A stretch of 64,000 bases of DNA, taken from positions 1,796 through 65,795 of the forward strand of contig DAORND010000008.1 of the NCBI GenBank assembly GCA_035440755.1. The letters run 5' to 3'. Shown here one piece after another: positions 1 to 64,000 of the stretch. A program made the position numbers and the translations under genes. Numbering within the stretch: position 1 is the stretch's first letter; the number at the start of each line of letters is the position of its first letter. The notes below the pieces were generated by a model. The model saw nothing but the letters and a program-made list of their open reading frames with translations, was not told where the DNA came from and did no database searches. Source of the DNA: Aquimonas sp. (GTDB lineage: Bacteria > Pseudomonadota > Gammaproteobacteria > Xanthomonadales > Xanthomonadaceae).

Positions 1-1466
1 GTGCCGGCGCCGAAGAAGTTGGTTTCGTCGGTGAGCAGGATGTTCTTGTGACGGAACTGTTCGGTACCCAGATTCAGCGTGGCCGAACCGATGCGAACGG
101 CAATGGCCGGCAGATCGGAGAAGGTGTCGGCGATCGAGTCATACGAGCGCTGCGAGACCTTGAACTCGGTGGAGAACGTATCCGACCAATCGCTATAGAC
201 CTGCGCCACGTGGCTTTCGAAGGTCTTCACCTGGTTGTACCAGTAGCTGTTCAGCGACAGCGAGCGGCTGCCGAAGCCCGGCAACACGGGATCAGTCTGC
301 TCCATTTTGCTGTAGCGGTAGCTGGCGCGATGATCTTCGTTGATGTTCCAGTCCAGCTTGATCGCATATTCCTCGACATCGGTCTTCAGCGCGTCCGGAA
401 TGTCCAGCGTGCCGGCGTCGAAGCCCCACACGCTGCTGGCGATATCCTGAACTTCCGCGATCTGTGCATCGGTGATGGCTACCTCATTGGAAAGACCCGA
501 GCCCACCGGTCCGAAGGCCGGACCCGGCGCATTGCGGGTGAACTGCTCATAGTTGGCGAAGAAGAACAGCGTGTCCTTGATCAGCGGGCCGCCGAAGGTG
601 ACACCGTAGGTTTCTTCGTCCTGGAAGCCAATGAACGGGGTACCGTTGGTGTTGTCGCGCACCCAGTCATTGTCGCGGAACACGTAGTAGACCGAACCAC
701 CAAACTCGTTAGTGCCCGACTTGGTGACGGCGTTGATGATGCCGCCGGTGGCACCGGTCAGGGTGGTGTCGTACTCAGCGATGGCGATCTGCACTTCTTC
801 GATGGCGTCGATCGACACCGGCTGGCGCAGGGTCGGCAGGTTGTTTGATTCCAGACCGAACGGATCGTTGGTGGAAACGCCGTCGATCTTGATGGCGTTG
901 AAGCGGGTGTTCTGACCACCCACCGAGATTTCACCGCGCTGCTTGTCGGTTTGCGACACACGCGGATCAAGGCGGACGTAGTCCTGAATGTTGCGGCCAA
1001 TCGACGGCAGCGCGCGAATCTGCGCCTGGCTGACGTTGGTGCCGGCGCCCATCTTGTCCGGTGAGAAGACGCTGATTTCGCCCGAGGCGACGACTTCAAC
1101 CGCATCCAGTTGCGCGGCGGCTTCGGCCAGGTCAACCATCACCGGGGTGCTGTCGCCCAGATTCACGAACAGGTTTTCGGTGGTTTCACCCTGATAGCCG
1201 TCACGCATCACGGTGACGCTGTAGGGACCGCCGACGCGCAGACCGCGCGCATTGAAGCGACCCTGCGCATCGGTGGTGGCGCGCGAGGTGGTGCCCGACG
1301 GGGTGTGAACGATCACAACATCGGCACCCGCCAGAGCTTCGCCCTGTTCGGTGGTGACGCGACCGGTCATTTGAGCGGAGGTGTTCTGCGCGAAGGCTGG
1401 CGTGGTGGTGGCAAGCACCAGTGCCAGTGCCCCGGCAAGGCGTTTGACCCGCATCTGCTTATTCAT
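1..1466 (-). CDS. Oar-like TonB-dependent receptor with N-terminal carboxypeptidase-regulatory-like domain (3' end runs off window)
   Basis: Hand translation from ATG at 1466: MNKQMRVKRLAGALVLATTTPAFAQNTSAQMTGRVTTEQGEALAGADVVIVHTPSG...GRFNARGLRVGGPYSVTV; signal peptide and Oar-type N-terminus. Not in the ORF track because it is truncated. Confidence 0.88.
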   Translation of the reverse strand, partial: MNKQMRVKRLAGALALVLATTTPAFAQNTSAQMTGRVTTEQGEALAGADVVIVHTPSGTTSRATTDAQGRFNARGLRVGGPYSVTVMRDGYQGETTENLFVNLGDSTPVMVDLAEAAAQLDAVEVVASGEISVFSPDKMGAGTNVSQAQIRALPSIGRNIQDYVRLDPRVSQTDKQRGEISVGGQNTRFNAIKIDGVSTNDPFGLESNNLPTLRQPVSIDAIEEVQIAIAEYDTTLTGATGGIINAVTKSGTNEFGGSVYYVFRDNDWVRDNTNGTPFIGFQDEETYGVTFGGPLIKDTLFFFANYEQFTRNAPGPAFGPVGSGLSNEVAITDAQIAEVQDIASSVWGFDAGTLDIPDALKTDVEEYAIKLDWNINEDHRASYRYSKMEQTDPVLPGFGSRSLSLNSYWYNQVKTFESHVAQVYSDWSDTFSTEFKVSQRSYDSIADTFSDLPAIAVRIGSATLNLGTEQFRHKNILLTDETNFFGAG

Positions 1467-1651
1467 GTCATGAATCCCTGTTGAGGTTGAACAAAGAAAA
1501 CTGGTTCGGCGTCCTGCCTGGCGTTCCCGGATGACGCAAACGTCGCGGCAATGCCTGCCGCCTCCGGTGTTCCGGGCCGAGGTGGACGGGCGGTCGAGAA
1601 GAATTCCGGCTGACCAGATGCGTTCGCCGCGAGCGCATGGTCATTAACTCC

Positions 1652-1685
1652 AGTTTAACAGCACCGTATGACAGTTTTGTAACCC
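1652..1685 (-). promoter_or_regulatory. Pho box (PhoB) plus -10 element upstream of the TonB-dependent receptor
   Basis: Minus strand reads GGGTTAC-AAAA-CTGTCAT (1685-1668), then 10 nt, then TAAACT (1657-1652), matching canonical Pho promoter geometry. Confidence 0.7.
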
Positions 1686-1740
1686 GGCCATCCGATTGTC
1701 ATGGTTTGACTCGCGAGGGCGATTGAAATAGCTAAGAAAA

Positions 1741-3462
1741 TCAATCGGATGATGTGCCTCCGAGATATCGGGCGCGTTTCTGCGGACGCAGGCGCTGCAA
1801 GTCGATCCGGATCAGACCATCAATACAGTGACCGAAGTCGGCATCGACGCTGAAGGCCAGGAAATTCACGCCATCGCGTTCACAAAGGTCGACATACTGG
1901 CGATAGAGCGTGGGTAGTACGCAGTTCATCGCGGTCAGTCGTTCGCGTAACTGCTGCAACGCCAGGTCGGGGTTTGCTGCCAGGTGCTGCGCCTCCAGCG
2001 CGACCTCTGCCGAGATTTGCACCGGGCTTCGGGCGGTCGAGTCGGTGGTGGTTGGCGGGAAGCAGGCCGCATGCGTCGCGACGATCCACTCGCGTGCGGA
2101 CTCGGGCAGGCTGGCCGACAGGCTGACCGGGCCAAGCAGGTATCGCACCTGTGGATGACGGCGGAGATAGGCGCCGATGCCCTGCCACAGATAGTCCAGG
2201 CTGCGGCTGCCCCAATAACGCGGTTGCACGAAGCTGCGCCCGAGTTCGATGCTATGCCGCAGCCAGTCCAAGGCGCCGTCCTGATAGTGGAACAGGGTAT
2301 TGGAGTACAAGCCCTCCAGTCCAAAGCGTTCCAGGACTCGGGCGCAGTCGGCGACACGATAGGCACCGACGATTTCCAGTGACGGCTCATCCCACAGCAC
2401 GATGTGCCGATAGTGGGCGTCGAAGCGATCCAGATCGCGCTTCAAACCAGTGCCTTCGCCCACTTTGCGGAAGCTGAGTTCGCGCAGGCGACCAATTTCC
2501 TTCAGTGCGATGTTGTCCGGCGCAGCATCCAGCAGGTAGATGTGTTTTCCATCACGGGTCGCGCCGAGGCGCTCGGCATGTTGCAGCGCGGTGCGAACCA
2601 ACAGGGGCGGTTGCGGGTGGGCGATCGCACTGGAGGTGGCAAACATCGGTGGCTTGCGACGCGCCAGACGATAGACATGCGCGCGCATGCGCTGGGCGAT
2701 CTGGCGCTCGTTCAGTCGCTCCGGGTGGAGTGCCACAGTGGGGATCTGTGCACCGACGGTCAGCGTCAGTGTGCGGCGTTCGGTTTTGAACATCTCGCGC
2801 GGCAGCATCAGGGTTGCCAGCGGCTTGGCCAGCATGGACAGTCCATAAAACATGGGCGAGTTGTGAGCCGCGATGTGTACCGGTAACACGGGGGCTCCCA
2901 TGCGTTTGGCAAAGCGCAGAAAGCCCGCACTCCAACGCCCGTCGCGCACGCCATTGGGGCGGATGCGGCTGACTTCTCCTGCCGGGAAGACGATCAGTGC
3001 CTGTTCCTGCTCCAAGGCCCGGTAAGCGGCACGCAAGCCACCCGGGGATTCGTTGTCGCCAAACACTTCCACCGGCACAAGCAGGTCGCGCAGGGGAGCG
3101 AGGCTCATCAGGACTTCGTTGGCCAAAACCTTCACATCGCGACGAACCGATCCCACCAGATGCAACAGCGCGAGCGCGTCAATGGCTCCCAGGGGATGAT
3201 TGGCCACAATCACCACGCGTCCTTCCGAGGGGATGTTGGCGCGATCAAGATGACCAACCCGGTAGGTCTGCTGCAGGTGTTCCAGCGCGGCCTCGACGAA
3301 ATCGAAATCACGCGTGTCTCGCAGAGCCTGCAAGGCCAGGTTGACCCGCTCTTCGCAGACGACGCGACGCAGCAGGTCGACCACTGGGCGTGAAAAGGCC
3401 CGCGCTGCGCCTTCGGACAAGGCTGGAAACGCGCTGTAGAAGCGTTGCTCGACACTGATCAC
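1741..3462 (-). CDS. Fused lysophospholipid O-acyltransferase + GNAT N-acyltransferase (OlsF-like amino-lipid/ornithine lipid synthase)
   Basis: N-half has NHPLGAID (HxxxxD) and FPAGEV motifs; C-half has the GNAT_5 signature LRELSFRKVGEGTG..DLDRFD, ELGRSFV. Likely GTG start at 3462; the ORF-track extension to 4638 overlaps hutU. Confidence 0.8.
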   Translation of the reverse strand: MISVEQRFYSAFPALSEGAARAFSRPVVDLLRRVVCEERVNLALQALRDTRDFDFVEAALEHLQQTYRVGHLDRANIPSEGRVVIVANHPLGAIDALALLHLVGSVRRDVKVLANEVLMSLAPLRDLLVPVEVFGDNESPGGLRAAYRALEQEQALIVFPAGEVSRIRPNGVRDGRWSAGFLRFAKRMGAPVLPVHIAAHNSPMFYGLSMLAKPLATLMLPREMFKTERRTLTLTVGAQIPTVALHPERLNERQIAQRMRAHVYRLARRKPPMFATSSAIAHPQPPLLVRTALQHAERLGATRDGKHIYLLDAAPDNIALKEIGRLRELSFRKVGEGTGLKRDLDRFDAHYRHIVLWDEPSLEIVGAYRVADCARVLERFGLEGLYSNTLFHYQDGALDWLRHSIELGRSFVQPRYWGSRSLDYLWQGIGAYLRRHPQVRYLLGPVSLSASLPESAREWIVATHAACFPPTTTDSTARSPVQISAEVALEAQHLAANPDLALQQLRERLTAMNCVLPTLYRQYVDLCERDGVNFLAFSVDADFGHCIDGLIRIDLQRLRPQKRARYLGGTSSD

Positions 3463-3530
3463 GGCGCACCCTCCGTTGATTCGTGACAAGCCTAGGGCGC
3501 TTGCTTTGCCGCTTCGTGACACCCGCTCTC

Positions 3531-3536
3531 TATACT
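3531..3536 (+). promoter_or_regulatory. Possible -10 element (TATACT) of hutU
   Basis: TATACT 27 nt upstream of the ATG; no clear -35. Confidence 0.35.
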
Positions 3537-3563
3537 GTTCCGTCACCCAGCTGGAGCGTCCAA

Positions 3564-5252
3564 ATGTCCGTTGATCACCTGTCTGACCGTCTACGCCATG
3601 ACCCTTCGCGGGTGATTCGCGCGCCGCGTGGCAGCGAGCGTCGTTGCCTGAGTTGGCAGACTGAAGCGGCCTATCGGATGCTGCACAACAATCTGGATCC
3701 CGAGGTTGCGGAAGATCCCAGTCGTCTGGTGGTGTACGGCGGCATCGGGCGCGCTGCGCGCGATTGGGCCTGCTTCGACGCGATTGCCCGGGCGCTGGAG
3801 ACCTTGCGTGATGATCAGACCTTGCTGGTGCAGTCGGGCAAGCCGGTGGGCATTTTTCGCTCGCACCCGGACGCGCCGCGTGTGTTGATTGCGAACTCCA
3901 ATCTGGTGCCGCATTGGGCAACGTGGGAGCACTTTCACGAACTCGACCGCAAGGGCCTGATGATGTATGGGCAGATGACCGCAGGCTCATGGATCTATAT
4001 CGGCTCGCAGGGCATCGTGCAGGGCACCTACGAGACCTTTGTCGAGATGGGGCGGCAACACTACGCCGGTGACTTGCGTGGGCGCTGGATTCTGACTGCG
4101 GGACTGGGCGGCATGGGGGGCGCGCAACCTCTGGCGGCGAGTCTGGCCGGTGCCTGCTCGCTGAACATCGAGTGTCGGCAGAGCAGTATCGATTTCCGCT
4201 TGCGCACGCGCTACGTCGATGAGCAGGCGAACGACATTGACGATGCACTGGCGAGGATTGCGCGCTACACGGCAGCTGGCAATGCCAAATCGATTGCCCT
4301 GTTGGGCAATGCCGCGGAGGTGCTGCCCGAACTGGTCCGCCGTGGCGTGCGTCCGGATGCAGTGACCGATCAGACGTCGGCGCATGATCCGCTCCACGGC
4401 TATCTGCCTCTCGGTTGGACGATCGAACAATGGCTCGCGGCGCAGGCGAGTGATCCGGACACGGTGACCCAGGCTGCCAAACAGAGCATGCGTGTGCATG
4501 TCGAGGCGATGCTTGCGTTTCAGAAGATGGGCGTGCCGGTGTTTGATTACGGCAACAACCTGCGCCAGATGGCGAAAGATGTCGGTTGCGACAACGCTTT
4601 TGATTTTCCCGGCTTTGTTCCAGCGTATGTGCGTCCACTGTTCTGTCGCGGCATCGGGCCGTTCCGCTGGGTCGCGCTGTCGGGCGATCCCGAGGACATT
4701 CGCAAGACTGACGCCAAGGTGAAGGAACTGATTCACGACGATCCGCATCTGCATCGCTGGCTGGATATGGCGAGCGAGCGCATCGCGTTCCAGGGCTTGC
4801 CCGCGCGCATCTGCTGGGTCGGACTGGGACAGCGGCATCGACTGGGGTTGGCGTTCAACGCAATGGTTCGTTCCGGTGAACTGAAGGCGCCCATCGTGAT
4901 CGGTCGAGACCATCTCGATTCGGGTTCGGTGGCCAGCCCCAATCGTGAGACGGAGTCGATGCGTGATGGATCGGATGCGGTGTCCGATTGGCCGCTGCTG
5001 AATGCGATGTTGAACGTGGCAGGCGGCGCGACTTGGGTCAGCCTGCACCACGGTGGTGGCGTTGGCATGGGCTATTCGCAGCATTCCGGTGTGGTGATCG
5101 TGTGCGACGGCAGTGAAGCGGCGGATCGCCGGATCGAACGCGTGCTGTGGAATGACCCTGCGACGGGCGTGATGCGTCATGCGGATGCGGGCTACCCGGC
5201 TGCTATCGATTGCGCCAGGGAACAGAACTTGCCTCTCCCTATGCTGGAATGA
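3564..5252 (+). CDS. hutU: Urocanate hydratase
   Basis: [51 protein letters not shown] motifs; ATG at 3564. Confidence 0.98.
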
Positions 5253-5268
5253 GTCGCCGACTGCCCTG

Positions 5269-8200
5269 ATGCCATTGAAGAGCCCCAATTCCAGCGCCAT
5301 GACGATCTGCATCGATGAGTCTCGCGGGCATGCGCGCTTGGCATGGGTTGCTCTCAGGCTTGCCGCGGCTGTCGTTCTTGGCTGGGTTCTTGTTGTTGGT
5401 CACGCAGACGCCCGTCCTCTGCGCGACTACCCGCGCGTGGCGTGGTCCGCGCGGGATGGGTTGCCACACCAACATATCAATGCTCTGGCGCAGACACCCG
5501 ACGGGGCATTGTGGGTGGGAACCTTCGAAGGCTTGGTTCGCTTCAATGGGGCGAACTTCACGGTGCTTCGTCCCAGCAACACCCCGGCGCTGCCCGATGC
5601 CTCGATCATTGGTTTGTCGCGTGCCCAGGATGGCGGTCTGTTGGTGGTGACCTCGGGGAGAGGCATTGCGCGTTGGCGAGCCGGTCAGTGGCTACCCATT
5701 CCTGAGGGCATCAACTCGCCGCGGGATCGGGTCGATGGGGCTTGGGTCGACGCGCTCGGTCAACTTTGGGTGTCACAGCGCGATGGTGGTCTGTGGCGTG
5801 TGGATGCCAATGGCGTCAAATGGCCCATCGCTGACCAACCGACCTCGCCTGTGTTCGCCATGCAGGATGACGCCGCCGGACAAATGTGGATCGCTGGTGC
5901 CTTCGGACTGCGCCGCGTTGCAGACGACAAAGTACACGCGCTGGACCCAGGAAGCGGGTTCCCGGCCGTCTCTGTTCGCGCTTTGCACCGAACGCCAAGC
6001 GATGGCCGTCTGGTCGTTGTGACGGCCTTGGGTGTGTATGTCGAGCGTGACGGAAAGTTTGCACCCCTGGCTCGGGAGCTGGTAGACATCAATGCGCGCG
6101 ATCTGGATTTCGGCCAACAGGGTGAGGTGATTGTTGCCACGACCGATCAGGGCGTATTGCGACTTTCGCCACGCGGGGAGTTGCAGCGATTTGGCGCGGA
6201 CGATGGCTTACTTGGTACGCGGGTCAATGCGGTTCTGACGGATCGCGATGGCGATTTGTGGATCGGAACAGGCAACGGTATACAGCGGTTGACTGATCTT
6301 CCGGTCAGCATGGTCAGTACGCATCACGGGTTGCGCAACCCGACTATCCGCACCTTGTTGTCACGACCCGATGGCAGTGTTCTGGCCGGCGGGACCGGCG
6401 GCTTATATCGAATCCGCGATGGGATAGCCGAGCCGGTGAACCTGGAGGGCGTGGCATCGGTGGGCACTATTCTCAGCCTGATTCCCAGTGCAGACGGCGA
6501 GGTATGGGTCGGTAGTGACTTGGGAGTGGTCTGGAAGGGCGATGCTGTGATGCGCCGTCACGCGGTGACCGACCATTTGCCGGGTGGGTTCGAGGCGCGG
6601 ACCTTGGCGGAAGATGAGCTCGGAAACCTCTGGTTGGGCGGCAATCTCGGCGTCGCGCGCTGGGATGGCAACGAGCTGACGCACTTTTCGGAGGCCAGCG
6701 GGCTGAAGCGGGACTACGTGCTGCGCCTGCAGGCCGCGCGCGGCGGCGGCATCTGGATCGGCTTCAATGACGGACTGGTTCGTTACGCCGATGGCGCATT
6801 CAATGCGGTAGATGTCTCCGGCGCCAACGCCGCGCGCGAGGTCTTCAGCATTCTCGAAGACGCGGACGGCACGCTCTGGCTGGCCACGGATCGAGGACTT
6901 GGACGCCATCGAGCCGGTCGAACCCAGCACCTTGATGTGCGTCACGGATTGCCCGAAAGCAAATTCTTCGAGGTGGTAGACGATGCGCATGGCAATTTTT
7001 GGTTGACCTCCAACTCGGGCATGACGCTGGTTCCTCGGGAAAATGCCGAGGCGCTGCTGGATGGCCGACGCACGACGCTGGGCAACGTCACTCTCAACGA
7101 AGGCTTTGGGATGGCAGTGGCACAGTGCAATGGCGCAGCAGGCCACGCAGGAGTAATTCATGACGGCGAGATTTGGGCAGCAACCTCGGCTGGGATTGCG
7201 CACGTATCTGCTGACCGCGCGATGCGCTTCGTCAGCTTGCCTCGTGGTGTGATGATCGAGGCGATGCGCGTCAATGGCGAGATCGTTCCGCATGAAGGGA
7301 TCCCTGTGCTGCCTGCCGACACGCAACGGGTCGAGTTCGATGTGGTCAGTCCAACATTTCGCGCACCGGAAAGCCTCTACTACCGGCATCGCCTGACGGG
7401 CTTCGATAGCGACTGGGTCATCGGTGATCGCATCGGTGCGCGCGTTCAATACACCAACCTTGGACCAGGCGAGTATCGCTTCGAAGCACAGGCTTCGGCG
7501 GACTTTCTACATTGGTCGGGAGACAATCAAGCGGTCGCTTTTCAAGTCGCCGCACACTGGTGGCAGCGGATTGAGTTCATCGCTGCGACCTTGGGCACTG
7601 TTGTCGTTCTCCTGATTGTGGGTTACCAGTGGCGGATTCGCAATTTGCGCTACCGCGAAAAGGCACTGGCCAGGTTGGTGGCCGAGCGCACAGCAGAACT
7701 GCAGCTCACTAATGCGCGCTTGCGGACACTCAATCAGCGTGAAGCCGAACGCTCTGCGGATTTTCAGCAGCAAGCCATGACGGACGCGCTGACCGGATTA
7801 CCCAACCGCCGCGCTTTCGAGAATCGACTGGGATTGTTGTTGCAGGACCGCGTGCCATTGGTGCTCGGCTTGCTGGACATTGATCACTTCAAGCGGATCA
7901 ACGACCAGTACTCACATGGTGCTGGCGATGAGGTCTTGACGGCGTTGGGGCAGCACCTCCGGCAGCACCTGTCTTCAAATGGCCTGCAGCGCCGTGGCGA
8001 TCCCTTTGTGGCGCGTTGGGGTGGCGAGGAGTTCGCCATTCTTTGGCCGCATGCTGACTTGACGATGGCGCGCGACATGGCAGAAAAACTGCGTTTGAGC
8101 GTCGCTGAACGGGTTTGGCCGCGCGAGGAAGGCTCGTTCAGGTTGACGATTTCAGTTGGCTTGGCCGAGCGACGCGGCGAGGAGAGCGCAGATGCCTTTC

Positions 8201-8277
8201 TGCGTCGCGCAGATGCTCAGTTGTATGCGGCAAAGCATGCAGGTCGCAACCGCGTCGAGGCCGATCCGGATCAGTAG
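5269..8277 (+). CDS. Membrane-anchored diguanylate cyclase with periplasmic two-component-regulator beta-propeller and Y_Y_Y domains
   Basis: Repeated D..G.LW.GT..GL propeller blades, YRHRLTGFD..W/YTNLGPGEYRF (Y_Y_Y), TM helix, DALTGLPNRR, DIDHFKRINDQYSH..GD, RWGGEEF. Start uncertain (5269 or 5299). Confidence 0.92.
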   Translation: MPLKSPNSSAMTICIDESRGHARLAWVALRLAAAVVLGWVLVVGHADARPLRDYPRVAWSARDGLPHQHINALAQTPDGALWVGTFEGLVRFNGANFTVLRPSNTPALPDASIIGLSRAQDGGLLVVTSGRGIARWRAGQWLPIPEGINSPRDRVDGAWVDALGQLWVSQRDGGLWRVDANGVKWPIADQPTSPVFAMQDDAAGQMWIAGAFGLRRVADDKVHALDPGSGFPAVSVRALHRTPSDGRLVVVTALGVYVERDGKFAPLARELVDINARDLDFGQQGEVIVATTDQGVLRLSPRGELQRFGADDGLLGTRVNAVLTDRDGDLWIGTGNGIQRLTDLPVSMVSTHHGLRNPTIRTLLSRPDGSVLAGGTGGLYRIRDGIAEPVNLEGVASVGTILSLIPSADGEVWVGSDLGVVWKGDAVMRRHAVTDHLPGGFEARTLAEDELGNLWLGGNLGVARWDGNELTHFSEASGLKRDYVLRLQAARGGGIWIGFNDGLVRYADGAFNAVDVSGANAAREVFSILEDADGTLWLATDRGLGRHRAGRTQHLDVRHGLPESKFFEVVDDAHGNFWLTSNSGMTLVPRENAEALLDGRRTTLGNVTLNEGFGMAVAQCNGAAGHAGVIHDGEIWAATSAGIAHVSADRAMRFVSLPRGVMIEAMRVNGEIVPHEGIPVLPADTQRVEFDVVSPTFRAPESLYYRHRLTGFDSDWVIGDRIGARVQYTNLGPGEYRFEAQASADFLHWSGDNQAVAFQVAAHWWQRIEFIAATLGTVVVLLIVGYQWRIRNLRYREKALARLVAERTAELQLTNARLRTLNQREAERSADFQQQAMTDALTGLPNRRAFENRLGLLLQDRVPLVLGLLDIDHFKRINDQYSHGAGDEVLTALGQHLRQHLSSNGLQRRGDPFVARWGGEEFAILWPHADLTMARDMAEKLRLSVAERVWPREEGSFRLTISVGLAERRGEESADAFLRRADAQLYAAKHAGRNRVEADPDQ

Positions 8278-8308
8278 TATGCGCCTGACGGGCAGTGCTG
8301 CCATCGCG

Positions 8309-8959
8309 TCAGCGAAGGCCGCTTCGTCGACGGAACGGCCATCGTCCGCGCCAGTACTGCAGTATCAGGAACCCCGCGGCCATGCCGCCGAGGTGGGCGA
8401 AGTGTGCAACCCCGGACTGGGTTCCACTCACACCTAGCAGCAGTTCAAGCACGCCGTAGACCACCACCAGCGTGCTGGCCTTCATCGGGATGGGCGGTAT
8501 CAGCAGCATCACTTGCCGATTCGGGAACAGCATGCCGAAAGCCAGCAACACACCGAACACACCACCCGATGCGCCAACTGTGGGGTAGAGTTCGCCGTTG
8601 CTCACGGCATGGGTAGCCACCAGCAACTGCACGAGCCCAGCACCCGCGATGCAGCCCAGCACGTACATCATCGTGCGGCGGCTTCCCCAAACCATTTCCA
8701 GCGCCGCTCCGAACATGTAGATCGCCAGCATGTTGAACAGCAGATGGCTCAGTCCACCGTGGATGAACCCGTAGCTCAGCAACTGCCAAGGCATAAAGCC
8801 CACGGTCACCAATTGACCGTCGGCATAACCGGCAGGCCAGTCGCCAGCAGGCCACAACATGAAGTCGATCAGCCACGTCTCGCCAAACAGTTGCTGCGCG
8901 AGAAAGACCAGGCTGTTGAGAATCAGCAATGTTCGGGTGGCGGGGGGAATGCGATCCAT
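8309..8959 (-). CDS. Rhomboid family intramembrane serine protease
   Basis: PWQLLSYGFIHGGLSHLLFNM, GASG catalytic Ser, AHFAHLGG catalytic His. Confidence 0.95.
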   Translation of the reverse strand: MDRIPPATRTLLILNSLVFLAQQLFGETWLIDFMLWPAGDWPAGYADGQLVTVGFMPWQLLSYGFIHGGLSHLLFNMLAIYMFGAALEMVWGSRRTMMYVLGCIAGAGLVQLLVATHAVSNGELYPTVGASGGVFGVLLAFGMLFPNRQVMLLIPPIPMKASTLVVVYGVLELLLGVSGTQSGVAHFAHLGGMAAGFLILQYWRGRWPFRRRSGLR

Positions 8960-9017
8960 GCGGACAGTCTTCGTTGCGAATGCGCGCACTGTATCAGGCG
9001 ACCACGATTGCATCGTG

Positions 9018-9374
9018 TCATGGTCGCCAGAGCATGGCATCAAGAGTTGTCGATCTATGCTTGGTCACGCGGCCATTCCGCACATCGACTCCCTCTGCTT
9101 CAAGGCGTAGTCGCTGTGCTTCGAAGGCATCCGAGTTGGCGGCGAAGGCGATCCGTCCATCGGCGCGTAACACACGATGCCAGGGCAGTGCATCCGCTTC
9201 GCTCGATTGCGCAAGGACTCTGGCGACCAGGCGAGCGCGCCCCGGTAGTCCAGCAGCGAGTGCGACTTCGGCATATGCACGCACCTGGCCGTAAGGGATG
9301 GTGCGGATCACCGCCCGAATTCGCTGATGGGTCGAGTCGCTGTTGGTCGGCAGGTCATGCTTGCGTTTCGTCAC
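9018..9374 (-). CDS. Alkyltransferase-like (ATL/MGMT family) DNA-binding protein
   Basis: IPYGQVRAYAEVA..AG.PGRARLV; PWHRV has Trp where active MGMT has Cys. Start (GTG 9374) uncertain. Confidence 0.88.
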   Translation of the reverse strand: MTKRKHDLPTNSDSTHQRIRAVIRTIPYGQVRAYAEVALAAGLPGRARLVARVLAQSSEADALPWHRVLRADGRIAFAANSDAFEAQRLRLEAEGVDVRNGRVTKHRSTTLDAMLWRP

Positions 9375-9477
9375 AAGGCTTTCCGTTGTCTGCGTCCACG
9401 CTGGTACGATTGTGCCTTGTGGCGATCTGTAGCGCTGGCTTGCTGAGCTGAAATGAACACCCGAGGCGACATCAATC

Positions 9478-9885
9478 ATGCAGAACTTTGAACAAATCCG
9501 TGCCCATGTCGACAGTCGATATGAGGTTGTACGTAGCGAGCCTTACCTCATCGGTTTGGAGCTCACCCTGAATCAGGGCGCGCGCCACCAAGGCCTGTTT
9601 CTGACCGAGTTGGAGGACGAAGACGGTCGAAAGTTTCTGCGTGTCAGTACGGCACTCGCCCCGACGACGGGCATTGATCTGGCCCGTGCCCTCAAGTTCA
9701 ACTGGGAGCAGCGGGTGGGCTATCTGGCGATTTCCGAACTGGATGGGCTGACCTATCTGCAGCTTTGCGAGAACCGTCCTTATGAAGGCCTGACGGGGGC
9801 GGAAATTGATCGGCTGGTGCTGGAGATCGGTGGTTTGGGAGACCGGATTGAGCGCGCATTTTCTGCCGGTGGAGATCTCTTCTGA
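9478..9885 (+). CDS. Conserved hypothetical protein, YbjN/type-III-chaperone-like fold
   Basis: 135 aa, acidic, alpha-beta(n)-alpha pattern with C-terminal amphipathic helix; clean terminator downstream. Confidence 0.6.
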   Translation: MQNFEQIRAHVDSRYEVVRSEPYLIGLELTLNQGARHQGLFLTELEDEDGRKFLRVSTALAPTTGIDLARALKFNWEQRVGYLAISELDGLTYLQLCENRPYEGLTGAEIDRLVLEIGGLGDRIERAFSAGGDLF

Positions 9886-9907
9886 CGGCTTTGCACGGCT
9901 GCATTGA

Positions 9908-9954
9908 AGAAACACAAAGGGCGCACCCGACTGGCGTGCGCCCTTTGTGTTTCT
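9908..9954. terminator. Bidirectional rho-independent terminator
   Basis: Perfect 19-bp inverted repeat AGAAACACAAAGGGCGCAC / GTGCGCCCTTTGTGTTTCT between convergent genes. Confidence 0.9.
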
Positions 9955-9968
9955 GGTGATTCGTGGAA

Positions 9969-10346
9969 TCAGCCCGGTCTTGTCGGCAAGCCTTCGTTGC
10001 ACCAGGCGATCATGCCTCCATCAAGGTTGATCAACGTTGCGTCACTACGTTCGCTTCGCAGCCTGGCGATGGCGCGTTGCGAACGCATGCCGCTTCGACA
10101 AACCACCAACAGCTCTCTGGTATCGGCGGGAATTCCCGCGCTTTTCAGTGCGTTCCAGCCATAGGCGTCAACGTCACCGAGCGGCACGTGCTTGGCCTGC
10201 GCAATCATGCCGCCGGCGACTTCGTTGGCTTCACGAACATCGATGGCGGCGACACCGCGCGCGATCAGCTGTTCGGCCTCGCGTGGCCCCACGCCGCCCG
10301 CCTGACCGGAAAACACCTGCTTCAACCAGTCCATCGGATTGGTCAT
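9969..10346 (-). CDS. Single-domain rhodanese (sulfurtransferase)
   Basis: IDVRE..E, active-site loop VCRSGMRS, NLDGGMIAW; ATG at 10346 overlaps the upstream stop. Confidence 0.92.
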   Translation of the reverse strand: MTNPMDWLKQVFSGQAGGVGPREAEQLIARGVAAIDVREANEVAGGMIAQAKHVPLGDVDAYGWNALKSAGIPADTRELLVVCRSGMRSQRAIARLRSERSDATLINLDGGMIAWCNEGLPTRPG

Positions 10347-10693
10347 GTCTTGCTTCCTCCCCCACAGTAGATGCGATGCAGTACGGCAATGATGTCGTGG
10401 ACCGGACCATCGGCCAGCGAATAGAAAATGGTCTGCGCGCTGCGTCGGGTTCTCACCAGTCCCTCTTCGCGCAACACGGCCAGGTGCTGCGAGAGGGCCG
10501 ATTGCGACAGATCCATGCCCGCGTTGATGTCGCCCACCGCTTGCTCGCCATCCGCCAGCATGCAAAGGATCATCAGGCGACGGTCGTTGGCAATGGCCTT
10601 CAGCAGACGCGAAGCGTCGCTGGCGTGGCCGCGCATTTCTGCTGCTTCGGAGGCTACCAGCGCGCGCGAGCGCTCAATCGATTCGACAGTCAT
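10343..10693 (-). CDS. ArsR/SmtB family persulfide-sensing repressor (BigR/SqrR/HlyU type)
   Basis: LLKAIANDRRLMILCML (Cys in helix 2), SQSALSQHLAVLREEGLV, C-terminal LHRIYC (second Cys): the two-Cys pattern of BigR/SqrR. Confidence 0.9.
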   Translation of the reverse strand: MTVESIERSRALVASEAAEMRGHASDASRLLKAIANDRRLMILCMLADGEQAVGDINAGMDLSQSALSQHLAVLREEGLVRTRRSAQTIFYSLADGPVHDIIAVLHRIYCGGGSKT

Positions 10694-10700
10694 GGCGGAC

Positions 10701-11090
10701 TCAGCGCGTAGTAACCGGATGACCGCGTTCGGTCCACGCGGTGATGCCACCGGCCATTGAGCGCACCTTGCTGAAACCCATCTGTTGCAGCGCATCTGCA
10801 GCCAGCGCAGAGCGGCCACCGGTACGGCAATAGAGCGTGATCGCACGGTCTCGCAGTGCCAAGGCGGGATCGACGGCGCAGGCCATAGCGGGATGGGCCT
10901 CAACCTGAAACTCCAGCACGCCACGCGGAATATTGATCGCACCCGCGAGGTGTCCCATCTCGAACTCGGCCGGTTCGCGAACGTCAATCAGCACATCTTC
11001 GCGATGTTCCTCCGCCGCAAGGGCGTCGACACTTACTTCAGAGATTCGGGTCTTGGCGGCAGCGACTAGATCGCTTGCGGAAAGGGACAT
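10701..11090 (-). CDS. Single-domain rhodanese (sulfurtransferase)
   Basis: LIDVREPAEF..GHLAGAINIPRG, LYCRTGGRSALAA, SMAGGITAW; GAAGGAG RBS. Confidence 0.93.
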   Translation of the reverse strand: MSLSASDLVAAAKTRISEVSVDALAAEEHREDVLIDVREPAEFEMGHLAGAINIPRGVLEFQVEAHPAMACAVDPALALRDRAITLYCRTGGRSALAADALQQMGFSKVRSMAGGITAWTERGHPVTTR

Positions 11091-11106
11091 CGGAAGCTCT
11101 CCTTCA

Positions 11107-11143
11107 AATATGAGTTGACACTAATATAAGTGCAAACTAAATT
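11107..11143. promoter_or_regulatory. Overlapping divergent sigma70 promoters with shared palindromic operator
   Basis: + strand TTGACA(11115-20)-N17-TAAATT(11138-43); - strand TTGCAC(11135-30)-N17-CATATT(11112-07); 12/14 palindrome CACTAATATAAGTG at 11119-11132. Confidence 0.72.
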
Positions 11144-11323
11144 AGCGTGCATCAAGCATACTGCGTTCCAGCCGATTACTCTACGGCCCAAGCGGGATAT
11201 GGCTGCGCGGCACAGGTCGAGGTGCCCAGCCGGTCTGGTGAAATCGGCGTATATACAGCAGTGCTCGCCCCACCGGCAGGGGCGTGACACCTCATTTCGG
11301 CCGGGGAGAGGGAGATTTGTCAC

Positions 11324-12592
11324 ATGGCTAAGATCGTTGTACTGGGTGGCGGCATCGGCGGTACCAGCATGGCTTATGAGCTGCGCGCGGCGCTCGGCAA
11401 GGAACACAGCATTTCCGTCGTGGGTGATACCCCGCTGTTTTCGTTCACGCCGTCCAATCCCTGGGTGGCAGTCGGCTGGCGTAAGCCCAGCGACATTCAG
11501 GTCAATATCGGCCAATACCTGGCCAAGAAGGGCATTGCCTTCAATCCGGTCGGTGCGCAGGAACTGAAGCCTGCTGAGAACGCCATCATCCTGCGCGATG
11601 GGCACCGCATGGAGTATGACTACCTCGTCATCACGACCGGCCCACGCCTGGCGTTTGACGAAATTCCCGGCTTGGGCCCGGATGGCCATACGCACTCGGT
11701 ATGCACGACGCCGCACGCGTTGGAAGGCTGGATGGCCTACCAGGAGTTCGTGAAGAACCCCGGACCCATCGTCGTTGGTGCTGCACAGGGCGCAAGCTGC
11801 TTTGGTCCCGCCTACGAGTTCATCATGATCCTTGATGCGGATCTGCGTAAGCGCAAGATTCGCGACAAGGTGCCGATGACCTATGTCAGCAGTGAGCCCT
11901 ATGTCGGGCACATGGGTCTGGGCGGCGTCGGTGATTCCAAAGGCTTGCTCGAGGGAGAGTTCCGACAGCGCCATATCAAGTGGATCGTCAACTCGAAGAT
12001 CACCGAAGTGCGCGATGGCGAGATGGCCGTGCAGGAAATGGATGCCGACGGCAAGCCGTTGCGCGAGCACACCGTGCCGTTCAAATATTCGATGATTCTT
12101 CCCGCATTTACTGGCGTGGATGCCGTGCGCACGGCACCAGAGATGTGCAATCCGCGTGGTTTTGTCTTGATCGACAAGCACCAGCGCAATCCGAAGTATC
12201 CCAATGTCTACTCGGCCGGCGTGTGCGTCGCCATTCCTCCTGTGGAGCCGACACCTGTGCCGACGGGCGCGCCGAAGACGGGTTTCATGATCGAGTCGAT
12301 GGTGACTGCCATCGTTGACAACATCAAAGCGGAGTTGACTGGCAAGCCCGTCGAGGCGGTCGCCACTTGGAATGCCATCTGCTTGGCCGACATGGGCGAC
12401 ACCGGTGCTGCGTTCGTCGCGCTTCCGCAGATTCCGCCGCGCAACGTGACCTGGGCCAAGGTCGGCAAGTGGGTGCATCTGGCCAAGATCGCGTTCGAGA
12501 AATATTTCCTTTTCAAAGTGAAGTCCGGCAACAACGAGCCTGTGTACGAAAAATACGTGCTCAAGGCGCTGGGCATCATGCGTTTGAAGTGA
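11324..12592 (+). CDS. sqr: Sulfide:quinone oxidoreductase, type I (SqrA-like)
   Basis: GGGIGG FAD motif, FTPSNPW, SVCT, GASCFGPAYE, GVCVAIPP..PTPVPTGAPKTGFMIESM, CLADMGD; all three conserved cysteines present. Confidence 0.95.
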   Translation: MAKIVVLGGGIGGTSMAYELRAALGKEHSISVVGDTPLFSFTPSNPWVAVGWRKPSDIQVNIGQYLAKKGIAFNPVGAQELKPAENAIILRDGHRMEYDYLVITTGPRLAFDEIPGLGPDGHTHSVCTTPHALEGWMAYQEFVKNPGPIVVGAAQGASCFGPAYEFIMILDADLRKRKIRDKVPMTYVSSEPYVGHMGLGGVGDSKGLLEGEFRQRHIKWIVNSKITEVRDGEMAVQEMDADGKPLREHTVPFKYSMILPAFTGVDAVRTAPEMCNPRGFVLIDKHQRNPKYPNVYSAGVCVAIPPVEPTPVPTGAPKTGFMIESMVTAIVDNIKAELTGKPVEAVATWNAICLADMGDTGAAFVALPQIPPRNVTWAKVGKWVHLAKIAFEKYFLFKVKSGNNEPVYEKYVLKALGIMRLK

Positions 12593-12617
12593 TCCGTTCC
12601 TTTTCTGGAGACAATCG

Positions 12618-12821
12618 ATGAATCTTGATCGAGCCATTTTTGCCTTCGCTGGCGTGATGATCTTGGTGAGCCTGGCGCTGGGGCATTTCGTGTCGCCGTA
12701 CTGGCTACTGTTGACGGCCTTTGTGGGCTTGAACCTGCTGCAGTCGGCGTTCACCGGTTTTTGCCCGGCGGCCATGATTCTCGGCAAGTTCGGCGTCAAA
12801 GCCGGTTGCGCATTCAAGTAA
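12618..12821 (+). CDS. DUF2892 (YgaP-like) small inner-membrane protein
   Basis: MNLDRAIFAFAG..., two TM helices, conserved FTGFCP. Confidence 0.88.
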   Translation: MNLDRAIFAFAGVMILVSLALGHFVSPYWLLLTAFVGLNLLQSAFTGFCPAAMILGKFGVKAGCAFK

Positions 12822-12831
12822 GGACGACCTC

Positions 12832-13917
12832 ATGCAGATGCGAACCGAACTGGGTGTGCTGGCATTGGTCAGCGCACTGACTCTTGGCCTGACGGGTTGC
12901 GGTGGAGAATCCACGCCGACCGAAATCGTGGCGAGCGGCGAACTGCCGTTCTCCACCTTGACGGTTTCTCCGGTTTCCGCCCAACGCGAACGCATCTGGG
13001 ATGGCGTGATCGAAGCGGTGAACCAGGCCACCTTGTCTGCGCAGACAGGTGGCCGGGTCCGCGAGGTTCTAGTCGACGTCAACGATTATGTGAAGGCAGG
13101 AGATGTCATCCTGCGTTTTACCGACGTCGAGCAACAGTCTGCAATTCGTCAGGCGCAAGCCGCGTTGGCCGCGGCAAAAGCGGCGTTGGACGAGGCGGAA
13201 TCCGATTTCAAGCGGATCAGCGAGATCTTTGGACGGCAGTTGGTTTCGAAAGCGCAGTTGGATCAGGCGACGGCGCGCCGTGACGCCGCCAAGGCGCAGC
13301 ATGAGTCCGCGCAAGCCGCCGTGCGCGCTGCCAACGAGCAGGTTGACTACACCGTCGTCCGCGCGCCGTATTCTGGCATCGTCACCCAGCGCCACGTTGA
13401 AGTAGGCGAGGCAGTGAATCCGGGTCAGCCGTTGATCTCGGGTTTGTCGCTGGACAAGCTCCGCGTCAACGTGCAAATACCGCAGAGCGACATGGCGTCC
13501 ATACGCGAGCACGCCAAAGCCTCCCTGCTACTGGCAGATGGCAAGCGCATCGACGCAGAACAGGTGATCGTGTTTCCGTATGCAGACCCAACGACGCATA
13601 CCTTCAGCGTGCGCTTGGAGCTGCCGCAGGCGGAAACCGGTCTGCAACCGGGGATGACTGCCAAGGCGGCATTTGTAATCGGTGCCTCCGAGCGACTCTT
13701 GGTGCCTGAATCCGCATTGGTTCGACGCAGTGAGGTCACTGCCGTTTACGTGGTCAGCGAGGGCAAAGTCAGTTTGCGTCAGATTCGTCTGGGGCACCGT
13801 TTTGGCAATGAAATCGAGGTGTTGGCAGGTCTTTCTGCGGGCGACGCGGTCGCCACCGATCCGGTAGCCGCGGGTGTCTACCTCTCCCGCATGCACGCCC
13901 GGGAGTTGGCGCAATGA
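12832..13917 (+). CDS. RND efflux periplasmic adaptor (MFP), lipoprotein
   Basis: Lipobox LTGC, lipoyl halves (SAQTGGRV..V.V...DYVKAG; VRAPYSGIV), alpha-helical hairpin, GLQPGM. Confidence 0.95.
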   Translation: MQMRTELGVLALVSALTLGLTGCGGESTPTEIVASGELPFSTLTVSPVSAQRERIWDGVIEAVNQATLSAQTGGRVREVLVDVNDYVKAGDVILRFTDVEQQSAIRQAQAALAAAKAALDEAESDFKRISEIFGRQLVSKAQLDQATARRDAAKAQHESAQAAVRAANEQVDYTVVRAPYSGIVTQRHVEVGEAVNPGQPLISGLSLDKLRVNVQIPQSDMASIREHAKASLLLADGKRIDAEQVIVFPYADPTTHTFSVRLELPQAETGLQPGMTAKAAFVIGASERLLVPESALVRRSEVTAVYVVSEGKVSLRQIRLGHRFGNEIEVLAGLSAGDAVATDPVAAGVYLSRMHARELAQ

Positions 13918-16900
13918 GCGAGCGCGACGGCGCGCCTGCGATGGGCATTTCCGGCCGTCTTGCGGCGGCATTTCAGGCCAATCCGCTGACGCCCATCCTG
14001 GCGATTGCGGGTCTCCTTCTCGGTATGGTTGCGGTGATGATCACGCCGCGCGAGGAAGAGCCGCAGATCGATGTGACCATGGCCAACGTCACCGTGCCGT
14101 TTCCGGGAGCGCCGGTTGATGATGTTGAGAACCTGATCAGTGTCCCACTGGAACAGGTGCTTTCGGAGATTGATGGCGTAAAACACGTCTACTCGGTATC
14201 GCGCCCTGGTGTGTCGATGACCACGGTCGAGTTTGATGTGGGCGTGCCACGCGCAGATGCATTGGTGCGGCTGTACAACCAGATCTATTCGAATCTGGAC
14301 TGGTCGCCGCAGGGACTGGGCGTTGGTCAGCCCCTGGTGCGCCCGATGGGTATTGATGACGTGCCGGTCATGGGTCTGACCTTGTGGACCGACGATCCAG
14401 CACGCGGTGCAACGGACGTGGCGGAAGTTGCGCACACTCTTGAGGCCGAATTGAAACGCATCCCAGGAACGCGCGATGTGTATACGATCGGCGCACCCGA
14501 CCGTGCCGTGATTGTTGAGCTGGACGCCACCAAACTGGCCTCCTACGGTATGGACGTTGCCGACCTCTCCAACGCCTTGCTGGCCAGCAATGTGGTCTCT
14601 CAGGCAGGCGACCGGATCGGCCCAGAAGGACAAGTTCCGGTGACTGGGGGGACCTATCTCGCGGATGCGCGTCAGGTTGCCGAGCTGGTCATCGGCTTGC
14701 GGGATGGCAAACCCCTGTTTCTGTCGGATGTGGCGACCGTGCGGCGCGGCGCGGACATGCCAACGCAATATGTGTGGCATGGCGTACCCGCGGGTCAGCA
14801 TGGGCCTCAACAGGGCATCGCGCCGGCGGTGACCATTGCTGTCGCCAAGAAGCCGGGTGCCAATGCAGCCGACATCACCAAGGCCATCGAACACCGTATC
14901 GAGATCTTGCGTGGGAGTGTCATTCCAGAGGGCGTGGAAGTTACCGTCACGCGGGACTACGGCAAGACCGCGAACGACAAGGCGATCAAGCTGATCCAGA
15001 AATTGGTGTTCGCGACGATGGCGGTGGTCTTGTTGGTGCTGTTTGCGCTGGGCTGGCGCGAAGCCATCGTGGTGGGTGCGGCGGTCATCATCACCCTAGC
15101 GCTGACCTTGTTCGCCAGTTGGGCGATGGGCTTCACGATCAATCGCGTATCACTTTTTGCTCTGATCTTCTCCATCGGTATCTTGGTTGACGATGCCATT
15201 GTGGTGGTGGAGAACATCCATCGGCATATGGCAAAAGGCGGTCGAACCTTGTTCGAGGCTATCCCTCCGGCGGTCGATGAGGTCGGCAGTCCGACCATCC
15301 TGGCGACGTTCACCGTGATCGCTGCCCTGTTGCCAATGGCTTTCGTCACCGGATTGATGGGGCCCTATATGCGGCCGATCCCGATCAATGCCTCGGTGGG
15401 CATGCTGCTATCGCTGGCGGTGGCATTGATCGTGACGCCCTGGCTGTCCTTGAAGCTGCTGTCGCGCCACCTTGGCGAGCATGCACAGGGCACATCCGAT
15501 GGTCATGGTGCGGGCATCGCGGCGCGACTGCATGGCGTTTTTGATCGCATCATGCGGCCCTTCCTCGACCGCCAACGTGGTGGCCGACGTCGAAACTGGT
15601 TGTGGGCGGGTATCGGTGTGGCACTGGTGCTTTCTGCCGGGATGGCAGTGGTGCAGTGGGTCGTGCTGAAAATGCTGCCCTTCGACAACAAGTCGGAATT
15701 CCAGGTCGTGGTCGACATGCCCGAAGGCAGCACGCTGGAGCGCACGAATGCGTTGCTTCAGGAACTGGCCGGAGTGGTCGCCGAACTGCCAGAAGTGAGT
15801 GATTATCAGGGCTACGCGGGAACCTCCGGACCGGTCAATTTCAATGGCCTCGTTCGCCAGTACTACCTGCGTCAGGGTCCCATCGTCGCCGACCTGCAAG
15901 TCAATCTGGTCGACAAGCATGATCGTGATCGCAAGAGTCACGAGATCGCCCGCGCGGTGCGTCCACAGCTCGCTGCAATCGGCAAGCAGTACGGCGCATC
16001 CGTCAAAGTCGTCGAGGTTCCGCCCGGACCGCCAGTTCTGTCTCCGCTGGTCGCGGAAATCTATGGGTCGGATCAGGCCACGGCACGCGCCATGGCGCGT
16101 GAGCTGGTCGGCAAGTTCGAGGCGACCGAGGGCTTGGTGGACATCGATACCACGGTCGAGTCGGAATCAGCGCGCGATCTGGTGCTGGTGGACCGTGCGC
16201 GTGCAGCCCAGATGGGCGTCAGTCAGGCGGCCATTGCGCAGGCCTTGCGGACCGGCTTGTCCGGCAATGACGCGACCTACCTGCGAGACGGCGCTTCGAA
16301 GTATCCCGTGCCGGTGCGCTTGCGCTTGCCTGCCGGTGATCAAGCCAGCATGGATCAATTGCTGGCGCTTCGAGTTCGCACTCAGGACGGGCGACTGATC
16401 CCGCTGTCCGAAGTCGTTACGGTGCAGCGCGTCACCTGGGAGAATGCGATCTATCACAAGGACCTGCTGCCGGTCGTATACGTCATGGCAGACGAGGCGG
16501 GTGCGTTGGATAGCCCTCTCTATGGCATGTTTGACGTGGTCGGTCAGTTGGGTGACGAGATGCTCGCTGGCTACGGCATCAAGCAGTACTTCATTGCTCA
16601 GCCGGAGTCCACGGCGGAGTTCGGCATCAAATGGGACGGCGAGTGGCAGATCACCTATGAAACGTTCCGCGACATGGGAATCGCCTATGGCGTGGGCATG
16701 GTGCTGATCTATCTGCTGGTGGTGGCGCAGTTCCGCAGCTATGTCGTTCCACTGATCATCATGGCGCCGATTCCGCTCACCGTGATTGGCGTGATGCCCG
16801 GCCACGCCTTGCTCGGTGCGCAATTCACCGCGACCAGCATGATCGGCATGATCGCGTTGGCGGGAATCATCGTGCGCAACTCGATATTGCTGGTGGACTT

Positions 16901-17162
16901 CATCAACAGCGAGCTGGCGGCGGGTCGTCGCCTTGACGACGCAGTGATCGACGCCTGTGCCGTCCGCGCGCAGCCGATTGCTCTAACGGCGCTGGCGGCG
17001 ATGCTCGGTGCGTTGTTCATCCTTGATGACCCCATTTTCAATGGCCTCGCCATTGCGCTGATCTTCGGCATCCTGGTGAGCACGGTTCTGACCCTGGTCG
17101 TGATCCCCTTGCTCTACTACGTGTTTCTCAATCGTCGCCAGCCCGGCGAGGCGCAGCCATGA
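13914..17162 (+). CDS. RND efflux permease (AcrB/AcrD/AcrF superfamily)
   Basis: 1082 aa; TM4 GILVDDAIVVVENI, TM10 GIIVRNSILLVDF, TM11 RAQPIALTA proton-relay residues; ATGA overlap with the MFP. Confidence 0.97.
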   Translation: MSERDGAPAMGISGRLAAAFQANPLTPILAIAGLLLGMVAVMITPREEEPQIDVTMANVTVPFPGAPVDDVENLISVPLEQVLSEIDGVKHVYSVSRPGVSMTTVEFDVGVPRADALVRLYNQIYSNLDWSPQGLGVGQPLVRPMGIDDVPVMGLTLWTDDPARGATDVAEVAHTLEAELKRIPGTRDVYTIGAPDRAVIVELDATKLASYGMDVADLSNALLASNVVSQAGDRIGPEGQVPVTGGTYLADARQVAELVIGLRDGKPLFLSDVATVRRGADMPTQYVWHGVPAGQHGPQQGIAPAVTIAVAKKPGANAADITKAIEHRIEILRGSVIPEGVEVTVTRDYGKTANDKAIKLIQKLVFATMAVVLLVLFALGWREAIVVGAAVIITLALTLFASWAMGFTINRVSLFALIFSIGILVDDAIVVVENIHRHMAKGGRTLFEAIPPAVDEVGSPTILATFTVIAALLPMAFVTGLMGPYMRPIPINASVGMLLSLAVALIVTPWLSLKLLSRHLGEHAQGTSDGHGAGIAARLHGVFDRIMRPFLDRQRGGRRRNWLWAGIGVALVLSAGMAVVQWVVLKMLPFDNKSEFQVVVDMPEGSTLERTNALLQELAGVVAELPEVSDYQGYAGTSGPVNFNGLVRQYYLRQGPIVADLQVNLVDKHDRDRKSHEIARAVRPQLAAIGKQYGASVKVVEVPPGPPVLSPLVAEIYGSDQATARAMARELVGKFEATEGLVDIDTTVESESARDLVLVDRARAAQMGVSQAAIAQALRTGLSGNDATYLRDGASKYPVPVRLRLPAGDQASMDQLLALRVRTQDGRLIPLSEVVTVQRVTWENAIYHKDLLPVVYVMADEAGALDSPLYGMFDVVGQLGDEMLAGYGIKQYFIAQPESTAEFGIKWDGEWQITYETFRDMGIAYGVGMVLIYLLVVAQFRSYVVPLIIMAPIPLTVIGVMPGHALLGAQFTATSMIGMIALAGIIVRNSILLVDFINSELAAGRRLDDAVIDACAVRAQPIALTALAAMLGALFILDDPIFNGLAIALIFGILVSTVLTLVVIPLLYYVFLNRRQPGEAQP

Positions 17163-17620
17163 CTGATACCGACTCACTGATCATTGCCTGTCCGCATTGT
17201 CACGGACTCAACCGTTTGCCGCAGGCACGCCTGAAGGATGCGCCACACTGCGGCAAGTGCGGCGCGACGATTTTCTCGGGCAAACCGTTCGAGCTCGACG
17301 CCAGCAATTTCGAAGTTCATGTGGCACGTTCGCAGTTGCCCATCTTGGTCGACTTCTGGGCGCCGTGGTGTGGTCCCTGTCGATTGATGGCGCCTGCCTT
17401 CGCGCAAGCTGCCTCGCAGTTGGAACCCCAGTTCCATCTGGCCAAGGTGGATACCGAAGCGCAGCCGATGCTGGGGCAGCGCTTTGGCATTCGCAGCATT
17501 CCCACCTTGGCACTGTTTCACAACGGAACCGAGATCGGACGTCAGTCTGGTGCCTTGCCGCTAGGTGAAATCGTGCGCTTCGCGCGCACCCAGTTCATGA
17601 ACTACGTGGCGGGTCTGTAG
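17159..17620 (+). CDS. trxC: Thioredoxin 2 (zinc-finger thioredoxin)
   Basis: CPHC...CGKC zinc site and WAPWCGPC active site, IRSIPTL. Confidence 0.93.
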   Translation: MTDTDSLIIACPHCHGLNRLPQARLKDAPHCGKCGATIFSGKPFELDASNFEVHVARSQLPILVDFWAPWCGPCRLMAPAFAQAASQLEPQFHLAKVDTEAQPMLGQRFGIRSIPTLALFHNGTEIGRQSGALPLGEIVRFARTQFMNYVAGL

Positions 17621-17622
17621 CC

Positions 17623-18078
17623 ATGTCGGACGCCCGCTTTTCATTGACCGTCGAGCAGGAATCGGACTACGTCTTTCGAGTCCGTTTTGATGACACAGAC
17701 ATCCCCGATCTGCTGACCGACGAACCAGAGCCGCTCGGTGGTGGCAGTGGCCCCAATCCCTCGCGCATGCTGGTTGCGGCGGTCGCCAATTGCATGAGCG
17801 CGAGCCTGCTGTTCTCGCTGCGCAAGTTCAAGAATACGCCGGGCACCCTGGTCACCAAGGCGACCGCACATCTGGGCCGCAGTCCCGAAGGACGCCTGCG
17901 CGTCGAGCGAATCGACGCCGAAATCGCGTTGCCCGAAATGGCGGGCAGCTACGCACAACTCGAACGCATTCTTGGACAGTTCGAACAGTTTTGCGTCGTG
18001 ACAGAAAGCGTGCGCAATGGCGTGGCCGTGAACGTCCGCGTCGTCGATCCAACCGGTGTCGTCCTGCATGGCGAGTGA
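17623..18078 (+). CDS. OsmC/Ohr family protein
   Basis: DEPEPLGGGSGPNP..LVAAVANC...FCVVTESV, two-Cys OsmC pattern. Confidence 0.9.
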   Translation: MSDARFSLTVEQESDYVFRVRFDDTDIPDLLTDEPEPLGGGSGPNPSRMLVAAVANCMSASLLFSLRKFKNTPGTLVTKATAHLGRSPEGRLRVERIDAEIALPEMAGSYAQLERILGQFEQFCVVTESVRNGVAVNVRVVDPTGVVLHGE

Positions 18079-18113
18079 GTTCGCCACCGAGTTTTTCTGA
18101 TGGAGCTACACCA

Positions 18114-19097
18114 ATGAAATCTCTTGTCATTGCCTTGAGTCTGCTGATGGCAGGCTCCGACGCCCACGCCCAAGAGGCGGCAAACCCGGATGCCGCCAGT
18201 GCCGCAAAAGCGCAAGCGGCGATCAAGGACCTGGGCCAATCCCTGCGCGGTGCGTTGGTCGCCAAGATGCAGTCGGAAGGCCCGGTGGCGGCGGTCAATT
18301 TCTGCCACGACGAAGCCCCGCTCATCGCCTCCCAGGTCGCCGAGCGTCATCAGGTGCAGATTGGACGCACGGCGGTGCGCCATCGCAGCCCGAGCAATGC
18401 CCCCAGCGAATGGCAACAAGCGGCGCTGGCGGAATTTGCCGCCAAGGTGGCAGAGGGCGCTCCGGCGGCTGGAATGACCTCGTCAAGTACGGTTGATGTC
18501 AACGGTGAAAGTCGTTTCCGCTTTGTGCAGAGCATCCCGACCGAGGCACCCTGCCTGGCCTGCCACGGTGACACTGTCGCGCCACCGATCAAGGCCGAAA
18601 TCGACAAGCATTACCCGCAAGACACGGCGACGGGCTTCAAGGAAGGTGACCTGCGTGGCATGTTCTGGGTGGAGTTCCCGATGACTCCCGCCGCCACGCC
18701 CGTGTCACAGAACCCGCCGGATCAACGCGCCCCTATCGTAATGAGCGAAGCGCAACGTGTGTCCCTGCGACTGGAAATGCGCGGACGCATGGAAACGCTG
18801 CAAGGCGTCATGGCCGCGCTGGCCTCGGGCGATTGGTCTGAAGTCGCCAAGCGCTCGGAAGAGGGCACACGTGGGCAGCATCGCGGTGTCGACTTCCGCT
18901 CGGCATTGCCTCAGGAATGGTTTGGCATGGCGCGCCCCATGCACGGCGAGTTCGCGGCCATCCAGCACGAGGCCGAGGGTCAGAAGCGCGTCGACGTCGC
19001 CCTGCAACATCTGGCCAAGGCAGGTCAGTACTGCACGTCCTGTCATGCGACTTTCCGCCCCGTGACGCCTAGCGAGAGCGCTGTCGCGCAGCAATGA
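18114..19097 (+). CDS. Secreted diheme c-type cytochrome: DUF3365/Tll0287-like domain fused to a cytochrome c'-like helical domain
   Basis: Signal peptide MKSLVIALSLL; AVNFCHDEAP, RTAVRHRSPSNAP, CLACHG, YPQDTATGFKEGDLRG (DUF3365 pattern); Pro-rich linker; second domain ends CTSCHATFR. Confidence 0.8.
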   Translation: MKSLVIALSLLMAGSDAHAQEAANPDAASAAKAQAAIKDLGQSLRGALVAKMQSEGPVAAVNFCHDEAPLIASQVAERHQVQIGRTAVRHRSPSNAPSEWQQAALAEFAAKVAEGAPAAGMTSSSTVDVNGESRFRFVQSIPTEAPCLACHGDTVAPPIKAEIDKHYPQDTATGFKEGDLRGMFWVEFPMTPAATPVSQNPPDQRAPIVMSEAQRVSLRLEMRGRMETLQGVMAALASGDWSEVAKRSEEGTRGQHRGVDFRSALPQEWFGMARPMHGEFAAIQHEAEGQKRVDVALQHLAKAGQYCTSCHATFRPVTPSESAVAQQ

Positions 19098-19732
19098 CGC
19101 TGAACCACGCGAACCCGCGTGAGTTCTGGGACTCGCGCTTTGCGGAAATCGACTTTCTCTACGGTCAGCTGCCCAACGCGTGGCTGTACGAATGTGCCAT
19201 CAGCCTGCCACCACACGGCGGGCGCGTGCTGTGTGCCGCCGAGGGCCAAGGTCGCAATGCCCTGTGGTTGGCGAAGCAGGGATGCGAAGTCCACGTGGTG
19301 GATATTTCTGCCGTGGCCTTGGAGCACCTTGAGCGGCGCGCACGACAACTCGGACTGCCGATCACCTGCGAACAGGCCGATCTGGCCAATTGGATCGCCG
19401 AGCCCGAGAGTTACGACGCGGCCTTGCTGATCTTCGCCCACTTCCCGCCAGCGGTACGGAAGCATGTGCACACGCAAGTCCAACGCGCCCTCAAACCGAG
19501 AGGTTGGCTGGTGTTGGAAGCGTTTTCCCCAGAGCAACTCGGATTGACTTCCGGCGGACCGCGAAATCCTGCCTGGCTCTACAGCGCTGAGATGATCGCC
19601 GGGGATTTCGCAGGGATGCAGATCGCTTCGCTGAGCCAGATCCGGATCCGCCTGGATGAAGGCCCCGGACATCAGGGCGAAGCCGCCGTGGTCCGCTTGC
19701 TTGCAAGACGAATCGAAGAGCGCGCGGAGTAA
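19094..19732 (+). CDS. Class I SAM-dependent methyltransferase (TehB-like)
   Basis: FWDSRF...YGQLPNAWL, RVLCAAEGQGRNALWLA, VDIS; ATGA overlap with the cytochrome gene. Confidence 0.9.
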   Translation: MTLNHANPREFWDSRFAEIDFLYGQLPNAWLYECAISLPPHGGRVLCAAEGQGRNALWLAKQGCEVHVVDISAVALEHLERRARQLGLPITCEQADLANWIAEPESYDAALLIFAHFPPAVRKHVHTQVQRALKPRGWLVLEAFSPEQLGLTSGGPRNPAWLYSAEMIAGDFAGMQIASLSQIRIRLDEGPGHQGEAAVVRLLARRIEERAE

Positions 19733-19881
19733 CAGCGCTCCTTCTGCGGCAAGGATCACCTGCGCGCGGCGCGGACGGGGCGACCTGACGCTTGTCGGCT
19801 CCACTCTACCGACCATCTGGCTGGACTGGAGTCGCTGACGGCGCGGGCATACAGTGGGATGGTCAAAAAAGGGGGAAGTGC

Positions 19882-20445
19882 ATGCGCAACTTGTGCCACC
19901 AGTCAAGATTCAGCGGTCTTCCTGCATTTAGTTCGGTTTGGCAGCGCGGCGTCACCCTGTTGGAGTTGATGGTCGCTGTTGCTATTGTGGGCATTACCCT
20001 GTCCCTTGCGTTACCAAGTTTCAATGACTCGATCGAACGGAATCGCGTCGTATCGACCGTCAACGAAATGGTGGGTGCCATGAATCTTGCCCGTTCGGAA
20101 GCAATCCGCACGAACCGGACTGCCACCTTTTGTGCCAGCCTTGATCAAGCGACCTGCGGTGGGACATGGAGTGATGGCTGGATCGCTATCGCTGATCTCG
20201 ATGGGGATGCGGTCATGGATGTCTTGCGCACTGGCACTGTCAGTGACAAGGACGAAGTTACGGCTGCTGCGACTCAGATCGACTTTAATCAGCGCGGTCT
20301 GAAGACAGTCCCGGTGGGTGCGGCCACTATCGCTGTTCAGCCAGCAGGTTGTGCGGTTGGAAAGCCGCATCGTCGCGTCGTTTCCGTGACTGCTACCGGC
20401 GGTGCATTTGTCGCCAATCATGGCACTGACGCCAATTGTATTTGA
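19882..20445 (+). CDS. fimT: Type IV minor pilin FimT/FimU (GspH-like)
   Basis: Prepilin cleavage QRG|VTLLELMVAV; LNLARSEA-like MNLARSEAIR. Confidence 0.85.
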   Translation: MRNLCHQSRFSGLPAFSSVWQRGVTLLELMVAVAIVGITLSLALPSFNDSIERNRVVSTVNEMVGAMNLARSEAIRTNRTATFCASLDQATCGGTWSDGWIAIADLDGDAVMDVLRTGTVSDKDEVTAAATQIDFNQRGLKTVPVGAATIAVQPAGCAVGKPHRRVVSVTATGGAFVANHGTDANCI

Positions 20446-20457
20446 TGGGTTCTTTAT

Positions 20458-20985
20458 ATGACTACGAAATGGCAAGCTGATACTGAACGTGGTGTATCGC
20501 TCATCGAGGTAATGGTGGCAGTGTTGGTGCTTTCAATTGGACTGCTGGGAATGGCTTCGCTTATGGGGGTCTCGTTGCGCAATACCCAGAGTGCCAACTA
20601 CCGGACTCAGGCGGCTAATCTTGCATACGAGTACATTGACACGGCGCGAGCCTATATCGCCATTGGCGGTGGAGACAAGCTTGGATACATCCTGCAGCCA
20701 GCGTGGTCGGCCGCCAATTGCGATATTGCGACCGCGCCTCTCTACAATTGCGGTGGTGGCTTGGACTCCTTGAATTGCGACATCCGACGATTAGGGGACC
20801 ATGTGTGCCGGGTGTTGCCCGGAGGGCGTCTGCGGGCCACTGCTGTGCCGCTTGGTGGAAATCCGGATCGCCTGCAGTTGACGGTCGACATCTGCTGGAC
20901 AGATGACCGATCAGGCGCGGGAGCAGTGACTGAGGCCTGCAACAGCGATTCGGAAACCTTGTTCACGTTGGTGACCGAGCTATGA
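20458..20985 (+). CDS. pilV: Type IV minor pilin PilV
   Basis: ERG|VSLIEVMVAVLVLSIGLLGMA, SANYRTQA, terminal ICWTDDR. Confidence 0.92.
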   Translation: MTTKWQADTERGVSLIEVMVAVLVLSIGLLGMASLMGVSLRNTQSANYRTQAANLAYEYIDTARAYIAIGGGDKLGYILQPAWSAANCDIATAPLYNCGGGLDSLNCDIRRLGDHVCRVLPGGRLRATAVPLGGNPDRLQLTVDICWTDDRSGAGAVTEACNSDSETLFTLVTEL

Positions 20986-22181
20986 GTATTGTGAATGCGA
21001 TGAGACGCCGCATTCGCGCCTCCCAGCAAGGTCTGTCATTGGTCGAACTGATGGTCGCCCTCGCAATCGGTGTTCTACTTTTGTTGGGTCTGGTTGAGAT
21101 ATTCGGCTCGACAAGAGCTGCCTTTGGTGCGGCTGAGGGTTCTTCTAGAGCACAGGAAGCAGGAAGATTCGCTACAGAGTTTCTCAAGAGAGATTTGCGG
21201 GTCACAGGCCACGTTGGCTGCCTGAACGAACGTGCCTATCTGTCGGCTGCGGGTGGCCTGTTTGTGCACATGAGTGCTGGCGCTGTTGCGGCGGCACCCT
21301 ATGCGTTCCGTGTCGATTATCCGATTCAGGCCTATGAGTACGCGGGTACAGGGCCGGGAGATGCAGTCGATCTTTCGGCGGGGGCAACCGCTGCCACAGT
21401 GAGTGGTGAATGGAGTCCGGCATTGCCGACCGAGCTTGACGCCTTGCTCAACGAGGCAGTGGTTGGAAGTGATGTGCTTGTCGTTCGTTTTTTGAGTCCA
21501 GAGTTCGTTGATTCGGTTATTGTTGATATAGCCAATGCGCAATTTCAGATTACAGATCTGGCCGATCAGCCATTCTTTACATTGGATAGTGTCTACGGCG
21601 TTACAAATTGTCGAAAACTGAGCCTGGTGCAAGCTAGGACGGCCCCCGTGGCGGGCATTGTGAATGTTGGTATTAGCGGATTGAATGCGGTGGGCTGGAG
21701 TGCGCAGTTCGAAGACGGTTATGCACCACCCGGGACGAGTGTGCACAACTACAATTACGTTGTGTACTACGCCGGGATAGATGGTGCGTCTGGCCAGCCA
21801 TCTCTTAAGCGGCGAAACCTCGATCCATCGAGTGCAACGTTCCTCGGGCCATCAGAAACTTTGGTTGAAGGGGTGGAGTCGCTTCAATTCGTGTTCGGTG
21901 TGGACACTAGCGCGCCTCAAGATGATCAGGTGGATGTCTATCACACGGCAGACGGGATTGCCGGACTCCCGGTTGGTGCGGATGACCCTGCGCGGTGGAG
22001 GCGGGTGGCAACCGCCCGAATGGGGGTGATTACCCGAAGCCCGAATTCATCATCTGCCGCTCGCGACGCTGCCGCATCACAAATTCGGTTGGCGGATTCT
22101 GTGTTCACGTTCGCCGATGATGGGCGGGTCCGCCAGTCACACGAAACACTCGTTTCCATGCGAAATCGGAACAGGAATTGA
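20982..22181 (+). CDS. pilW: Type IV minor pilin PilW
   Basis: QQG|LSLVELMVALAIG, AQEAGRFA..FL.RDLR..G, LVEGVESLQFVFGVD, C-terminal MRNR. Confidence 0.92.
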   Translation: MSIVNAMRRRIRASQQGLSLVELMVALAIGVLLLLGLVEIFGSTRAAFGAAEGSSRAQEAGRFATEFLKRDLRVTGHVGCLNERAYLSAAGGLFVHMSAGAVAAAPYAFRVDYPIQAYEYAGTGPGDAVDLSAGATAATVSGEWSPALPTELDALLNEAVVGSDVLVVRFLSPEFVDSVIVDIANAQFQITDLADQPFFTLDSVYGVTNCRKLSLVQARTAPVAGIVNVGISGLNAVGWSAQFEDGYAPPGTSVHNYNYVVYYAGIDGASGQPSLKRRNLDPSSATFLGPSETLVEGVESLQFVFGVDTSAPQDDQVDVYHTADGIAGLPVGADDPARWRRVATARMGVITRSPNSSSAARDAAASQIRLADSVFTFADDGRVRQSHETLVSMRNRNRN

Positions 22182-22182
22182 C

Positions 22183-22659
22183 ATGAACCAATTCAATCAC
22201 TTTCCACAGAGACAACAGCGCGGTGCCGCATTGTTTGTGTCGATGATGATTCTAATACTGCTGACCATGCTCGCTCTGTCAGCATCGCAAGTTACTAGTC
22301 TGCAGGAGAAAATGGCTTCTGCGTATTGGGCGGACGCGCGTGCGTTCGAGCGTTCCGAAGCCGCGCTTCGAGCAGAGCAGCGCGCGCTAAGAACCGCTGT
22401 TGAGCAGGGTTTGTGTGTTTCGGATTCTGCCAGCTTACCAACTTGGCTTGGTAGCGCCCCGGCGGCTGGCGAGGCTCATGTATTGGCGATCCGCCATGAG
22501 GCGGCACGCGGCAGCGGCCTTGAGTCCGAAATCGTTGCCGGCAGTGCATTGGGCGCGTTGGATTGCGCGGTGTTCAAGATAAGTGTGGCAGACGCCGATA
22601 CCGTGGCCCCAGCTGACGCCAGCGCTTGGTCGGTTGTTCAGTCTGTCTTCGTACCATAG
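22183..22659 (+). CDS. pilX: Type IV minor pilin PilX
   Basis: QRG|AALFVSMMILILLTML (no Glu5, typical of PilX), LQEKMASAY.D..RAFE.SEAALR. Confidence 0.9.
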   Translation: MNQFNHFPQRQQRGAALFVSMMILILLTMLALSASQVTSLQEKMASAYWADARAFERSEAALRAEQRALRTAVEQGLCVSDSASLPTWLGSAPAAGEAHVLAIRHEAARGSGLESEIVAGSALGALDCAVFKISVADADTVAPADASAWSVVQSVFVP

Positions 22660-22668
22660 ATTTAGCTG

Positions 22669-25600
22669 TTGAGAAGGAGTTTGGCTATGTTCGCCATGCA
22701 ATCCGTTTCAGTGAAGCGCGCGCTGGTGGCGCTCGTCGCCGCCCTGACGATGGCGTCCGGGATGTCAGCGAGAGCGGCAATTGATGTTTCGCAAAGCCCG
22801 TTGTTTCTTCCTTCGCCGGTTGATCCAAATATCCTGTTCGTGTTGGACGACTCTGGATCGATGTACTGGGAATCTATTCCAGATAGTGCCGTCTTGTTCA
22901 TGTTCCCCAGACCAAACGGTGTATATGGGAACGCCAGTGAATATAGCAACCAGGTAGCCTCAGTAAATTATGCCTCAGGGAATGCGAATGAGGCCGTTTC
23001 TGCTTTGGCTTTTCGTTCGTCTTCCTATAACCCTTTGTATTATAATCCGGCTATTACATATCGGCCTTGGGCAAACGCCGATGGGTCGCTGTGGGCGGAT
23101 TCGAATCCACTGGCCGCCCGATATCATCCGGCGCGAGGTGGTCCGGGAACCCTGAATCTGACGACAAATGTTACTCAGAACGCACAATGGGTGTATACGA
23201 ACAATGCCGGGAGTGCGTGGGGGGCTTGGGCTGATAGAAGTTATTACCCGGCGACTTATGCACGGTTCCTAGGTGGGGCAGTTTGGAATGCGGCAAACTA
23301 TCAACGCGTCGAAATTAAGGTAGCAAATGCTCCTTTCACTGGTGACGGTCGCGAGAACAGAACAGATGTTGGTTGCGTGGCAGGCAGCTGTAGCTACACC
23401 GCAGAAATTCAGAATTTCGCAAACTGGTTTACTTACTACAGGTCGCGGCATTTGGCGGCAGCGGCAGGTGTTGGTCGCGCTTTCGCATCCCAGTCGGAGA
23501 AAATGCGCGTTGGATTTGGTGCGATCAATAAGTCCGGTACGTCTGTGGATGGAGTGGCCAATACTGAAGTGGTAATGAGCGGCGTGAGGCAATTTTCCGG
23601 CGCGGATCGAACCTCATTTTTTAATACGCTTTATGGCAGTAGTTGGGAGCCTTGGGGTACACCTTTGCGCTGGGCACTTGACAATGCGGGTCAGTATTTT
23701 TCACGCTCGGACAATCCTGGCCCATGGGGAAAAATACCTGGCACGAACGATGCGAGTAGTCATTTGGCCTGCAGGCAGAGCTACACGATCTTGATGACAG
23801 ACGGTTATTGGAATGGCGCCGCGGCGGAAACAGCAGGAGCTCAGGCCGATACTGACTCAACGGGTGGTCCAACCATTCTTGGTCCATCTGGTTCGTTCAC
23901 ATTCGACGCGGTGACTCCGTTTCGCGACGGTCGCGGCAACACGCTTGCGGATGTCGCTATGTATTATTGGAAGCGAGATCTACGCGGTACTATAGATAAC
24001 TTGGTCCCGACATCAACGATCAATCCTGCGTTCTGGCAGCACATGGTGACGTTCGGTATCGGTTTTGGTGTTGCGGGCACGGTTTCACCAACAACAGCGT
24101 TCGATGCGCTCGCCAATTCACCGGCGATCAACATCAATTGGCCGAACCCTACAGGTGGTACCGCCCAGGTGGATGATTTGCTGCATGCTGCGATTAATTC
24201 GCGCGGTGGTTTCTTCTCTGCCCGTGAGCCAGACGTTTTTGCGTCGGAATTGTCGAGTGTGTTGCAGGAAATTGTTGCTCGCTCGCTTGCTTCAAATGGT
24301 GTGTCCGCTTCTGCGACAAGGCGTGATACCAGTTTCTTGGTGTATGTTCCGGAGTTTGACAGCGCGGATTGGACTGGCGATGTCAAGGCCTACAACTTGA
24401 ATTCGGATGGTAGTCTAGCGAGTGTCGCATGGTCGGTATCGGCTAAGTTCAATTCTGGTTCGCCGGTGGATCATTCCTCTCGCGATATTTATGTTGCCCT
24501 CCCCAGTGGATCGAGTTACGCCCTGTCCCCGTTTACGGTTTCTGGGCTCGGTGGGGCTACATCTGCAGAGGCACACTTGGGTATTGTTGCATCGGATATT
24601 ACAGCTTATGGCACTGGTATCACGGTGAGCGAAGTCATCGATTATGTGCGCGGCAGCCATGCCAATGAGGGAACGAATGGTGGGCCTTTGCGAAATCGCT
24701 TGCGAGCATTTGGTGACATCATCGGTTCAAAGCCCGAAGTGATACGCGCCAATAGTTTCGGTTATGAGACCTTGCCTGCTGCTGAGGGAGGCGGGAGTGA
24801 TGACTCGATCTTCGGGACATACGCACACTTCTTGAAGCAGAAGCGCGCTAAGGATCCGGTTCTTTTCGTAGGTTCGAACGACGGCATGTTGCATGCGTTT
24901 GATGCGACGGAGACTGGCGGCGACTTGCTTTTCAGTGTAATGCCGAACGGGTCGTTAGGGTTGGTTAAGGAGTTACCAAAGAAGACGTATGCCCATCATT
25001 TCGGAGTGGACGGATCGCCGGCGCAGTTTGACGTAAGACTCGGTGGCTCATGGAAGACAATTCTGCTTACGCCGATGGGTGCGGGTGGGCGGTCGGTATT
25101 TGCATTGGATGTGACAGATGCCGGCTCAAGTTTCTCCATGAGCAGCTTCTTGTGGGAGTTCAAGAACGCTAATCTCGGATATACGCTTGGTGATCCAAAG
25201 GCTGCCTATTACAGAGGTAACCAGTGGTATGTCACTGTGCCGAACGGCGCTGGTGCGAATGATCATCAGGCGCGGTTGTTTTTCTTGGATCCATCGGATG
25301 GATCGATTGAACATAATGTTGTGCTGGGAAGTTCGGGCACAGCTTCCGATCCCAACGGTTTGATGTCGGCTGTTCCTGTAGACAGTGATTTTGATGGTCG
25401 AGCGGATACGGTTTATGCGGCCGATTTGCACGGCAACGTTTGGAAGGTTGTCATCAGTGCCGCGGGAGTGCCGACGGTTGCCTATGGCGGTCCGTTCTAT
25501 GTAGCCAAAGATGCTAGTGGGAATCGCCAGCCAATTACTGGATCGCTTAGTGCGGCGGTCCACCACCTGAGTGGTCAGATGGTGTTTTTTGGAACGGGCA

Positions 25601-26289
25601 AGTACTTCGAGGTGGGTGACAATACAGTCAGCTCGACGCCGCCGATGGAAACGTTCTACGGTGTCTGGGATAACGGCGCGTCAGTGGGTGGTCGGTCCCA
25701 GCTAACGCAGCAGAGTATAACCGGTGAGATTATGACCACGGATGGTCTCGCTCGAACCATGAGCAATGTGGCGGTTGACTGGAACAACGAGAAGGGCTGG
25801 TACGTCGACTTGGCAGTAGGTAGCACGAAGATTGGCGAGCGATTTGTCGGGCAGCCAAAGGTGCAGTTAGGTAGGGTATTCTTCACGACGTACACGCCGA
25901 AAGGTGATGCCTGTCAACCAGGTGGTGAGAACAGGTTGTACGCGCTTTCAGCTTTGACTGGCGCTGCCAATTTTGGATTTGACGATGCTACATGCACTGA
26001 CTGCGGTGGCGTTGTGATTGGATCTGATGGCGGGGCGATTGATGTTCCTGATTTTGTGGTTACGCCGCCTGGCTCCGGAGCGTGTAGGCCAGGGATTGAT
26101 ACCGGTTGTGAGTTGCAGTATGTCGATGAGGACGGTAATCCTTGTACTGCAGGCGACTCTGGATGCAGTGCAGTGACGCCCGGGGCAGCGCAAGGTTGTC
26201 GGCTTGATATTGGAGTTGTGTTGAGCAACGGTACCCGCTCGATTGGTGGTTTGTCGTGTGGTGTTCAGTCTTGGCGGCAGTTGCAGTAA
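22669..26289 (+). CDS. pilY1: Type IV pilus tip adhesin PilY1/PilC with vWA-like and beta-propeller domains
   Basis: PNILFVLDDSGSM (MIDAS), NFANWFTYYRSR, ILMTDGYWN, FVGSNDGMLHAFD, GVDGSP, Ca-loop DSDFDGRAD, FFGTGKY, GWYVDL. Start at 22669 or 22687. Confidence 0.93.
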   Translation: MRRSLAMFAMQSVSVKRALVALVAALTMASGMSARAAIDVSQSPLFLPSPVDPNILFVLDDSGSMYWESIPDSAVLFMFPRPNGVYGNASEYSNQVASVNYASGNANEAVSALAFRSSSYNPLYYNPAITYRPWANADGSLWADSNPLAARYHPARGGPGTLNLTTNVTQNAQWVYTNNAGSAWGAWADRSYYPATYARFLGGAVWNAANYQRVEIKVANAPFTGDGRENRTDVGCVAGSCSYTAEIQNFANWFTYYRSRHLAAAAGVGRAFASQSEKMRVGFGAINKSGTSVDGVANTEVVMSGVRQFSGADRTSFFNTLYGSSWEPWGTPLRWALDNAGQYFSRSDNPGPWGKIPGTNDASSHLACRQSYTILMTDGYWNGAAAETAGAQADTDSTGGPTILGPSGSFTFDAVTPFRDGRGNTLADVAMYYWKRDLRGTIDNLVPTSTINPAFWQHMVTFGIGFGVAGTVSPTTAFDALANSPAININWPNPTGGTAQVDDLLHAAINSRGGFFSAREPDVFASELSSVLQEIVARSLASNGVSASATRRDTSFLVYVPEFDSADWTGDVKAYNLNSDGSLASVAWSVSAKFNSGSPVDHSSRDIYVALPSGSSYALSPFTVSGLGGATSAEAHLGIVASDITAYGTGITVSEVIDYVRGSHANEGTNGGPLRNRLRAFGDIIGSKPEVIRANSFGYETLPAAEGGGSDDSIFGTYAHFLKQKRAKDPVLFVGSNDGMLHAFDATETGGDLLFSVMPNGSLGLVKELPKKTYAHHFGVDGSPAQFDVRLGGSWKTILLTPMGAGGRSVFALDVTDAGSSFSMSSFLWEFKNANLGYTLGDPKAAYYRGNQWYVTVPNGAGANDHQARLFFLDPSDGSIEHNVVLGSSGTASDPNGLMSAVPVDSDFDGRADTVYAADLHGNVWKVVISAAGVPTVAYGGPFYVAKDASGNRQPITGSLSAAVHHLSGQMVFFGTGKYFEVGDNTVSSTPPMETFYGVWDNGASVGGRSQLTQQSITGEIMTTDGLARTMSNVAVDWNNEKGWYVDLAVGSTKIGERFVGQPKVQLGRVFFTTYTPKGDACQPGGENRLYALSALTGAANFGFDDATCTDCGGVVIGSDGGAIDVPDFVVTPPGSGACRPGIDTGCELQYVDEDGNPCTAGDSGCSAVTPGAAQGCRLDIGVVLSNGTRSIGGLSCGVQSWRQLQ

Positions 26290-26337
26290 TGTTGTAATCG
26301 CGCCTGCCGCTTGGCGCGCGCACCGGCCGGAGTTGGT

Positions 26338-26745
26338 ATGAAATCCCTTAATCGTGGTTTTACGTTGGTTGAACTTATGATCGTCGTTGCAGTGATTGCT
26401 GTAATTACGATGATTGCGGTGCCTGCATACAACGAACAGGTTCGAAAGTCTCGGAGAGGGTTGGCGAAGAGTGATCTCTTGGAGTTAACTCAGTGCGCAG
26501 AGCGTTTCCACACGACCAATGGCACTTATGTCGGCTTTGATGCTGCCGCAGTGTGCAACGTTAACGGCAGAGATGACGCAAACACCTATGACTTTGCCGC
26601 CGCCGCGATTACTAGGACGACTTTTACCTTGAGCGCTACCGCGCAAGGTGGGCAGACCGATGATAAGTGCGGTGACCTCGGCATCAATCAGGCCAACGTT
26701 CGCACGCATTCGGCAGGAACCGCGGCGGATCGCTGCTGGGAGTAG
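26338..26745 (+). CDS. pilE: Type IV minor pilin PilE
   Basis: NRG|FTLVELMIVVAVIA, PAYNEQVRKSRR..AK..L, ERF.T.NGTY, C-terminal C...CW. Confidence 0.93.
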   Translation: MKSLNRGFTLVELMIVVAVIAVITMIAVPAYNEQVRKSRRGLAKSDLLELTQCAERFHTTNGTYVGFDAAAVCNVNGRDDANTYDFAAAAITRTTFTLSATAQGGQTDDKCGDLGINQANVRTHSAGTAADRCWE

Positions 26746-26772
26746 CAGCGGTTTCATTGGTGAGCGAGTTAT

Positions 26773-26802
26773 CGAAGGGCGAGCCGGTCGGTTCGCCCTT
26801 CG
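26773..26802. terminator. GC-rich hairpin between convergent pilE and icmF
   Basis: CGAAGGGCGAGCC-GGTC-GGTTCGCCCTTCG; no long U tract. Confidence 0.55.
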
Positions 26803-26821
26803 GCACTTTGAGCGTTGCGAC

Positions 26822-29800
26822 TTACATGTTGCGCCGGTATTTCCCGCCCGCTGCAAACAAGACCTGGCTGATTTCGCCGAGTGAGCAGTAGCGGACGGCC
26901 TCCATCAGTGCTTCGAAGACGTTGTCGCCTTGCATGGCGGCACGTTTTACCGACGCGAGTTGCGGTGCCCGTTGATCGGCATGGCGGCGCTGGAAGTCGC
27001 GCAGGCGGTTGAGTTGTGAGTGCTTTTCGTCTTCCGTTGAGCGCGCCAGTTCGATGGGGCGATCAATGTTCTGGCTGTCGGGGCCAAGGAAGGTGTTGAC
27101 GCCGATGATGGGCAGACTGCCGTCGTGTTTGCGGTGCTCGTAGAGCATCGACTCGTCCTGGATCTTGCCGCGCTGATAGCCGGTTTCCATGGCACCCAGC
27201 ACACCGCCGCGTGAGGTGATGGCATCGAATTCACGCAATACGGCTTCTTCCACCAGGTCGGTTAGTTCATCGATGATGAAGCTGCCCTGCAGGGGGTTTT
27301 CGTTTTTCGCCAGGCCGAATTCGCGGTTGATGATGAGCTGGATCGCCATGGCGCGCCGCACCGATTCGTCGGTCGGCGTGGTGATGGCTTCGTCGTAGGC
27401 GTTGGTATGCAGGCTGTTGCAGTTGTCGTTGATGGCCAGCAGCGCCTGCAAGGTGGTGCGGATGTCGTTGAAGTCCATTTCCTGCGCGTGCAATGAACGG
27501 CCCGATGTCTGCACGTGGTACTTCAATTTCTGGCTGCGTTCGTTGGCGCCGTACTTGTCGCGCATCGTGATGGCCCAGATTCGCCGAGCCACGCGACCAA
27601 TCACCGTGTATTCCGGGTCCATGCCATTGCTGAAGAAAAAACTCAGGTTGGGTGCGAAGTCATCGATGTGCATGCCGCGCGCGAGATAGCTCTCGACGTA
27701 GGTAAACCCGTTGGATAGCGTGAAGGCGAGCTGGCTGATCGGGTTCGCGCCCGCTTCGGCGATGTGATAGCCAGATATCGACACCGAGTAGAAGTTCTGC
27801 ACCTTGTGCTCGACGAAATAGGCTTGGATGTCGCCCATCATCTTCAAGGCGAATTCGGTGCTGAAGATGCAGGTGTTCTGGCCCTGATCTTCCTTGAGGA
27901 TGTCGGCTTGCACGGTGCCACGTACGGTCTGCAGCGTGCGTGCCTTAAGTGACGCATATTCGGTTGCGTCTGGCTCGCGTCCGTGCGTGGCGACAAACCG
28001 CGCGTGCTGCTGATCGATGGCAGTGTTGAGGAACATGGCCAGGATGATCGGGGCCGGGCCATTAATGGTCATCGACACCGAGGTCGTGGGGGCGCAGAGG
28101 TCGAATCCGTCGTACAGCGCACGCATGTCTTCGAGATTGCAGATCGACACCCCGGCGTTGCCGATCTTGCCGTAGATGTCGGGTCGCTCGTCCGGGTCCC
28201 AGCCGTACAGCGTCACGGAATCGAAGGCGGTGGACAGGCGATGCGCAGGCATGCCTTCCGACACACGCTTGAACCGACGATTGGTGCGGAAGGCATCGCC
28301 TTCGCCAGCGAACATACGGGTCGGGTCCTCACCTTCGCGTTTGAACGGGAACACGCCCGCCGTGAAGGGAAAGTAGCCCGGCAGGTGTTCGCTGCGCAGA
28401 AAGCGCAGCAGGTCGCCGTCGCCCAGGAAGCGGGGCAGGGACACTTTCGCGATTGCATTGCCGGACAAGGTTTCATGGCGAAGCTGGGTGCGCAGTTCGC
28501 GATCCCGGACATGGGTGATGAAGGCATCGCCGGCGTATCGCGCCGCCAAGGCGGGCCACTCAGCGAGAAGGCGCTGGCTGTGAGTATCCAGACCGGACGC
28601 AATGCCATCTGCAGCCGCCTGCCAGGCCGGGTCGTCCCGGAGGTGCTCTGGCAACAAGGCGTGCGCCTGACGCAGTGCCTGAGCCTGTTGGGCAAGTTTC
28701 GCCTGGCGCGTGGTGGCTTGGTGGTAATGGCGCACCGTGTCGGCAATTTCCGAGAGGTAGCGCACCCGCTCGGGCGGTACACCGGAGCGGCGATTACTCG
28801 ATGCTTTGACTGCCACCGGACTCAGCTTGCCGAGCTGCAGACGCAGTCCGTGAGCGATCAGTAGCGGTGTCAGGGCTTGATACAGCGCGCTGACGCCGTC
28901 GTCGTTGAAACGCGCCGCCATGGTGCCGAATACGGGCATGGCGTCGAGTGGTTCGGCAAAGCGCTCGCGGTTGCGCTGGACCTGCTTGCGCACGTCGCGA
29001 AGGGCATCCTCGGCACCTTTGCGGTCGAACTTGTTGATCGCCACGACATCGGCAAAATCGAGCATGTCGATCTTTTCCAGTTGCGAGGCCGCGCCGAACT
29101 CCGGCGTCATCACGTATAGCGAGACATCCACGAAGGGAACGATGGCGGCATCGCCTTGGCCGATGCCCGAGGTCTCAACGATGATCAGGTCAAAGCCGCA
29201 GACCGTGCAGGCGGCGATCACGTCACTCAGGGAGTTGGAGATCTCGCTGCCAGCGTCGCGTGTCGCCAGCGAGCGCATGTGAATGCGCGGGCTCTCGATG
29301 GCATTCATGCGAATGCGATCACCCAGCAGCGCGCCACCGGTGCGGCGGCGGGTGGGATCGATGGAGATAACCGCAATGTCGAGTTGGTCGTCCTGATCCT
29401 GTCGCAAACGCAGGATCAGTTCATCGGTGAGCGAGGATTTGCCCGCGCCGCCGGTGCCGGTGATGCCCAGTCGCGGGGTTGGACGCTGTGCGGCGGCGGC
29501 GCGCAATGCGTGCAGCGTTGCGGCATCGTAGTGACCGTGCTCGATGGCGGAAATCGCGCCGGCAAGCGCGCGACGATTACCAGATTGCAACTGACCGAGC
29601 AGTTCATCGGCGGTCGGGGCATGGCGGCAAATGTCGAAATCGGACGACTGCAGGAGGTCTGCGATCATGCCCTGCAATCCCATCGCGGCGCCGTCGGCCG
29701 GTGAGTACAGGCGCGTGACGCCGTAAGCCATCAATTCGCGAATCTCGGCGGGCACGATCACCCCACCGCCACCACCGAAGACACGGATATGCGAGCCACC

Positions 29801-30070
29801 CCGCGCACGCAACTGGTCGATCATGTAGCGGAAGAACTCGTTGTGGCCGCCTTGATACGAGGTCACGGCGATGGCGTGTGCGTCCTCCTGCAGCGCGGCG
29901 TTGACGATCTCGTCCACCGAGCGGTTGTGGCCAAGATGGATGACCTCTGCGCCCATCGACTGCAGGATGCGTCGCATGATGTTGATCGACGCGTCATGAC
30001 CATCGAACAGCGATGTCGCTGTGATGATCCGAATCTTGTGTTGCGGGCGAAAGCTGGCGGAGTTCGACAT
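26822..30070 (-). CDS. icmF: Fused isobutyryl-CoA mutase / MeaB-like GTPase chaperone (B12-dependent)
   Basis: N-terminal B12-binding SLFDGHDASINIMRR, G-domain GTGGAGKSS...DPT...ETSGIGQ...NKFD, mutase domain DPTRMFAGEG (Phe specificity position), 1082 aa. Confidence 0.95.
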   Translation of the reverse strand: MSNSASFRPQHKIRIITATSLFDGHDASINIMRRILQSMGAEVIHLGHNRSVDEIVNAALQEDAHAIAVTSYQGGHNEFFRYMIDQLRARGGSHIRVFGGGGGVIVPAEIRELMAYGVTRLYSPADGAAMGLQGMIADLLQSSDFDICRHAPTADELLGQLQSGNRRALAGAISAIEHGHYDAATLHALRAAAAQRPTPRLGITGTGGAGKSSLTDELILRLRQDQDDQLDIAVISIDPTRRRTGGALLGDRIRMNAIESPRIHMRSLATRDAGSEISNSLSDVIAACTVCGFDLIIVETSGIGQGDAAIVPFVDVSLYVMTPEFGAASQLEKIDMLDFADVVAINKFDRKGAEDALRDVRKQVQRNRERFAEPLDAMPVFGTMAARFNDDGVSALYQALTPLLIAHGLRLQLGKLSPVAVKASSNRRSGVPPERVRYLSEIADTVRHYHQATTRQAKLAQQAQALRQAHALLPEHLRDDPAWQAAADGIASGLDTHSQRLLAEWPALAARYAGDAFITHVRDRELRTQLRHETLSGNAIAKVSLPRFLGDGDLLRFLRSEHLPGYFPFTAGVFPFKREGEDPTRMFAGEGDAFRTNRRFKRVSEGMPAHRLSTAFDSVTLYGWDPDERPDIYGKIGNAGVSICNLEDMRALYDGFDLCAPTTSVSMTINGPAPIILAMFLNTAIDQQHARFVATHGREPDATEYASLKARTLQTVRGTVQADILKEDQGQNTCIFSTEFALKMMGDIQAYFVEHKVQNFYSVSISGYHIAEAGANPISQLAFTLSNGFTYVESYLARGMHIDDFAPNLSFFFSNGMDPEYTVIGRVARRIWAITMRDKYGANERSQKLKYHVQTSGRSLHAQEMDFNDIRTTLQALLAINDNCNSLHTNAYDEAITTPTDESVRRAMAIQLIINREFGLAKNENPLQGSFIIDELTDLVEEAVLREFDAITSRGGVLGAMETGYQRGKIQDESMLYEHRKHDGSLPIIGVNTFLGPDSQNIDRPIELARSTEDEKHSQLNRLRDFQRRHADQRAPQLASVKRAAMQGDNVFEALMEAVRYCSLGEISQVLFAAGGKYRRNM

Positions 30071-30163
30071 GGACAGACGACGGACGCGGGAGGAAGATCA
30101 TCTTACCCGCCGCGTCTGCGCATCGTCGAAAAGCAAGCCGGCGGGTACACCTCGCTGTCTTGA

Positions 30164-30631
30164 TCAGCGCTTGGGCTGCAACAGCGTCCCGCTGCATTGG
30201 TCTGCACCACACAGGCACGCCCAGAGCTTCTTCAAGCGAGGTGTGTGCGGAACAGATAGACGAATACCGTAGTTGTAAGTCAGTTCCTCGCCCACCGCGA
30301 TGTCACGCAGGGCTTCGATCACCACGCGGTCCTTGTGCGGTTTGCCGTTGCTGGACTCGATCAGAAACGCCTGGCAGTTCGGTTCGCAACTGTGATTGAG
30401 CCAGCGCGCGACATTACCTTTCACATTGGCGTCGATCAGGTAGTGCTCGTTCAGCGTGAACAGGAAGGTGTGCCCGCTGTCGATGCTGTTACCGTAAAGC
30501 GCGTCGGCCTCCTCGTGGGTGCGCAGCAGGCCTTTGTATTCGACGACTTTTTCGCCCGCGTGAATGGGCGCGATGGCAAACACGCCATTGCCATGGATGC
30601 GTGAGCGACGTTGCTGGATACGGGCGGACAT
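30164..30631 (-). CDS. SET-domain protein-lysine methyltransferase with post-SET cysteines
   Basis: SRIHGNGVFA, ARWLNHSCEPN, GEELTYNY, CLCGADQC. Confidence 0.92.
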   Translation of the reverse strand: MSARIQQRRSRIHGNGVFAIAPIHAGEKVVEYKGLLRTHEEADALYGNSIDSGHTFLFTLNEHYLIDANVKGNVARWLNHSCEPNCQAFLIESSNGKPHKDRVVIEALRDIAVGEELTYNYGIRLSVPHTPRLKKLWACLCGADQCSGTLLQPKR

Positions 30632-30640
30632 GGGGTGTGC

Positions 30641-31093
30641 TTAGTTCGTTTGCGAAGACGTGGCACGCTCGAAATGCCAGCGCTCGCCAGCATCGGTGAC
30701 CAGTTGCAGTTGTGTCGCGCCCACCTGCAGTGACGTCGCCCGACGAAGCGCTTCAAGATAGGCGGTTTCGATAGCCATGCGCGCGGGTTCGCAGCCCATC
30801 TTGCTGGCGGCAATGCCACTGATGGCAATCACCGCATCGGATTGCCACTGCAACTGCCCCAGGTAGCGATTGCAGCCATCGAAGCCGCTGATTCGCGTGT
30901 CCTCGATATGCAATGTCGGCGGCGCGAGGGCAATGCTGGCGGCATCCAGTTGATCAGATTCCGTCAGTTGCCAGTCGCCTTGAGCGGCGGTTTGCGGGCT
31001 TTGCTTGGCGTCGGTGCGCATGCTTTCGTTGGCTCCCGAACAGGCCAGTAGGCCCAGTGAACACAGTGTGCTGAGGATCATCAACCTGCGCAC
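30641..31093 (-). CDS. META-domain (HslJ-like) lipoprotein
   Basis: Lipobox LLAC, WQL, ISGFDGCNRY.G, ASKMGC...M..E..YL.AL; GAGGAG RBS before GTG at 31093. Confidence 0.85.
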   Translation of the reverse strand: MRRLMILSTLCSLGLLACSGANESMRTDAKQSPQTAAQGDWQLTESDQLDAASIALAPPTLHIEDTRISGFDGCNRYLGQLQWQSDAVIAISGIAASKMGCEPARMAIETAYLEALRRATSLQVGATQLQLVTDAGERWHFERATSSQTN

Positions 31094-31103
31094 GGCATTC
31101 TCC

Positions 31104-32597
31104 TCAGCAGCAACCATGATCGCCAAAGCCATGCCCACCCGCGCTGACCGCGACTTGCGTCGTCTCGCCGCGTTGGCTGGCCTGGAAATGCTCGGCGATA
31201 ACGCGCGCGACGGCTTGAGTGACACGCTTTCCGGTGGGGATGTGCAGGAACTCGTTCGGACCATGGGCATTGCTGTGTGGCCCGAGCACGCCGGTAATCA
31301 TGAACTGCGCGCCGGGGAACTTCTCGCCCAGCATGCCCATGAAGGGAATCGTGCCGCCTTCGCCCATGTAGACCGCCGATTGCCCGAAGGCATCCTGGGA
31401 GGCGTGATCGATGGCATGGGAAAGCCAGTGCGACATCGCTGGCGCATTCCAGCCGGTCGAGCTCTTTTCCAGTTCGAACTCGACTTTCGCGCCATAGGGC
31501 GGGTTGTCCAGCAGTAACTTGCGCAGCACTTGACCCGCCTTGTCGCCTTCCAGCGTCGGTGGCAGACGCAACGAGAGTTTCACCGCCGTGTGGGGGCGCA
31601 AAACATTGCCTGCATTCGACAGAGGCGGAATGCCATCCACGCCGGTAATCGACAGCGCCGGTCGCCAAGTGCGATTCAACACCAGTTCGTGCAGCTCGTT
31701 CGCCATCGGCTGCATTTCGGGCAGGAACGGGAATTTGTTCCAGATCGCGTCACCGAGCACCGTCGCTGCGCGCTTGGCTTGCTCGATGCGCTCAGTGGGG
31801 ATATCGACGAACAGTTCTTCGACACGAACTCGCCCCGTGATTTCGTCCTCAAGGCGCGACAGCAGTTGCCGCAGCACGCGAAAGCTGGACGGCACCACGC
31901 CGGAGGCATCCCCCGAGTGAACCCCTTCGGACAGCACTTTGACGACCAGATTGCCGCCCGCCAGGCCACGCAGCGATGTGGTGCACCACAGTTGATCGTA
32001 GTTACCGCAGCCCGAGTCCAGGCAGACCACCAAGGAGGGTTTGCCGATGCGCTCGGCCAGATGATCGACGTAGTGCGGCAGGTCGTAACTGCCGGACTCT
32101 TCGCAGGCCTCGATGAGGACAACGCAACGGCAATGCGGAAGGCCCTGTTCCTGCAGCGAGCGAATCGCCGCCAGCGAACCGAACAGTGCGTAACCATCAT
32201 CGGCGCCGCCGCGCCCGTACAACTTGTCGCCTTTGATGACCGGCTTCCAAGGGCCAAGATCGTCGGCCCAACCGGTCATTTCGGGTTGTTTGTCGAGATG
32301 CCCGTATAGCAGCACCGCATCGCTGTTGTTGGCGTCGGTGCCCGCGATCTCAATGAAGATCAGCGGCGTGCGGCCCGGCAGACGGACCACTTCGAGCTGC
32401 ATGCCCTTCAGCGGTTGGGTTCGCGCCCAACGTTCCATCAGTCCAACGGCATCCTCCATGTAGCCATGCGCAACCCAGTCGGCATCGAACATGGGTGACT
32501 TGTTGGGAATGCGGATGTAGTCGACCAACTGCGGAATGATTTCGTCATCCCAAAGTTGCGAGATGAATCGGGAGCACTGCTGCGAATCCATGGGCAT
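31104..32597 (-). CDS. M20/M25/M40 family metallopeptidase
   Basis: LLYGHLDKQP, GRGGADDG, ACEESGS, NAHGPNEFL. Confidence 0.93.
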   Translation of the reverse strand: MPMDSQQCSRFISQLWDDEIIPQLVDYIRIPNKSPMFDADWVAHGYMEDAVGLMERWARTQPLKGMQLEVVRLPGRTPLIFIEIAGTDANNSDAVLLYGHLDKQPEMTGWADDLGPWKPVIKGDKLYGRGGADDGYALFGSLAAIRSLQEQGLPHCRCVVLIEACEESGSYDLPHYVDHLAERIGKPSLVVCLDSGCGNYDQLWCTTSLRGLAGGNLVVKVLSEGVHSGDASGVVPSSFRVLRQLLSRLEDEITGRVRVEELFVDIPTERIEQAKRAATVLGDAIWNKFPFLPEMQPMANELHELVLNRTWRPALSITGVDGIPPLSNAGNVLRPHTAVKLSLRLPPTLEGDKAGQVLRKLLLDNPPYGAKVEFELEKSSTGWNAPAMSHWLSHAIDHASQDAFGQSAVYMGEGGTIPFMGMLGEKFPGAQFMITGVLGPHSNAHGPNEFLHIPTGKRVTQAVARVIAEHFQASQRGETTQVAVSAGGHGFGDHGCC

Positions 32598-32803
32598 TCC
32601 AGAACCAGGGGCGAGGGCCGCAGTTTACTTGCTGTCCGACCGAGTCGCAGGGAATGGGTCAGAAAAAACCGACAGAAGGCTGCGTGAAGTTCGGACCTTG
32701 CATCGGGGTTCCCGCTGATCGTGGCGAGGTCGGCAAATCCGGAGACTGTCCTCACTGGCCGAGCAGCGGTCAGCCCACCCAAATCACCCTGAGGAGAGTT
32801 GCC

Positions 32804-33085
32804 ATGAACCGTTTCGCCATGATCCTGAAGTCCTTCGTTCTGTCCCTGGCCTTTGTTGGTGCGGCATTTGCCAGCGCTGGCAAGGTCGACATCAATACCG
32901 CCGACGCGGCCACCATCGCTGCCGCACTGAACGGCGTTGGTCCTGCCAAGGCGGAAGCCATTGTGGCCTACCGCACCGAGCATGGTCCGTTCAAGTCGAT
33001 CGATCAGTTGGTTGAAGTGCGCGGCATCGGTTTGGCAACGGTCGACAAGAATCGCGAGTTGATCGTGCTGGGCGGCGCGAAGTAA
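32804..33085 (+). CDS. comEA: ComEA family periplasmic DNA-binding (HhH) protein
   Basis: Signal peptide, VDINTADAATIAAALNGVGPAKAEAIVAYR..HGPF.S.DQL.EV.GIG; GAGGAG RBS. Confidence 0.93.
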   Translation: MNRFAMILKSFVLSLAFVGAAFASAGKVDINTADAATIAAALNGVGPAKAEAIVAYRTEHGPFKSIDQLVEVRGIGLATVDKNRELIVLGGAK

Positions 33086-33159
33086 GCGTAGCCAATCGCC
33101 ATCACGCGAGCCAATCCCGACCTGCCCAGTGCAGGCCGGGATTCGCGCTGTTCAGCGGC

Positions 33160-33792
33160 TCAGGACCATTCGGTCAGCCCTTCACGGGCGTACAGCTCGG
33201 CAAAGCTCGGTCGCGCCTTCATGCGCGCGACAAACGCCGCACAGGCGGGCCATGTGGTGGCCGGACGCGGCATGTTGCGCGACCAACGCATCAGCATGAA
33301 CAGGAAGAAATCCACCGCATACGGCTGATTGCCGCACAGGTAGGCATCGGTACTCGCCAACTGCGAGTCGATGCGAGCGAACAGGTTTTCGATGCGCTCC
33401 TGCGCGCGCGCCTTCGCCCCATCGACCGCCGCTTCGCCAGCCGCCTCCTGAGGGTAGAACCAATTCCGGAAGGCGGGCTGCAGGCCGTTCGCGAGCAGCA
33501 GGAACCAACTGAGATACAAGCGCTCCTCGGCGCTGCCCGGCGCGGGGGCAAAGCGTCGTTGCGAATCGTTGGCTGCCAACCACATCAGCATGGCCGCCGA
33601 CTCAACCATCGGTACCTCATCGACCAGCAGCGTGGGCACCACACCGCCAGGATTGAGCTTCAGATAGGCCTCGGATTTTTGCTCGCCTTTGCTGGTGTCG
33701 ACACGCTGCAGGCGATGCTCGATGCCCAGTTCGATGAGAAGGTGATGCACGCACAGGCTGGCAGCGCCGGGTGAGAAATACAGTGTCAACAT
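33160..33792 (-). CDS. Glutathione S-transferase (beta class-like)
   Basis: MLTLYFSPGAASL, LNPGGVVPTL, ESAAML, YLCG...AVDFFLFML.RW. Confidence 0.93.
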   Translation of the reverse strand: MLTLYFSPGAASLCVHHLLIELGIEHRLQRVDTSKGEQKSEAYLKLNPGGVVPTLLVDEVPMVESAAMLMWLAANDSQRRFAPAPGSAEERLYLSWFLLLANGLQPAFRNWFYPQEAAGEAAVDGAKARAQERIENLFARIDSQLASTDAYLCGNQPYAVDFFLFMLMRWSRNMPRPATTWPACAAFVARMKARPSFAELYAREGLTEWS

Positions 33793-33876
33793 GGCAGGTT
33801 CCTGAAATCGAGTGGGAGTGAGCGGGTAGGGCACCGCGTTGTTCTGCGATGATGCGAGCCTGACTATGAGGTGCCC

Positions 33877-34350
33877 ATGATCTTGCCGCAATACCGAATT
33901 GGACCTTCGCCGATCCCTGGCGCGGGGCAGGGCGTGTTCGCCGCAGAACGCATCGTGGCGGGGCGTGTGATCGTCGCGCCAGACGCGATTCCGCGTGTCC
34001 ATCACATTGCCGATGTGCATGCCATGCCGAACGCCGAGGCGGCCCTTGCGGCCTGTGTGCGGTGGTTTGAAGACCGATTCACGGTGACGCCGGAATGGCC
34101 TGATGAGTGCTACCTCAATCATGGTTTCGACGCCAACGGGCTCTGGCACCTCGGTTTCGTGTTTGCGGCGCGCGAGATCAGCGTGGGTGAGGAAATCCTG
34201 ATCGATTACCGGCACCTTCTGGATGCGGGGCAGGAAGAGGTTTTTCTGGATGCGCAGACCGGCACACGCATCGTCGGGTGGTCATGGGCCGATAGCCTTC
34301 GTCGATCTTCCGCTGAGTTGGCCAAGCTGGCGGCAGCTATGAGTGAATGA
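33877..34350 (+). CDS. Divergent SET-domain protein
   Basis: SPIPGAGQGVFA, YLNHGFDAN, AREISVGEEILIDY; no post-SET Cys cluster. Confidence 0.78.
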   Translation: MILPQYRIGPSPIPGAGQGVFAAERIVAGRVIVAPDAIPRVHHIADVHAMPNAEAALAACVRWFEDRFTVTPEWPDECYLNHGFDANGLWHLGFVFAAREISVGEEILIDYRHLLDAGQEEVFLDAQTGTRIVGWSWADSLRRSSAELAKLAAAMSE

Positions 34351-35100
34351 TCAGAACGCGCGATGCGCAGCGACGGACGATGATGAACCGCTCGCACCGG
34401 TTCGCCGCCTGCAGGTAAAAAACGCGTTCAAGGTAAGGCGCCCTCGTGATGGATCGGCGGAAAGCAGCGAGTCGTTCGGGATGTCGCTACTGTGAAACAC
34501 GCCACCGTCGTAGAAGATCATCCGGTTGAAGCGCGGGGGAATAGTGCTCAGATGACTGAACCATGCGTTGCTCTGGCGCATGTAGCCAGGATCGATTCCA
34601 TAGCGTGCAGCGAAGTCTCCAGCCAGTAGCGCACCGCTGTCGTGCACCAGTTGATTGATCGTCTGTGCGTCAGATTTCGGTTGAAAGAAGCAGGTTCCAC
34701 CCAGCTGCGGATCGCGGAACAGATAGGTCACGCACGCGGCAACGGATTGATCCGACGGAACGAAAAGACGGTCACGATGGCAGATCCATTGCGGTGGTGT
34801 GAGTTGGTTGGCTCGTTTCGTGACCAGCGCAAGGCGTGCGTGGCTTTGCAGAACCCGATCACCCGCCAGATACGGTGCAATCGATGCTTCGTAGAGTTGC
34901 TTGAAGCGCTCGACGATCACGGTCGGCATGGTCAGCTCGATGCCGGGATAGGCATTGTGTGGCGAGGCGATGAATGCCTGCGCTTGAAGCGAGGCGCGTT
35001 CCACCCAGCGCTCGGGCTCGGCCAATGCGTCGTCCAGAATCACGACGCAATGTGGTCCAAACAAGGGGTGAAGGCTCAATCTGGCGTTTGGATTGAACAT
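34351..35100 (-). CDS. DUF6445-like protein (probable 2OG-Fe(II) oxygenase fold)
   Basis: VILDDALAEPE, NAYPGI, CHRD (HxD), YLF....LGGT.F, FNRMIFYDG..FHS, RLTLN.F. Confidence 0.7.
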   Translation of the reverse strand: MFNPNARLSLHPLFGPHCVVILDDALAEPERWVERASLQAQAFIASPHNAYPGIELTMPTVIVERFKQLYEASIAPYLAGDRVLQSHARLALVTKRANQLTPPQWICHRDRLFVPSDQSVAACVTYLFRDPQLGGTCFFQPKSDAQTINQLVHDSGALLAGDFAARYGIDPGYMRQSNAWFSHLSTIPPRFNRMIFYDGGVFHSSDIPNDSLLSADPSRGRLTLNAFFTCRRRTGASGSSSSVAAHRAF

Positions 35101-35106
35101 CGGAAC

Positions 35107-36069
35107 TCAGTCGTCTTGCGGCGTTGATTTGCCGAACAGGAAGAGAAGCGGTTGGTCCAAGCGCTCTGCCCAGGCTTGCTCGCTGTGCTCTGTACCGGGA
35201 AAGTAGCGCGTTTGCCAATCGATCTGGGGTCTGTATCCGTGCGCCGCGACGATGGCATCCACACGCGGCTGCAGTATGGGATAGAGCGCGTCCAGCGTGG
35301 CATCGCCATGATCGAAGTAGAGGCGATGTCGTCCTGCCTGCGGCAAGTCGGCATCCAGCCAGCTCAACAAGGCATCAGGAACCGGATTGTCTTCAATTTG
35401 GAACAGTCCCGGCCAATGCGTTGACAGGCAGGCCGCGCCAGCAAAAGCGTCAGGGTATCGCGATAGCGTGTAGATCGAAATCAGGCCGCCCATGCTGGAG
35501 CCCATCAGATAGGCGTGCTCTCCGCCCTTTGCGACGGCGTACTCGCGTTCGATGACCGGTCGCAGTTCTTCAACCAGAAAGCGCGCGTAGGCATCTGCAC
35601 CGGGTGGGATGGTAAACAAGGCCTCGCCGGATTCGCGGTTCAGTCCCAACAGACGCTCCCGCTGCGAAGCGGAGAGAAACCCAAGAGCGCGCTGCGGGAA
35701 ATACTCGGCATAGCGTGCCGGCCCTGCATTCGCAATGGCGACGACAATGAAGGGACGGACCTTGCCTGCGGCCATCAGGTCGGCCGCAACCTCGTCAACG
35801 CGCCACTCCTGTCGGTTCCAACTGCTCCCGCCGTCGAACAGCATTTGTCCATCGTGCATGTACAGCGTGTCGTACGGAGCGGCATCGGGATAATCGGGTG
35901 GTGTCCAAACTCCCACGGCGCGGGACTGGATGTCGCGGAATTCGAGCTGCTGTAAGCGCTCGATGCGACCACTGGACACCTTGGGCAGACTGGCGTCCTC
36001 GCGGGCAAGAGCGGGATGTGCCAAGAACTCCACACAGAGCAGCAGCAAAAAAAACCACTTCGAGTGCAT
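35107..36069 (-). CDS. Secreted alpha/beta-hydrolase esterase (IroE/Fes-like)
   Basis: Signal peptide, LYMHDGQMLF, GSSMGG nucleophile elbow, YFDHG..TLD, EHSE..W..RL. Confidence 0.9.
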   Translation of the reverse strand: MHSKWFFLLLLCVEFLAHPALAREDASLPKVSSGRIERLQQLEFRDIQSRAVGVWTPPDYPDAAPYDTLYMHDGQMLFDGGSSWNRQEWRVDEVAADLMAAGKVRPFIVVAIANAGPARYAEYFPQRALGFLSASQRERLLGLNRESGEALFTIPPGADAYARFLVEELRPVIEREYAVAKGGEHAYLMGSSMGGLISIYTLSRYPDAFAGAACLSTHWPGLFQIEDNPVPDALLSWLDADLPQAGRHRLYFDHGDATLDALYPILQPRVDAIVAAHGYRPQIDWQTRYFPGTEHSEQAWAERLDQPLLFLFGKSTPQDD

Positions 36070-36216
36070 CGCTGAACTCCTCCGTTGGGGAGGCCAGTCT
36101 AGCGCCACAGTCCATTTGATTCGCAGCCCAGCAATCGTCCTCGACCGTCATCGTTTGGCATGGCGTGTGGCAGCAGATACTGTTTCTCGACGCGACGGTC
36201 TGGAAGGCGGATTTCG

Positions 36217-37095
36217 ATGGTGGTTGGTATTGGGGAAGCGCTCTCGGTCGGGTGTGCGCTGGCGTGGGCGGTCGGTGTCATCCTCTATCGGCGATTGGGT
36301 GAGCACTTGCCTCCACTGGCGCTGACCTTCGTCAAGAACAGTCTGGTCTGGGTCATGCTGGTGATCAGTGTGCTTGTGGTGCATGGTCCTGCGTGGCCAG
36401 CGCTGACAGCAACGCAATGGTTTTTGACAGCGCTTAGCGGTGTACTCGGCATGGCGCTCGCGGATGTCCTGTATCTGCGTGCGCTGAACGCAATCGGCGC
36501 GGGTGCGATGGGGATCATCGGAAACCTCTACAGCCCTTTTGTCATCGCCTTGTCTTTTGTGTTTCTAGGGGAGCGTTTTGGTCCGCAGCAGGCGCTGGGC
36601 TTTGGCTTGGTCATGGCTGGTGTTGTGCTGGTGGGGTATCGCTCACCGCTGAAAGAACAGGTGCCCGGTCAGGCCAAGGGCATGCTGCTTGGAGCCGCAT
36701 CAATCGCAGTGATGGCAGTTGCCATCGTGATCGTCAAGCGCGTCTTGGAGGAGAGTCCGTTGTTTTGGATCACTCTGATCCGTATGAGCGCCGCATTGGT
36801 GGTTCTCGGGGCCGTGTTGGCTTGGCGTGGAGAGCTTCGATCCGTCGTGACTGGCATGAGCATGTTGCCCTGGCGGCTGTTGCTGCCAGCCGCTTTCGTG
36901 GGGCAGTACCTGTCGACATTGATGTGGTTGGGCGGCTACAAGTTTGCGCCCGCATCGGTCGCCGCCGTGCTCAATGAGTCCGCCTCGGCATTCATCGTTC
37001 TACTGGCCTGGCTGTGGCTGAAGGAGCCGGTTAGTCGGCGAGCCATCACAGGGATCGCGTTGACCTTGACCGGCGTCACCGTGATGCTGATCTGA
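36217..37095 (+). CDS. DMT/EamA family transporter
   Basis: Ten hydrophobic segments in two EamA repeats (FLGERF, WLKEPV). Confidence 0.9.
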   Translation: MVVGIGEALSVGCALAWAVGVILYRRLGEHLPPLALTFVKNSLVWVMLVISVLVVHGPAWPALTATQWFLTALSGVLGMALADVLYLRALNAIGAGAMGIIGNLYSPFVIALSFVFLGERFGPQQALGFGLVMAGVVLVGYRSPLKEQVPGQAKGMLLGAASIAVMAVAIVIVKRVLEESPLFWITLIRMSAALVVLGAVLAWRGELRSVVTGMSMLPWRLLLPAAFVGQYLSTLMWLGGYKFAPASVAAVLNESASAFIVLLAWLWLKEPVSRRAITGIALTLTGVTVMLI

Positions 37096-37159
37096 GTTGC
37101 TATCTGCCAATTTGCGCACTGTTGGTGTCTTGAAGACGCTGTCTGTACCCGTGAACGCC

Positions 37160-37194
37160 AAAAACAAAAACAGGGCTGCCGTAAAGAAGCCCTG
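37160..37194 (-). terminator. Rho-independent terminator of the outer-membrane protein gene
   Basis: Minus strand CAGGGCT-loop-AGCCCTG followed by TTTTTGTTTTT. Confidence 0.75.
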
Positions 37195-37249
37195 CAAGAT
37201 CAAGCCCTGACTTGATTCTTTCGGAGATGGCCCAGTCAGGCCATAAAAT

Positions 37250-38404
37250 CTAGAACTGAACCGTCCAGTTCAGCTCAACCTCAAGCTGACGACCTGGCTG
37301 GTAGCTGCGGCCATAAGGCGACACGCCAAGGAAGTACTGCGAGGGCGCATAGCTCGCGCCGAATGCAAACTGACCGAACTGATCAAAGGAACGACGGTAT
37401 GACGCCGCCAAATTGAGATCGGTGTAGTCCTCAGCCAACGCGAGATCAAGCAGTTGTGACGTTGGCGACGGCTGCTGGCGTGTGGTGTAGCGCAGCGACC
37501 ACTGTCCGTCTGTGCCGTCACGAAGCGTCCCTTCCAAGGCAAATACGGTGAGGTCCTGCCAAGCGAAATTGGGCGACGAACTATCACCCAGCAGCGCGAG
37601 GAAGCGCGCGGGCAGGGCACCAGAGGTAAACGCTTGCACGTCGCTATAGAAAACGCGGTCGACGCTAGCGGATAACTGAAAAGAGGTGCCCGGAGTCCAC
37701 GCCATCTGAGCACTCACGCGCCCCGGGACATCGAAGTCGCCGGGTTCGGAGTACACGCCTCGGTAGGACTTGAAGGCATCCATATCGATCTGTGTTTGCG
37801 CATTCAGCGCCCAGCGCCAATCGGTCAATGCACTACCGGAGAAACCGACGTGCATGCCTTGTCCGCTGGAAACCTCGGACCCACCGTGGGGCAGTGCTGC
37901 CTGGCCTCTTGCGTCAAACGATGACTGGCCAAACCCGGCGGTGGCAAATCGTTGGTTCGAGATCACAACGCCAAGACTGGCATCGACCGAACCCGCAATC
38001 ATGGTGTTCAACGACGGTGCAAACTGACTCGCCTCAAAACGCGATGCAAGCAGGTGCCTGGAACTCGGCGACCATGCCTGCGGTGAGAACAACGAGGGCT
38101 GCGCAAACACGGAAGACGCGGCCACCGAAGCAAGACCGGCGGTGGGTTCGAATCGGCTTGATTCAACACTCAAAGCAAGTCTAAGGCCCGCAGTGTGCAG
38201 GTCCAGCGAGCGGAGCGCGCTTGGCGCTGTCATGGGGAGACCAGTGTCAGGACTTGAGACCCAACTGAAACTTGGCGTCAGGCTCTGCCGGGCGTAGGCC
38301 TTCCAGTTCACGGACGCAGCACCCGCAACATCGGCGCAACCAAGACTGACCACGATGGCCATGCTCAGCAGTGTCAATTTGTGAGGCCTTGAAAAGCTGT
38401 TCAA
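37250..38404 (-). CDS. Outer-membrane beta-barrel protein, FadL/OmpP1-like
   Basis: Signal-like N-terminus, amphipathic strands, GDFDVP, FAWQDLTV, C-terminal aromatic signature LNWTVQF. Start (TTG 38404) uncertain. Confidence 0.6.
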   Translation of the reverse strand: MNSFSRPHKLTLLSMAIVVSLGCADVAGAASVNWKAYARQSLTPSFSWVSSPDTGLPMTAPSALRSLDLHTAGLRLALSVESSRFEPTAGLASVAASSVFAQPSLFSPQAWSPSSRHLLASRFEASQFAPSLNTMIAGSVDASLGVVISNQRFATAGFGQSSFDARGQAALPHGGSEVSSGQGMHVGFSGSALTDWRWALNAQTQIDMDAFKSYRGVYSEPGDFDVPGRVSAQMAWTPGTSFQLSASVDRVFYSDVQAFTSGALPARFLALLGDSSSPNFAWQDLTVFALEGTLRDGTDGQWSLRYTTRQQPSPTSQLLDLALAEDYTDLNLAASYRRSFDQFGQFAFGASYAPSQYFLGVSPYGRSYQPGRQLEVELNWTVQF

Positions 38405-38657
38405 AATCGCATTCTCGCGCAAGAAGCGTTGGATGGATGAAGGCGGGAAGGGGCCAGAGCTACCGGAAGCACGAGCCAACCTCAGTCAGCACACCGTCAT
38501 TTGGCCAAAAAACAACAGTTGCGTCAAGGGGTGTGGTGTTTATGCAACGTTGGACTTTTGTCCACGTTTAGGCGTTGAGTCCATCCTGTGTGGACTTCGT
38601 TGCGGAAATGCGACAATCGCGCGGTGTTCTCGTCGTCTGATTGCAGTGCCCGCCACC

Positions 38658-39491
38658 ATGCCCAATGAACCCCCCCAGCAGAATCGATGTGCTTCAGTCC
38701 TGAGTATCGCTGGATCTGACTCCGGCGGTGGGGCAGGCTTGCAAGCGGATTTGAAGTCGTTCATGGCGATGGGTGTGCATGGGCTGACGGCGGTGGCAGC
38801 CCTCACAGCGCAAAACACACGTGCGGTCACTTCCGTATGGCTACCGCCGCCGGAGTTCCTTCGCGAGCAGATTCGCTGCCTTTTTGAGGACTTCGACGTG
38901 CGTGCGGTCAAGATTGGCATGCTCGCTGACGAGGTCCGAATCCGTGCGGTATTGGATGCACTTTCTGGTTGCCGCGTTCCTGTCGTACTTGATCCAGTCA
39001 TGATCGCCAGCAGCGGCGCGCGCCTGTTGGAGGATGCTGCGATCAATCGATTGCGCTCCGAGTTGCTGCCACGCGCGACCCTCTTGACGCCCAACGTGCC
39101 CGAGGCGGAGGTTTTGGTTGGATTCGGTTTGCGTCGAGTCGCGGATTTCCATCGTGCTGCCAGTGTGCTGCACGGCATGGGTGTGTCAGCGGTCCTGCTG
39201 AAAGGCGGGCATTCTGACGAAGGTGATTCTGTTTTGGATCGACTCTACGTCGACGGCAACATGCACGTTTTTCGGCATCCCAGGCTTGCCTTGTCGCCAC
39301 ACGGCACAGGTTGCAGCCTGTCCTCCGCCATTGCCGCTTGCATCGCCAAGGGGCAGGAGCTCGTTCAGGCCGTTGAAACAGGCATCGATTTCGTTCACGC
39401 CGCGCTGAGCCGTTCCTACCGACCGGGGCTTGGTCAGGTTTCCGTCCTCGATCATGCGGTCGGGTTGGAGCTAAGGATATCCAGCCGGTGA
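38658..39491 (+). CDS. thiD: Hydroxymethylpyrimidine/phosphomethylpyrimidine kinase
   Basis: SIAGSDSGGGAGLQADLK, TAQNT, KIGML, DPVM, TPNVPEAE, KGGH, HGTGCSLS. Confidence 0.97.
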   Translation: MPNEPPQQNRCASVLSIAGSDSGGGAGLQADLKSFMAMGVHGLTAVAALTAQNTRAVTSVWLPPPEFLREQIRCLFEDFDVRAVKIGMLADEVRIRAVLDALSGCRVPVVLDPVMIASSGARLLEDAAINRLRSELLPRATLLTPNVPEAEVLVGFGLRRVADFHRAASVLHGMGVSAVLLKGGHSDEGDSVLDRLYVDGNMHVFRHPRLALSPHGTGCSLSSAIAACIAKGQELVQAVETGIDFVHAALSRSYRPGLGQVSVLDHAVGLELRISSR

Positions 39492-39606
39492 ATCCCTTGT
39501 GGGCCGCGCTGATTCGTCGTCAAGCAAGGGAATGGCGCTCCCAGCTTAGGCAGAAGTCGACTGCTATGATCCGCAGTTGGCAACGTAGAGACGCGGGAGC
39601 TGGTGG

Positions 39607-39912
39607 ATGCAAACTTCATGTTTTGGGGCAATTTTGGGCGCGATTGTCGTGGGGTTGGTGTTTTCGGTCCCCTCCAACGCCGCCTCTCCTGTTGCTGAAT
39701 GGCATCCGCTCCCTCAGCGTGCGGGAAAGGCAGTGGCCAACAAGGATGCGCGCCCACTTCCCGTGAGGCGACCAGTGGAAATGAACACGCTCGCCGAGAT
39801 CGGTCCAGACGGTGCGTTGTTGACACGCTGCAGCGAGTTTACAGGCGTAGACTTCTCTCGCCGTGCTGAGAACTCGGAGCGCACAACGGTGCGTTCGGAG
39901 AAAACACAATGA
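39607..39912 (+). CDS. Small secreted protein translationally coupled to the downstream metallopeptidase
   Basis: GGAG RBS, hydrophobic signal peptide, motif MNTLAEIGPDGALLTRC, ATGA overlap with the next gene. Confidence 0.6.
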   Translation: MQTSCFGAILGAIVVGLVFSVPSNAASPVAEWHPLPQRAGKAVANKDARPLPVRRPVEMNTLAEIGPDGALLTRCSEFTGVDFSRRAENSERTTVRSEKTQ

Positions 39913-42236
39913 TCGGTTCATACCGTGGCATGGCATTGTTTCTTTCCGTGTTTGCGACCAGTGCTGTCGCGCAGCAGGCACCCGTGCTGTTGACGCCATC
40001 GACGCCGCTGCCCTTGCAGATGCCAGCGGCATCCGCCTCCACCAGTTTTGCTGTGGATGTACCCCAAGGTATACGCTCGATGCGTGTCGCATTGCTGGCG
40101 TCCAACATCAGTCAGGACGTTGACCTGCTTGTCCGTTACGAGCGCCCATTCGAGCTTCGTGCCGAAAGCGGTCTGGATAACAGCTTTCTGTTCGACCAAG
40201 CGCAGTACCGTTCCGTATCTGTGGCCGGTGACGAGTTCGTGGTCATTACGGATCGAAATCCGATCGCCCTGAAGCCTGGGCGTTGGTATATCGCCTTGGT
40301 CAACTACCACAATGGACCTGTTTCGGCGCAATTGACGGCCACGTTTGAGACCCAGTTGCCGACCGCTCCGATCACCATGGTATTCGATGATCCGGGCGAC
40401 GCCAGCGATCCCTGTGACATCAGCGGTTGGAACGATTCGACGACCAAGACACCAGTGCGAGGCAATTCCGGCACGACTTTGGGTGCGCAACGTCGACTTG
40501 CAGCCCAGGAGGCGGCGAGACTGCTGACCGAGCAGTTGCAACCGCGCGTGCCAGTTCGCGTGCGCGCCTGCTGGAAGAACCTGGGTGAGGGCAATAGTCT
40601 CACGCTAGCTCAGGCCGGTCCAAACTACTTCTTTGTTGACGACCCCGGCGTGTGGGCACACATGCCGGGTTTGGAGCGTGGCTATACCTGGTATGCATCG
40701 GCGTCAGCGGCGCAGCAGGCAGGCACTACGCAATGTCGACTTGCAGGAGGAATGAGTTGCGCCACTGCTTACGAAGTGGATGCCACATTCAACACGACGG
40801 TTGACGGACCGACTGGCTTGGGAACGCGCGGTTTCGACTACGGATTCACGCAAACGGGGGCACTCAACGATCCCAGTTTCGTGACGGTCGCGATGCACGA
40901 GATTGCCCATGGATTGGGGTTCGTTGGCTTGATCAATACCGGGTTCCGTACGGATCAGCCGCTGGGATCGAAGATCCGGTTGCTCAGCAGCGGACCGCTG
41001 TACGACGATGCCTACGGTGCAAACACGGTGTGGGCGACGCCGGAAGGCGGAAGCACGGGACTGCCGTTTCTCGCCATTACCGACGAACAACGGGTGACCG
41101 CGCTGACGTCGCTTGTCAATCTTCGATTTTCAGGCGAGAACGCAGTTGCGGAGGCGGCCCTAGCGAGCAACTTTGGCAGCGCGCCGGCCCCCGACAATTT
41201 CCTGTGGCTCTATGCACCGAGCCCTATCGAGGGTGGTTCGTCCTACTCGCACGTTGGCAATAGCCGATACACCTTGCAACCACAGATGATGCTGCCGGGC
41301 ATCATCGCCAGCGGTCCGCGTGATCTCGGTATCGGCAAAGGTGTTCTGAAGGATGTCGGTTGGCGAAATGACGCGAGCCGCACCCGCGTGTTCAGTGATG
41401 TGCCCAGCTTTGCCTACTACGACCCGTCGCGAAATGGACATGGCATCGATTTTCGTCGAATTTCCGCCGCGTTGAGTGGGGTGGATAGTGAGTACTTTCT
41501 CGGTTTCTACACCTACGACGCGCAGGGTAAGCCCGAGTGGTACATAGCGGCTGGGCCAGTGATTGACGGGGTCTTTGTGCCCAAGCGCTCCGCCAACGGA
41601 GACAGCCTGCTTCGGATGGTTTTTACCCCTTCCGGCGCATCACAGGAGGATGCCGATCCGAGTTACAACGGACAGGTTCGAGTCGACTTCAACGACGCAC
41701 GCGTCCATCCCGCCTGTGCGGATGGCAACGCGGCCAGGCGGCTGGATGGTCCTCTCGCGGTCATGAGCTATGTGATCAATGGCGAATCGGCGCAGTGGTG
41801 CATGCAGCCCGTCGTGATCCCCACCCAGGTGCAGGTCGACATGAGCAGCACTTGGGCTGATCCTGGTGAAGCAGGGTGGGGACTCGTGATCCAGAGTTTC
41901 GATGGTGTCGGTGGCGATGGCTTGTTTTCGATCCTGTTCTATCCCGACGGCAACGGTCGGCCACGCTGGGGCATCGCGCAGTCGCTTGCGTTTGCGCGCG
42001 GCCAGACGGTCGACGTCATGCAAGTCAATGGGTATTGCCGAAGCTGTCCGATGCCAGCCGAACAGACCATGTTCAAGATCGGCAGCATGACCTTGGACCT
42101 GATCGGGGGGGGCGCGGGTGTTCAGGGTAGCCGCGTCAGCGTGGATGTCGGCTTTGAAAACGGCAACACGGGGCGCTTCATTCGCACCGGCGCTGGGATC
42201 CTGCCTTATAGCGATCCGACCCTGGGCGGAGACTGA
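39909..42236 (+). CDS. Secreted zinc metallopeptidase (zincin): PPC-like domain + catalytic domain + two C-terminal beta-repeat domains
   Basis: Signal peptide, DVDLLVRY (PPC), GNSGTTLGAQR, VAMHEIAHGLGF, LYAPSPIEGGSSYSH, repeats YYDPSRNGHG / WADPGEAGWG. Confidence 0.8.
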   Translation: MIGSYRGMALFLSVFATSAVAQQAPVLLTPSTPLPLQMPAASASTSFAVDVPQGIRSMRVALLASNISQDVDLLVRYERPFELRAESGLDNSFLFDQAQYRSVSVAGDEFVVITDRNPIALKPGRWYIALVNYHNGPVSAQLTATFETQLPTAPITMVFDDPGDASDPCDISGWNDSTTKTPVRGNSGTTLGAQRRLAAQEAARLLTEQLQPRVPVRVRACWKNLGEGNSLTLAQAGPNYFFVDDPGVWAHMPGLERGYTWYASASAAQQAGTTQCRLAGGMSCATAYEVDATFNTTVDGPTGLGTRGFDYGFTQTGALNDPSFVTVAMHEIAHGLGFVGLINTGFRTDQPLGSKIRLLSSGPLYDDAYGANTVWATPEGGSTGLPFLAITDEQRVTALTSLVNLRFSGENAVAEAALASNFGSAPAPDNFLWLYAPSPIEGGSSYSHVGNSRYTLQPQMMLPGIIASGPRDLGIGKGVLKDVGWRNDASRTRVFSDVPSFAYYDPSRNGHGIDFRRISAALSGVDSEYFLGFYTYDAQGKPEWYIAAGPVIDGVFVPKRSANGDSLLRMVFTPSGASQEDADPSYNGQVRVDFNDARVHPACADGNAARRLDGPLAVMSYVINGESAQWCMQPVVIPTQVQVDMSSTWADPGEAGWGLVIQSFDGVGGDGLFSILFYPDGNGRPRWGIAQSLAFARGQTVDVMQVNGYCRSCPMPAEQTMFKIGSMTLDLIGGGAGVQGSRVSVDVGFENGNTGRFIRTGAGILPYSDPTLGGD

Positions 42237-42256
42237 TTGCCAGCGTTGGTTATCAG

Positions 42257-42282
42257 GCAGGCTGCCCTATCAGGCAGCCTGC
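42257..42282. terminator. Hairpin between convergent genes
   Basis: GCAGGCTGCC-CTATCA-GGCAGCCTGC perfect 10-bp stem, no U tract. Confidence 0.5.
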
Positions 42283-42356
42283 AGTTGTGGAAGTCTTGAA
42301 CACGCCGGCCTTGCAAGGTCGACGAGGATGATCCGGCGCTTCGTTGAGTCACGGTC

Positions 42357-43757
42357 TCAAAGGCTTTCCGAGGCAAAGTCGGCCAAGCGGGAGCGTTCTC
42401 CGCGGCGTAGGGTGATGTGCGCGCTGTGCGCCCAATGCTGGAAGCGGTCCACGGCGTAGGTCAGACCGGAGGTCGTTTCAGTCAGGTAAGGCGTATCGAT
42501 CTGCTCAACGTTGCCGAGACAGATCATCTTGGTGCCAGGGCCCGCGCGAGTCAGCAGGGTCTTCATTTGTTTCGGTGTGAGGTTTTGTGCTTCATCGATG
42601 ATGACGTAGCGTCCGAGGAAGGTCCGACCACGCATGAAGTTCATCGAGCGGATCTTGATCCGTGAGGCCAGCAGTTCGTTGGTCGCTGCACGGCCCCACG
42701 CACCACCTTCCTGTGGTGAGGTCAGTACCTCAAGGTTGTCGGTCAGGGCGCCCATCCATGGCGTCATCTTTTCTTCTTCCGTTCCTGGCAGGAATCCGAT
42801 GTCTTCGCCAACCGACACCGTGGCACGAGTCATGATGATCTCGCGGTAGCGTTGCTGATCCAGTGTCTGAGTGAGACCTGCGGCCAATGCCAGTAAGGTC
42901 TTTCCGGTACCTGCGGTACCCAGCAAGGTAACGAAGTCGATGTCCGGATCCATCAGCGCGTTGAGCGCGAAGTTCTGTTCGCGATTGCGAGCGGCGACAC
43001 CCCACACCTGATGGCTGTTGCTGCGGTAGTTGTTGACCATCTGCAGGATGCAGCGCTCACCGTTGCATTCGATCACGCGCAGTTCAACTTGATCATCACC
43101 AGGCAGGTAAAGAAACTCGTTGGGTCGCCACTCTTCGCCTTCCATTGGGCGGATTTCGTAGCGCGTATGGCCACGCTCGATCCACGAGCGCAGATCGCCC
43201 TCGTGACGGTCCCAGAAGTCTTCGGCTAGCTCACGCGTTCCGCTGTAGAGCAGGTTGAAGTCATCCAGGGCGCGATCATTCTCGTAGTCCTCCGCCGGAA
43301 TGCCGGCAATACTCGCCTTGATGCGCATGTTGATGTCTTTCGACACCAGCACGATCTCTGCTTTGGGTAGCTGTTTGCGTAGACCGATAATGGACAGCAG
43401 GATCTGGTTGTCGCCGCCACCTTCACGTTTTGCGCGCGCCGCATTGTCACCGTCAGTCTGAAAAAACAACTGACCGATTTCTCCGCTGCCGCGCAAGTTC
43501 AGCGACTGAGGGCGTAAAAGGCGCAGACCCTGATGGATGTCCCTGCCGTCATGCGCTTCGATCAGCTCATTGATGAAGCGACTGACCTGTCGTGCGTTTC
43601 GAGCGGCCTCAGTCGCGCCTTTCTTGCCGGAATCGAGCTCTTCGAGCACCGTCATCGGCAGGTAGATGTCGTGCTCTTCAAACTTGAACAGCGCTGTCGG
43701 GTCGTGCATCAGCACGTTGGTGTCCAGCACGTAGATCCGCTTGCCGTGAGTCATCAT
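42357..43757 (-). CDS. PhoH-family protein (PIN + PhoH ATPase, PhoH2-like)
   Basis: YVLDTNVLMHD PIN domain, ARNREQ, GTAGTGKT, RGRT, IIDEAQN, GNVEQID. Confidence 0.95.
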   Translation of the reverse strand: MMTHGKRIYVLDTNVLMHDPTALFKFEEHDIYLPMTVLEELDSGKKGATEAARNARQVSRFINELIEAHDGRDIHQGLRLLRPQSLNLRGSGEIGQLFFQTDGDNAARAKREGGGDNQILLSIIGLRKQLPKAEIVLVSKDINMRIKASIAGIPAEDYENDRALDDFNLLYSGTRELAEDFWDRHEGDLRSWIERGHTRYEIRPMEGEEWRPNEFLYLPGDDQVELRVIECNGERCILQMVNNYRSNSHQVWGVAARNREQNFALNALMDPDIDFVTLLGTAGTGKTLLALAAGLTQTLDQQRYREIIMTRATVSVGEDIGFLPGTEEEKMTPWMGALTDNLEVLTSPQEGGAWGRAATNELLASRIKIRSMNFMRGRTFLGRYVIIDEAQNLTPKQMKTLLTRAGPGTKMICLGNVEQIDTPYLTETTSGLTYAVDRFQHWAHSAHITLRRGERSRLADFASESL

Positions 43758-43782
43758 CGAAAGGCTCCACTCCGTGGGGAAG

Positions 43783-44256
43783 TCAGGCGTTCAACTGGCG
43801 AAGCTGCCGCAGGGTGCTTAGCACTTCCGAAGCGTGCCCCTTGACCTTGACAGCACTCCACTGGGCACGACAAACGCCGTTAGGGTCGAAAAGGAAAGTG
43901 CTGCGAACGAGGCCCATGTAGCGTCTGCCATAAAGCACCTTTTCCTGGATCAGGTCGAGATGTTGGCAGAGGGCCTCATCTGTATCGCTGATCAAGGGAA
44001 ACGGTAATTGTTGATTGCTGCGGAAACGGCTGTGCGAGGCGACCGAGTCGCGCGACAGACCCATGACGTCGGTGTCTTCCGCTGCGAACTCCGTGAAGAG
44101 TTCGCGAAACGCGATGGCCTCTTGCGTACAGCCGGGGGTACTGTCCTTGGGGTACGCGTACAGGACCAGCCAGCGCCCATTGCGCACGGAAAGGTCAACG
44201 TCGGAACCATCGTCCAAGCGAAAGCGCCCCTCGGGCAGGCCGATGACTTTGGTCAT
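43783..44256 (-). CDS. bcp: Thioredoxin-dependent peroxiredoxin Bcp
   Basis: YAYPKDSTPGCTQEA, SRDS..SH..F, VRSTFL. Confidence 0.94.
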   Translation of the reverse strand: MTKVIGLPEGRFRLDDGSDVDLSVRNGRWLVLYAYPKDSTPGCTQEAIAFRELFTEFAAEDTDVMGLSRDSVASHSRFRSNQQLPFPLISDTDEALCQHLDLIQEKVLYGRRYMGLVRSTFLFDPNGVCRAQWSAVKVKGHASEVLSTLRQLRQLNA

Positions 44257-44257
44257 G

Positions 44258-44818
44258 TCAGAACTTCATGGGATCAAGGATGGCGTCGAGATTCAGGTGG
44301 TCACAAAACTCGAGGAAGTCGTCGCGGAGCGCGGCGATGTGCATGTTCGACGGGATGCCCACCGTCAGTTGCGCTGAGAACATGTCTGCGCCCGTCTGCA
44401 TGGCACGATATCGCGTGCTGTGCAGGGTCTCGATGGTGATGCCCTGACGGTCGAAAAAGTCGGCCAACTGGTAGAGAATTCCCGCCTTGTCGGCCGCGAC
44501 CACCTCAACAATGTAAGGCAGAAGATTGCTCTGCAAGGGCTTGGGGCTGGTGCGATACCAGACAATTCGCATCCCTTCGTCGCGCTCCAGTCTCCCCAAC
44601 GCAGACTCCAACTTCGCTACCGCATCCCAAGACCCGACTGCCAATGCCAGAACCGAGACGTCCCTGCCAACGGTGGAAAGTCTGGCGTCGATCAGATTGC
44701 AGCCGCTATCGGAAATGCGTCGGGACACAGCCAGCAGAGGTGATTCGGGATGCACGGAGAACGCGTTGATCAGAAGGTGGTTCTCGTTCGCTTGTGGTCG
44801 TGGTGACAAATCGCTCAA
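44258..44818 (-). CDS. gcvR: Glycine cleavage system transcriptional repressor (tandem ACT)
   Basis: GCNLIDARL, GSWDAVAKLE, PYIVEVVAADKAGIL, LRDDFLEFCD.LNLDA; position between dapA and bcp. Confidence 0.9.
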   Translation of the reverse strand: MSDLSPRPQANENHLLINAFSVHPESPLLAVSRRISDSGCNLIDARLSTVGRDVSVLALAVGSWDAVAKLESALGRLERDEGMRIVWYRTSPKPLQSNLLPYIVEVVAADKAGILYQLADFFDRQGITIETLHSTRYRAMQTGADMFSAQLTVGIPSNMHIAALRDDFLEFCDHLNLDAILDPMKF

Positions 44819-45209
44819 GGCGCAGCTCTCGTTGATCGTTTACAGGGGGCCACTGTAACTGCTGCGCGTTGCGGCGCGAAGGGATTCCAACCAATCCGTG
44901 TCAACATGCGCTTTTCTGAACGCCAACCTTGACGGCATTTCGATGTGAACGGTCGCGTGTTGGCGGATCACATCGTGGACGCAGTTACTTTTGTTGATTG
45001 GTTTCAGCAGCTTGTGCCGCAAGGCCCACCGCCTTCGCCCGGTGCGCCTAGGTGGCACAGGAACCGCTTGATTGCCGCCGATCTTGCTGTGCAGTCTGCT
45101 GGGTTCTACCATTCCGGGTCGCCGTGTACCCGCTTCATTTGTGGGGTTCTGCATGGCTTCTTGCGGCTTGCCGACCTGTGCTTTGCGCCACTTGCATGAG
45201 GATTGTCCA

Positions 45210-46124
45210 TTGCGTCTCATTGGAAGCTACACCGCACTGGCGACGCCGTTTGACGAACAGTCCCAGTTGGATATCGATGCCTGGGTCAGGATGGTTGAGG
45301 CGCAGCGCTCGGGCGGTTCGGCGGGCATCGTCGTTGGGGGGTCAACGGGCGAGGGCCAGGCGCTGGAGGAGGCCGAGCTTGCGCAGTTGTTGAGCGTTGC
45401 ATTGTGCTATTCGGGCAATATGACGGTCATCGCTGGAACTGGACACTCAAGTACCCGCAAGACCATTCTGCAAACCCAGTTTGCCCGTCAACATGGTGCG
45501 CAAGCTGCTCTGGTGGTCACACCACCCTATGTTCGCCCTACCCAGGAAGGGCTGTATCGTCACTACATAGAAGTTGCCGAGCGCGGTGGGTTGCCGGTGA
45601 TTCTGTATAACGTGCCCGCGAGAACAGGTTGTGACTTGCAGCCGTCTACCGTGGCGAGGCTTGCAGAGGTCGAGTCCATTGTGGGCATCAAAGAGGCCAA
45701 TGTCGCGGAGGAGAGGCTGTCCGCTTTGCTTCCGATGGTGTCTTCCCGCTTCTCGCTGTTGAGTGGCGACGACGCAACCGCAGCTCAGTCTATTCTGGCG
45801 GGTGCGCAAGGGGTCGTCTCGGTGGCGTCCAACATCCTGCCCGCAACGTTCAGGCGACTCTGTGATCATGCATTGGCGGGAAATGCCGATCTGGTTGCGG
45901 CGCGGATGAACGCATTGATGCCTCTGTTGTCGTTTCTTGGCGTGGAGTCAAATCCCATTCCTCTCAAGGCCTTGTTGGCATCCAAGGGACTCGGGAGTGA
46001 TGTGCCACGTTTACCGCTGACGAAGTTGTCCGCGGAGCATCGTCTGACGATGGAAGCTATGCTGCCGACACTGGTTGCACTGGAATTTTCCGCGGCTGCT
46101 GAGCTGGCGGCCTTGTCTGTTTGA
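45210..46124 (+). CDS. dapA: 4-hydroxy-tetrahydrodipicolinate synthase
   Basis: TALATPF, GSTGEG, VTPPYVRP, YNVPARTG, GIKEA, SNPIPLK; TTG start after GAGGA. Confidence 0.96.
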   Translation: MRLIGSYTALATPFDEQSQLDIDAWVRMVEAQRSGGSAGIVVGGSTGEGQALEEAELAQLLSVALCYSGNMTVIAGTGHSSTRKTILQTQFARQHGAQAALVVTPPYVRPTQEGLYRHYIEVAERGGLPVILYNVPARTGCDLQPSTVARLAEVESIVGIKEANVAEERLSALLPMVSSRFSLLSGDDATAAQSILAGAQGVVSVASNILPATFRRLCDHALAGNADLVAARMNALMPLLSFLGVESNPIPLKALLASKGLGSDVPRLPLTKLSAEHRLTMEAMLPTLVALEFSAAAELAALSV

Positions 46125-46153
46125 ATGTGATGGTCCGAAGGGCCAGGGAGAAG

Positions 46154-46657
46154 ATGATGATGATCTGTTTGCCAACAAGTCGCCGTTGGATCGGTTGTGC
46201 GGCGCTTGCGGCTATGGTTGGTCTGAGCTCAGGGTGTTCATGGTTTCGTGGCGCCTCAGGCTATGAGCAAAGTCCTGAGCATCGTCCTCTGGAGATTCCA
46301 CCGGACCTGGATCAGCCCAATACGACGTCCGCGATGCGTGTGCCGTCTTTGTCTTCCAGTGCGTCTTCGGCACCTGCAGCGGTCGCCTCGACAGGATTCG
46401 TTGTTGCCGATCAGGCGGCTAGCACATGGCGGCGCGTGGGTCTCGCGCTTGAGCGCATCGACGGTGTCCAGATCAAAGAACGTGCAGAATTGATCGGCGC
46501 TTACACCGTGGTGGTCGGGGCGCAGCAGTTTCTGGTGCGCGTCAGTGAGGACCCGGCAGGCAGTCGTGTTTCCGCTTCTGATGCGGCGTCTCAACCTGCG
46601 AACTCAAGCGAAGCGTCGCGCGTTCTCGGTGAGCTCAAATCCCGCTTGGGCGGTTGA
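46154..46657 (+). CDS. Outer-membrane lipoprotein, short BamC/NlpB-like
   Basis: Lipobox LSSGC, RPLEIPPDLDQP motif, directly downstream of dapA. Confidence 0.72.
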   Translation: MMMICLPTSRRWIGCAALAAMVGLSSGCSWFRGASGYEQSPEHRPLEIPPDLDQPNTTSAMRVPSLSSSASSAPAAVASTGFVVADQAASTWRRVGLALERIDGVQIKERAELIGAYTVVVGAQQFLVRVSEDPAGSRVSASDAASQPANSSEASRVLGELKSRLGG

Positions 46658-46702
46658 GTCGTCTGCTCATCACAACAGCGATCTGCGGAAGCGGATCGCT
46701 GT

Positions 46703-47026
46703 TCAGCGCTGAAGATGAGGAAGTTTGCCGCTAACGCCGTCCCACTCAGCCGCATCGGGTAGCGGTTCTTTGCGGATGGTAATCACCGGCCACTGTCGGC
46801 TGAGTTCTGCGTTGAGCTGGGTGAAGTGTTCTTGCCCAGCAGGTACATCATCCACCGGGAAGATGGCCTTCGCGGGACACTCCGGCTCGCATAGCGTGCA
46901 ATCGATGCACTCATCGGGGTCAATTACCAGAAAGTTCGGTCCTTCATGGAAGCAGTCGACCGGACAGACTTCGACGCAATCGGTGTACTTGCAGCGGATA
47001 CAGTTTTCGGTGACGACAAAGGCCAT
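46703..47026 (-). CDS. fdxA: 7Fe ferredoxin
   Basis: [35 protein letters not shown]. Confidence 0.95.
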
Positions 47027-47061
47027 GGCGGATAAGCTGAAGGCGAGAAAGCAGGGGAAAA

Positions 47062-47137
47062 TGGCGCTCCCTACGAGGTTCGAACTCGTGTTTTCGCCGT
47101 GAGAGGGCGACGTCCTGGGCCGCTAGACGAAGGGAGC
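47062..47137 (-). tRNA. tRNA-Glu, anticodon CUC
   Basis: Reverse complement GCTCCCT...TCGCC-CTCTCAC-GGCGA...ACGAG-TTCGAAC-CTCGT-AGGGAGC-G-CCA; 76 nt cloverleaf with encoded CCA. Confidence 0.96.
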
Positions 47138-47284
47138 GCGGTGTTCAGTGACACCTGAGGCGGATAGTATAGCAGCGCCTCGATACAAAATATTGAGCGA
47201 AGACAAATCGCGCCTCTGGGCACGACGCGATGGCAAGTTGGCAGTGCCCCTTGGCGAGCAATCGCCCCAAGTAGATGGATTTGA

Positions 47285-48619
47285 GTGGATTCCAGTCGTA
47301 TACAACCCCGAGTGATTCCGCGACAGGATCACGGGATATCGCGCAAGCAGATCAGCCCGAACGCACTCCGTGTGCTTTACCGCCTCCAGGAGGCGGGCTT
47401 TTCGGCCTATCTCGTTGGCGGTGCCGTTCGTGACTTGTTGGTGGGTGGTTCGCCCAAAGACTTCGATGTGGCTACCGATGCGACGCCGGATCAGGTGCGT
47501 GCGCTGTTTCGCAATTGTCGCCTGATTGGACGCCGCTTTCGTTTGGCGCATGTGGTCTATGGGCCTGAGATCATCGAGGTCGCCACCTTTCGCGCAGGCG
47601 AGGATGATGGCTCGGGTGAACGCGAGATCGAAAACGGCGTGCTGGTCCGCGACAATGTGTACGGCAGCATCGAGGACGATGCCGTGCGGCGCGACTTCAC
47701 CGCCAATGCCCTCTACTACGCGATCAGCGATTTTTCCGTGCGCGACTTTGTCGGCGGTTACGAAGATGTGCAAGCGCGGCGCTTGAGACTCATTGGCGAT
47801 CCTGCAACGCGCTACCAGGAAGACCCTGTCCGCATGCTTCGTGCGGCGCGGCTGTCGGCGAAACTGGGATTCGAGATTGAGTCGGCGACCGCGGCTCCGA
47901 TAGCGACCTTGGGCTTCTTGCTCGAAGGCTCGTCGAGCGCGCGTTTGTTCGACGAGTCTCTGAAGTTGTTCATGATGGGACACGCTGAGCGCAGCTTCGA
48001 GGTGTTGGAAGCGCATGGTCTATTGCCGGTGTTGCTACCCGAACTGGCGAAGGCGCTGTGCAACGATCCGCATGGGCAGTGCCGGTCCATGGTCAGGCTT
48101 GCGTTGGCAATGACGGATGAGCGTGTCGCCGCGGACAAGCCGGTCACGCCCGCATTCCTTTTTGCTGCCCTGCTGTGGCCGGCTTATGCGTCCGAATTGC
48201 ACCATTTGTTGATGTCGGGTGCGGATCTCGCTGTCGCGGAACAACGCGCTGCCGATCGTGTCACCTTGCGACAAACTGATCGGCTAGCCATCCCGAAACG
48301 CTTCACCGTGCCGATGCATGAGATCTGGTGGTTGCAGTCGCGGTTTCCGCTGCGCCAGCGGAAACGCGTCCTCCGGTTGTTGCATCACCCGCGCTTCCGA
48401 GCTGCCTTCGATTTTCTCGAATTGCGTGCCGAGGCGGCCCCGGAATTGACGGATGAGGTCGCTTGGTGGCGTGACGCGCAGTCGGTGGACGTGGATGCGC
48501 TGGTCGAGCGGTTGCAACCGAAAACCGGTCGCAGTGGGTCGCGTGAAGCAGGCTCGGTCAGCGCGCCAACAGGGCGCCGTCGAAAGCCACGGCGTCGGCC
48601 TGCTCCGCCACCAGCATGA
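47285..48619 (+). CDS. pcnB: Poly(A) polymerase I
   Basis: YLVGGAVRDLL..PKDFDVAT, LIGRRFRLAHV, RRDFTANAL, EDPVRMLRA; followed by folK-panB-panC. Confidence 0.96.
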   Translation: MDSSRIQPRVIPRQDHGISRKQISPNALRVLYRLQEAGFSAYLVGGAVRDLLVGGSPKDFDVATDATPDQVRALFRNCRLIGRRFRLAHVVYGPEIIEVATFRAGEDDGSGEREIENGVLVRDNVYGSIEDDAVRRDFTANALYYAISDFSVRDFVGGYEDVQARRLRLIGDPATRYQEDPVRMLRAARLSAKLGFEIESATAAPIATLGFLLEGSSSARLFDESLKLFMMGHAERSFEVLEAHGLLPVLLPELAKALCNDPHGQCRSMVRLALAMTDERVAADKPVTPAFLFAALLWPAYASELHHLLMSGADLAVAEQRAADRVTLRQTDRLAIPKRFTVPMHEIWWLQSRFPLRQRKRVLRLLHHPRFRAAFDFLELRAEAAPELTDEVAWWRDAQSVDVDALVERLQPKTGRSGSREAGSVSAPTGRRRKPRRRPAPPPA

Positions 48620-49119
48620 TGGTGGCGCAGGAAAGGGCGGCGTTCGTTGGAGTTGGAAGCAACCTGGATGATCCGCAAACGCAGGTGGAACGTGCGGTCG
48701 CGGCGCTAGCCGCGATCGATCAATGCCGCGTGCTGGCCGTTTCTGGTTCTTATCAGTCCGAACCGATAGGCAAGCTTGACCAGCCGGACTTCGTCAATGC
48801 CGTGGTAAAGGTGGCAACGACCTTGACACCGTCAGAGCTGCTTGGGCGGTTGCTGGAAATCGAACTTCGTGCAGGACGCCAGCGGCAAGAGCGATGGGGT
48901 CCGCGCGTGCTGGATCTTGATCTGTTGCTGTATGACGACCTGGTGCAGACCTCGGGTGCGCCTATACTCCCGCACCCGAGGATGCATGAGCGGGCTTTCG
49001 TGTTGGTGCCACTGCTCGATATCGCTGCGGATATCCTGATTCCGGGACATGGCACTGTGAACTCCTGCCTGAAGAAGCTTGGACCACAGCGTTTGGTCCG
49101 TTGCGGGCACCCATCCTGA
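48616..49119 (+). CDS. folK: 2-amino-4-hydroxy-6-hydroxymethyldihydropteridine diphosphokinase
   Basis: GVGSNL, QPDFVNAV, RWGPRVLDLDLL, PHPRMHERAFVL.PL. Confidence 0.97.
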   Translation: MMVAQERAAFVGVGSNLDDPQTQVERAVAALAAIDQCRVLAVSGSYQSEPIGKLDQPDFVNAVVKVATTLTPSELLGRLLEIELRAGRQRQERWGPRVLDLDLLLYDDLVQTSGAPILPHPRMHERAFVLVPLLDIAADILIPGHGTVNSCLKKLGPQRLVRCGHPS

Positions 49120-49151
49120 CTTTTTGTTGCTTCTGCACGGATATATCGACG

Positions 49152-49982
49152 ATGTACAGCAGTAAGTCCGAAGTCCCTTCGCGCGCACCGGTCACCGTTC
49201 CCGATCTGCTCAAGATGAAACATGCAGGCAGAAGGATCGTCTGCGTGACGGCCTACGATGCCAGTTTCGCCCGAGTCATGGATCGCGCGGGTGTGGATGT
49301 GGTGTTGGTAGGTGATTCGCTGGGCATGGTCGTGCAAGGCCATACGTCGACCTTGCCAGTTAGCTTGCGCGACGTGTGCTACCACAGCGCGGCGGTTGCG
49401 CGTGGGCTGGCTTCCACCTTGCTGATGGCGGATTTGCCGTTTCAGACCTATGCCTCGCCTGCGCAAGCGCACGCATCCGCGACGCTCTTGATGGCGGAGG
49501 GTGGTGCCTCAATGGTCAAGCTGGAGGGAGCCGGTGTCATCCTCGACAGTATTCATTACTTGTCCGAACGCGACATCCCGGTCTGTGCCCATCTTGGCTT
49601 GACCCCACAGTCGGTGACCCAGTTGGGTGGATTCAAAGTCCAGGGTCGCGATGACATCGCCGCTGAAAAATTGCGACGGCAGGCGCTTGAGGTTCAGCAG
49701 GCGGGTGCATCGCTGTTGGTGCTTGAGTGCATTCCCGCGGCCTTGGCCGGGGAAATTACCGAGGCGCTGACGATTCCGACGATCGGAATTGGGGCTGGCC
49801 CGCTGTGCGATGGCCAGGTGTTGGTCATGCATGACCTGCTTGGGTTGGCAGGTCGCAGCCGTCGCCCTCGTTTCGTCAAGAACTTCCTGCAAGGCAGGGA
49901 TTCAGTGGAAGATGCGTTCCTGGCGTACGCAACGGATGTACGCGAGGGGAGATTTCCTGCCGCGGAGCATATCTACGAATGA
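49152..49982 (+). CDS. panB: 3-methyl-2-oxobutanoate hydroxymethyltransferase
   Basis: TAYDA, LVGDSLGM, VKLEG, HLGLTPQ, IGIGAG..CDGQVLV. Confidence 0.97.
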   Translation: MYSSKSEVPSRAPVTVPDLLKMKHAGRRIVCVTAYDASFARVMDRAGVDVVLVGDSLGMVVQGHTSTLPVSLRDVCYHSAAVARGLASTLLMADLPFQTYASPAQAHASATLLMAEGGASMVKLEGAGVILDSIHYLSERDIPVCAHLGLTPQSVTQLGGFKVQGRDDIAAEKLRRQALEVQQAGASLLVLECIPAALAGEITEALTIPTIGIGAGPLCDGQVLVMHDLLGLAGRSRRPRFVKNFLQGRDSVEDAFLAYATDVREGRFPAAEHIYE

Positions 49983-50833
49983 TCAAGTGCGAGCAACCCT
50001 CTGAGATTCGCAGTCTGGTTAGACGCTGGCAGCTTGACGGCTTGCGTGTCGCCTTTGTTCCCACGATGGGGAACCTGCATGCCGGGCATTTCAGTTTGGT
50101 GGAGTTGGCGCGACGTCACGCAGATCGCGTGGTGACGAGTGTGTTCGTCAATCCGACCCAATTTGGCCCGAATGAAGACTTCGCCCGCTATCCACGGACC
50201 ATCGAGCGCGACGCAGTCGGGTTGGAGGCAGTTGGCAGCGATGCGATGTTCGTTCCCGAGCCGCACGCGCTGTACCCGATGGGGGCGGCGAATGCCGTCC
50301 GCGTGGAGGTTCCTCCGATTGATCGGATTCTCTGTGGTGCCCATCGACCAGGGCATTTTTCGGGTGTGGCGACGGTGGTTTTGCGGCTGCTGCACTGCGT
50401 GCCAGCGGACTGCGCGGTGTTCGGCAGCAAGGATTACCAACAGCTGCAGATCATCCGACGTCTGGTTCAGGATCTGCTGATGCCCGTTGAATTGATCGCG
50501 GGAGCCACCTGCCGCGAGCCTGATGGACTGGCGATGAGTTCGCGGAATCAGTACTTGTTGCCGGACGAGCGTGAGCTTGCGCCCTTGCTCTTCGCCAAGC
50601 TTCGATCCGTCGCATCGGCAGTTCAAATGGGACAACCGGTTGGGGCGGTACTGTCCAATGCACAGGCGGAGTTGACCCGAGTTGGCTTCAGTGTTGACTA
50701 CATCGAGGTTCGCGAAGCCGAGACGCTCGCCGACTGGTATCCCGACGCTCGACGTGGTGTTGCGCTGGTCGCGGCCCGCATTGGCAACACGCGTTTGATC
50801 GACAACCTCGAGTTTGTGCTGACGGAAGACTAG
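49979..50833 (+). CDS. panC: Pantoate-beta-alanine ligase
   Basis: FVPTMGNLHAGH, FVNPTQF, RPGHF.GV, FGSKDYQQ, REPDGLAMSSRN, RLIDN. Confidence 0.97.
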   Translation: MIKCEQPSEIRSLVRRWQLDGLRVAFVPTMGNLHAGHFSLVELARRHADRVVTSVFVNPTQFGPNEDFARYPRTIERDAVGLEAVGSDAMFVPEPHALYPMGAANAVRVEVPPIDRILCGAHRPGHFSGVATVVLRLLHCVPADCAVFGSKDYQQLQIIRRLVQDLLMPVELIAGATCREPDGLAMSSRNQYLLPDERELAPLLFAKLRSVASAVQMGQPVGAVLSNAQAELTRVGFSVDYIEVREAETLADWYPDARRGVALVAARIGNTRLIDNLEFVLTED

Positions 50834-50916
50834 CTGCGACAGCGGACTTGAAGCGGCTGGTGGTGGTTTAGCTACAACACTGTTGTTTTTTTCCAAAACC
50901 CGTTGTAAGCTTGCCA

Positions 50917-51025
50917 CAACTTGAGTGATCCGCGACTTTGGCGCGACCACTCGGTTGCAGCAGGGCGCTGTCAGGTAATTGTCACTCCGTTTAATCCCCG
51001 CAAGGAAGCTTGCGGGGTTTTTTTT
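50917..51025 (+). ncRNA. Candidate trans-acting small RNA (~108 nt)
   Basis: TTGTTT-N17-TAAGCT promoter (50883-50911), 5' hairpin 50917-50957, unstructured middle, terminator with 8 T. No credible ORF. Confidence 0.6.
50996..51025 (+). terminator. Strong rho-independent terminator
   Basis: CCCCGCAAG-GAAG-CTTGCGGGG followed by TTTTTTTT. Confidence 0.92.
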
Positions 51026-51160
51026 GCCTGGAAATTGCGTGTTTTGTTGTTTTTTTGCAACGCATGTTTGCGACGAAACGTCAGCCCAACGAGCTTGTAG
51101 TTGCAAGCGCGCCATCTTCTGGCACTGTGTCGACCTTCCCCGGGCAGCGGACAGGTCGTC

Positions 51161-52687
51161 ATGAGTGCAGCGTTGTTGAACCATTGGGATGCGCTCAAGG
51201 CGCAGGCGGATCGCTTGCTTGCCACTCCACTCGCTGGTCTGGCGTCCGGAGTGGATCACGTTTCGCGTTGCATGCTGACATTGGACAACCTGCATTTTGT
51301 CTTTGCTCGACAGCGCATCGATCAGTCCGCTCTGGAGCGACTGCTCGCCCTGGCGGGTGATGCGGGTGTTCAGGAGAGACTGCAGGCATTGATGGATGGC
51401 GAAACAGTCAACACCACCGAATCGCGGGCCGCCTTGCATTCCGCCTTGCGTTTCGGTGGCGCCACCGGTGCGTCCGCCAAAGAAGCGCGTGCGGCGGCGT
51501 TGGAAGTGCGTGTGCGAATGGAGCTGCTGACTGAACAGCTTGCTGCCAGTGCAGTGACGGACATTGTCAGTGTCGGTATCGGCGGCTCCGATTTGGGTCC
51601 CCGGTTGGTGGTCGATGCCTTGCGTGAACACCACGAAGGTCGTTTCCGCGTTCATTTCATCGGCAATGTCGATGGTAGTGGTGCGCATCGCTTGCTGCCA
51701 ACGCTGGACCCCAAGCGGACGGCGGTGATCTTGGTGTCGAAGAGCTTCTCCACCCAGGAGACGCACCTGAATGGTCAGATTCTGCGGCAGTGGCTAGGCG
51801 ATGACTCGCGCTTCTTCGCGGTGACGTCCAAGCCGCAGGCAGCGGCGGAGATCGGGGTGGCTCCGGAGCGCATCTTGCCCATGTGGGACTGGGTCGGTGG
51901 ACGCTATTCGTTGTGGTCCGCTGTCGGCTGGTCGGCCCGATTGGCCTTGGGGGCGGATCGATGGGATGCCTTGCTGGAGGGCGCGGCGGCTCTGGATGCG
52001 CATGCCTTGAATGCGCCCTTGGCAAAGAATTTACCTGTGCTGCACGGGTTGTTGGCAATTTGGAATCGCAACTTCCTTGGCTATGCCTCGCACGCCATCC
52101 TTCCATATGACGAACGTCTTGGCTTGTTGCCCGATCATCTGCAGCAGGTGGTGATGGAGAGTCTTGGAAAGTCGGTTCGTCACGACGGGACGCCGGTGAC
52201 CTACGAGACGGTGCCGGTGCTCTGGGGTGGAACCGGGACCAGCAGTCAGCACTCCTTTTTCCAAGCGCTTCATCAAGGAACCGAAGTGGTGCCTGCTGAT
52301 TTCATCGGTGTCGTGCGGCCCGATCATCCACATCGCGAAAATCACCAAGCATTGCTGGCCAACTTGCTAGCGCAGATGGAGGCATTGGCGTCCGGCAGCC
52401 AATCCGACAACGCGCATCGTTGCTACGCGGGAGGACGGCCGTCCTCGTTGATCTTGTTGGACAGCTTGGATCCCTATTCCTTGGGAATGCTGCTGGCCTT
52501 GTATGAGCATTCGGTGTTCGTGCAGTCCGTGCTGTGGGGCATCAACGCGTTTGATCAGTGGGGTGTAGAGCTGGGTAAACGTCTAGCCAATGAACTGCTG
52601 CCCGCACTGCGCGGGGAGGGCGAAGCCGGTGACGCGATCAGTCGCGAGCTGGTGAAACTCGTTCGTGGAGTCGCTTTGCGCAGTTGA
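51161..52687 (+). CDS. pgi: Glucose-6-phosphate isomerase
   Basis: VNTTE.RAALH, GIGGSDLGP, VSKSF.T.ET, WVGGRYSLWS, QQVVMESLGK, QHSFFQ..HQG, FDQWGVELGK. Confidence 0.97.
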   Translation: MSAALLNHWDALKAQADRLLATPLAGLASGVDHVSRCMLTLDNLHFVFARQRIDQSALERLLALAGDAGVQERLQALMDGETVNTTESRAALHSALRFGGATGASAKEARAAALEVRVRMELLTEQLAASAVTDIVSVGIGGSDLGPRLVVDALREHHEGRFRVHFIGNVDGSGAHRLLPTLDPKRTAVILVSKSFSTQETHLNGQILRQWLGDDSRFFAVTSKPQAAAEIGVAPERILPMWDWVGGRYSLWSAVGWSARLALGADRWDALLEGAAALDAHALNAPLAKNLPVLHGLLAIWNRNFLGYASHAILPYDERLGLLPDHLQQVVMESLGKSVRHDGTPVTYETVPVLWGGTGTSSQHSFFQALHQGTEVVPADFIGVVRPDHPHRENHQALLANLLAQMEALASGSQSDNAHRCYAGGRPSSLILLDSLDPYSLGMLLALYEHSVFVQSVLWGINAFDQWGVELGKRLANELLPALRGEGEAGDAISRELVKLVRGVALRS

Positions 52688-53779
52688 TCAGTCGTGCGAT
52701 GGGGTGTGCTGCGCGATCGCCCAGCGAACATGCTCGCGCACGAGTTCGGATGGGTGCTCGAGGCGTTGGCGCAAGGCGTGGATGACCGTCGCGCTGCTCG
52801 CGGTATTGCCTAGTGCGATGGCGATGTTGCGGAGCCAGCGTTCATAGCCGATGCGTCGGATGGCAGAGCCTTCCGTCCTGGTGAGGAAAGTGGTCTCGTC
52901 CCAAGCGAAAAGGTCGATCAGCGACTGTCGATCAAGCCCGTGTCGGATGACGAAATCCGGCTCGGCGCTGAGCCGTGCGAATTTGTTCCATGGGCAGACG
53001 AGTTGACAGTCGTCGCAACCGTAGATGCGGTTGCCAATCGCTTTGCGAAACGCCAACGGGATCGCGCCCTGCAGTTCGATGGTCAAATACGAGATGCAGC
53101 GACGCGCATCCACTTGGTAGGGCGCGACGATTGCTTGCGTGGGACAGGCGACCAGGCAGCGTGTGCAGGTTCCGCAGTGGTCCGAACTTGGCGGGTCGGT
53201 GGGAAGTGCGAGATCGGTATAGATCTCTCCAAGGAAAAACCATGAGCCGCTGCGGGCGTCGATCAAATTGGTGTGCTTGCCGATCCAGCCTAGCCCCGCG
53301 TTGCGTGCCAACGCCTTCTCCAGGACCGGCGCAGAATCCGTAAACACCCGGTAGCCAAACTGACCAAACTTGGACGCAATCGTGTCAGCGAGCCTTTGCA
53401 GACGTTGCCGTAGCACCTTGTGGTAGTCACGGCCTAGTGCGTAGCGCGATATGTAGCCGAGGTTCGTGTCAGTGAGGGCCGACTCCGCGTTGCTGATGCC
53501 TTCGGGCAGGTAGTCCATGCGCGCACTCAGCACGCTGATGGTGCCCGGAACCAGAGCGTCAGGTCGCGAGCGTGCAACACCATGGCGTGCCATGTAGGCC
53601 ATTTCGCCATGACGACCCTTTTCCAACCACGCGAGCAGGTGCTTCTCGTCGTCACTCAATGTCGTGGATGTGATCCCAAGATGTTGAAATCCAAGGGTTC
53701 GTGCCATCTGCTTGGCGAAGGCTGCACATTCCTCTGCGACATCCGGTCGCACCCTTTGACTTGGATCAAGCACGCTCAT
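52688..53779 (-). CDS. queG: Epoxyqueuosine reductase
   Basis: [61 protein letters not shown]. Confidence 0.97.
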
Positions 53780-53797
53780 TTTGCTCCCGCTCACAAT
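53756..53797 (+). promoter_or_regulatory. FNR/Anr-type class II promoter for ccoNOQP
   Basis: TTGAC-TTGG-ATCAA (53756-69; one mismatch to TTGAT-N4-ATCAA). With its centre at -41.5, CACAAT (53792-97) falls at -12..-7. Confidence 0.7.
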
Positions 53798-53826
53798 TCG
53801 CCCGACTCATAGAAGGGGACGCCCCG

Positions 53827-55275
53827 ATGGCGATTGCAATGGATAAATCGAGTTTCTACAACGACAAGGTGGTGCGGCAGTTCGCGGTGATGACCGTGGT
53901 CTGGGGCATCGTGGGGATGCTGGTTGGCGTGATTATCGCTGCTCAGCTGTTCTGGCCAGATCTCACGGCCGGGATTCCGTGGTTGTCGTACGGGCGTCTC
54001 CGCCCGCTGCACACCAACGCGGTGATTTTCGCGTTCGGTGGGTCGGCGTTGTTTGCGACCAGTTACTACATCGTGCAACGCACCTCGCACGCGCGTCTTT
54101 TCGGCGGTCCCTTGGCAGCCTTCACCTTCTGGGGTTGGCAACTGATCATCGTCCTGGCGGCGGTCAGCCTTCCCTTGGGTATCACCCAAGGTAAGGAATA
54201 CGCCGAGCTTGAGTGGCCGATCGACTGGTTGATCACCGTCGTCTGGGTGGTCTACGCAGTCGTGTTCTTCGGCACGATTGCGATGCGAAAGGTCAAACAT
54301 ATCTATGTTGCCAATTGGTTCTTCGCCGCCTACATCATCACCATCGCCGTGCTGCACATCGGGAACAACCTGATGATGCCGGTGACGGCTACCAAGTCCT
54401 TCGGCATCCTGAGCGGTTCGGTTGATGCCATGACCCAGTGGTGGTACGGCCACAACGCGGTGGGCTTTTTCCTGACAGCCGCCTTCCTCGGCATGATGTA
54501 CTACTTCATTCCCAAGCAGGCCGGTCGTCCGGTGTTCTCCTACCGGTTGTCGATCGTCCACTTCTGGGCACTGATTGCGATCTACATGTGGGCGGGTCCG
54601 CATCACCTGATGTATACGGCTTTGCCGGACTGGGCGCAGAGCCTGGGTATGGTGTTCTCCTTGGTGCTGTTGGCACCGTCTTGGGGTGGCATGATCAACG
54701 GCATGATGACCCTGTCGGGTGCCTGGCACAAACTGCGTACTGACCCGATCATCAAGTTCCTGATCGTTGCCCTGTCGTTCTACGCCATGAGCACCTTCGA
54801 AGGGCCGATGATGTCGATCAAGACGGTCAACTCGCTGTCGCATTACACCGACTGGACCGTGGGCCATGTGCATTCCGGCGCCCTTGGTTGGGTGGCGATG
54901 ATCACCGTCGGCTCCCTGTATGCCTTGCTGCCGCGTCTGTGGGGTCTGGGCTCGATGTATTCGGTCAAGCTCATTGATACACACTTCTGGATTCATACCA
55001 TTGGCGTGGTGTTCTACATCGCCTCGATGTGGATCGCGGGTGTGATGCAGGGCCTGATGTGGCGCGCCAACAATGCGGATGGCACCTTGACCTACACCTT
55101 CGTAGAGTCGCTCAAGGCCACTTATCCCTACTACCTGTTCCGGTTGCTGGGTGGCGTGATGGTGCTGACCGGCATGCTGATCATGGCCTACAACGTATGG
55201 CAGACCTACCTGCTCGCGAAGACCATTCCCGACGCCCCAGTGTTGCCTGCTGCGCCCGAGCCTGCCCACGCCTGA
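53827..55275 (+). CDS. ccoN: cbb3-type cytochrome c oxidase subunit I
   Basis: [50 protein letters not shown]. Confidence 0.98.
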
Positions 55276-55327
55276 TCATTGACTGGGGCGCACGGTTGAA
55301 CGTGCGTCCCAACATGGAGCCGAACAC

Positions 55328-55969
55328 ATGAATCACGAAAATGTCGAAAAAAATGTTGGCTTGATGGGCGTCTTGATCGCGGTAGCGATCGCGTCCGGTG
55401 GCTTGTCGCAGATCATTCCGCTGATGTTCCAGGCGGAAGCGGTCGAACCGATCCCCGGCGTCAAACCCTATGCGGCGTTGGAACTTGCGGGCCGCGAAGT
55501 CTATGTGCGTGAAGGCTGCTACAACTGCCACTCGCAGATGATTCGTACCCTGCGCTTCGAGACCGAGCGCTATGGCCACTACTCGCTGGCCGGTGAGTCG
55601 GTCTACGATCGTCCGTTCCAGTGGGGGTCAAAGCGTACCGGTCCCGATCTTGCTCGTGTCGGTGGTCGCTATTCCGACGACTGGCAACGCGCTCATCTGA
55701 TGAATCCGCGTGATGTGGTGCCGGAATCGAATATGCCACGCTACTCATGGCTCGCAGATGCGCCGGTCGACGGGGCTCAGATCACGAGCTACATGACGGC
55801 GCTGAAAACTATCGGTGATCCCTATACCGATGCGGATATTGCCGGTGCGGCGGCGGCTGTGGAAGGCAAGACCGAAATGGATGCGGTGATTGCCTACCTG
55901 CAAGGTCTGGGGAGACATGCTCCTCGTTTGGGCGCCATTGGCGTTGGTCAAGCGGAATCCGCTCCATGA
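55328..55969 (+). CDS. ccoO: cbb3-type oxidase subunit II (monoheme c)
   Basis: [35 protein letters not shown]. Confidence 0.98.
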
Positions 55970-56160
55970 CGCAGGGCGCGTTTTCCGGACTGATCACGGT
56001 GTTCCTGTTTGTCTCGTTCATCGTGGGCGTGTTCTGGGCGTTCAGCAGTAAGCGCAAGGCGGAGTTCGATTTCGCCTCGCAGCTCCCTCTGCAGGACGAT
56101 CCAGAGGCGGAGTTCGTTGCTCAGCGCGAAAAAACCAAATCAAGTGAGAACACCCCATGA
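55966..56160 (+). CDS. ccoQ: cbb3-type oxidase subunit CcoQ
   Basis: Single TM helix, [21 protein letters not shown], located between ccoO and ccoP. Confidence 0.92.
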
Positions 56161-57044
56161 GCACATTCTGGACAATCTTCATCGCAGCGTTGGTGGTTAT
56201 CAACCTGCTCGGTTGCATCATCATGATCTACGTCACGGGCAAGCCCGTTCCTGGCCAGAAGGCGGAGGACACGAGCCATGTCTGGGACGGGGATTTAACG
56301 GAGTACAACAAGCCTCTGCCTGCTTGGTGGGTCAATCTGTTCTACGGAACGATCATTTTCACCATCGGCTACCTGGTCTATTACCCAGGGGTCGGGGCTT
56401 TCCAAGGCATTGGTGGCTGGTCGTCGGCCGGCCAGCATGATGCGGATATGGCCGAGCAGGAAAAACAAGTCGCTCCGCTGTTTGCCCAGTTCGCCAATGT
56501 GCCGGTGGCGGAGTTGGCCAAGAACGGCAAAGCGGTGGAGTTGGGGCATTCGGTGTTTGCCAACAACTGCGCGATGTGTCACGGCTCGGACGCCAAGGGC
56601 AACAAAGGTTTCCCGAATCTGACCGATGCCGCTTGGAACTGGGGCGGTACGCCAGATGACATCCTGAATACGGTCCTGAACGGTCGGCAGGCAGCCATGC
56701 CTTCGTTTGCTGCGGTGATCGGCAATGATCAGGCGATCACCGAGACGGCCGCCTACGTGCAGAGTCTGTCCGGAATCAAGGTGGATCCCGCCTTGGCGGC
56801 CGCGGGCAAGCCGCGCTTCGAGATGGTCTGCACTGCCTGCCATGGCCCGACAGGGACCGGTAATCCCATGCTGGGTGCACCGAACCTGACCGATGCCGAT
56901 TGGCTATATGGCAGCGACATCGACACGATCAAGGAAGGCATCATCAAGGGGCGCGCAGGCATGATGCCGCCGCATGAACCGATCATTGGCAAAGATCGCG
57001 CGCGCTTGGTGGCGGCCTACGTGTACTCCCTGACGAACAAGTAG
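56157..57044 (+). CDS. ccoP: cbb3-type oxidase subunit III (diheme c)
   Basis: HVWDGDL.EYNKPLP.WW, CAMCHG and CTACHG, GAPNL.D. Confidence 0.98.
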   Translation: MSTFWTIFIAALVVINLLGCIIMIYVTGKPVPGQKAEDTSHVWDGDLTEYNKPLPAWWVNLFYGTIIFTIGYLVYYPGVGAFQGIGGWSSAGQHDADMAEQEKQVAPLFAQFANVPVAELAKNGKAVELGHSVFANNCAMCHGSDAKGNKGFPNLTDAAWNWGGTPDDILNTVLNGRQAAMPSFAAVIGNDQAITETAAYVQSLSGIKVDPALAAAGKPRFEMVCTACHGPTGTGNPMLGAPNLTDADWLYGSDIDTIKEGIIKGRAGMMPPHEPIIGKDRARLVAAYVYSLTNK

Positions 57045-57078
57045 CAAGCCTTCGGTCTTGACGCCAGAAGCGTCAGCG

Positions 57079-57109
57079 AAAATGGGCACCTTCGGGTGCC
57101 CATTTTTTT
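57079..57109 (+). terminator. Rho-independent terminator after ccoP
   Basis: AAAATGGGCACC-TTCG-GGTGCCCATTTT plus T run (cUUCGg loop). Confidence 0.92.
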
Positions 57110-57251
57110 ACAGATTCAGCGGGAAGATCTCGGCGCTTGATTGATACAAGTTAGCTTTTTTGATTCAGAACAGGGTGTGCCGCCGAAGTATCTGTCAGTC
57201 TTGGCGCACAGATAAGTGGAACATCGTTTTTCAGGAGGCTAAGCAGACGCC

Positions 57252-57551
57252 ATGTCAGACATGCAAGTTGTTCAGAACGATCCGCCGCCACGCCCGATGG
57301 TGCAACGTCTGGGGGCGATCCTTTGGCCTAGTTTTTTTGCCGCCGCGGTCGCCAACGCGGTGTTCTTCGCCCACATCGATCCCCTCGTTCTGCGTGAAAT
57401 GACGTTCCCTGATCTGCCTTTGACTCGGGAGCTGGGGTACACGCTGGGTTTCTTCGCGTTCTGGGCATGCACGGCGAGCTCCAGCTGGTTTACGTGGATC
57501 CTGCTGCGTCCGACCTGTCGCTTCAACCAGCCGTTGCCACCGGAGAACTGA
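57252..57551 (+). CDS. Small membrane protein preceding ccoG
   Basis: AGGAGG RBS, two TM segments (ILWPSFFAAAVANAVFF..IDP; LGYTLGFFAFW), 3-bp gap to ccoG. Confidence 0.75.
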   Translation: MSDMQVVQNDPPPRPMVQRLGAILWPSFFAAAVANAVFFAHIDPLVLREMTFPDLPLTRELGYTLGFFAFWACTASSSWFTWILLRPTCRFNQPLPPEN

Positions 57552-57554
57552 GCC

Positions 57555-59108
57555 ATGAGCAAGGAAATTCCGGTTGAAGTGATCAGCGAGAATTCGCTGT
57601 ACAAATCCGAAGGCAAGGTCTACCCGCGCGAGATCAATGGACGCTTCACGCGGCTTCGAAATCTCGCCGTTTTTGCTTTGCTGGGCATCTACTACTTTTT
57701 CCCTTGGCTACGTTGGGACGGTCGTCAAGCGGTTCTGTTTGATCTTCCGGCCCGCAAGTTCTACATCTTCGGCTTCAATTTCTGGCCGCAGGATTTCATT
57801 TTCCTGGCCCTTCTGCTGATTCTGGCGGGACTGTCGCTGTTCTTCTTTACCGCCTTGGCAGGACGCCTGTGGTGCGGCTATGCCTGTCCGCAGACGGTCT
57901 GGACCGAAGTGTACGTGTGGATGGAGCGCTGGTTCGAAGGTGACCGCCCAAAGCAGATGAAGCTTGATGCCGCACCGTGGAACAAGGACAAAATTCTTCG
58001 AAAGGGTGGCAAATACCTGACGTGGGGCTTCTTTTCCCTTTGGACCGGGTTCACCTTCGTCGGCTTCTTTACCCCAATCACGGATCTGGGTGCACGACTG
58101 ATCAGTCTGTCATGGGGCGGATGGGAAACGTTCTGGGTGCTGTTCTACTCGCTCGCAACCTGGGGCAATGCGGGCGTGTTGCGCGAACAGGTTTGCAAGT
58201 ACATGTGCCCCTACGCGCGCTTCCAGAGTGCGATGTTTGACCGCAATACCCTGATAATCAGTTATGACCCGGCTCGCGGCGAGCCGCGTGGGTCGCGCAA
58301 ACGTGGCTTGGGCAGTGTGTTGGAGCGTGCGCGTGGCCTGCTGAGCAATGAAGCCGCCAATGCGGCGGTGATCAAGGCGGCGCACGAGAATGCCGCTGGA
58401 AACGCCAAGGTGCATGCTCGTGCGACCACCGCATTGGCGGTCGACACGCTGGACGACAGCAGCGCACCGGTTGTGCGCAGCAATGAAGATCTCGGTGACT
58501 GCATCGACTGCACCATCTGCGTCCAGGTGTGTCCTGTGGGTATTGATATCCGCAATGGCCTGCAATATGAATGCATTGCCTGTGGCGCGTGTATCGATGC
58601 CTGCGACGAGGTCATGGACAAGATGGGGTATCCGCGTGGCCTCGTGCGGTACACGACGCAGAACGCTGTGGATCACAAGGGCACCAAGGTACTGCGTCCA
58701 CGCATCATCGTTTACGGCTTGCTGCTGACCGCGATCTTTGTCGGCTGGATGTGGGGTGTGATGCACCGTCAGGAGTTCATCCTCGATGTTCTTCGTGACC
58801 GGAACGCCTTGTATCGAACGCTGGATGATGGCGATATCGAGAACTCGTATACCGTCAAGTTGATCAACAAGTTGCCCAAGGCAGCGAAATACTCGATCAC
58901 GCTGATCGACGCCGAAGGGATCAGTCTGGTTGAGGCTCCGCTCGAGGTCAGCACGAGTCCGGAAGAAGTCGTCAACCTGTCGATCACTCTGCATGCCGAG
59001 GCAGGCACGATCAAGGGTCGGCGTGATGTGATCCTGCGCGTGCAGAATCTTGACGCGGAAGGCTCTTCGAGAGATCACAAGACCAGTTTCTTTGCGCCAG
59101 TTCAGTAG
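57555..59108 (+). CDS. ccoG: Cytochrome c oxidase accessory protein CcoG (FixG/RdxA)
   Basis: GRLWCGYACPQTVWT, CKYMCPYARFQ, DCIDCTICVQVCPVGIDIR, CIACGACIDACD. Confidence 0.96.
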   Translation: MSKEIPVEVISENSLYKSEGKVYPREINGRFTRLRNLAVFALLGIYYFFPWLRWDGRQAVLFDLPARKFYIFGFNFWPQDFIFLALLLILAGLSLFFFTALAGRLWCGYACPQTVWTEVYVWMERWFEGDRPKQMKLDAAPWNKDKILRKGGKYLTWGFFSLWTGFTFVGFFTPITDLGARLISLSWGGWETFWVLFYSLATWGNAGVLREQVCKYMCPYARFQSAMFDRNTLIISYDPARGEPRGSRKRGLGSVLERARGLLSNEAANAAVIKAAHENAAGNAKVHARATTALAVDTLDDSSAPVVRSNEDLGDCIDCTICVQVCPVGIDIRNGLQYECIACGACIDACDEVMDKMGYPRGLVRYTTQNAVDHKGTKVLRPRIIVYGLLLTAIFVGWMWGVMHRQEFILDVLRDRNALYRTLDDGDIENSYTVKLINKLPKAAKYSITLIDAEGISLVEAPLEVSTSPEEVVNLSITLHAEAGTIKGRRDVILRVQNLDAEGSSRDHKTSFFAPVQ

Positions 59109-59114
59109 TTGAAT

Positions 59115-59152
59115 CACGCAGCCCCGACATGAAGCCTTATCGGGGCTGCGTG
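59115..59152. repeat. Perfect 13-bp inverted repeat (hairpin) after ccoG
   Basis: CACGCAGCCCCGA-N12-TCGGGGCTGCGTG; no U tract. Confidence 0.6.
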
Positions 59153-59242
59153 CATGCTGGACGCCAGTCCTTTGCTGCAGTGACGCTCGCGTGAGGCCGA
59201 CTTTGCGACAATGGCGAGGCTGTCTTGTCTGCCGGAATTGCG

Positions 59243-62089
59243 ATGTCTGATCAATCGTGGGCGTTGTCGGAGTGGTTCGACTCTCTGGTGGACCTTCCAC
59301 CGGAGCAACAGGAAGCGCGTCTGTTGCAGGCACCTGAGGACATCCGTGAATCGCTGCGGAAGCTCCTGCAGGCGGACAGGGAATCGCATGCGCAGGACGT
59401 CGACCCGGTCGGCCTTGCCTGCGCATCGGCGGCACACGGCATGCTGGAGTCATCTGGGCTGATATCGAATGCGCAACGCCGCATCGGCCCCTACCGGGTT
59501 TTGCGTGAGTTGGGTTCAGGCGGCATGGGAACGGTGCTGCTCGCGGAACGCGCCGATGGTCTTTACGCCCAGAAAGTTGCCATCAAGCTCATTCGCGGGT
59601 TTCCCACCCAAGAGGTGAAACGACGACTGCGGCTGGAAAGGCAGATTCTTGCTCAGCTGGACCATCCCAACATCGCGCGCCTGCTGGATGGAGGCGAGAC
59701 CCAGGATGGCCAGCCCTATGTCGTGTTGGATTTTGTCGACGGTTCCGGCTTGCTTGAATATATCGCCCAGCAGCGGCTTGACCTCAAGGCGCGTCTGGTG
59801 CTGTTCGACCAGATCGCTGCAGCGGTCCAGCATGCACATGAGCGACTGGTCATTCATCGCGATCTGAAACCTGGCAATGTGCTGGTGCGATCCGATGGCG
59901 TTCCGAAACTGCTGGATTTCGGCATTGCCAAGCTCTTGGATGTTACCGAAGACGGGATCGCGTCCCGGCAGACCTCCACTCGGGTCTGGACGCCGGGTTA
60001 CGCTAGTCCTGAGCAAGAGCGCGGCGAGTTGGTCACCACCGCGAGTGACGTGTTTGGTCTGGCCATCCTGCTGCGCGAGATGCTCTGTGGCGATCACGCG
60101 CAAGCGCAAATGTCTGCCGTTCCGGCGGGCTTTGAAGCCTGCGTGCTGGATCGCGACTTGCGTGACATTCTTGCGGCGGCGGCCGCACACGATGTGGCCT
60201 CGCGCTACCCCACCGTGGAAGCCTTTCGGTCGGATCTCTTGCGATGGCGCGAGGGAAGAACCGTGCGCGTGGCCTCGCGCTCGGGATGGTACCGCCTGCG
60301 CAAGTTCCTTCAGCGACACCGGCTTCCTGTGGCCGGCGGCGTGGTTGTGATGGTCACACTGGTGCTTGGCGTGATTGCGCTGGAAGCGGAGCGTAGCCGT
60401 GCAGTGCGCGCGGAACGGCAAGCCGAGCAAGCGCGCGATGTCGCCAAACGCGATGCGGAAAGTGCCAAAGCAGCGTTGAAACTTCTCACCGACACCCTGG
60501 TGAGCGTTGCACCAGAGCAGGCCATGTCAACGTCGGTCAGCATCCAGACCTTGCTTGAGGCGCTGGATCAGCGAGTGGAATCCCAGCTATCGACGCAGCC
60601 GGAGTTGCGACGCTTTACCCAGGTGCTGTTGGGAAGGATGTACCTGTCGATGTCCAACCCGGTGCGGGCAGCGGAGTTGCTGACCGATGGCTTGAAGGAT
60701 GTCGAGCCCACCTCGGCTGAGGATGCCATCGTGCTATCAGATGCCTACGACTCGCTGGCTTCGGCATTGTGTGCGCAGGAAAAGGGCGAAGCCGGGCAGC
60801 GCGCTGCCGAGCAGTCGAGCTTGCTGCGCCAGCGCTACGTCCCTGACGACGAGCTGGAACAACTTCGTGCGCAGCATACGCTGGGTTTCGGCCACTACTG
60901 TGCGGGCGACTGGGATGGCGCGATTGAGATATGGGAATCCGCAGTTCAACGCGCCGAACGTTTGGTGCCGCCCCCGGTGGATGTGCTGGCGGACAACCAT
61001 CGCATGCTGGCTGGCGTAAAGGTTCACTTGGGCGAATTCGACGAAGGATTGCAGCACGCTGAGGCGGCACTGCGGCTCATCACCGGAACTCAGCGCGAAG
61101 GCTCGCCAGCACATATTGCGGTGTTGCGTCATCAAGCCGAAGCCTTGGCCGGGAGAAACGAGCTTTCGCGTGCACTTGACGTTCTGGACCAAGCGCTCGC
61201 CTATCAAGACAAGGTGTTCGATTCCGACTCACATCAGCGCATGTTGATTCTCAATGTCCGTGGGACGGTGCTGAATGAGGCCGGGCGCTTCAAGGAGGCA
61301 CTGCAGGATTTTGAAACCACGCTGGCGATCAACCGGAGCTTGCGCCTCGGTGCGCAGGATCTCGCCAAAGTGCTCGGCAACATTGCCACGGTGAGGGAGA
61401 GTGCAGGCGATTACACCGGGGCGCTGCAGGCTTTTGATGAGGCCTTGCAACTGCATGCAAGCGAGGTGACTGAGAGTGATCAACGCGATGTCAGAACATT
61501 GCAGGTCAATCGCGCTCGTGCATTGGGGCAGGCGGGTCGGTTCGTTGAGGCGCGTGCTGCATTGCAGTCGCTCTTGGCGGAGGCATCGTCGGCAGACGAC
61601 AGCAGTCCGTTTGAGCAGGCTTCGATTGAGTGGCAGTTGGCTGTACTGGGAAGCAATGCGGGTCGCCCGGATGAGGCCGAACCGCATTTGCAGCGCGCAG
61701 TGGTGGCATTTCGGCAGATCGTGCCGGAAGGGCATGTGGTGTTTGCCTTTGCGGATCGCTACGCCGCTGTCATTGCCATGCTGCGCGGCCATGACGAGCA
61801 GGCGCTGGCCACCAACGACAAGGCACTGAATGCACTGCTGGACGACGAAGGACGCGGATTCGACGTGGCCATTGCGCGGCTGGAGCGGGCGTTCATCCTG
61901 CAGCGACTTCGGCATGCGGATCAGGCCAGAAGGCAAATGGCGCTGGTCATTCCCATCTTGCAGGCGGCCGTGCTACCGACGCAGCGGGATCGTCAGCGCG
62001 CGGAGCACTTGGCGGCAAGCTTGGGTATGACGGTCCCAATGCCGACCGAATTGCAGCGTACCGACTTTGGCCCCTCCGCCATGGAATAA
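59243..62089 (+). CDS. Membrane-bound Hanks-type Ser/Thr kinase with periplasmic TPR array
   Basis: LGSGGMGTV, VAIK, HRDLKPGN, LLDFGIAK, TPGYASPEQ, TM helix, then helical TPR-like repeats. Confidence 0.93.
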   Translation: MSDQSWALSEWFDSLVDLPPEQQEARLLQAPEDIRESLRKLLQADRESHAQDVDPVGLACASAAHGMLESSGLISNAQRRIGPYRVLRELGSGGMGTVLLAERADGLYAQKVAIKLIRGFPTQEVKRRLRLERQILAQLDHPNIARLLDGGETQDGQPYVVLDFVDGSGLLEYIAQQRLDLKARLVLFDQIAAAVQHAHERLVIHRDLKPGNVLVRSDGVPKLLDFGIAKLLDVTEDGIASRQTSTRVWTPGYASPEQERGELVTTASDVFGLAILLREMLCGDHAQAQMSAVPAGFEACVLDRDLRDILAAAAAHDVASRYPTVEAFRSDLLRWREGRTVRVASRSGWYRLRKFLQRHRLPVAGGVVVMVTLVLGVIALEAERSRAVRAERQAEQARDVAKRDAESAKAALKLLTDTLVSVAPEQAMSTSVSIQTLLEALDQRVESQLSTQPELRRFTQVLLGRMYLSMSNPVRAAELLTDGLKDVEPTSAEDAIVLSDAYDSLASALCAQEKGEAGQRAAEQSSLLRQRYVPDDELEQLRAQHTLGFGHYCAGDWDGAIEIWESAVQRAERLVPPPVDVLADNHRMLAGVKVHLGEFDEGLQHAEAALRLITGTQREGSPAHIAVLRHQAEALAGRNELSRALDVLDQALAYQDKVFDSDSHQRMLILNVRGTVLNEAGRFKEALQDFETTLAINRSLRLGAQDLAKVLGNIATVRESAGDYTGALQAFDEALQLHASEVTESDQRDVRTLQVNRARALGQAGRFVEARAALQSLLAEASSADDSSPFEQASIEWQLAVLGSNAGRPDEAEPHLQRAVVAFRQIVPEGHVVFAFADRYAAVIAMLRGHDEQALATNDKALNALLDDEGRGFDVAIARLERAFILQRLRHADQARRQMALVIPILQAAVLPTQRDRQRAEHLAASLGMTVPMPTELQRTDFGPSAME

Positions 62090-62128
62090 GCCGGTTCGTC
62101 GTGGCGTCGAAAGTTGTCCTACAGCGCG

Positions 62129-62144
62129 CGGCACGGCATTTGCT
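62129..62144 (+). promoter_or_regulatory. sigma54 (-24/-12) promoter
   Basis: CGGCACG-GCAT-TTGCT with GG at 62130-31 and GC at 62142-43 (10-nt spacing), about 85 bp upstream of the ATG at 62231. Confidence 0.7.
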
Positions 62145-62230
62145 TCCGTCCTGTGACAGGACTCGCCATTTGTGAATGGCGGTCGGAGCGTCCGCGCGGC
62201 TGAAGGTCGCGGCCCACAGGGAGAGGTCAG

Positions 62231-62800
62231 ATGACGAAGGCAGCAGGCATCAAGGGCAGTGCAGTGGTTGCAGGTGCAACTGACTGGAGTCGGGTGCGCG
62301 AGACGGTGTTGATGATGGAGCTGGCGGTGGGGCAGATCGAGGCTGCCATGCGTGACAGCGACAGTTCGGTCAAGGTCTTGACCGATACCTTCACGACGAT
62401 GGCTGAAGACATGCATCACATCACCGAGGTGGCCCGCGACTTGCCGGAAGACGAGCGACTGATTGGTGCGCGGAGAACGCTGATTTCGTCGACCAGCAAT
62501 CTGGCCGCCATGGTCTCGCAGGCGATCATCGCCTTCCAGTTCTACGACCGTCTGGTGCAACGCCTGTCGCACGTCAGTCATAGTCTGGAATCGCTGGCAC
62601 AACTGGTTTCAGACGAGCAGGGCGTGGTCGATCCGGCGCGCTGGGCCGAACTGCAGACCCAAATTCGTTCGCGCTACTCGATGCCGGAAGAGGTCGAGAT
62701 GTTCGAGGCGGTGTTGATCCACGGCATGTCCGTGCATCAGGCCTTGCAGAACTTCATGGAGCGTATGAAGCATCGGGTGGACGACATCGAACTGTTCTGA
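62231..62800 (+). CDS. Soluble coiled-coil protein, chemotaxis-associated (MCP-tail/CheZ-like)
   Basis: All-helical, IIAFQFYDRLVQRLSHV motif, C-terminal DDIELF; GGAGAGG RBS. Confidence 0.55.
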   Translation: MTKAAGIKGSAVVAGATDWSRVRETVLMMELAVGQIEAAMRDSDSSVKVLTDTFTTMAEDMHHITEVARDLPEDERLIGARRTLISSTSNLAAMVSQAIIAFQFYDRLVQRLSHVSHSLESLAQLVSDEQGVVDPARWAELQTQIRSRYSMPEEVEMFEAVLIHGMSVHQALQNFMERMKHRVDDIELF

Positions 62801-62869
62801 GGCAGTTCTCGGCTGCCATGCGGAGAAATCACTGCGCAGAATTTGGGACTGTCCGTCTACACTGGCGAC

Positions 62870-63718
62870 ATGATTTCTGCTGATGGAAAGCTCTTGCGGC
62901 GAATGACCGCGAATGATCTGGCCGGGGTTTGGCCCCGGCGAGCGAGCGATGCGCATAAAGGCGATCACGGGCACGTACTTCTGATTGGTGGCAACACCGG
63001 GATGGGTGGTGCCTTGATACTGGCTGCACAGGCCGCTTTACGGGTAGGCGCGGGTCTGGTCAGCGCCTTCAGTCGGCGCGATACGCTGCAGGCATTGCTG
63101 ATTCGACAGCCGGAGTGCATGGGACTGGCCGTGGATGAGGAGGCAGTCGCAAGCGCCGCTGTGCAGCGCGCAGAACAGCGGGCCAATGCATTGGTTCTTG
63201 GGCCGGGAATGTCGGACGATTCCTGGGCCCAATGCTGGCTTACGCGCTACCTCGACGATTCCCGGCCACGGGTCGTGGATGCGGATGCATTGAATGACCT
63301 TGCCAACTCGCCTCGTCGGTTATCGAATGCGGTTCTGACTCCTCATCCCGGTGAAGCAGCACGCTTGCTTTCCTGCAGCACGGCGGCAATTCAGTCGGAT
63401 CGACCTGCAGCACTGGCCGCGCTTGTCGAGCGTTACGCCAGTGTCATCGTCCTGAAAGGTGCCGGAACCTTGGTGGCGGGTCCGGGAAGCAGAACCTACT
63501 TGATCGAAGCGGGCAACCCGGGAATGGCCGTGGGCGGCATGGGCGACCTGCTGGCTGGAATCATCGGCGGATTGCTGGCGCAAGGATTCGGTCCGCTGGA
63601 TGCCGCGCGTTGGGGCGCACTTGTGCATGCCGTGGCGGGTGATGATGCCGCTTCCTCAGGGCAACGTGGACTGTTGCCGAGTGATGTGCTCGAACACCTG
63701 CGCCGCCGGTGCAACTGA
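62870..63718 (+). CDS. nnrD: ADP-dependent NAD(P)H-hydrate dehydratase (stand-alone NnrD domain)
   Basis: AHKGDHGHVLLIGG...MGGA, LGPG, VVDADALN, LTPHPGEAARLL, LKGAGT, GNPGMAVGGMGD.LAG. Start uncertain (62843/62870/62903). Confidence 0.9.
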   Translation: MISADGKLLRRMTANDLAGVWPRRASDAHKGDHGHVLLIGGNTGMGGALILAAQAALRVGAGLVSAFSRRDTLQALLIRQPECMGLAVDEEAVASAAVQRAEQRANALVLGPGMSDDSWAQCWLTRYLDDSRPRVVDADALNDLANSPRRLSNAVLTPHPGEAARLLSCSTAAIQSDRPAALAALVERYASVIVLKGAGTLVAGPGSRTYLIEAGNPGMAVGGMGDLLAGIIGGLLAQGFGPLDAARWGALVHAVAGDDAASSGQRGLLPSDVLEHLRRRCN

Positions 63719-64000
63719 TGGCGGGCGAGAACGTGATCGAGTTGTTTCTGGCCGATGAAACGGCGACGCAGCGTCTGGGTGAAAGACTGGCGGCCAGCCT
63801 TCCGGATCGGGCGACTGTCTTTCTTTGCGGCGATCTTGGTGCCGGGAAAAGCACGATTGCGCGGGCGATGCTGCGCGCTTTGGGCGTGACCGGTCCAATC
63901 AAAAGCCCGACCTACACCCTGATTGAGCGCTACCCCAGCGAGCAGGGTGAGCTCGCCCATCTCGATCTGTATCGAATTGGCGACCCCGAGGAACTTGCCT
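63718..64000 (+). CDS. tsaE: tRNA threonylcarbamoyladenosine biosynthesis ATPase (3' truncated by window)
   Basis: Hand translation MAGENVIELFLADETAT...GDLGAGKST..R.....KSPTYTLIE.Y......HLDLYR; TGATG overlap with nnrD. Confidence 0.95.
   Translation, partial: MAGENVIELFLADETATQRLGERLAASLPDRATVFLCGDLGAGKSTIARAMLRALGVTGPIKSPTYTLIERYPSEQGELAHLDLYRIGDPEELA

Follow-up and report, generated by a model that had tools for sequence, protein, structure and literature searches.

Does a bacterial gene cluster that joins a sulfide:quinone oxidoreductase (SQR) gene to an RND efflux pump handle sulfide by a route of its own, or does it work beside sulfur oxidation encoded elsewhere? We examined this question for an 11-gene cluster of Aquimonas sp., located in a stretch of 64 kb that was analyzed as a whole (the window). 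We favor the second answer, with a probability of roughly 70%: the cluster would be a locally regulated sulfide/persulfide stress module, working alongside the persulfide dioxygenase (PDO)-TauE and Sox systems encoded elsewhere and not replacing them.

Gene content and layout of the cluster

Genes were identified by ORF calls, Pfam and NCBIfam scans, and PDB matches. The cluster (positions 9969-19732) was present as first described in an initial sequence-only reading, with all 11 genes in place (Table 1). That reading had also called the rightward arm tightly packed, with ATGA overlaps and gaps of 2 to 35 bp, and the junctions from sqr through the methyltransferase gene measured 25, 10, -4, -4, 2, 35, and -4 bp. 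ATGA is the overlap between the MFP and RND permease genes and, in the leftward arm, between rhd2 and the regulator gene. The common divergent promoter region that had been proposed corresponds to the 233 bp separating sqr from rhd1, the first gene of the leftward arm. Conserved cysteines, attributed earlier to the products, recurred across relatives for the DUF2892 protein, the OsmC-like protein, and the cytochrome.

Table 1. Features of the sqr-pump cluster, with positions in the window and the supporting matches
Feature	Position	Strand	Evidence
rhd2, single-domain rhodanese, 125 aa	9969..10346	-	Pfam Rhodanese 3e-09; loop CRSGMRS
ArsR-family dithiol repressor (predicted), 116 aa	10343..10693	-	Pfam HTH_5 3e-15; Cys44 and Cys110
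rhd1, single-domain rhodanese, 129 aa	10701..11090	-	Pfam Rhodanese 8e-20; loop CRTGGRS
Divergent control region, 233 bp	11091..11323	.	Promoter scan and motif conservation
sqr, type I sulfide:quinone oxidoreductase, 422 aa	11324..12592	+	PDB matches; Pfam Pyr_redox_2
DUF2892/YgaP-like membrane protein, 67 aa	12618..12821	+	Pfam PF11127 7.7e-13
MFP (RND periplasmic adaptor), lipoprotein, lipobox LTGC	12832..13917	+	NCBIfam RND_mfp 234.5 bits (cut-off 94.9)
RND permease, 1082 aa	13914..17162	+	Pfam ACR_tran 4e-154
TrxC (thioredoxin 2)	17159..17620	+	NCBIfam TrxC equivalog 139.9 bits (cut-off 125)
OsmC-like two-cysteine protein, 151 aa	17623..18078	+	Pfam OsmC 41.3 bits (above 27.5)
Weak hairpin and T-run, at osmC stop	18069..18095	+	Terminator-like scan
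Secreted diheme protein, Tll0287-like (sCache_heme, formerly DUF3365)	18114..19097	+	Pfam PF11845 4.7e-22
Class I SAM methyltransferase, Slr1183 type	19094..19732	+	PDB 2kw5 (Slr1183) 1.3e-39

The regulator and its control region

Among PDB entries, the regulator matched HlyU (5e-29), SqrR (6.5e-22), and BigR (2e-18), and its Cys44 and Cys110 align with the HlyU cysteine pair. By homology it is assigned to the BigR/HlyU/SqrR/YgaV clade as a predicted dithiol ArsR repressor, and the earlier proposal of a persulfide-sensor-type repressor in control of the cluster agrees with these matches. A promoter scan located a sigma-70-like promoter (TTGACA-17-TAAATT) at 11115-11143. A conserved putative operator, CTAATATAAG at 11121-11130, and a second half-site, CTAAATTAG, sit between and over both promoter hexamers, and a leader of about 170 nt lies downstream. 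The motif TTGAC-N-CTAATAT(A/T)AG-N6-CTAAAT is kept in genus- and family-level relatives and occurs once in the window and nowhere else in the 3.3-Mb genome. We infer that the palindromic CTAATAT(A/T)AG, here CTAATATTAG, is the operator of the ArsR-type regulator.

We propose that the repressor would bind this palindrome inside the sqr promoter and would dissociate once its two cysteines are bridged by persulfide or polysulfide, so that the operon would be induced by sulfide. The derepressed leftward arm would then supply two rhodaneses and the repressor itself, probably for sulfane sulfur traffic and sensor reset.

The SqrR box (ATTC-N8-GAAT) was looked for in the control region, and none was found. 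Against the NCBIfam BigR equivalog the regulator scored 88 bits, under the cut-off of 155. Both observations count against the sensor and control reading.

A conserved core and a variable tail

Of the 18 informative loci, 16 have a regulator facing sqr-DUF2892-MFP-RND; they span several families and SQR identities down to 65%, and the arrangement is far beyond chance. In the conserved core, a repressor of the BigR/HlyU/SqrR clade (with a rhodanese) faces type I sqr-DUF2892-MFP-RND, and trxC-osmC usually come next. Among the related loci, the regulator adjoined sqr in 16/18, rhd1 was found in 13/18, rhd2 in only 4/18, trxC after the pump gene in 13/18, and osmC in 12/18. One persulfide-sensing repressor over sulfide oxidation, DUF2892, an efflux pump, and thiol-repair proteins is thus a real and conserved layout, with the sensing itself predicted from homology.

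The SQR matched the A. ferrooxidans enzyme (PDB 3sz0, 5.6e-152) and that of Aquifex (3hyv, 2.6e-114), carries Cys127, Cys159, and Cys353, and has no second close copy in the genome. At the membrane, it would oxidize H2S, yielding zero-valent sulfur. TrxC combines an N-terminal Zn ribbon (two CxxC motifs) with WCGPC. The OsmC-like protein fell below the cut-off of every NCBIfam subfamily, and its Cys57 and Cys124 were invariant in 24/24 homologues. Together, these two proteins may reduce cytoplasmic protein persulfides or peroxides.

The last two genes are lineage-specific additions, not conserved members of the system. The diheme gene was present in 6/18 SQR-seeded loci, its position in the cluster varying, and the methyltransferase gene in only 3/18 related loci. 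Of the co-occurrence once suggested for SQR, DUF2892, RND, TrxC, OsmC, DUF3365, and the methyltransferase, the core with its usual trxC-osmC therefore stood and the last two did not. Both genes were probably acquired in this strain's lineage. The diheme protein has a signal peptide and two CxxCH motifs; a Tll0287-like domain (Cys64, CLACH; 7.7e-11 to PDB 5b82, Tll0287) is joined to a C-terminal helical domain (CTSCH), and Cys64 and both CxxCH motifs were kept in 5/5 homologues. The methyltransferase resembled thiol/halide methyltransferases weakly (2e-4 to 5e-3), as it did Pfam TPMT and TehB. The hairpin at the end of osmC marks the border between conserved core and variable tail; it is not significant alone, since terminator-like sites in the region are fewer than the shuffled expectation.

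PDO, TauE, and Sox are encoded elsewhere in the genome

No PDO, TauE, or YeeE gene was found in the 64-kb window; all genome matches lay on other contigs, in agreement with the absence reported earlier for cluster and window. From this absence the sequence-only reading had drawn a PDO-independent route: the cell would export, reduce, or methylate the sulfane sulfur made by SQR and would not oxidize it to sulfite. The presence of TrxC and OsmC after the pump, where some relatives have tauE-pdo, and the weak similarity of the methyltransferase to thiol/halide enzymes also speak for it. However, a search of the rest of the genome for pdo, tauE, and sox, suggested at the time as a check, found all three. 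A type II PDO (PDB 9g8t, 3e-107; 4ysk, which we take to be the P. putida PDO, 2e-98) is encoded on another contig, immediately next to genes for TauE and a sigma-54 activator (G000:C3:27555-30720), and SoxXA, SoxB, and SoxC each scored above their curated cut-offs. Moreover, PDO was found within the 14 to 18 kb fetched around the sqr-pump cluster in 12/18 related loci, some of which also carry trxC and osmC; one (L021) reads sqr-DUF2892-MFP-RND-tauE-pdo-rhd on one strand. The absence of PDO here therefore reflects a local rearrangement, shared by this strain and the two relatives nearest to it, and does not characterize the system as such. The sporadic occurrence of the methyltransferase and cytochrome genes, and the difference in type between this methyltransferase and MddH, a UbiE-family enzyme, further argue against a replacement of oxidation to sulfite, which we consider very improbable.

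The pump and its probable cargo

The RND permease scored only 458 and 380 bits against NCBIfam multidrug subfamilies, with cut-offs of 1250, and its nearest solved pumps (MexK, MdtB, and TriC) matched at only 241 to 262 bits. At least 599 relatives were found, and the permease belongs to a distinct clade that tracks sulfur-oxidizer genomes. Its TM4 motif is GILVDDAIVVVEN, which we take to be of the HAE type and not the heavy-metal type. Outside the cluster, the genome encodes four TolC-family proteins.

Of 299 genomes sampled evenly across the class and counted without regard to kinship, 79 carried a pump orthologue, and 72 of these also had type I SQR or SoxB. Seen from the other side, the orthologue occurred in 72/136 genomes that encode type I SQR, SoxB, or both, versus 7/163 that lack the two. 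With the pump family taken more widely (at least about 40% identity), 68 of the 72 genomes with type I SQR had a member, and in 9 genomes the coordinates placed the orthologue at 7 to 23 kb from soxB. Both the SoxB and the type I SQR systems are periplasmic. The association could reflect a common sulfur-oxidizer lifestyle rather than a common pathway. Among 48 pump-seeded loci with full flanks, DUF2892 was present in 27, a BigR-like gene in 23, and sqr in 13; 19 (about 40%) had no recognizable sulfur gene adjoining.

The DUF2892 protein, encoded by one copy in this genome, appears from its sequence to have two hydrophobic helices. Its Cys49 (motif GFCP) was invariant in 59/59 homologues, and in the 27 loci where its gene adjoined the pump it lay either upstream of MFP or downstream of the RND gene. 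We suggest that DUF2892, the MFP lipoprotein, and the RND permease form a pump that would use an outer membrane factor encoded elsewhere, with DUF2892 as a cysteine-bearing accessory or hand-over subunit. As a best guess, this pump would clear the periplasm and membrane of zero-valent sulfur or polysulfide formed by SQR or Sox. The positive-inside rule would place the DUF2892 cysteines on the cytoplasmic side, a poor fit with periplasmic cargo.

This orientation is consistent with another reading, in which the pump carries an organic sulfide-stress substrate, such as persulfidated low-molecular-weight thiols, organic polysulfanes, or damaged quinones or lipids, and DUF2892 carries sulfur on its own, separately from the pump. 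Amphiphilic organic molecules are typical cargo of HAE-type pumps, and a separate DUF2892 gene of Azospira is sulfide induced on its own (PMC5358917). Conversely, the adjacency of DUF2892 and pump is kept in two gene orders, and the tendency of the pump to co-occur with SoxB and type I SQR points to inorganic sulfur. We hold this reading, including its example substrates, to be quite improbable.

Export of metal sulfides, metal-thiol complexes, or other generic sulfide-stress toxicants, instead of sulfur itself, is unlikely in our estimation. It was the Azospira study's own suggestion, as sulfide induced several efflux pumps and iron-starvation responses in that organism (PMC5358917). In the present cluster, MFP reached 162 bits against a CzcB/NccB-type model and the pump 242 bits against a CusA/CzcA model, but both remained far under the cut-offs (319 and 701 bits). 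The HAE-type character of the best solved relatives and, presumably, of the TM4 motif also disagrees with metal cargo, and the tight linkage to DUF2892, a persulfide sensor, SQR, and Sox would not be expected for a general metal pump.

Relation to known systems

As in the canonical SQR-PDO(-TauE/YeeE) pathway, PDO and TauE share the locus in most relatives, whereas in this genome they lie on another contig. In heterotroph SQR-PDO operons the SQR is usually type II; here it is type I and comes with the pump, DUF2892, TrxC, and OsmC as additions. The BigR operon of Xylella/Agrobacterium likewise combines a persulfide-responsive ArsR repressor, an AT-rich palindromic promoter operator, and sulfide detoxification genes, but the regulator described here differs from BigR by its score below the equivalog cut-off. 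Acinetobacter baumannii is reported to have dual persulfide sensing by FisR and BigR (PMC7315123); two sensors appear to be present here too, an ArsR-type repressor by sqr and a sigma-54 activator by pdo-tauE that is FisR-like by position and domain type only.

The regulon of Rhodobacter capsulatus SqrR similarly places sqr and a rhodanese under a two-cysteine ArsR repressor, and its SqrR-regulated rhodanese shortens the response to sulfide (PMC9995734). RND genes lie beside sulfane-sulfur-sensing ArsR regulators, including SqrR, in many proteobacteria (2025; PMC12423496); the sqrR neighborhood carries the entry "RND transporter," and the rcc1451 promoter is the source of a high-affinity SqrR operator (PMC12423496; PMC9995734). 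The regulator studied here differs in being nearer to HlyU than to SqrR and in its predicted operator, and sqr heads the pump operon, unlike in R. capsulatus, where it occupies a separate locus (rcc00785).

Another close system is operon Dsui_3440-3443 of Azospira suillum PS, a sulfide-induced SQR/RND/MFP operon (Mehta-Kolte et al. 2017, mBio; PMC5358917). It was induced under H2S-oxidizing conditions and had a Bar-seq fitness effect, deletion of the whole operon left the sulfide oxidation rate unchanged, and a DUF2892 gene was among the most sulfide-induced transcripts (PMC5358917). By gene content, both operons share SQR, an RND pump, its adaptor, and a small protein, but the gene order differs, and trxC, osmC, the cytochrome, and the methyltransferase are not described in Azospira. 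The claim of an undescribed architecture was thus overstated, because the SQR-RND link itself had already been published (PMC5358917, PMC12423496). Rhodocyclaceae loci with this pump read mfp-rnd-DUF2892, and one of them has a 29%-identical SQR.

Gene content and layout of the module

By listing open reading frames (ORFs), translating them and scanning the products against Pfam and NCBIfam, we found 11 genes arranged in two divergent arms with a 233-bp intergenic region common to both. The junctions along the rightward arm measured 25, 10, -4, -4, 2, 35, and -4 bp. The sequence-only reading had described this layout correctly, including coordinates, overlaps, gaps, and the divergent region, and the cysteine-rich character that it ascribed to the products was real. 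Cys49 of the DUF2892 protein was invariant among the 59 homologues compared, Cys57 and Cys124 of the OsmC-like protein were invariant among 24, and Cys64 and both heme motifs were kept in homologues of the diheme cytochrome. The SQR possesses the three expected cysteines (Cys127, Cys159, and Cys353), which we take to be equivalent to Cys128, Cys160, and Cys356. It matched the SQR of A. ferrooxidans at 5.6e-152 over residues 2 to 422 and that of Aquifex at 2.6e-114, and is a type I enzyme.

Genes of the module and their occurrence at the SQR orthologue loci of 20 relatives (18 informative)
Gene	Position in window	Direction	Feature	Related loci with gene
rhd2 (rhodanese)	9969-10346	leftward	active-site loop CRSGMRS; ATGA overlap with regulator gene	4/18
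ArsR-family regulator	10343-10693	leftward		16/18
rhd1 (rhodanese)	10701-11090	leftward	active-site loop CRTGGRS	13/18
sqr	11324-12592	rightward		
DUF2892/YgaP-like transmembrane protein	12618-12821	rightward		16/18
MFP (periplasmic adaptor)	12832-13917	rightward	lipoprotein	16/18
RND permease	13914-17162	rightward		16/18
trxC	17159-17620	rightward	above TrxC equivalog cut-off	13/18
OsmC-like gene	17623-18078	rightward		12/18
Diheme cytochrome	18114-19097	rightward	secreted; Tll0287-like (formerly DUF3365); two CxxCH motifs	6/18, positions vary
Methyltransferase	19094-19732	rightward	class I	3/18

Co-occurrence in related genomes was a check suggested by the sequence-only reading. As shown in the table, it was found for the regulator, DUF2892, and both pump genes, and in most loci for trxC and osmC; it did not extend to the cytochrome and the methyltransferase. 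At the osmC stop codon, a 7-bp hairpin with a T-run (18069-18095) was not significant against the scan's own shuffles. The hairpin is placed exactly at the border between the conserved core and the variable cytochrome-methyltransferase tail.

The regulator and its control region

The regulator has an ArsR/SmtB winged-helix fold (Pfam HTH_5, 3e-15; NCBIfam HTH_metalloreg, 88.3 bits against a cut-off of 55). Its Cys44 (ILCML) and Cys110 (IYC) align with the cysteine pair of Vibrio cholerae HlyU, which headed the PDB ranking (5e-29), followed by SqrR (6.5e-22), YgaV, and BigR (2e-18). Since the protein did not reach the curated BigR equivalog cut-off (NF040642, 88.2 bits against 155), we classified it as a predicted member of the dithiol persulfide-sensor clade (BigR/SqrR/HlyU), and not as BigR or SqrR proper.

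A promoter scan of the control region detected a single good sigma-70-like promoter, TTGACA-17-TAAATT (11115-11143). Comparison of 16 related loci revealed a block, TTGAC-N-CTAATAT(A/T)AG-N6-CTAAAT, common to their intergenic regions, and its first element reads as a perfect palindrome, CTAATATTAG, in most genus-level relatives. This strain has an imperfect version of the palindrome, which explains why a search of the intergenic region for inverted repeats with exact seeds found none; the motif emerged from the cross-species comparison. Neither the rest of the window nor the rest of the 3.3-Mb assembly contains a second copy of this putative operator, and its uniqueness points to a dedicated, local regulator. 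An operator of the SqrR type was considered and rejected for the sqr promoter: the published box, ATTC-N8-GAAT, is absent from positions 11091-11323, even with one mismatch.

No credible Rfam match to a riboswitch or other known RNA was found in the approximately 170-nt sqr leader or in the rest of the cluster. The leader of this strain (11150-11323) contains, as do those of relatives, a CCxCC/CCGGC stretch that might base-pair with the ribosome-binding region, GGGAGG. We discarded this anti-Shine-Dalgarno pairing, as the consensus structure had a weak energy of -4.7 kcal/mol and received no support from the covariation term.

Persulfide dioxygenase and Sox genes outside the operon

According to the sequence-only reading, the module served as an alternative to oxidation to sulfite that dispenses with a persulfide dioxygenase (PDO). 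We searched the rest of the genome (G000) for pdo, tauE, and sox, and all three were present. Among 11 candidate proteins of the MBL fold, the one encoded at G000:C3:28897-29793 matched the solved proteins 9g8t (3e-107), 4ysk/4ysl (2e-98), and 4ysb (1e-31), which we take to be persulfide dioxygenases, and it aligned with the dioxygenase half of Blh at 382 bits. A TauE gene directly adjoins it. Divergent from this type II PDO-TauE pair is a gene for a sigma-54-dependent activator; all three genes lie within G000:C3:27555-30720, where the sqr operator motif does not occur. This arrangement suggests that the genome holds two independent sulfide/persulfide sensing systems, one at the activator site and the other being the ArsR-type sensor at sqr. 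A Sox cluster lies on a further contig (G000:C20:400-9700), where SoxB scored 863 bits (cut-off, 550) and SoxA, SoxX, and SoxC all exceeded their cut-offs; in this cluster, short genes (SoxYZ) were masked by spurious ORFs. YeeE/YedE-like genes are located on the same contig. Reading the Sox cluster by eye, we also observed a rhodanese-like protein of 359 amino acids. The PDO that defines the canonical SQR-PDO pathway is therefore present in this genome, outside the window's operon.

Using tblastn with the PDO and TauE of this genome, we detected a PDO within the fetched 14 to 18 kb at 12 of the 18 related sqr loci. At L021:5001-12907, from a relative of another family, sqr-DUF2892-MFP-RND-tauE-pdo-rhd lie on a single strand, so that pump and dioxygenase belong to one gene string. 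At two other loci (L025 and L027), pdo comes after the regulator gene. Six relatives of the same genus carry tauE-pdo, or a pdo truncated at the locus boundary, a few kilobases past osmC; two unrelated genes separate osmC from tauE-pdo at L018, the sole such locus read in detail. The locus lacks a PDO only in this strain and in the two relatives closest to it (99% SQR identity), where osmC is followed instead by the cytochrome and methyltransferase genes. Hence, the missing PDO reflects a local rearrangement. Save for one unrelated match, no FisR-like activator was found at the relatives' sqr loci, which argues that PDO control differs between lineages.

Together, the PDO-TauE and Sox genes of this genome and the PDO at the relatives' loci led us to reject a PDO-free pathway. 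The module is not a new pathway bypassing persulfide dioxygenase; that part of the earlier interpretation failed, and the interpretation as a whole was partly supported.

The RND pump and its neighbors

The permease belongs to the AcrB family (ACR_tran, 4e-154 along its whole length), and the adaptor scored 234.5 bits with RND_mfp (cut-off, 94.9); the two have the composition of an HAE-type tripartite pump, that is, a 12-TM AcrB-family permease with its cognate adaptor. The permease fell far short of every curated RND subfamily: its top NCBIfam scores, with multidrug models, were 458 and 380 bits, and the cut-offs are 1250. Among solved pumps, the closest were MexK, MdtB, and TriC, which aligned with the permease at only 241 to 262 bits. 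Its orthologues stand apart as a group of their own, scoring at least 1000 bits. The cluster contains no gene of the OEP family of outer-membrane factors; four TolC-family (OEP) genes are found elsewhere in the genome. Among 80 related loci, a putative TolC-like factor, judged from N-terminal sequence only, adjoins the pump in 4. Our literature search found no study that measured the cargo of this pump.

We identified at least 599 relatives of the pump in species-representative genomes and counted neighbors at 48 pump-seeded loci with full flanks. Long antisense ORFs in this GC-rich DNA hampered clustering of neighboring ORFs, and we relied on tblastn with the window's proteins. DUF2892 adjoins the pump at 27 of the 48 loci, in one of two arrangements (before the MFP gene or after the RND gene), and a BigR-like gene does so at 23; sqr (13/48), osmC (9/48), and trxC (7/48) were encountered less often. 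Thus, the pump is most consistently accompanied by DUF2892 and a persulfide-sensor-type regulator, and SQR is frequent, not obligatory. None of these five genes was present at 19 loci; eight of the 19 were read in detail, and they belong to Chromatiales-type and related gammaproteobacterial lineages. At one of them, L067:8118-8821 ("Candidatus Tenderia"), inspection by eye placed two genes, one TusA-like (with a CPxP motif) and one DsrE-like, directly upstream of MFP-RND, and these, as classified by sequence, would be a further link to sulfur trafficking.

In-frame stops were observed inside the pump gene of one relative (L024:2875-6114) and, in the genome G274, in both the pump (C59:1184-4435, TAA) and the SQR (C366:2098-3363, TGA) genes. 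These stops could represent gene decay or assembly errors.

Association of the pump with sulfur oxidation

The genome-level association was measured in 299 genomes spread evenly over the class, at about one to two per family. Pump matches split into orthologues of at least 1000 bits (50 to 64% identity), carried by 79 genomes, and paralogues of approximately 780 to 910 bits. Type I SQR was present in 72 genomes and SoxB in 113. A pump orthologue was found in 31 of the 49 genomes with both SQR and Sox, 14 of the 23 with SQR only, and 27 of the 64 with Sox only, compared to 7 of the 163 with neither. Accordingly, 72 of the 79 orthologue carriers have SQR or SoxB, an odds ratio of about 25 over genomes as counted, kin not being independent. 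The wider pump family was detected in 68 of the 72 SQR genomes and in 67 of the 227 others. Among the 45 genomes with both SQR and the orthologue, our reading of the coordinates placed the orthologue beside sqr in only 1; in nine genomes it lay 7 to 23 kb from soxB.

A common lifestyle, and not a common pathway, could also bring pump and SQR/Sox together in the same genomes. Even so, the two associated enzyme systems, type I SQR and Sox, are both periplasmic and act on inorganic sulfur, and the periplasm is the compartment emptied by an RND pump. Members of a paralogous clade (40 to 46% identity) were observed approximately 3 kb from soxB (G280:C36:6909-14687 and G109:C30:36515-44294) and adjoining SQR genes in two other genomes (G190 and G218), and the sulfur link may thus reach the wider pump family.

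Precedents and proposed mechanism

The link between SQR and the pump has been published before. In Azospira, Mehta-Kolte et al. (2017) described an operon for SQR, an RND pump with its adaptor, and a further, uncharacterized protein. This operon was induced under H2S-oxidizing conditions and affected fitness; its deletion left the oxidation rate unchanged, and the most strongly induced transcripts included that of a DUF2892 gene (PMC5358917). A 2025 survey from the Dahl laboratory reported that sulfane-sulfur-responsive ArsR regulators often adjoin RND pump genes and gave the neighborhood of Rhodobacter capsulatus SqrR as "RND transporter" (PMC12423496). The high-affinity SqrR operator used in vitro was taken from the rcc1451 promoter. 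Hence, of the proposal that this was an undescribed system, the layout stands and the claim of novelty went too far: the module is a variant of a known and partly described kind.

We propose, with a probability of about 0.7 for the overall picture, that persulfide or polysulfide would inactivate the repressor, and transcription of both arms would follow. SQR would then produce zero-valent sulfur at the membrane, and DUF2892-MFP-RND, with an outer-membrane factor encoded elsewhere, would clear zero-valent sulfur or polysulfide from the envelope. The rhodaneses would carry sulfane sulfur and help end the response, as does the SqrR-regulated rhodanese that helps switch off the response in R. capsulatus (PMC9995734). 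TrxC and the OsmC-like protein would mend persulfidated or oxidized thiols, and the PDO-TauE pair and Sox, encoded elsewhere, would take the sulfur on to sulfite and sulfate.

That zero-valent sulfur or polysulfide is specifically the cargo is a tentative element of this picture. It is conceivable, and somewhat doubtful, that DUF2892-MFP-RND is the missing exporter that moves these products of type I SQR and Sox from the periplasm across the outer membrane, with the invariant-Cys DUF2892 protein as pump accessory and, in this lineage, direct wiring to the persulfide sensor. Such an exporter would explain sulfur deposition outside the cell and sulfide survival in many proteobacteria. Nearly all genomes carrying this RND clade also have SQR or Sox, and in many lineages the clade is under a persulfide sensor; it is thus a concrete, testable candidate for the step by which insoluble, reactive sulfur from sulfide oxidation is disposed of, including its crossing of the outer membrane. 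In about 8 kb, the locus unites sensor, operator, SQR, small Cys protein, pump, and thiol-repair pair, a compact set that could be moved into a laboratory strain as a test bed for the exported cargo of a sulfur-linked pump.

The OsmC-like protein and the variable tail

The OsmC-like protein matched Pfam OsmC (41.3 bits against 27.5) and fell below every NCBIfam OsmC and Ohr subfamily cut-off. The closest match of the methyltransferase was Synechocystis Slr1183 (1.3e-39), a structural-genomics protein of unknown function; its resemblance to thiol and halide methyltransferases was weak, Ubie_methyltran was absent from its Pfam scan matches, and it belonged to neither the MddH (UbiE, COG2226) nor the MddA family. 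We rejected MddH as its identity, since MddH is a UbiE-family protein (COG2226) (PMC11445057) and the protein encoded here is Slr1183-like.

The N-terminal domain of the diheme protein is of the Tll0287/sCache_heme type (PF11845, 4.7e-22; PDB 5b82, 7.7e-11). A CxxCH motif (CLACH) and Cys64, a candidate distal ligand, are both conserved. A 2026 preprint assigned redox-type roles to stand-alone sCache_heme members with a distal cysteine and reported fusions of sCache_heme to cytochrome c only in Flavobacteria. The Lysobacterales protein studied here combines its Tll0287/sCache_heme domain with a fused helical domain at the C terminus that has a CxxCH motif of its own.

At the 3' side of the operon, positions 19792-27000 hold type IV pilus minor-pilin genes (GspH/FimT-like, with an N-methyl motif). 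The G+C content of this stretch is 0.53 to 0.57, against about 0.60, and its first gene shows 51 to 71% identity in the two closest relatives; it looks like a variable region.

Follow-up and report, generated by a model that had tools for sequence, protein, structure and literature searches.

Related systems

The closest described relative of the locus studied here is an operon of Azospira suillum PS, Dsui_3440-3443, all four genes of which are reported to be strongly induced by H2S (Mehta-Kolte et al. 2017, PMC5358917). In that study, deletion of the whole operon left the rate of perchlorate-dependent sulfide oxidation unchanged, H2S also induced several further RND pumps and iron-uptake genes, the unlinked DUF2892 gene Dsui_0042 was among the most H2S-induced genes, and the RND induction was ascribed to metal-sulfide toxicity or general stress. 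A second line of work, by Li et al. 2025 (PMC12423496, Suppl. Fig. 2 and Table S1), describes loci for SqrR/BigR/sHdrR-type regulators "next to RND transporters", with examples in Rhodobacter capsulatus (SqrR), Halorhodospira halophila, Rhodopseudomonas palustris and Rhodomicrobium, and classes RND pumps among probable sulfur-compound transporters. As at our locus, the gene for an ArsR-type two-Cys sulfane-sulfur sensor stands directly beside MFP and RND genes; that paper reports vicinity only, characterises no pump and does not mention DUF2892.

Other known systems resemble parts of the locus. The HAE-1 pumps MexJK, TriABC and MdtABC of P. aeruginosa and E. coli show full-length homology to its pump (E 1e-70 to 1e-77) and have the same TM4 DD pair and TM11 R/T relay, with the TM10 Arg also found in MexK; they need an outer-membrane factor (OMF), often supplied in trans, but lack the sulfide-response gene context. 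The YgaV-YgaP system of E. coli pairs an ArsR-type (BigR-like) regulator with a PF11127 hairpin whose Cys ends helix 2, and includes a rhodanese; there the rhodanese is fused to the hairpin, whereas at our locus the hairpin stands alone and two rhodaneses have genes of their own, and YgaVP has neither an SQR nor a pump. The cst and FisR-type operons (SQR, PDO, TauE) are likewise sulfide-induced and persulfide-sensed and pair SQR with a membrane exporter. In them, however, a persulfide dioxygenase oxidises sulfane sulfur to sulfite or thiosulfate and TauE exports the anion across one membrane, while our operon has no PDO or TauE and its exporter is a tripartite-type pump. Two further papers, one on A. 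vinosum and pyrite and one on A. caldus SscR, were set aside as parallels, the pumps they mention being unrelated and of Czc/Cus type.

The Aquimonas locus

The window, the whole stretch of DNA analysed, comprises 64,000 nt of contig DAORND010000008.1 from Aquimonas sp. (GCA_035440755.1), and all coordinates are window positions. A tight plus-strand operon of eight genes (11324-19732) encodes type I SQR, DUF2892, MFP, RND, TrxC, an OsmC-like protein, a Tll0287-like protein and a methyltransferase, and faces a divergent minus-strand operon of a rhodanese, a BigR/SqrR-like repressor and a second rhodanese (Table 1). Gaps of 25 nt separate sqr from DUF2892 and 10 nt DUF2892 from MFP, while MFP/RND and RND/trxC each overlap by 4 nt. 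The tight order sqr-DUF2892-MFP-RND, perceived in an earlier sequence-only reading that took position 12618, just 3' of sqr, as its start, is borne out: all four genes lie on the plus strand at the coordinates tabulated and match their families by profile or alignment.

Table 1. Features of the sulfide-response locus in the Aquimonas window
Feature	Position	Strand	Evidence
Rhodanese, single domain, without signal peptide; last gene of divergent regulator operon	9969..10340	-	PF00581, E 9.3e-10
BigR/SqrR-like ArsR-family repressor; Cys45 and Cys111 of ORF	10343..10696	-	HTH_5, E 9.7e-16
Rhodanese, first gene of divergent operon	10701..11090	-	ORF; as 'rhd1' beside bigR also in L010, L016, L022
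Sigma70-like promoter TTGACA-17-TAAATT; palindrome CTAAATTAG over -10, candidate operator	11115..11147	+	Promoter-like site scan
Type I sulfide:quinone oxidoreductase (sqr)	11324..12592	+	64% identity to A. ferrooxidans SQR 3SZ0, E 5.6e-152
DUF2892 / YgaP-like two-helix membrane protein; Cys49 (GFCP), tail Cys64	12618..12821	+	PF11127, 48.8 bits
MFP periplasmic adaptor, lipoprotein, long alpha-hairpin	12832..13917	+	TIGR01730, 234.5 bits; HlyD_D23; lipobox LTGC
RND permease, HAE-1-like	13914..17162	+	PF00873, 515 bits
Thioredoxin 2 (TrxC), N-terminal Zn ribbon	17159..17620	+	NF008229 TrxC, 139.9 bits, above cut-off 125
OsmC-like protein	17623..18078	+	PF02566, E 2.1e-10
Tll0287-like haem protein, secreted, two CxxCH motifs	18114..19097	+	PF11845, E 1.8e-22
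Class I SAM methyltransferase (TehB/TPMT-like); start overlaps preceding gene's stop	19094..19732	+	Methyltransf_25, E 3.6e-16; weak TPMT match

The same four-gene order recurs in the related Lysobacterales loci L010, L011, L013, L018, L019 and L022, and in L042; the adjacency is therefore not due to chance. The ORFs of relatives came from GC3-weighted selection with tblastn/blastp labelling, DUF2892 being labelled by blastp. An OsmC-like gene again lies 3' of the pump in L015, L016, L018, L019 and L215, and a Tll0287-like gene is again present in L215 and L222.

Exact matches to the published deletion primers located the Azospira operon, which consists of the same four gene families: its RND is 59-61%, its SQR 63% and its DUF2892 54% identical to the window proteins, with the RND placed within the same family in the tree. 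The order differs, being MFP-SQR-RND-DUF2892 across Dsui_3443-3440. We detected no BigR-like gene within about 5 kb of that operon, and no TrxC, OsmC, Tll0287 or methyltransferase genes in the 14 kb around it. The authors of the original report did not recognise Dsui_3440 as DUF2892 (PMC5358917). The module is already published in Azospira and is found in many bacteria, and with the RND genes beside SqrR-type regulators of Li et al. 2025, any claim of the sequence-only reading to a new arrangement falls.

SQR, repressor and promoter

By alignment, the sqr product is a type I sulfide:quinone oxidoreductase, matching the A. ferrooxidans enzyme over its full length with the catalytic Cys motifs SVCT, GASCFGP and AICLADMGD aligned. 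Polysulfide is the in vitro product of the R. capsulatus SQR. The type I enzyme of that species is reported to be periplasmic, and the sidedness of type I SQR is debated. Elsewhere the Aquimonas genome encodes SoxB and a type II persulfide dioxygenase-like protein, and the cell may thus have further routes for disposing of sulfane sulfur.

The repressor gene is the sole one of its kind in the genome. Its product shows the ArsR winged helix and a two-Cys pattern, with one Cys in alpha2 and one near the C-terminus, 66 residues apart, a spacing which we take to equal that of BigR C42/C108 and SqrR C41/C107. Cys111 is kept in 42 of 42 pump-linked homologues and Cys45 in 34 of 42. The NCBIfam BigR equivalog model scores the protein at 90.4 bits, below its cut-off of 155. 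The sigma70-like site upstream of sqr is the only strong promoter-like site between 9400 and 20600, and related loci have boxes resembling the palindrome CTAAATTAG in the corresponding position.

Linkage of pump and sulfur genes across genomes

We built a tree of 169 RND orthologues and scored bigR, DUF2892, sqr, rhodanese and trxC as neighbours. The earlier reading had proposed setting RND phylogeny against sqr and sqrR neighbours, and sulfur genes do track two RND clades, being present at 44 of 51 loci (19/20 in a Lysobacterales-type clade, 25/31 in a betaproteobacterial one); a paralogue group with 43-45% identity has them at none of its 20 loci. Relative to MFP, RND and DUF2892, sqr occupies at least seven gene orders, and in Gamma-, Beta- and Alphaproteobacteria alike the pump is repeatedly linked, in shuffled order, to sqr, BigR-like regulators, rhodanese and TrxC, with an alphaproteobacterial sister RND clade wired to SQR-TrxC-DUF2892-OMF. 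The largest gamma clade (102 loci) shows mostly unrelated synteny (lysR, perM, bcp), with a sulfur gene nearby at only 10 loci. Among 400 genomes, 97 have the pump, 96 have type I sqr and 57 have both (odds ratio 9.6, uncorrected for phylogeny); type I sqr is thus present in 57 of the 97 pump genomes, 40 lacking it, against 39 of the 303 pumpless ones. Judged from these gene neighbourhoods, the linkage is not chance. The tie between pump and sulfide oxidation put forward earlier is upheld by recurrent, shuffled linkage in three classes, by the empty paralogue control and by H2S co-induction in Azospira.

These distributions bear directly on the reading that the protein is a conventional efflux pump for drugs or solvents, like MexK, TriC and MdtB, merely co-regulated with sulfide genes or hitch-hiking beside them and without a sulfur-related substrate. 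MexK, MdtB and TriC are its closest solved relatives, and most members of the large gamma clade have no sulfur gene nearby. Sulfane sulfur as a signal derepresses other efflux pumps, for example via MexR. Deletion of the Azospira operon gave no phenotype in the assay used (PMC5358917). We consider this reading improbable all the same, since sqr has come to lie inside the pump operon repeatedly and independently, in varied orders, in three classes and in two sister RND clades, since the paralogue control stands at 0/20, and since pump and type I sqr co-occur genome-wide.

The pump and its substrate

The operon encodes the complete inner-membrane half of a tripartite HAE-1-type pump, namely a lipoprotein adaptor and an RND permease with an intact proton relay. 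The RND match covers profile positions 12-1020 of 1021, the full-length ACR_tran architecture of 12 TM helices and two large periplasmic loops, and its best PDB matches are MexK, MdtB and TriC. The proton-relay residues picked out in the earlier reading are indeed kept, each in at least 90% of about 170 orthologues: LVDDAIV (D426/D427), IIVRNS (R988) and VRAQPIALT (R1018, T1025). The Arg in TM10 in place of the AcrB Lys is likewise present; MexK and two same-genome paralogues have it too, so it is no distinguishing mark, and we dropped it as a special feature of this pump. Scores fall below every curated NCBIfam cut-off (the best, RND_permease_2, 457.7 against 1250; MdtB, 268.8 against 1584), and on these profiles the family is HAE-1-like and distinct from the curated equivalogs. 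Eighty-eight family-invariant positions are absent from seven same-genome paralogues. No conserved Cys or other obvious sulfur-handling feature was found in the RND across the roughly 170 orthologues. HAE-1-type RND proteins are understood to take their substrate from the periplasm or the outer leaflet.

The window's contig carries no OMF gene, in agreement with the earlier observation that none is encoded nearby. The rest of the genome holds four OMF genes, of which one has no RND gene beside it. Supply in trans, as first supposed, is a reasonable arrangement, and some orthologous loci own an OMF (L061, L063, L069, L180, L213).

Identity as a heavy-metal HME pump (CusA/CzcA) was rejected on a TIGR00914 score of 241.8 bits against a cut-off of 701.45 and on the TM4 DD motif. 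A broader version of the metal idea deserves separate weighing: the pump might belong to the sulfide response and export thiophilic metal ions, metal-sulfide complexes or toxic organics that rise under sulfide stress. Common to all family members is a Met/Pro-rich stretch in TM5-loop-TM6 with invariant residues (M475, M482, M486, M497); it is missing from the paralogues and loosely reminiscent of the soft-metal relays in CusA. The MFP matches the CzcB/NccB model at 162 bits. Metal sulfides were also the proposal of the Azospira authors, in whose data other RND pumps and iron-uptake genes rose together with the operon (PMC5358917). We hold such a role to be possible, if on the unlikely side: the CusA/CzcA score and the MFP score (cut-off 319) both fall far short, the DD pair in TM4 is of HAE-1 type and the best solved relatives are drug pumps, the adjoining regulator has the persulfide-type two-Cys pattern and no metal site, and the module includes no metal chaperone or P-type ATPase.

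The DUF2892 protein

The small protein encoded between sqr and MFP passes the PF11127 cut-off of 25.3 bits, and its AF2 model (pLDDT 88.8) has helices at residues 3-24, 29-46 and 50-57, with Cys49 just past the second. The GFCP cysteine remarked on earlier is a real feature, Cys49 being invariant in 53 of 53 pump-linked DUF2892 proteins. A helical hairpin is too generic a fold for Foldseek, and a search of the model against the PDB gave no match below E = 7. E. coli YgaP combines a cytosolic rhodanese with the same TM hairpin and has Cys159 at the end of TMH2; by this homology and the positive-inside rule, Cys49 probably faces the cytoplasm.

The sequence-only reading had DUF2892 pass sulfur from SQR to the pump, which would make it a dedicated small accessory subunit that binds the RND TM domain in the manner of AcrZ or MmpS. 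In the two sulfur-linked RND clades DUF2892 neighbours the pump more often than any other gene (38 of 51 loci, against 16 for sqr). It adjoins MFP or RND directly, at short gaps, even at loci without sqr, and in Ponticaulis (L213) its stop overlaps the OMF start. We saw no natural fusion. The wider sample tells against such a role. In an even sample of 400 genomes, 93 close homologues (47-71% identity) include five beside the pump and four beside sqr; the other 84 adjoin neither, and 52 of these are in genomes that also hold a pump orthologue. The neighbours of 20 standalone copies are miscellaneous, and at least ten bigR-linked pump loci lack DUF2892. The gene follows sqr rather than the pump genes in an alphaproteobacterial MAG (L217), and in Ponticaulis trxC and the OMF gene flank it within the sqr operon. 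In Azospira, the unlinked Dsui_0042 is in the front rank of H2S induction (PMC5358917). By the precedent of YgaP, the conserved Cys lies at the cytoplasmic face beside a rhodanese, and a cytoplasmic Cys49 sits poorly with periplasmic or outer-leaflet uptake by HAE-1 pumps and with the periplasmic location reported for the R. capsulatus SQR.

The hand-over claim is weakened accordingly, and we regard a dedicated accessory subunit as quite unlikely; DUF2892 as an obligate pump partner was discarded on the 400-genome coordinate comparison and the varied neighbours of the standalone copies. We read DUF2892 instead as a common member of the persulfide response, acting with rhodanese or thioredoxin at the inner face, and not as a fixed pump subunit. 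It may conduct a small sulfur anion, as proposed for YgaP.

Proposed mechanism and significance

The reading that we favour, with a probability of roughly two in five, is a sulfide-stress module under a persulfide sensor whose pump exports SQR-derived sulfane sulfur; we favour it because sulfur genes recur beside this RND clade and because the Azospira operon is H2S-induced. When sulfide appears, persulfide or polysulfide would bridge the two cysteines of the repressor and release it from the CTAAATTAG box. At the membrane, SQR would convert sulfide oxidatively into polysulfide or S8-type sulfane sulfur. Docked to an OMF encoded elsewhere (four candidates in the genome), the pump would collect this poorly soluble, membrane-seeking product or an organic polysulfane derivative in the periplasm or outer leaflet and expel it from the cell, and the rhodaneses, TrxC and the OsmC-like protein would clear sulfane sulfur reaching the cytoplasm.

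Sulfane-sulfur export by the pump is plausible on sequence grounds. We count against it that 40 of 97 pump genomes lack type I sqr and that the gamma clade is mostly unlinked, that the Azospira deletion left the sulfide oxidation rate unchanged, and that the RND has no conserved Cys. The SoxB and persulfide dioxygenase-like genes of this genome and the debate over SQR sidedness also weigh against it. A bolder extension, which we think doubtful, is that this RND family and its alphaproteobacterial sister clade form the missing outer-membrane route for SQR-derived polysulfide or S0 in Gram-negative sulfide oxidisers with extracellular sulfur deposits, with the DUF2892 hairpin as an inner-membrane conduit or thiol relay feeding in cytoplasmic sulfane sulfur.

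The exit of SQR-made elemental sulfur or polysulfide from Gram-negative cells is a standing question, raised explicitly for R. capsulatus in respect of how extracellular sulfur forms. The present survey brings together as one module what had been published separately, namely the Azospira operon and the RND genes next to SqrR-type regulators. It also narrows the candidates, singling out one RND clade in preference to DUF2892 in the role of a pump subunit. If the pump exports metals or drugs instead, it would be one more case of sulfide-triggered efflux, bearing on sulfide-dependent tolerance phenotypes. A defined pump family, H2S-induced in one organism and found repeatedly in sqr operons under persulfide sensors, could make the question of sulfur exit testable.

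Operon structure and regulation

The eight genes of the operon are tightly spaced or overlapping, with gaps of 25, 10, -4, -4 and 2 nt from sqr through the OsmC-like gene, and the three catalytic cysteine motifs of the encoded sulfide:quinone oxidoreductase (SQR) align with those of the type I enzyme of Acidithiobacillus ferrooxidans. A divergent arm encodes an ArsR-family regulator flanked by two rhodaneses, and the single strong sigma70-like promoter of the region lies between the two arms. Gene calls, spacing, domain matches and the promoter agree with the order sqr-DUF2892-MFP-RND described in the sequence-only reading, which was right in all particulars. A weak terminator-like hairpin with a T-run occurs immediately 3' of the OsmC-like stop codon; the Tll0287-like and methyltransferase genes may, on this basis, be expressed more weakly than the upstream genes or partly independently of them.

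The sqr promoter carries the palindrome CTAAATTAG across its -10 hexamer, and similar boxes (GCTAATTTAGC, ACTAAATTAGC and CTAATRTWA) occupy the equivalent position in collected Lysobacterales loci L010, L013, L016-L019, L022, L024 and L034. The palindrome is a likely candidate operator for the BigR-like repressor. That regulator, the only gene of its type in the genome, has an ArsR fold and two cysteines spaced 66 residues apart, kept in 34/42 and 42/42 of the pump-linked homologues; its score falls below the BigR equivalog cut-off.

Locations and properties of module genes and associated features (window coordinates unless a contig or locus is named)
Feature	Location	Strand	Description
Whole operon	11324-19732	+	eight genes
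Type I SQR	first gene	+	422-aa flavoprotein; 64% identity, full length, to A. ferrooxidans enzyme
DUF2892	second gene	+	67 aa; PF11127, YgaP-like TM
RND adaptor (MFP)	third gene	+	361 aa; lipobox
RND permease	fourth gene	+	1082 aa; PF00873 515 bits, full profile
Thioredoxin 2	fifth gene	+	zinc ribbon; score above TrxC cut-off
OsmC-like protein	sixth gene	+	domain match
Tll0287-like protein	seventh gene	+	secreted; two CxxCH motifs
Class I methyltransferase	eighth gene	+	domain match
Promoter	11115-11143		TTGACA-17-TAAATT
Palindrome	11136-11146		candidate operator
Met/Pro-rich stretch of RND	15294-15404		residues 461-497, TM5-loop-TM6
Hairpin and T-run	18069-18086		weak, terminator-like
SoxB and 4YSK-like protein	own-genome contigs C20:1757-3433 and C3:29158-29610		outside module
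Second DUF2892 gene	own-genome contig C2:104027-104215 (L097 1501-1692)		82 bits; motif NFCPLY...STC
Tll0287-like haem protein	L215 11518-12162		Steroidobacteraceae contig
Sister-clade loci	L213 1-8484; L217 1077-7210		alphaproteobacterial; L213 is Ponticaulis profundi

Association of the pump with sulfide genes

The association of RND pumps with sulfide genes is already known from two sources. In one report, Dsui_3440-3443 of Azospira suillum PS (described as a gene of "unknown function" followed by those for the efflux pump, SQR and MFP) were conspicuous in Bar-seq and highly expressed with H2S, all four genes climbing from low to high expression in Table S4, and deletion of the whole set left the rate of perchlorate-dependent sulfide oxidation unaltered (Mehta-Kolte et al. 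2017, PMC5358917). Exact matches to two published deletion primers placed this operon in one Rhodocyclaceae genome, where the 6.7 kb between them encode MFP, SQR (63% identity to the window protein), RND (59-61%) and DUF2892 (54%). The second source marks a range of SqrR/sHdrR-type regulators, including those of Rhodobacter capsulatus (SqrR) and Halorhodospira halophila, as "next to RND transporters", and counts the pumps as likely transporters of sulfur compounds (Li et al. 2025, PMC12423496).

We assembled 80 loci by RND similarity and a further 92 from 400 evenly sampled genomes of the same class; blastp served to label the neighbouring genes, and an RND tree was built. With a sulfur gene taken as any of bigR, DUF2892, sqr, rhodanese or trxC, at least one adjoins the pump in 19 of 20 loci of the Lysobacterales-type clade that includes the window (DUF2892 in 17, bigR in 15, sqr in 9) and in 25 of 31 of the betaproteobacterial clade, to which the Azospira pump belongs (21, 14 and 7, respectively). 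The corresponding figure for a large gammaproteobacterial clade is 10 of 102 (DUF2892 3, bigR 6, sqr 2); since many contigs are truncated, each figure for the three clades is a minimum. A control group of gammaproteobacterial paralogues (43-45% identity) had such neighbours at none of 20 loci.

The large gammaproteobacterial clade (many of L099-L186; e.g. L115 and L026) mostly shows the synteny MFP-RND-LysR-small ORF-PerM-(Bcp). Its named members, Thiothrix, Thiohalophilus, Thiohalocapsa, Halochromatium, Tenderia and Parabeggiatoa among them, are chiefly sulfur oxidisers; most of its loci have no adjoining sulfur gene.

The position of sqr relative to the pump genes takes at least seven distinct forms: ahead of DUF2892-MFP-RND, following RND, inserted between MFP and RND, following the outer-membrane factor (OMF), following trxC, immediately ahead of MFP, and at the operon end on a Steroidobacteraceae contig. 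On two alphaproteobacterial contigs the RND belongs to a sister clade (support 0.99; 42-44% identity), and its gene is transcribed divergently from either SQR-TrxC-DUF2892-OMF or SQR-DUF2892, with a gene for a BigR-like protein nearby; their DUF2892 is 76-80% identical to that of the window, the adaptor only about 25%. Type I sqr occurs in 57 of 97 genomes with an RND orthologue vs 39 of 303 without, an odds ratio of 9.6 that is overstated because shared ancestry is uncorrected. That a gene set is kept through repeated rearrangement is good evidence for a functional tie between the pump and sulfide oxidation.

TrxC, OsmC-like and Tll0287-like proteins are seen again in other versions of the module. 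The Tll0287-like haem protein follows the RND gene directly in L215 and follows bigR-DUF2892 in L222, from another gammaproteobacterium.

The RND pump and its substrate

The TM4 Asp pair, TM10 Arg and TM11 Arg/Thr are kept across about 170 orthologues. The Arg where AcrB has Lys, singled out in the sequence-only reading, is indeed present, but it is common to MexK and two paralogues of the same genome and so carries no information on substrate. The single cysteine of the permease is not conserved among orthologues. No OMF gene occurs on the window's contig; elsewhere the genome has four, one of them (contig C1) without an RND neighbour, for about nine RND permeases. Orthologous loci L061, L063, L069 and L180 have their own OMF, and the stop codon of DUF2892 and the start of the OMF gene overlap in Ponticaulis; this adjacency suggests that the family works as a tripartite pump.

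Among solved structures, MexK, MdtB and TriC are nearest (E 1e-70 to 1e-77), and a general drug pump co-regulated with the sulfide genes is a third, improbable reading. The family has 88 invariant positions absent from seven paralogous permeases of the window's genome, among them those of the Met/Pro-rich stretch, with M475, M482, P484, M486, P490 and M497. The main rival, export of metals or metal sulfides during sulfide stress, is conceivable if rather unlikely: Mehta-Kolte et al. proposed that RND pumps expel metal sulfides (PMC5358917), while the permease scores under every cut-off of the curated NCBIfam models, reaching 241.8 vs 701 for the CusA/CzcA heavy-metal model.

DUF2892

The membrane-proximal GFCP cysteine of DUF2892 holds up well: it is invariant in 53 pump-linked copies (elsewhere sometimes as WCL/WCM), many of which have a second cysteine in the basic tail, and an AlphaFold2 model (32 sequences; pLDDT 88.8) with long helices at 3-24 and 29-46 and a short one at 50-57 puts it, as Cys49, at the end of helix 2. 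In Escherichia coli YgaP, a cytosolic rhodanese is followed by a hairpin of this type, and TMH2 has Cys159 at its C-terminal end, a place where helix packing changes when SCN- binds. Homology to YgaP and the basic C-terminal tail (positive-inside rule) suggest that Cys49 faces the cytoplasm. HAE-1-type pumps are understood to take up substrate on the periplasmic side, and a direct hand-off from DUF2892 to the pump is then hard to picture, as is one from a periplasm-facing SQR to DUF2892. The proposed role as sulfur carrier between the two is weakened accordingly. The R. capsulatus SQR is reported as periplasmic yet also produces intracellular persulfides, and which side of the membrane type I SQR faces is debated.

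Distribution makes a dedicated accessory subunit less credible still. Among the 93 closest homologues in the 400-genome sample (47-71% identity), 5 lie next to a pump orthologue and 4 next to sqr; the other 84 adjoin neither, although 52 of them are in genomes that also hold a pump orthologue. The surroundings of twenty standalone copies are varied: citrate synthase, carB-greA and further unrelated genes, with a single copy next to bigR and Tll0287 and another next to a rhodanese. A second, unlinked DUF2892 gene in Azospira, Dsui_0042, was among the strongest H2S-induced transcripts (PMC5358917). This mostly standalone distribution and the induction of Dsui_0042 point away from a fixed pump subunit: DUF2892 appears to be a small membrane protein with a general part in the persulfide response, often recruited to such operons. 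The second DUF2892 gene of the Aquimonas genome, more canonical, is a standalone copy flanked by one gene for a GNAT-domain protein and one for an Mrp/ApbC-type ATPase.

Role of the pump in Aquimonas

Outside the module, the genome encodes SoxB (863 bits vs a cut-off of 550) and a protein of 292 aa that matches 4YSK, a type II persulfide dioxygenase of solved structure, at 332 bits, so sulfane sulfur is not necessarily a dead end in Aquimonas sp., which can probably oxidise it further. The operon itself is real, and of a recurrent, already reported kind: an SQR module under a putative persulfide sensor that includes a specific RND pump. Expulsion of SQR-derived sulfane-sulfur species from the envelope, at a probability of about 0.4, is the most likely reading of what that pump does.

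Follow-up and report, generated by a model that had tools for sequence, protein, structure and literature searches.

The gene at 18114..19097 (+) of the analysed window, the whole stretch of 64,000 nucleotides, encodes a 327-aa, predicted secreted protein in which a Tll0287/DUF3365-type heme domain (sCache_heme) is followed by a linker and a class II cytochrome c domain. Its motifs show a candidate for export that is built to carry two c-type hemes. From these domains and from the genes around it we infer, with a probability of roughly 40%, that the fusion protein serves in the periplasm as a redox module against sulfide and reactive-sulfur (sulfane-sulfur) stress.

The open reading frame begins with ATG and is backed by its translation, about 20 full-length homologues and an AlphaFold2 (AF2) model with a pLDDT of 89.7 for the whole protein. 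The model supports the two-domain layout, and for domain 2 modelled alone pLDDT rose to 93.8 (pTM 0.84). The whole-protein pTM of 0.57 gives low confidence in the relative placement of the two hemes, a point counted against the sulfur-stress role. The N-terminus, MKSLVIALSLLMAGSDAHA followed by QE, resembles a Sec signal peptide by inspection; the candidate peptide covers residues 1–19 (18114..18170, +), with the putative cleavage site between AHA and QE, and pLDDT is low over residues 1–20. A Pro-rich, flexible linker of about 16 residues connects the domains at about residues 190–205/206 (18681..18728, +), where residues 190–206 read MTPAATPVSQNPPDQRA; pLDDT falls below 50 at residues 194–198, and both sequence and length of the linker differ among homologues. 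All of 20 full-length homologues, which are 44–85% identical to the query, retain Cys64, Met222, Met276-His277 and both CXXCH motifs, and these motifs are therefore not chance features. The earlier note, made from the letters alone, had described a signal peptide, a lone Cys in NFCHDEAP together with CLACH, a Pro-rich linker and a helical second domain ending in CTSCH, and it had suggested AlphaFold as a check; all of these elements were recovered here. Since CcmE is encoded in the genome of the fusion protein, the cell has a system for maturing cytochromes c, which, together with the signal peptide recognised by inspection, makes covalent attachment of the hemes in vivo feasible.

Domain 1 (about residues 27–189; 18192..18680, +) belongs to family PF11845, which it matched over residues 27–189 with 80.8 bits (E 1.8e-22; curated cut-off 24.1 bits). 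PDB entry 5b82, which is Tll0287 of Thermosynechococcus elongatus, was matched with E 8e-11 by sequence and E 6e-16 with a profile, and it was also the top Foldseek match of the AF2 model of the fusion protein (E 3.9e-7, TM 0.68 on target). The high-pLDDT model and the Foldseek search thus agree on a Cache/PAS-like alpha-beta fold, and the naming of this half as Tll0287/DUF3365-like in the earlier note was correct. The motif C147-L-A-C150-H151 (18552..18566, +), a canonical CXXCH that is aligned with the CLACH of Tll0287, is the attachment site of heme 1 and would provide His151 as the proximal ligand. Cys64 (18303..18305, +), located in NFC64HDEAP next to the near-invariant His65, is placed on the distal side as a candidate thiolate ligand. 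It is kept in 206 of 208 aligned relatives, the remaining two being gapped at this position, and the surrounding motif in these relatives is [FV]-C-x3-A-P. HMMER alignments put Cys64 three residues ahead of the ligand Cys68 of Tll0287. We considered that the two residues might not be equivalent and rejected this as a probable artefact of ungapped alignment, because the Cys is invariant in [FV]-C-x3-A-P and Tll0287 has V-C-A-P; the contexts, V-C68-A-P and F-C64-H-D-E-A-P, differ in spacing by three residues.

Tll0287 resembles the fusion protein in its PF11845 domain, its Cache/PAS-like fold and its export, and domain 1 in particular in the CLACH heme c site with a proximal His and in the Cys on the distal helix. 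It differs in being a single domain of 191 aa without a second heme domain, and the identity is about 27%. An H2S-oxidising role was reportedly discussed by the authors of its structure. The only biochemically characterised stand-alone relative is the sCache_heme protein of P. putida (Cluster 1), which has an Em of +123 mV and a partial Cys ligation that is lost on reduction, and whose C59A variant is nearly unchanged (bioRxiv 10.64898/2026.02.01.703092). These observations argue against an obligatory thiolate heme and are counted against the sulfur-stress role. Like the fusion protein, the P. putida protein belongs to the non-signalling subclass (stand-alone or cytochrome-fused) and has a distal Cys; however, it carries one heme and has no informative neighbourhood reported, whereas the fusion protein has the extra class II domain and a conserved SQR-RND operon. 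According to the same study, stand-alone members make up about half of the sCache_heme family, have no genetic link to signalling output proteins and behave as redox proteins rather than gas sensors, binding NO weakly where signalling-type members bind it tightly; their function is unassigned, and finding their true functions was called challenging (bioRxiv 10.64898/2026.02.01.703092). A first clue comes from the fusion described here, as the joining of a heme Cache domain to an electron-transfer-type cytochrome argues for redox chemistry over signalling.

Domain 2 (about residues 206–317; 18729..19064, +) is a divergent class II (c′/c556-type) four-helix-bundle cytochrome c. In the AF2 model its helices span residues 212–237, 241–251, 267–288 and 293–313, with C307xxCH311 near the C-terminus, and its best Foldseek matches were the cytochromes c′ 1rcp and 1cpr (TM 0.57–0.60). 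The curated PF01322 cut-off of 26.5 bits was not reached, neither by the whole protein (14.4 bits) nor by domain 2 alone (17.9 bits), and 13 of 14 orthologous domains likewise matched below it. Two stand-alone relatives exceeded it (L068, 31.8 bits; L055, 26.8 bits). With domain 2 alone, the only PDB match from phmmer was CalC, attributable to chance, and a word-based search of 5.8 billion proteins found no relatives. Homology to solved class II cytochromes became visible only after stand-alone relatives, found by profile search of the genomes in the order, were added to the fused domain 2 in one profile (A3): against PDB this profile matched 3vrc (E 2.5e-6), 8rkp and 5b3i (both about 4e-5), AXCP (2.5e-4) and b562 (7e-4). 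Domain 2 therefore belongs to the class II, cytochrome c′-type four-helix superfamily. The up-down bundle is shared with cytochromes c′ (R. capsulatus 1rcp, T. tepidum 3vrc), with low-spin c556 and with E. coli b562/cb562; class II cytochromes c and domain 2 also agree in length (about 110–125 residues) and in having their CXXCH at the end of helix D towards the C-terminus. Domain 2 stands apart from them in being fused rather than free, in scoring below the Pfam threshold and in its own signature, EMR...LP...H...CxxCH-A-x-[FY]-R.

Helix D ends in the attachment site of heme 2, C307-T-S-C310-H311 (19032..19046, +), an invariant motif that the alignments pair with the CXXCH of cytochromes c′ and cb562; His311 is the predicted proximal ligand. 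For the opposite side, Met222-Arg223 ('EMR', helix A; 18777..18782, +) is a candidate for the sixth ligand or a distal-pocket residue and is invariant in fused domain 2 and in its stand-alone relatives. His277 (helix C; 18942..18944, +) is the alternative candidate; it is invariant throughout alignment A3, while the adjoining Met276 is conserved in the fused clade only. With both Met222 and His277 invariant, we judge a six-coordinate heme for electron transfer (c556/b562-like) to be no less likely than a five-coordinate, gas-binding c′-type heme. The label 'cytochrome c′-like' given in the earlier note thus holds for the fold and superfamily only, with spin and ligation as predicted properties, and the pentacoordinate gas-binding state that came with it is not favoured over the six-coordinate one.

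The fusion gene lies in an operon that begins with a type I sulfide:quinone oxidoreductase (SQR; 11324..12592, +), which matched over its full length the A. ferrooxidans SQR 3sz0 (E 5.6e-152) and also the Aquifex enzyme 3hyv (E 2.6e-114). It is followed on the same strand by genes for a DUF2892/YgaP-like small membrane protein (12618–12821), an MFP (12832–13917) and an RND permease (13914–17162), assigned by Pfam, synteny and the gene calls of L001, a locus 85% identical. A TrxC-type thioredoxin (17159–17620, +), an OsmC-family protein directly upstream of the fusion gene (17623–18078, +) and a TPMT/TehB-like SAM methyltransferase (19094..19732, +) were identified by Pfam and NCBIfam. The methyltransferase gene overlaps the stop codon of the fusion gene by 4 bases in the window and also adjoins the heme protein gene in L001, L004, L006 and L010. 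A divergent arm on the minus strand carries a rhodanese (10701–11090), an ArsR/BigR-SqrR-like repressor (10343–10693) and a second rhodanese (9969–10346), as judged from their translations and from the L001 calls Rhodanese, HTH_5, Rhodanese. Two segments of the repressor, 'LMILCML' and the C-terminal 'RIYCGG', each contain a Cys, which we take to be the BigR/SqrR pattern.

This arrangement recurs in related loci. The module consists of a BigR/SqrR-like repressor with rhodaneses, then type I SQR, DUF2892, MFP, RND, heme protein, OsmC and TrxC. Of 36 related loci, 27 have the heme protein gene directly behind the RND gene of the module, with OsmC and/or TrxC beside it; the source MAGs and isolates bear the labels Arenimonas, Thermomonas, Dokdonella, Aquimonas and Silanimonas, among others. 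In most loci OsmC and TrxC are conserved as neighbours of the heme protein gene. Thermomonas and Arenimonas, for example, carry the operon with the domain-1-only form of the gene. The gene order is preserved across genera whose heme protein domains share only 40–58% identity. Among domain-1-only genes in Gammaproteobacteria the sole recurrent pattern of neighbours was cydB, heme protein, Crp/Fnr, SQR: in three unrelated genomes cydB precedes the heme domain gene, and in two of them Crp/Fnr and SQR genes follow downstream (fetched flank). One fusion gene is located after the cyd operon gene ybgE. The neighbours are a histidine kinase and a gene of the cyd operon for the fusion L012, and a response regulator and DUF2202 for the fusion L013. 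The earlier note had the protein serving SQR. The synteny that is the sole basis for this is strong in the lineage, whereas four of the 11 fusion loci (L004, L011, L012 and L013) are away from SQR, which counts against the sulfur-stress role; a reactivity of the protein with sulfide is presumed. Also counted against it are the best loci outside the order, in 26 of 29 of which neither SQR nor RND lies within 1.5 kb, and the gap between osmC and the fusion gene, in which a weak hairpin is followed by a T-run.

If the fusion protein is indeed a module for sulfide and sulfane sulfur, the BigR/SqrR-type repressor would sense persulfide and de-repress the operon, and sulfane sulfur would arise at the periplasmic face through oxidation of H2S by the type I SQR. 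Heme 1, thiolate-ligated, probably of low potential and ligand-labile, would then react with sulfide, polysulfide or related sulfur species, and heme 2, probably six-coordinate with His/Met or His/His ligation, would relay electrons to or from periplasmic carriers. Relatives without domain 2 would need a separate cytochrome for the relaying. In favour of this role we count the identities of the two domains, the invariant Cys64, CXXCH, Met222 and His277, the presence of CcmE and the SQR-RND context, as well as the SQR/cyd association that recurs in other gammaproteobacterial genomes and the redox behaviour reported for stand-alone family members. The location of the gene provides a second clue to the function of stand-alone sCache_heme proteins, as it usually lies within an SQR-RND-OsmC-TrxC operon in one order and elsewhere beside cytochrome bd and SQR genes. 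Both clues lead to a testable hypothesis on how heterotrophs handle periplasmic sulfide and sulfane sulfur.

Periplasmic diheme enzymes with His/Cys ligation that oxidise sulfur compounds, TsdA and SoxAX, combine a thiolate-ligated reactive heme with a relay heme. The working logic proposed for the fusion protein would be the same on unrelated folds, an analogy in which its catalysis is putative; no Pfam or NCBIfam match of the fusion protein to the TsdA or SoxAX families was found, and neither was among its PDB sequence or fold matches. It is improbable, though worth spelling out, that the protein is itself a previously unrecognised periplasmic sulfur-oxidising heme enzyme, in which a Cache-fold thiolate heme is directly coupled to a class II cytochrome that hands the electrons to the respiratory chain. 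In that case a redox-linked ligand switch at Cys64-His65 would serve to make or cleave S-S bonds, with sulfide, polysulfide or thiosulfate as substrates. Such an enzyme would parallel TsdA and SoxAX by convergence and would give the stand-alone half of the sCache_heme family its first function. Evidence from Azospira suillum bears on the sulfur-stress role in both directions: its SQR-RND operon is induced by H2S, but deletion of the operon left the rate of H2S oxidation unchanged (PMC5358917). Azospira Dsui_3440 is listed as 'hypothetical protein' in a supplementary table of that study (PMC5358917), and an Azospira entry was absent from the protein search for a DUF3365 identity of Dsui_3440.

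The neighbouring peroxidases suggest a different kind of stress. A periplasmic diheme, peroxidase-like or peroxide-detoxifying cytochrome, co-regulated with thiol peroxidases, might likewise use a reactive low-potential heme and a relay heme, in analogy to bacterial cytochrome c peroxidase. The most constant neighbour is a thiol peroxidase, which is OsmC in the SQR-type loci and, in the fusions L004 and L011, a 1-Cys peroxiredoxin accompanied by Dps/ferritin and divergent from a LysR regulator; TrxC and glutaredoxin genes are also close by. We nevertheless regard this role as rather unlikely. The fusion protein matched no CCP/MauG or other peroxidase family in Pfam, and there was none among its fold matches. 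Furthermore, the peroxidase neighbours are cytoplasmic whereas the fusion protein is predicted to be exported, most loci have an ArsR/BigR-type regulator with rhodaneses and SQR, and OsmC, Prx and Trx are plausible as persulfide-handling proteins too.

The position directly after the RND gene, with an overlap of 4 bases in L002, also fits a protein without catalysis that serves the pump as a sensor or accessory in the periplasm. Its heme Cache domain might bind sulfide, polysulfide or O2 or sense the redox state, and might modulate the neighbouring MFP-RND transporter or feed it, by analogy with small periplasmic partners of other RND systems; as a rule, Cache domains sense ligands outside the cytoplasm, and in half of the sCache_heme family they are joined to signalling outputs. 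Here, however, output and transmembrane domains are lacking, the stand-alone members look redox-like rather than sensor-like, a second cytochrome domain would be puzzling in a pure ligand sensor, and in the window trxC and osmC separate the RND gene from the fusion gene, so that this role appears unlikely to us.

We consider it equally doubtful that the protein is a general periplasmic electron carrier without a specific link to sulfur or stress, its operon position being a lineage-specific accident. The Em of the P. putida relative is within the range of ordinary soluble cytochromes, according to the tree of domain 1, domain 2 was gained or lost repeatedly, and the gene is missing from a complete genome of the same genus and therefore accessory, which is counted against the sulfur-stress role as well. 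These observations have to be weighed against the gene order maintained among such diverged heme proteins, the independent recurrence of the SQR or cyd association in other lineages and the invariance of the distal Cys. Least probable is a role in NO or CO binding and scavenging for protection from nitrosative stress, with domain 2 as a true pentacoordinate c′ and the heme Cache domain as a second gas site: the fold and profile matches of domain 2 to cytochromes c′ (best E 2.5e-6) and the tight NO binding of signalling-type sCache_heme proteins would fit, but the invariant Met222 and His277 facing the predicted heme pocket region favour six-coordination, the stand-alone subclass binds NO weakly, and no nitrogen-oxide genes were present in any context examined.

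With respect to its distribution, the fusion proved as unusual as the earlier note had supposed: it occurred in about 10 of 4299 family clusters and, among 185,579 species genomes, in 11, almost always under the label Lysobacterales. A split form, with a domain-2 gene beside a domain-1-only gene, was not found in 25 loci, and the neighbours of stand-alone domain-2-like cytochromes revealed no recurrent pattern. In G197, domains 1 and 2 are on separate contigs. The closest matching records of the fusion protein are described as metagenome-assembled genomes. [quoted passage not shown] It likewise joins a heme Cache domain to a second, CXXCH-bearing cytochrome domain, but differs in taxon and, judging by names only, in the partner, which is 'cytochrome_c-like' there and a class II bundle here. 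The lysobacterial fusion provides a second case, independent of the first, in which a Cache domain and a cytochrome are coupled.

The gene at window positions 18114-19097 (+) is an ORF of 327 codons with an ATG start; a longer, TTG-started frame was rejected as an upstream extension, as homologues share the Met of the ATG start along with the signal-peptide-like N-terminus. Its translation contains all the elements that the earlier note had described: an N-terminal, signal-peptide-like stretch (MKSLVIALSLLMAGSDAHA, followed by QE), the Cys motif of the first domain (NFC64HDEAP), a first CXXCH (C147LACH151), an interdomain linker (MTPAATPVSQNPPDQRA) and a helical C-terminal part with another CXXCH at its end (C307TSCH311). 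The product is exported and carries two heme c sites, each in a confidently predicted fold of a different type, with a flexible linker between them. Across 20 full-length homologues (44-85% identity to the query), no variation was seen at Cys64, either CXXCH motif, Met222 or Met276-His277. Each domain is encoded once in the source genome (3.3 Mb in 191 contigs, 94.7% complete), which also encodes CcmE.

The proposed Tll0287/DUF3365 identity of domain 1 was borne out. Residues 27-189 scored 80.8 bits against Pfam PF11845 (Tll0287-like, formerly DUF3365; cut-off 24.1) and matched the sequence of the Tll0287 crystal structure 5b82 with an E-value of 8e-11 (6e-16 in a profile-based search). The AlphaFold2 model of the whole protein (pLDDT 89.7) agrees: 5b82 was its sole significant Foldseek match (E 3.9e-7), and the heme c PAS sensor domain of Geobacter GSU0935 came next. 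The distal Cys is kept in 206 of 208 aligned relatives within the motif [FV]-C-x3-A-P. In the ungapped HMMER alignment it sits 3 residues ahead of Tll0287 Cys68 (V-C-A-P), an offset of Cys64 that, judged from the alignment, we read as an indel and not as a different residue. A 2026 preprint gave the family the new name sCache_heme and reported that about half of its members are stand-alone proteins of unknown function, the genes of which are not associated with genes for signalling output (10.64898/2026.02.01.703092). The stand-alone member of P. putida was redox-like (Em +123 mV) and bound NO weakly, and its Cys ligation was only partial and was lost on reduction (10.64898/2026.02.01.703092); it is chiefly these findings that warn against taking a stable His/Cys heme in domain 1 for granted.

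Residues 199-327, searched alone, gave no sequence match in the PDB or in a word-indexed protein collection. We identify this domain 2 as a divergent class II cytochrome c because several observations converge. PF01322 (cytochrome c'/class II) gave sub-threshold matches for 13 of 14 orthologous domains (best E 3.6e-5). The domain-2-only model (pLDDT 93.8, pTM 0.84) forms an up-down four-helix bundle in which helix D has the CXXCH at its end, and its top Foldseek matches were the Rhodobacter capsulatus cytochromes c' 1rcp/1cpr (TM 0.57-0.60, probability 1.0), followed by cb562 variants, all with weak E-values of 0.06-0.09. When 401 genomes of the same order were searched with a profile, stand-alone relatives emerged, two of which pass the PF01322 threshold, and a profile of fused and free forms matched solved cytochromes c' with E-values of 2.5e-6 to 1e-3 and b562 with 7e-4. 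Invariant over the fused and free set are Met222-Arg223 in helix A, Pro266, His277 in helix C, and C307, C310 and H311. From alignment ranges, Met222 would fall roughly at the class II position of the distal residue or Met ligand. The earlier note's cytochrome c'-like label holds for fold and superfamily only; as candidate ligation, an electron-relaying heme with six-coordinate His/Met (or His/His) binding appears somewhat more likely than the five-coordinate heme of cytochromes c'.

The free relatives (L053-L071; e.g., L053:1480-1953 (-), L055:1438-1863 (+) and L068:1447-1941 (-)) are secreted or membrane-anchored proteins, about 150 aa long, that share the signature EMR...LP...H...CxxCH-A-x-[FY]-R. 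They are spread over several families of the order, were present in 9 of the 15 genomes of one genus, and showed no consistent gene neighbourhood. One MAG (G197) encodes a close homologue of domain 2 as a separate protein of 156 aa (L051/L072:3440-3910 (-), E 8e-40) with its own signal peptide beside a HAMP histidine kinase, and a domain-1 homologue (L110) on another contig; the pair may represent the fusion in a naturally split form.

The fusion is encoded within a conserved sulfide-type operon. Its main arm on the plus strand comprises, in order, SQR, DUF2892, MFP, RND, TrxC, OsmC, the heme protein gene and a TPMT/TehB-like methyltransferase; no overlap or gap between neighbours exceeds 36 bases. 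The divergent arm on the minus strand consists of a rhodanese, an ArsR-type repressor, the two-Cys pattern of which we take to be that of BigR/SqrR, and a second rhodanese. The SQR is of type I (E 5.6e-152 vs the A. ferrooxidans and 2.6e-114 vs the Aquifex enzyme), a class that acts at the periplasmic face. In Azospira suillum, an SQR-RND operon that includes the "hypothetical" member Dsui_3440 is strongly induced by H2S, and its deletion did not slow H2S oxidation (PMC5358917).

In tblastn comparisons, the heme protein gene lies directly 3' of RND with OsmC and/or TrxC alongside in 27 of 36 related loci, with or without domain 2; in one of them (L002) it shares 4 bases with the RND gene. Among the exceptions, two fusions (L004, L011) lie between a 1-Cys peroxiredoxin and Dps/ferritin, with LysR, glutaredoxin or methyltransferase genes nearby, another (L012) follows the cyd-operon gene ybgE, and a further one (L013) adjoins DUF2202 and a response regulator. 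Beyond the order, in three gammaproteobacterial genomes, the gene immediately 3' of cydB (cytochrome bd subunit II) is a domain-1-only homologue (L082, L089 and L083 in G728, G659 and G774, respectively); in the first two, the retrieved flank also contains a Crp/Fnr regulator and SQR downstream. This group places stand-alone sCache_heme genes in a second sulfide/micro-oxic context, independent of the first; apart from it, no recurrent neighbour of the heme domain gene was seen outside the order.

We infer, with a probability of roughly 0.4, a periplasmic redox module, in which sulfide or sulfane sulfur formed at or close to the type I SQR would react at heme 1 (C147LACH151; distal Cys64 as a labile thiolate), and heme 2 (C307TSCH311) would relay electrons onward to soluble carriers. 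The constant thiol-peroxidase neighbours hint at an oxidant- or peroxide-related role, which we regard as unlikely; a sensory or accessory function for the RND pump, or one as a generic electron carrier, seems a little more doubtful still. NO/CO binding in the manner of cytochromes c' is improbable.

The earlier note had called the fusion unusual, and the databases agree: among 1.84 billion representative proteins the query had 4299 matches, with both domains covered in only about 10 clusters, and the fusion occurs in 11 of 185,579 species genomes. Nine of these bear the label Lysobacterales or that of a member family or genus (Lysobacteraceae, Aquimonas, Rhodanobacteraceae), one just "Proteobacteria", and in the last the fusion is on a contig labelled as from a Patescibacteria MAG. 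This contig (L014, DATMVT010000284.1) carries the whole SQR-RND-fusion module with 74-82% protein identity to the window and is probably a mis-binned Lysobacterales contig. The 401-genome sample of the order held 10 genomes with the fusion, from four GTDB families. The domain-1 family was present in 95 of 400 genomes sampled from the class, where domain 2 was absent from all 29 best-matching domain-1 loci inspected; a complete genome of the same genus has neither domain. On the domain-1 tree, proteins with and without the fusion are intermixed within one well-supported clade, forcing at least 7 gains or losses, some "single" rows possibly being truncated gene calls. The simplest explanation of this pattern would be a single early fusion and then repeated loss of domain 2. 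All fusion-bearing genomes found are MAGs, and therefore genetics would begin with domain-1-only orthologues in cultured genera.

Both the sCache_heme and the class II cytochrome families were already known; no description of their pairing was found in the literature searched. The sole reported cytochrome fusion of the family, a cytochrome_c-like one, was described "exclusively in Flavobacteria" (10.64898/2026.02.01.703092), whereas here the taxon differs and the partner fold is apparently different; the conserved SQR-RND-OsmC-TrxC placement is not reported in that preprint. We consider the fusion of moderate interest because it gives a concrete and testable hint at what the stand-alone members, the orphan half of this large family of heme proteins, may do.

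Additionally, we noted several features around the gene. The TPMT/TehB-like methyltransferase (19094-19732) overlaps the stop codon of the heme protein gene and also lies beside the fusion in a non-SQR context (L004); sulfide, thiols or chalcogens could be its methylation substrates. A weak hairpin of 7 pairs followed by a T-run (18069-18086) overlaps the osmC stop, 28 bases ahead of the heme protein start. It could partly decouple the operon from its last two genes, or may be meaningless, because shuffled sequence contained more sites of this kind. Beyond the operon lies a type IV pilus minor-pilin cluster (19792-26745; FimT/GspH-like, PilV, PilW, PilX, PilY1, PilE-like), which looks like a variable region: its G+C content is clearly lower (0.53-0.56 vs about 0.60), and PilY1 differs greatly in length from an 85%-identical relative (1206 vs 1711 aa).

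Follow-up and report, generated by a model that had tools for sequence, protein, structure and literature searches.

Does the spacer between panC and pgi in Aquimonas serve only to end the upstream operon, or does it hold a small RNA gene with a function of its own? The question was raised by a sequence-only reading of a stretch of 64,000 nt (the window) from contig DAORND010000008.1 of assembly GCA_035440755.1 (genome G000; 3.3 Mb, 61 % G+C, 94.7 % complete), which proposed, at 50883–51025, a small RNA (about 108 nt) that has a promoter and a terminator of its own. Every element described in that proposal exists at this location. The relevant features of the locus, with positions in the window, are the following.

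49979–50833, + strand: panC, pantoate-beta-alanine ligase (Pfam PF02569, E = 5e-96)
50881–50898, no strand assigned: TGTTG-N8-CAAAA element, which overlaps the -35 (TGTTG-N8-CAACA in relatives)
50883–50888, + strand: -35 hexamer TTGTTT, whose T.G positions are kept ~17 bp ahead of the -10 across 58 sequences
50906–50911, + strand: -10 hexamer TAAGCT (family consensus GTGG-TAnnnT, extended -10 type)
50918–51025, + strand: predicted RNA of ~108 nt, its start inferred from the -10 and its 3′ end being the U-tract
~50918–50956, + strand: 5′ stem loop (SL1), fold kept and sequence clade-variable
50961–50967, + strand: invariant box 1, CAGGGCG, kept by 95 % or more of 58 distinct sequences
50973–50989, + strand: invariant box 2 and candidate seed, AGGUAAUUGUCACUCCG; UCACUCC at 50982–50988 is universal and anti-Shine-Dalgarno-like
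50996–51025, + strand: intrinsic terminator of a 9 bp stem, a 4 nt loop and U8 (scan and covariation)
51045–51062, no strand assigned: second palindrome-like element, TGTTGTTTTTTTGCAACG, past the terminator and ahead of pgi, shared with the two closest relatives
51161–52687, + strand: pgi, glucose-6-phosphate isomerase (Pfam PF00342, E = 2e-139)

Promoter, fold and invariant core

The RNA gene site is the panC–pgi spacer. Upstream lie the co-oriented genes pcnB, folK, panB and panC, with panC as the last (Pfam); downstream, the pgi ATG at 51161 is 135 nt past the U-tract, and pgi is followed in the window by a convergent queG (Pfam). The upstream genes (47285–50833), of which pcnB encodes poly(A) polymerase I, overlap or are closely packed on one strand. 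A terminator scan of the window returned no credible terminator between the panC stop and 50996. Given that the terminator of the RNA is the first credible one after pcnB-folK-panB-panC, the RNA may double as the 3′ end of a transcript that includes pcnB, and the terminator probably ends pan operon transcripts as well. Its stem (50996–51017) consists of nine pairs, seven of them G-C, and is followed by T8 at 51018–51025, as had been proposed.

The proposed promoter is likewise in place, with TTGTTT at 50883–50888, a 17 nt spacer and TAAGCT at 50906–50911. A generic sigma-70 promoter scan of the window did not call it, because it is a weak match to TTGACA/TATAAT; the case for the RNA is therefore built on its relatives and not on the window alone. 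The promoter is credible because the same arrangement of a -35 and an extended -10 is conserved in 58 related sequences. Anchored on the -10, these sequences give the consensus T.Gcttt, ~17 bp, ctGTGG-TAnnnT and then a CAAC/CCAC start region, where the anchoring itself selects TAnnnT but has no bearing on the GTGG and T.G positions.

In many lineages, including L013, L138, L144, L143 and L152, one to three phased copies of a palindrome, TGTTG-N8-CAACA, are found upstream of or overlapping the RNA promoter. The copies are ~21–22 bp apart and recur at offsets of -25, -47 and -67/-76 from the -10. The palindrome has the same TTG-N8-CAA geometry as CRP/FNR-family boxes. Intergenic regions of G000 contain 41 such sites versus 10–28 for scrambled palindromes (1.5- to 4-fold more), and the genes adjoining the sites in this genome have no common functional theme.

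From predicted start to U-tract, the 109 nt RNA has a folding energy of -44.9 kcal/mol (z = -3.98 versus shuffles). The 5′ hairpin of the earlier proposal is present at ~50918–50956 and by itself forms a single closed hairpin of -14.7 kcal/mol. This fold is kept despite clade-specific sequences: 35 of 39 homologues fold here as one closed hairpin (mean z = -2.8) that ends 2–3 nt before CAGGGCG, yet SL1 has no conserved sequence and its outer stems are wholly different between clades. Structural conservation is also evident at the terminator, which covaries. In the family alignment 97.2 % of its cells are paired, eight of the nine pairs have changed on both sides and 121 cells are compensatory, against at most 64 % of cells paired in slid controls; as the alignment was fitted to the model, these values lean towards structure.

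Between the two hairpins lies a region holding GCAGGGCG (50960–50967) and AGGTAATTGTCACTCCG (50973–50989). Across 58 distinct sequences aligned to the model, CAGGGCG, GU and C.UCACUCC are kept in at least 95 % of rows, and the CACUCC motif that the sequence-only reading had singled out proves to be the best-conserved block of the whole family. PanC proteins adjoining the RNA are 47–57 % identical, a much looser constraint than that on the RNA core. Within the window, GGTAATTGTCACTCCG at 50974–50989 is the sole match to itself at up to two mismatches. The core reads AGGUAAUCGUCACUCCG in most lineages and GGUACAUCACUCC in families f6 and f7. UCACUCC corresponds to the anti-Shine-Dalgarno sequence CACCUCC minus one C.

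The middle of the RNA had been described as single-stranded. The motif region is present, but it is not cleanly unpaired, with a predicted mean unpaired probability of 0.45 for the seed. The full-length minimum-energy fold of the G000 RNA sequesters the seed, and RNAalifold proposes a pairing of CAGGGCG with CGUCACUCC, neither side of which varies. In the 5′ arm of SL1, GAGUGAU (50923–50929) complements both its hairpin partner and the seed AUUGUCACUC (50979–50988). This complementarity is confined to the subclade of G000, G002 and G005 and is not conserved elsewhere; pairing of this kind may be a self-inhibitory alternative structure.

A small ORF at 50921–51100 was considered and rejected. 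Relatives differ in spacer length by indels other than multiples of three and share no conserved start codon; the region is therefore non-coding. The family keeps promoter-like elements, the folded 5′ domain, the invariant middle and a terminator that covaries, and the discrete non-coding unit proposed for this spacer is borne out.

Distribution and gene neighbourhood

A BLAST search with the spacer found its 3′ half in 9 of the 10 same-genus genomes and in genomes of four further genera. With a covariance model (R1) built on the core and terminator, the 3′ half of the RNA, 92 of 151 genomes across the order were matched, ~85 of them over the full length; most families of the order carry the RNA. 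Matches are present in all genomes of families f2 (8/8), f4 (4/4) and f5 (2/2), and in most of f3 (16/17), f6 (14/17), f8 (14/15) and f11 (15/17). Family f12 has ten matches, six full-length and four to the terminator only. Weak full-length matches in f2, f6, f7 and f12 were read individually and proved to be genuine homologues whose core has diverged. Dokdonella, Rudaea, and Rhodanobacteraceae and Lysobacterales metagenome-assembled genomes (MAGs) are among the named carriers. A 16-mer scan of genome contigs gave mostly chance hits among the matches listed.

Among 150 other families of the class, one real homologue was found, the remaining matches being terminators after 5S rRNA. This homologue (L175; G178:C169:11229-11307), in a MAG of another family of the class (62 % complete, 1.5 Mb), contains GGGTAATCGTCACTCCG and the terminator. 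The family of this RNA may thus extend a little past the order.

Searches of the window's own family did not find the RNA in the genomes resembling Xanthomonas, Stenotrophomonas or Xylella. These genomes have a different spacer after panC, followed by overlapping panD and pgi. At the Xanthomonas-, Stenotrophomonas- and Xylella-like loci L180–L184, the panC–panD spacer ranges from ~90 to ~900 nt, with long inverted repeats in two genomes, and ends in a conserved extended -10-like TGCTAGAAT or GCTAAACT directly upstream of panD; the overlap between panD and pgi is ATGA.

Two points go beyond the sequence-only reading. The first is the tight, order-wide linkage to panC: in 50 of 52 loci the core and panC share a strand and are 120–170 nt apart, with the core downstream. 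The second is that panD or pgi starts 38–90 nt past the U-tract in many relatives, which raises the alternative of a leader acting in cis (see below). A search for PanD (aspartate 1-decarboxylase, PF02261) in 10 Aquimonas genomes, which do have panB and panC, found no copy and leaves the genus without an obvious source of beta-alanine. In related families panD sits right after the RNA.

Possible modes of action

We consider it probable that the RNA is a trans-acting, base-pairing sRNA with an anti-Shine-Dalgarno-like seed that also terminates the pan operon. Its own promoter, together with a terminator common to the pan operon, would make it a 3′-end-linked sRNA. Transcription would start from a sigma-70-type promoter within the panC–pgi spacer (TTGnnn as the -35, ~17 bp of spacer, and an extended -10 that reads GTGG-TAnnnT in the family and TAAGCT here) and would stop at the strong intrinsic terminator, which would end both the RNA and read-through transcripts of the pan operon. 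The clade-variable 5′ hairpin and the terminator hairpin would then frame ~35 nt with CAGGGCG and (A/G)UCACUCC. Acting in trans, UCACUCC, lengthened by GGUAAUCG in most lineages, would pair with ribosome-binding sites of the GGAGUGA type and lower translation. With a U-rich tail and an A/U-rich stretch ahead of the terminator, the RNA would be a suitable Hfq ligand; an hfq gene is present in G000 (PF17209, 102.6 bits), and no ProQ was detected in this genome. With a core of ~30 nt frozen across the order, the partner of the RNA must be strongly constrained.

The genome-wide search for targets covered one whole genome, G000, and was narrower than an exhaustive search of the CopraRNA type. Its lists of duplexes and exact complements are dominated by Shine-Dalgarno-like sites, and the duplex energies of the seed across G000 are barely above those of shuffled seeds, some of which do no worse. 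The ribosome-binding sites of the three best housekeeping candidates, recG, hemB and lpdA, match the seed in G000, and the match is lost in relatives (30 for each gene), even within the genus. No cis targets were found within ~60 loci. Across 151 genomes, a 20-mer complement at up to three mismatches was found in the RNA gene itself and at ~30 other places versus ~15 for a reversed-pattern control, so that the other matches are roughly chance-level. A few bipartite GGAGTGA...CGCCCTG matches (the era/recO junction, secY and an amidohydrolase) were judged to be chance and rejected. Two further observations stand against the trans-acting reading: the candidate seed is only ~45 % unpaired in predicted ensembles, and the short distance from the U-tract to panD or pgi in many lineages fits a cis leader at least equally well there.

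Such a leader or attenuator is the main rival, and the two are not mutually exclusive. Here the promoter would drive a leader whose terminator gates panD and/or pgi, and the invariant stretch would bind a protein, metabolite or other factor. In keeping with this, pgi follows in the same orientation in 43 of 52 loci, and panD is directly downstream of the RNA in f4, f5, f6, f8, f10 and f11, with gaps of 38–57 nt in several; the 38 nt gap in G034 leaves little room for a separate panD promoter. Additionally, the same spacer in Xanthomonas-like genomes holds the promoter of a panD–pgi unit. A leader, however, should always have a gene downstream on its own strand, and this is not the case: in three lineages the RNA, its promoter and its terminator are intact before a convergent gene (murB in L143, queG in L144 and L016). 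The RNA therefore needs no co-oriented gene downstream, which weakens the cis-leader reading; most other loci do have panD or pgi downstream. A promoter-like -10 separate from that of the RNA is also seen past the terminator, ahead of the next gene, in several clades (f3, TATACT; Aquimonas, TGCTAGGCT; f5, TGGTAGAAT). No conserved antiterminator pairing was seen by eye in 58 aligned sequences, where the invariant blocks do not track the variable terminator arms. The overall pattern is moreover opposite to that of a typical aptamer, with variable stems and an invariant linear stretch. On balance we regard a purely cis-acting role as unlikely.

A bolder proposal, which we rate as improbable, is that the RNA represents a regulatory class of a new kind, linked to genes for pantothenate and central carbon metabolism. 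The RNA could be a read-through gate for panD/pgi that also acts in trans, or it could mimic the 16S rRNA 3′ end (AGGUAAUCG-UCACUCC) and so titrate either Shine-Dalgarno sites or a factor that recognizes the end of the rRNA; both forms would be controlled by a regulator sitting on the phased TGTTG-N8-CAACA sites.

The mimicry can also be taken by itself, the RNA then being a protein-binding or decoy RNA in which AGGUAAUCG...UCACUCC imitates the 16S rRNA 3′ end and titrates a factor that recognizes this end, or acts as a sponge, with no pairing to mRNA. The likeness is to the conserved 16S rRNA 3′ end with helix 45 removed (AAGGUAACCG ... GAUCACCUCC). The invariant stretch is unusually long, no conserved mRNA complement was found, and the f6 and f7 block CAUCACUCC is closer still to AUCACCUCC, all of which would suit a decoy. 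The resemblance is nevertheless short and was noticed after the fact, and anti-Shine-Dalgarno-like seeds are common among ordinary base-pairing sRNAs. The 16S 3′ end is not in the G000 assembly. A decoy role appears very unlikely.

Equally hard to credit is that the spacer is merely a structured 3′ UTR and terminator of the pan operon, stabilizing or terminating its mRNA with neither independent transcription nor a regulatory function of its own: the constant same-strand position after panC and the lack of another terminator after panC in the window would fit, but a terminator does not need ~30 invariant nt kept order-wide while the neighbouring protein falls to ~50 % identity, nor a conserved -35 and extended -10 at a fixed distance upstream, and Xanthomonas-like genomes end or continue the operon without the RNA.

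The RNA offers a good entry point to post-transcriptional regulation in this order, and a clean addition to RNA family databases. To our knowledge, almost no small RNAs have been characterized in the order outside Xanthomonas; its members include Rhodanobacteraceae, Dokdonella, Rudaea, Aquimonas and many environmental lineages. The position between panC and panD/pgi, and the absence of the RNA from Xanthomonas-like genomes, where panD occupies the site, suggest a testable link between synthesis of the coenzyme A precursor, entry into glycolysis and RNA-based control.

Relation to known small RNAs

Whether the RNA belongs to a known family had been left to an Rfam search, and zero families matched. 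In the window, at E values up to 10, the best Rfam 15 scores were 18–21 bits against gathering thresholds of 39–50, and no family passes; the families failing the threshold include sX/asX/Xoo, ErsA/Pseudomon-1, NsiR1, anti-hemB and the pan motif. The two Rfam matches over the RNA for which alignments were shown cover mostly the terminator. The homologous loci of 13 relatives gave zero Rfam 15 matches at E values up to 0.1. A full-text literature search with the core sequence and for Xanthomonas and Lysobacter sRNAs returned no match; absence of the RNA from Xanthomonas-like genomes is probably why the Xanthomonas sRNA literature holds no counterpart.

The sX/Xoo families of Xanthomonas (sX1–sX15) are small RNAs of the same order, and the sequence-only reading had suggested the comparison; none of the sX, asX or Xoo models in Rfam matches the RNA described here. 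The sole sX-family match in the window is asX3 (19.8 bits), which lies inside panC. sX13 acts through C-rich loops, whereas the present RNA has no such loops. The published sRNA table of Xcv (PMC3300014) gives coordinates only, and by position sX5 or sX7 may still be the same RNA. For L. enzymogenes, an Hfq study states that no sRNA had been identified or characterized in the strain earlier and predicts 3,931 putative sRNAs (PMC12492646).

The pan RNA motif (RF01749) is also non-coding and tied to pantothenate biosynthesis genes, and gave no cmscan match here. It is a bulged-A stem located upstream of pan genes in other phyla. The present RNA, by contrast, is downstream of panC and has an architecture unlike that of the pan motif.

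With type I 3′-UTR-linked sRNAs such as DapZ and MicL, the RNA shares its location at the 3′ end of an operon, in this case a biosynthetic one, a terminator in common with the mRNA, a position fixed relative to the upstream gene (50 of 52 loci) and a separate promoter, predicted in the present case. The promoters of DapZ and MicL are inside coding sequence, whereas the predicted promoter here is in the spacer past the stop codon. The rho-independent terminator with a long U tail that marks Hfq-type sRNAs is present as well (9 bp stem, U8).

In function, the RNA would most resemble sRNAs of the CyaR type with anti-Shine-Dalgarno-like seeds. CyaR (RyeE) of Enterobacteriaceae uses a conserved anti-Shine-Dalgarno-like CACCUCC to occlude ribosome-binding sites. 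Both RNAs are ~90–110 nt in length, with their own sigma-70 promoter (predicted in the present case), a 5′ hairpin, an intrinsic terminator and a long U tail. They differ in bacterial order and genomic context and have no sequence or covariance-model similarity; likewise, the upstream operator is TGTTG-N8-CAACA here and a CRP box for CyaR. Judged by its sequence and by these comparisons, the RNA is best described as a new family, uncatalogued in Rfam 15, of an already known type of sRNA.
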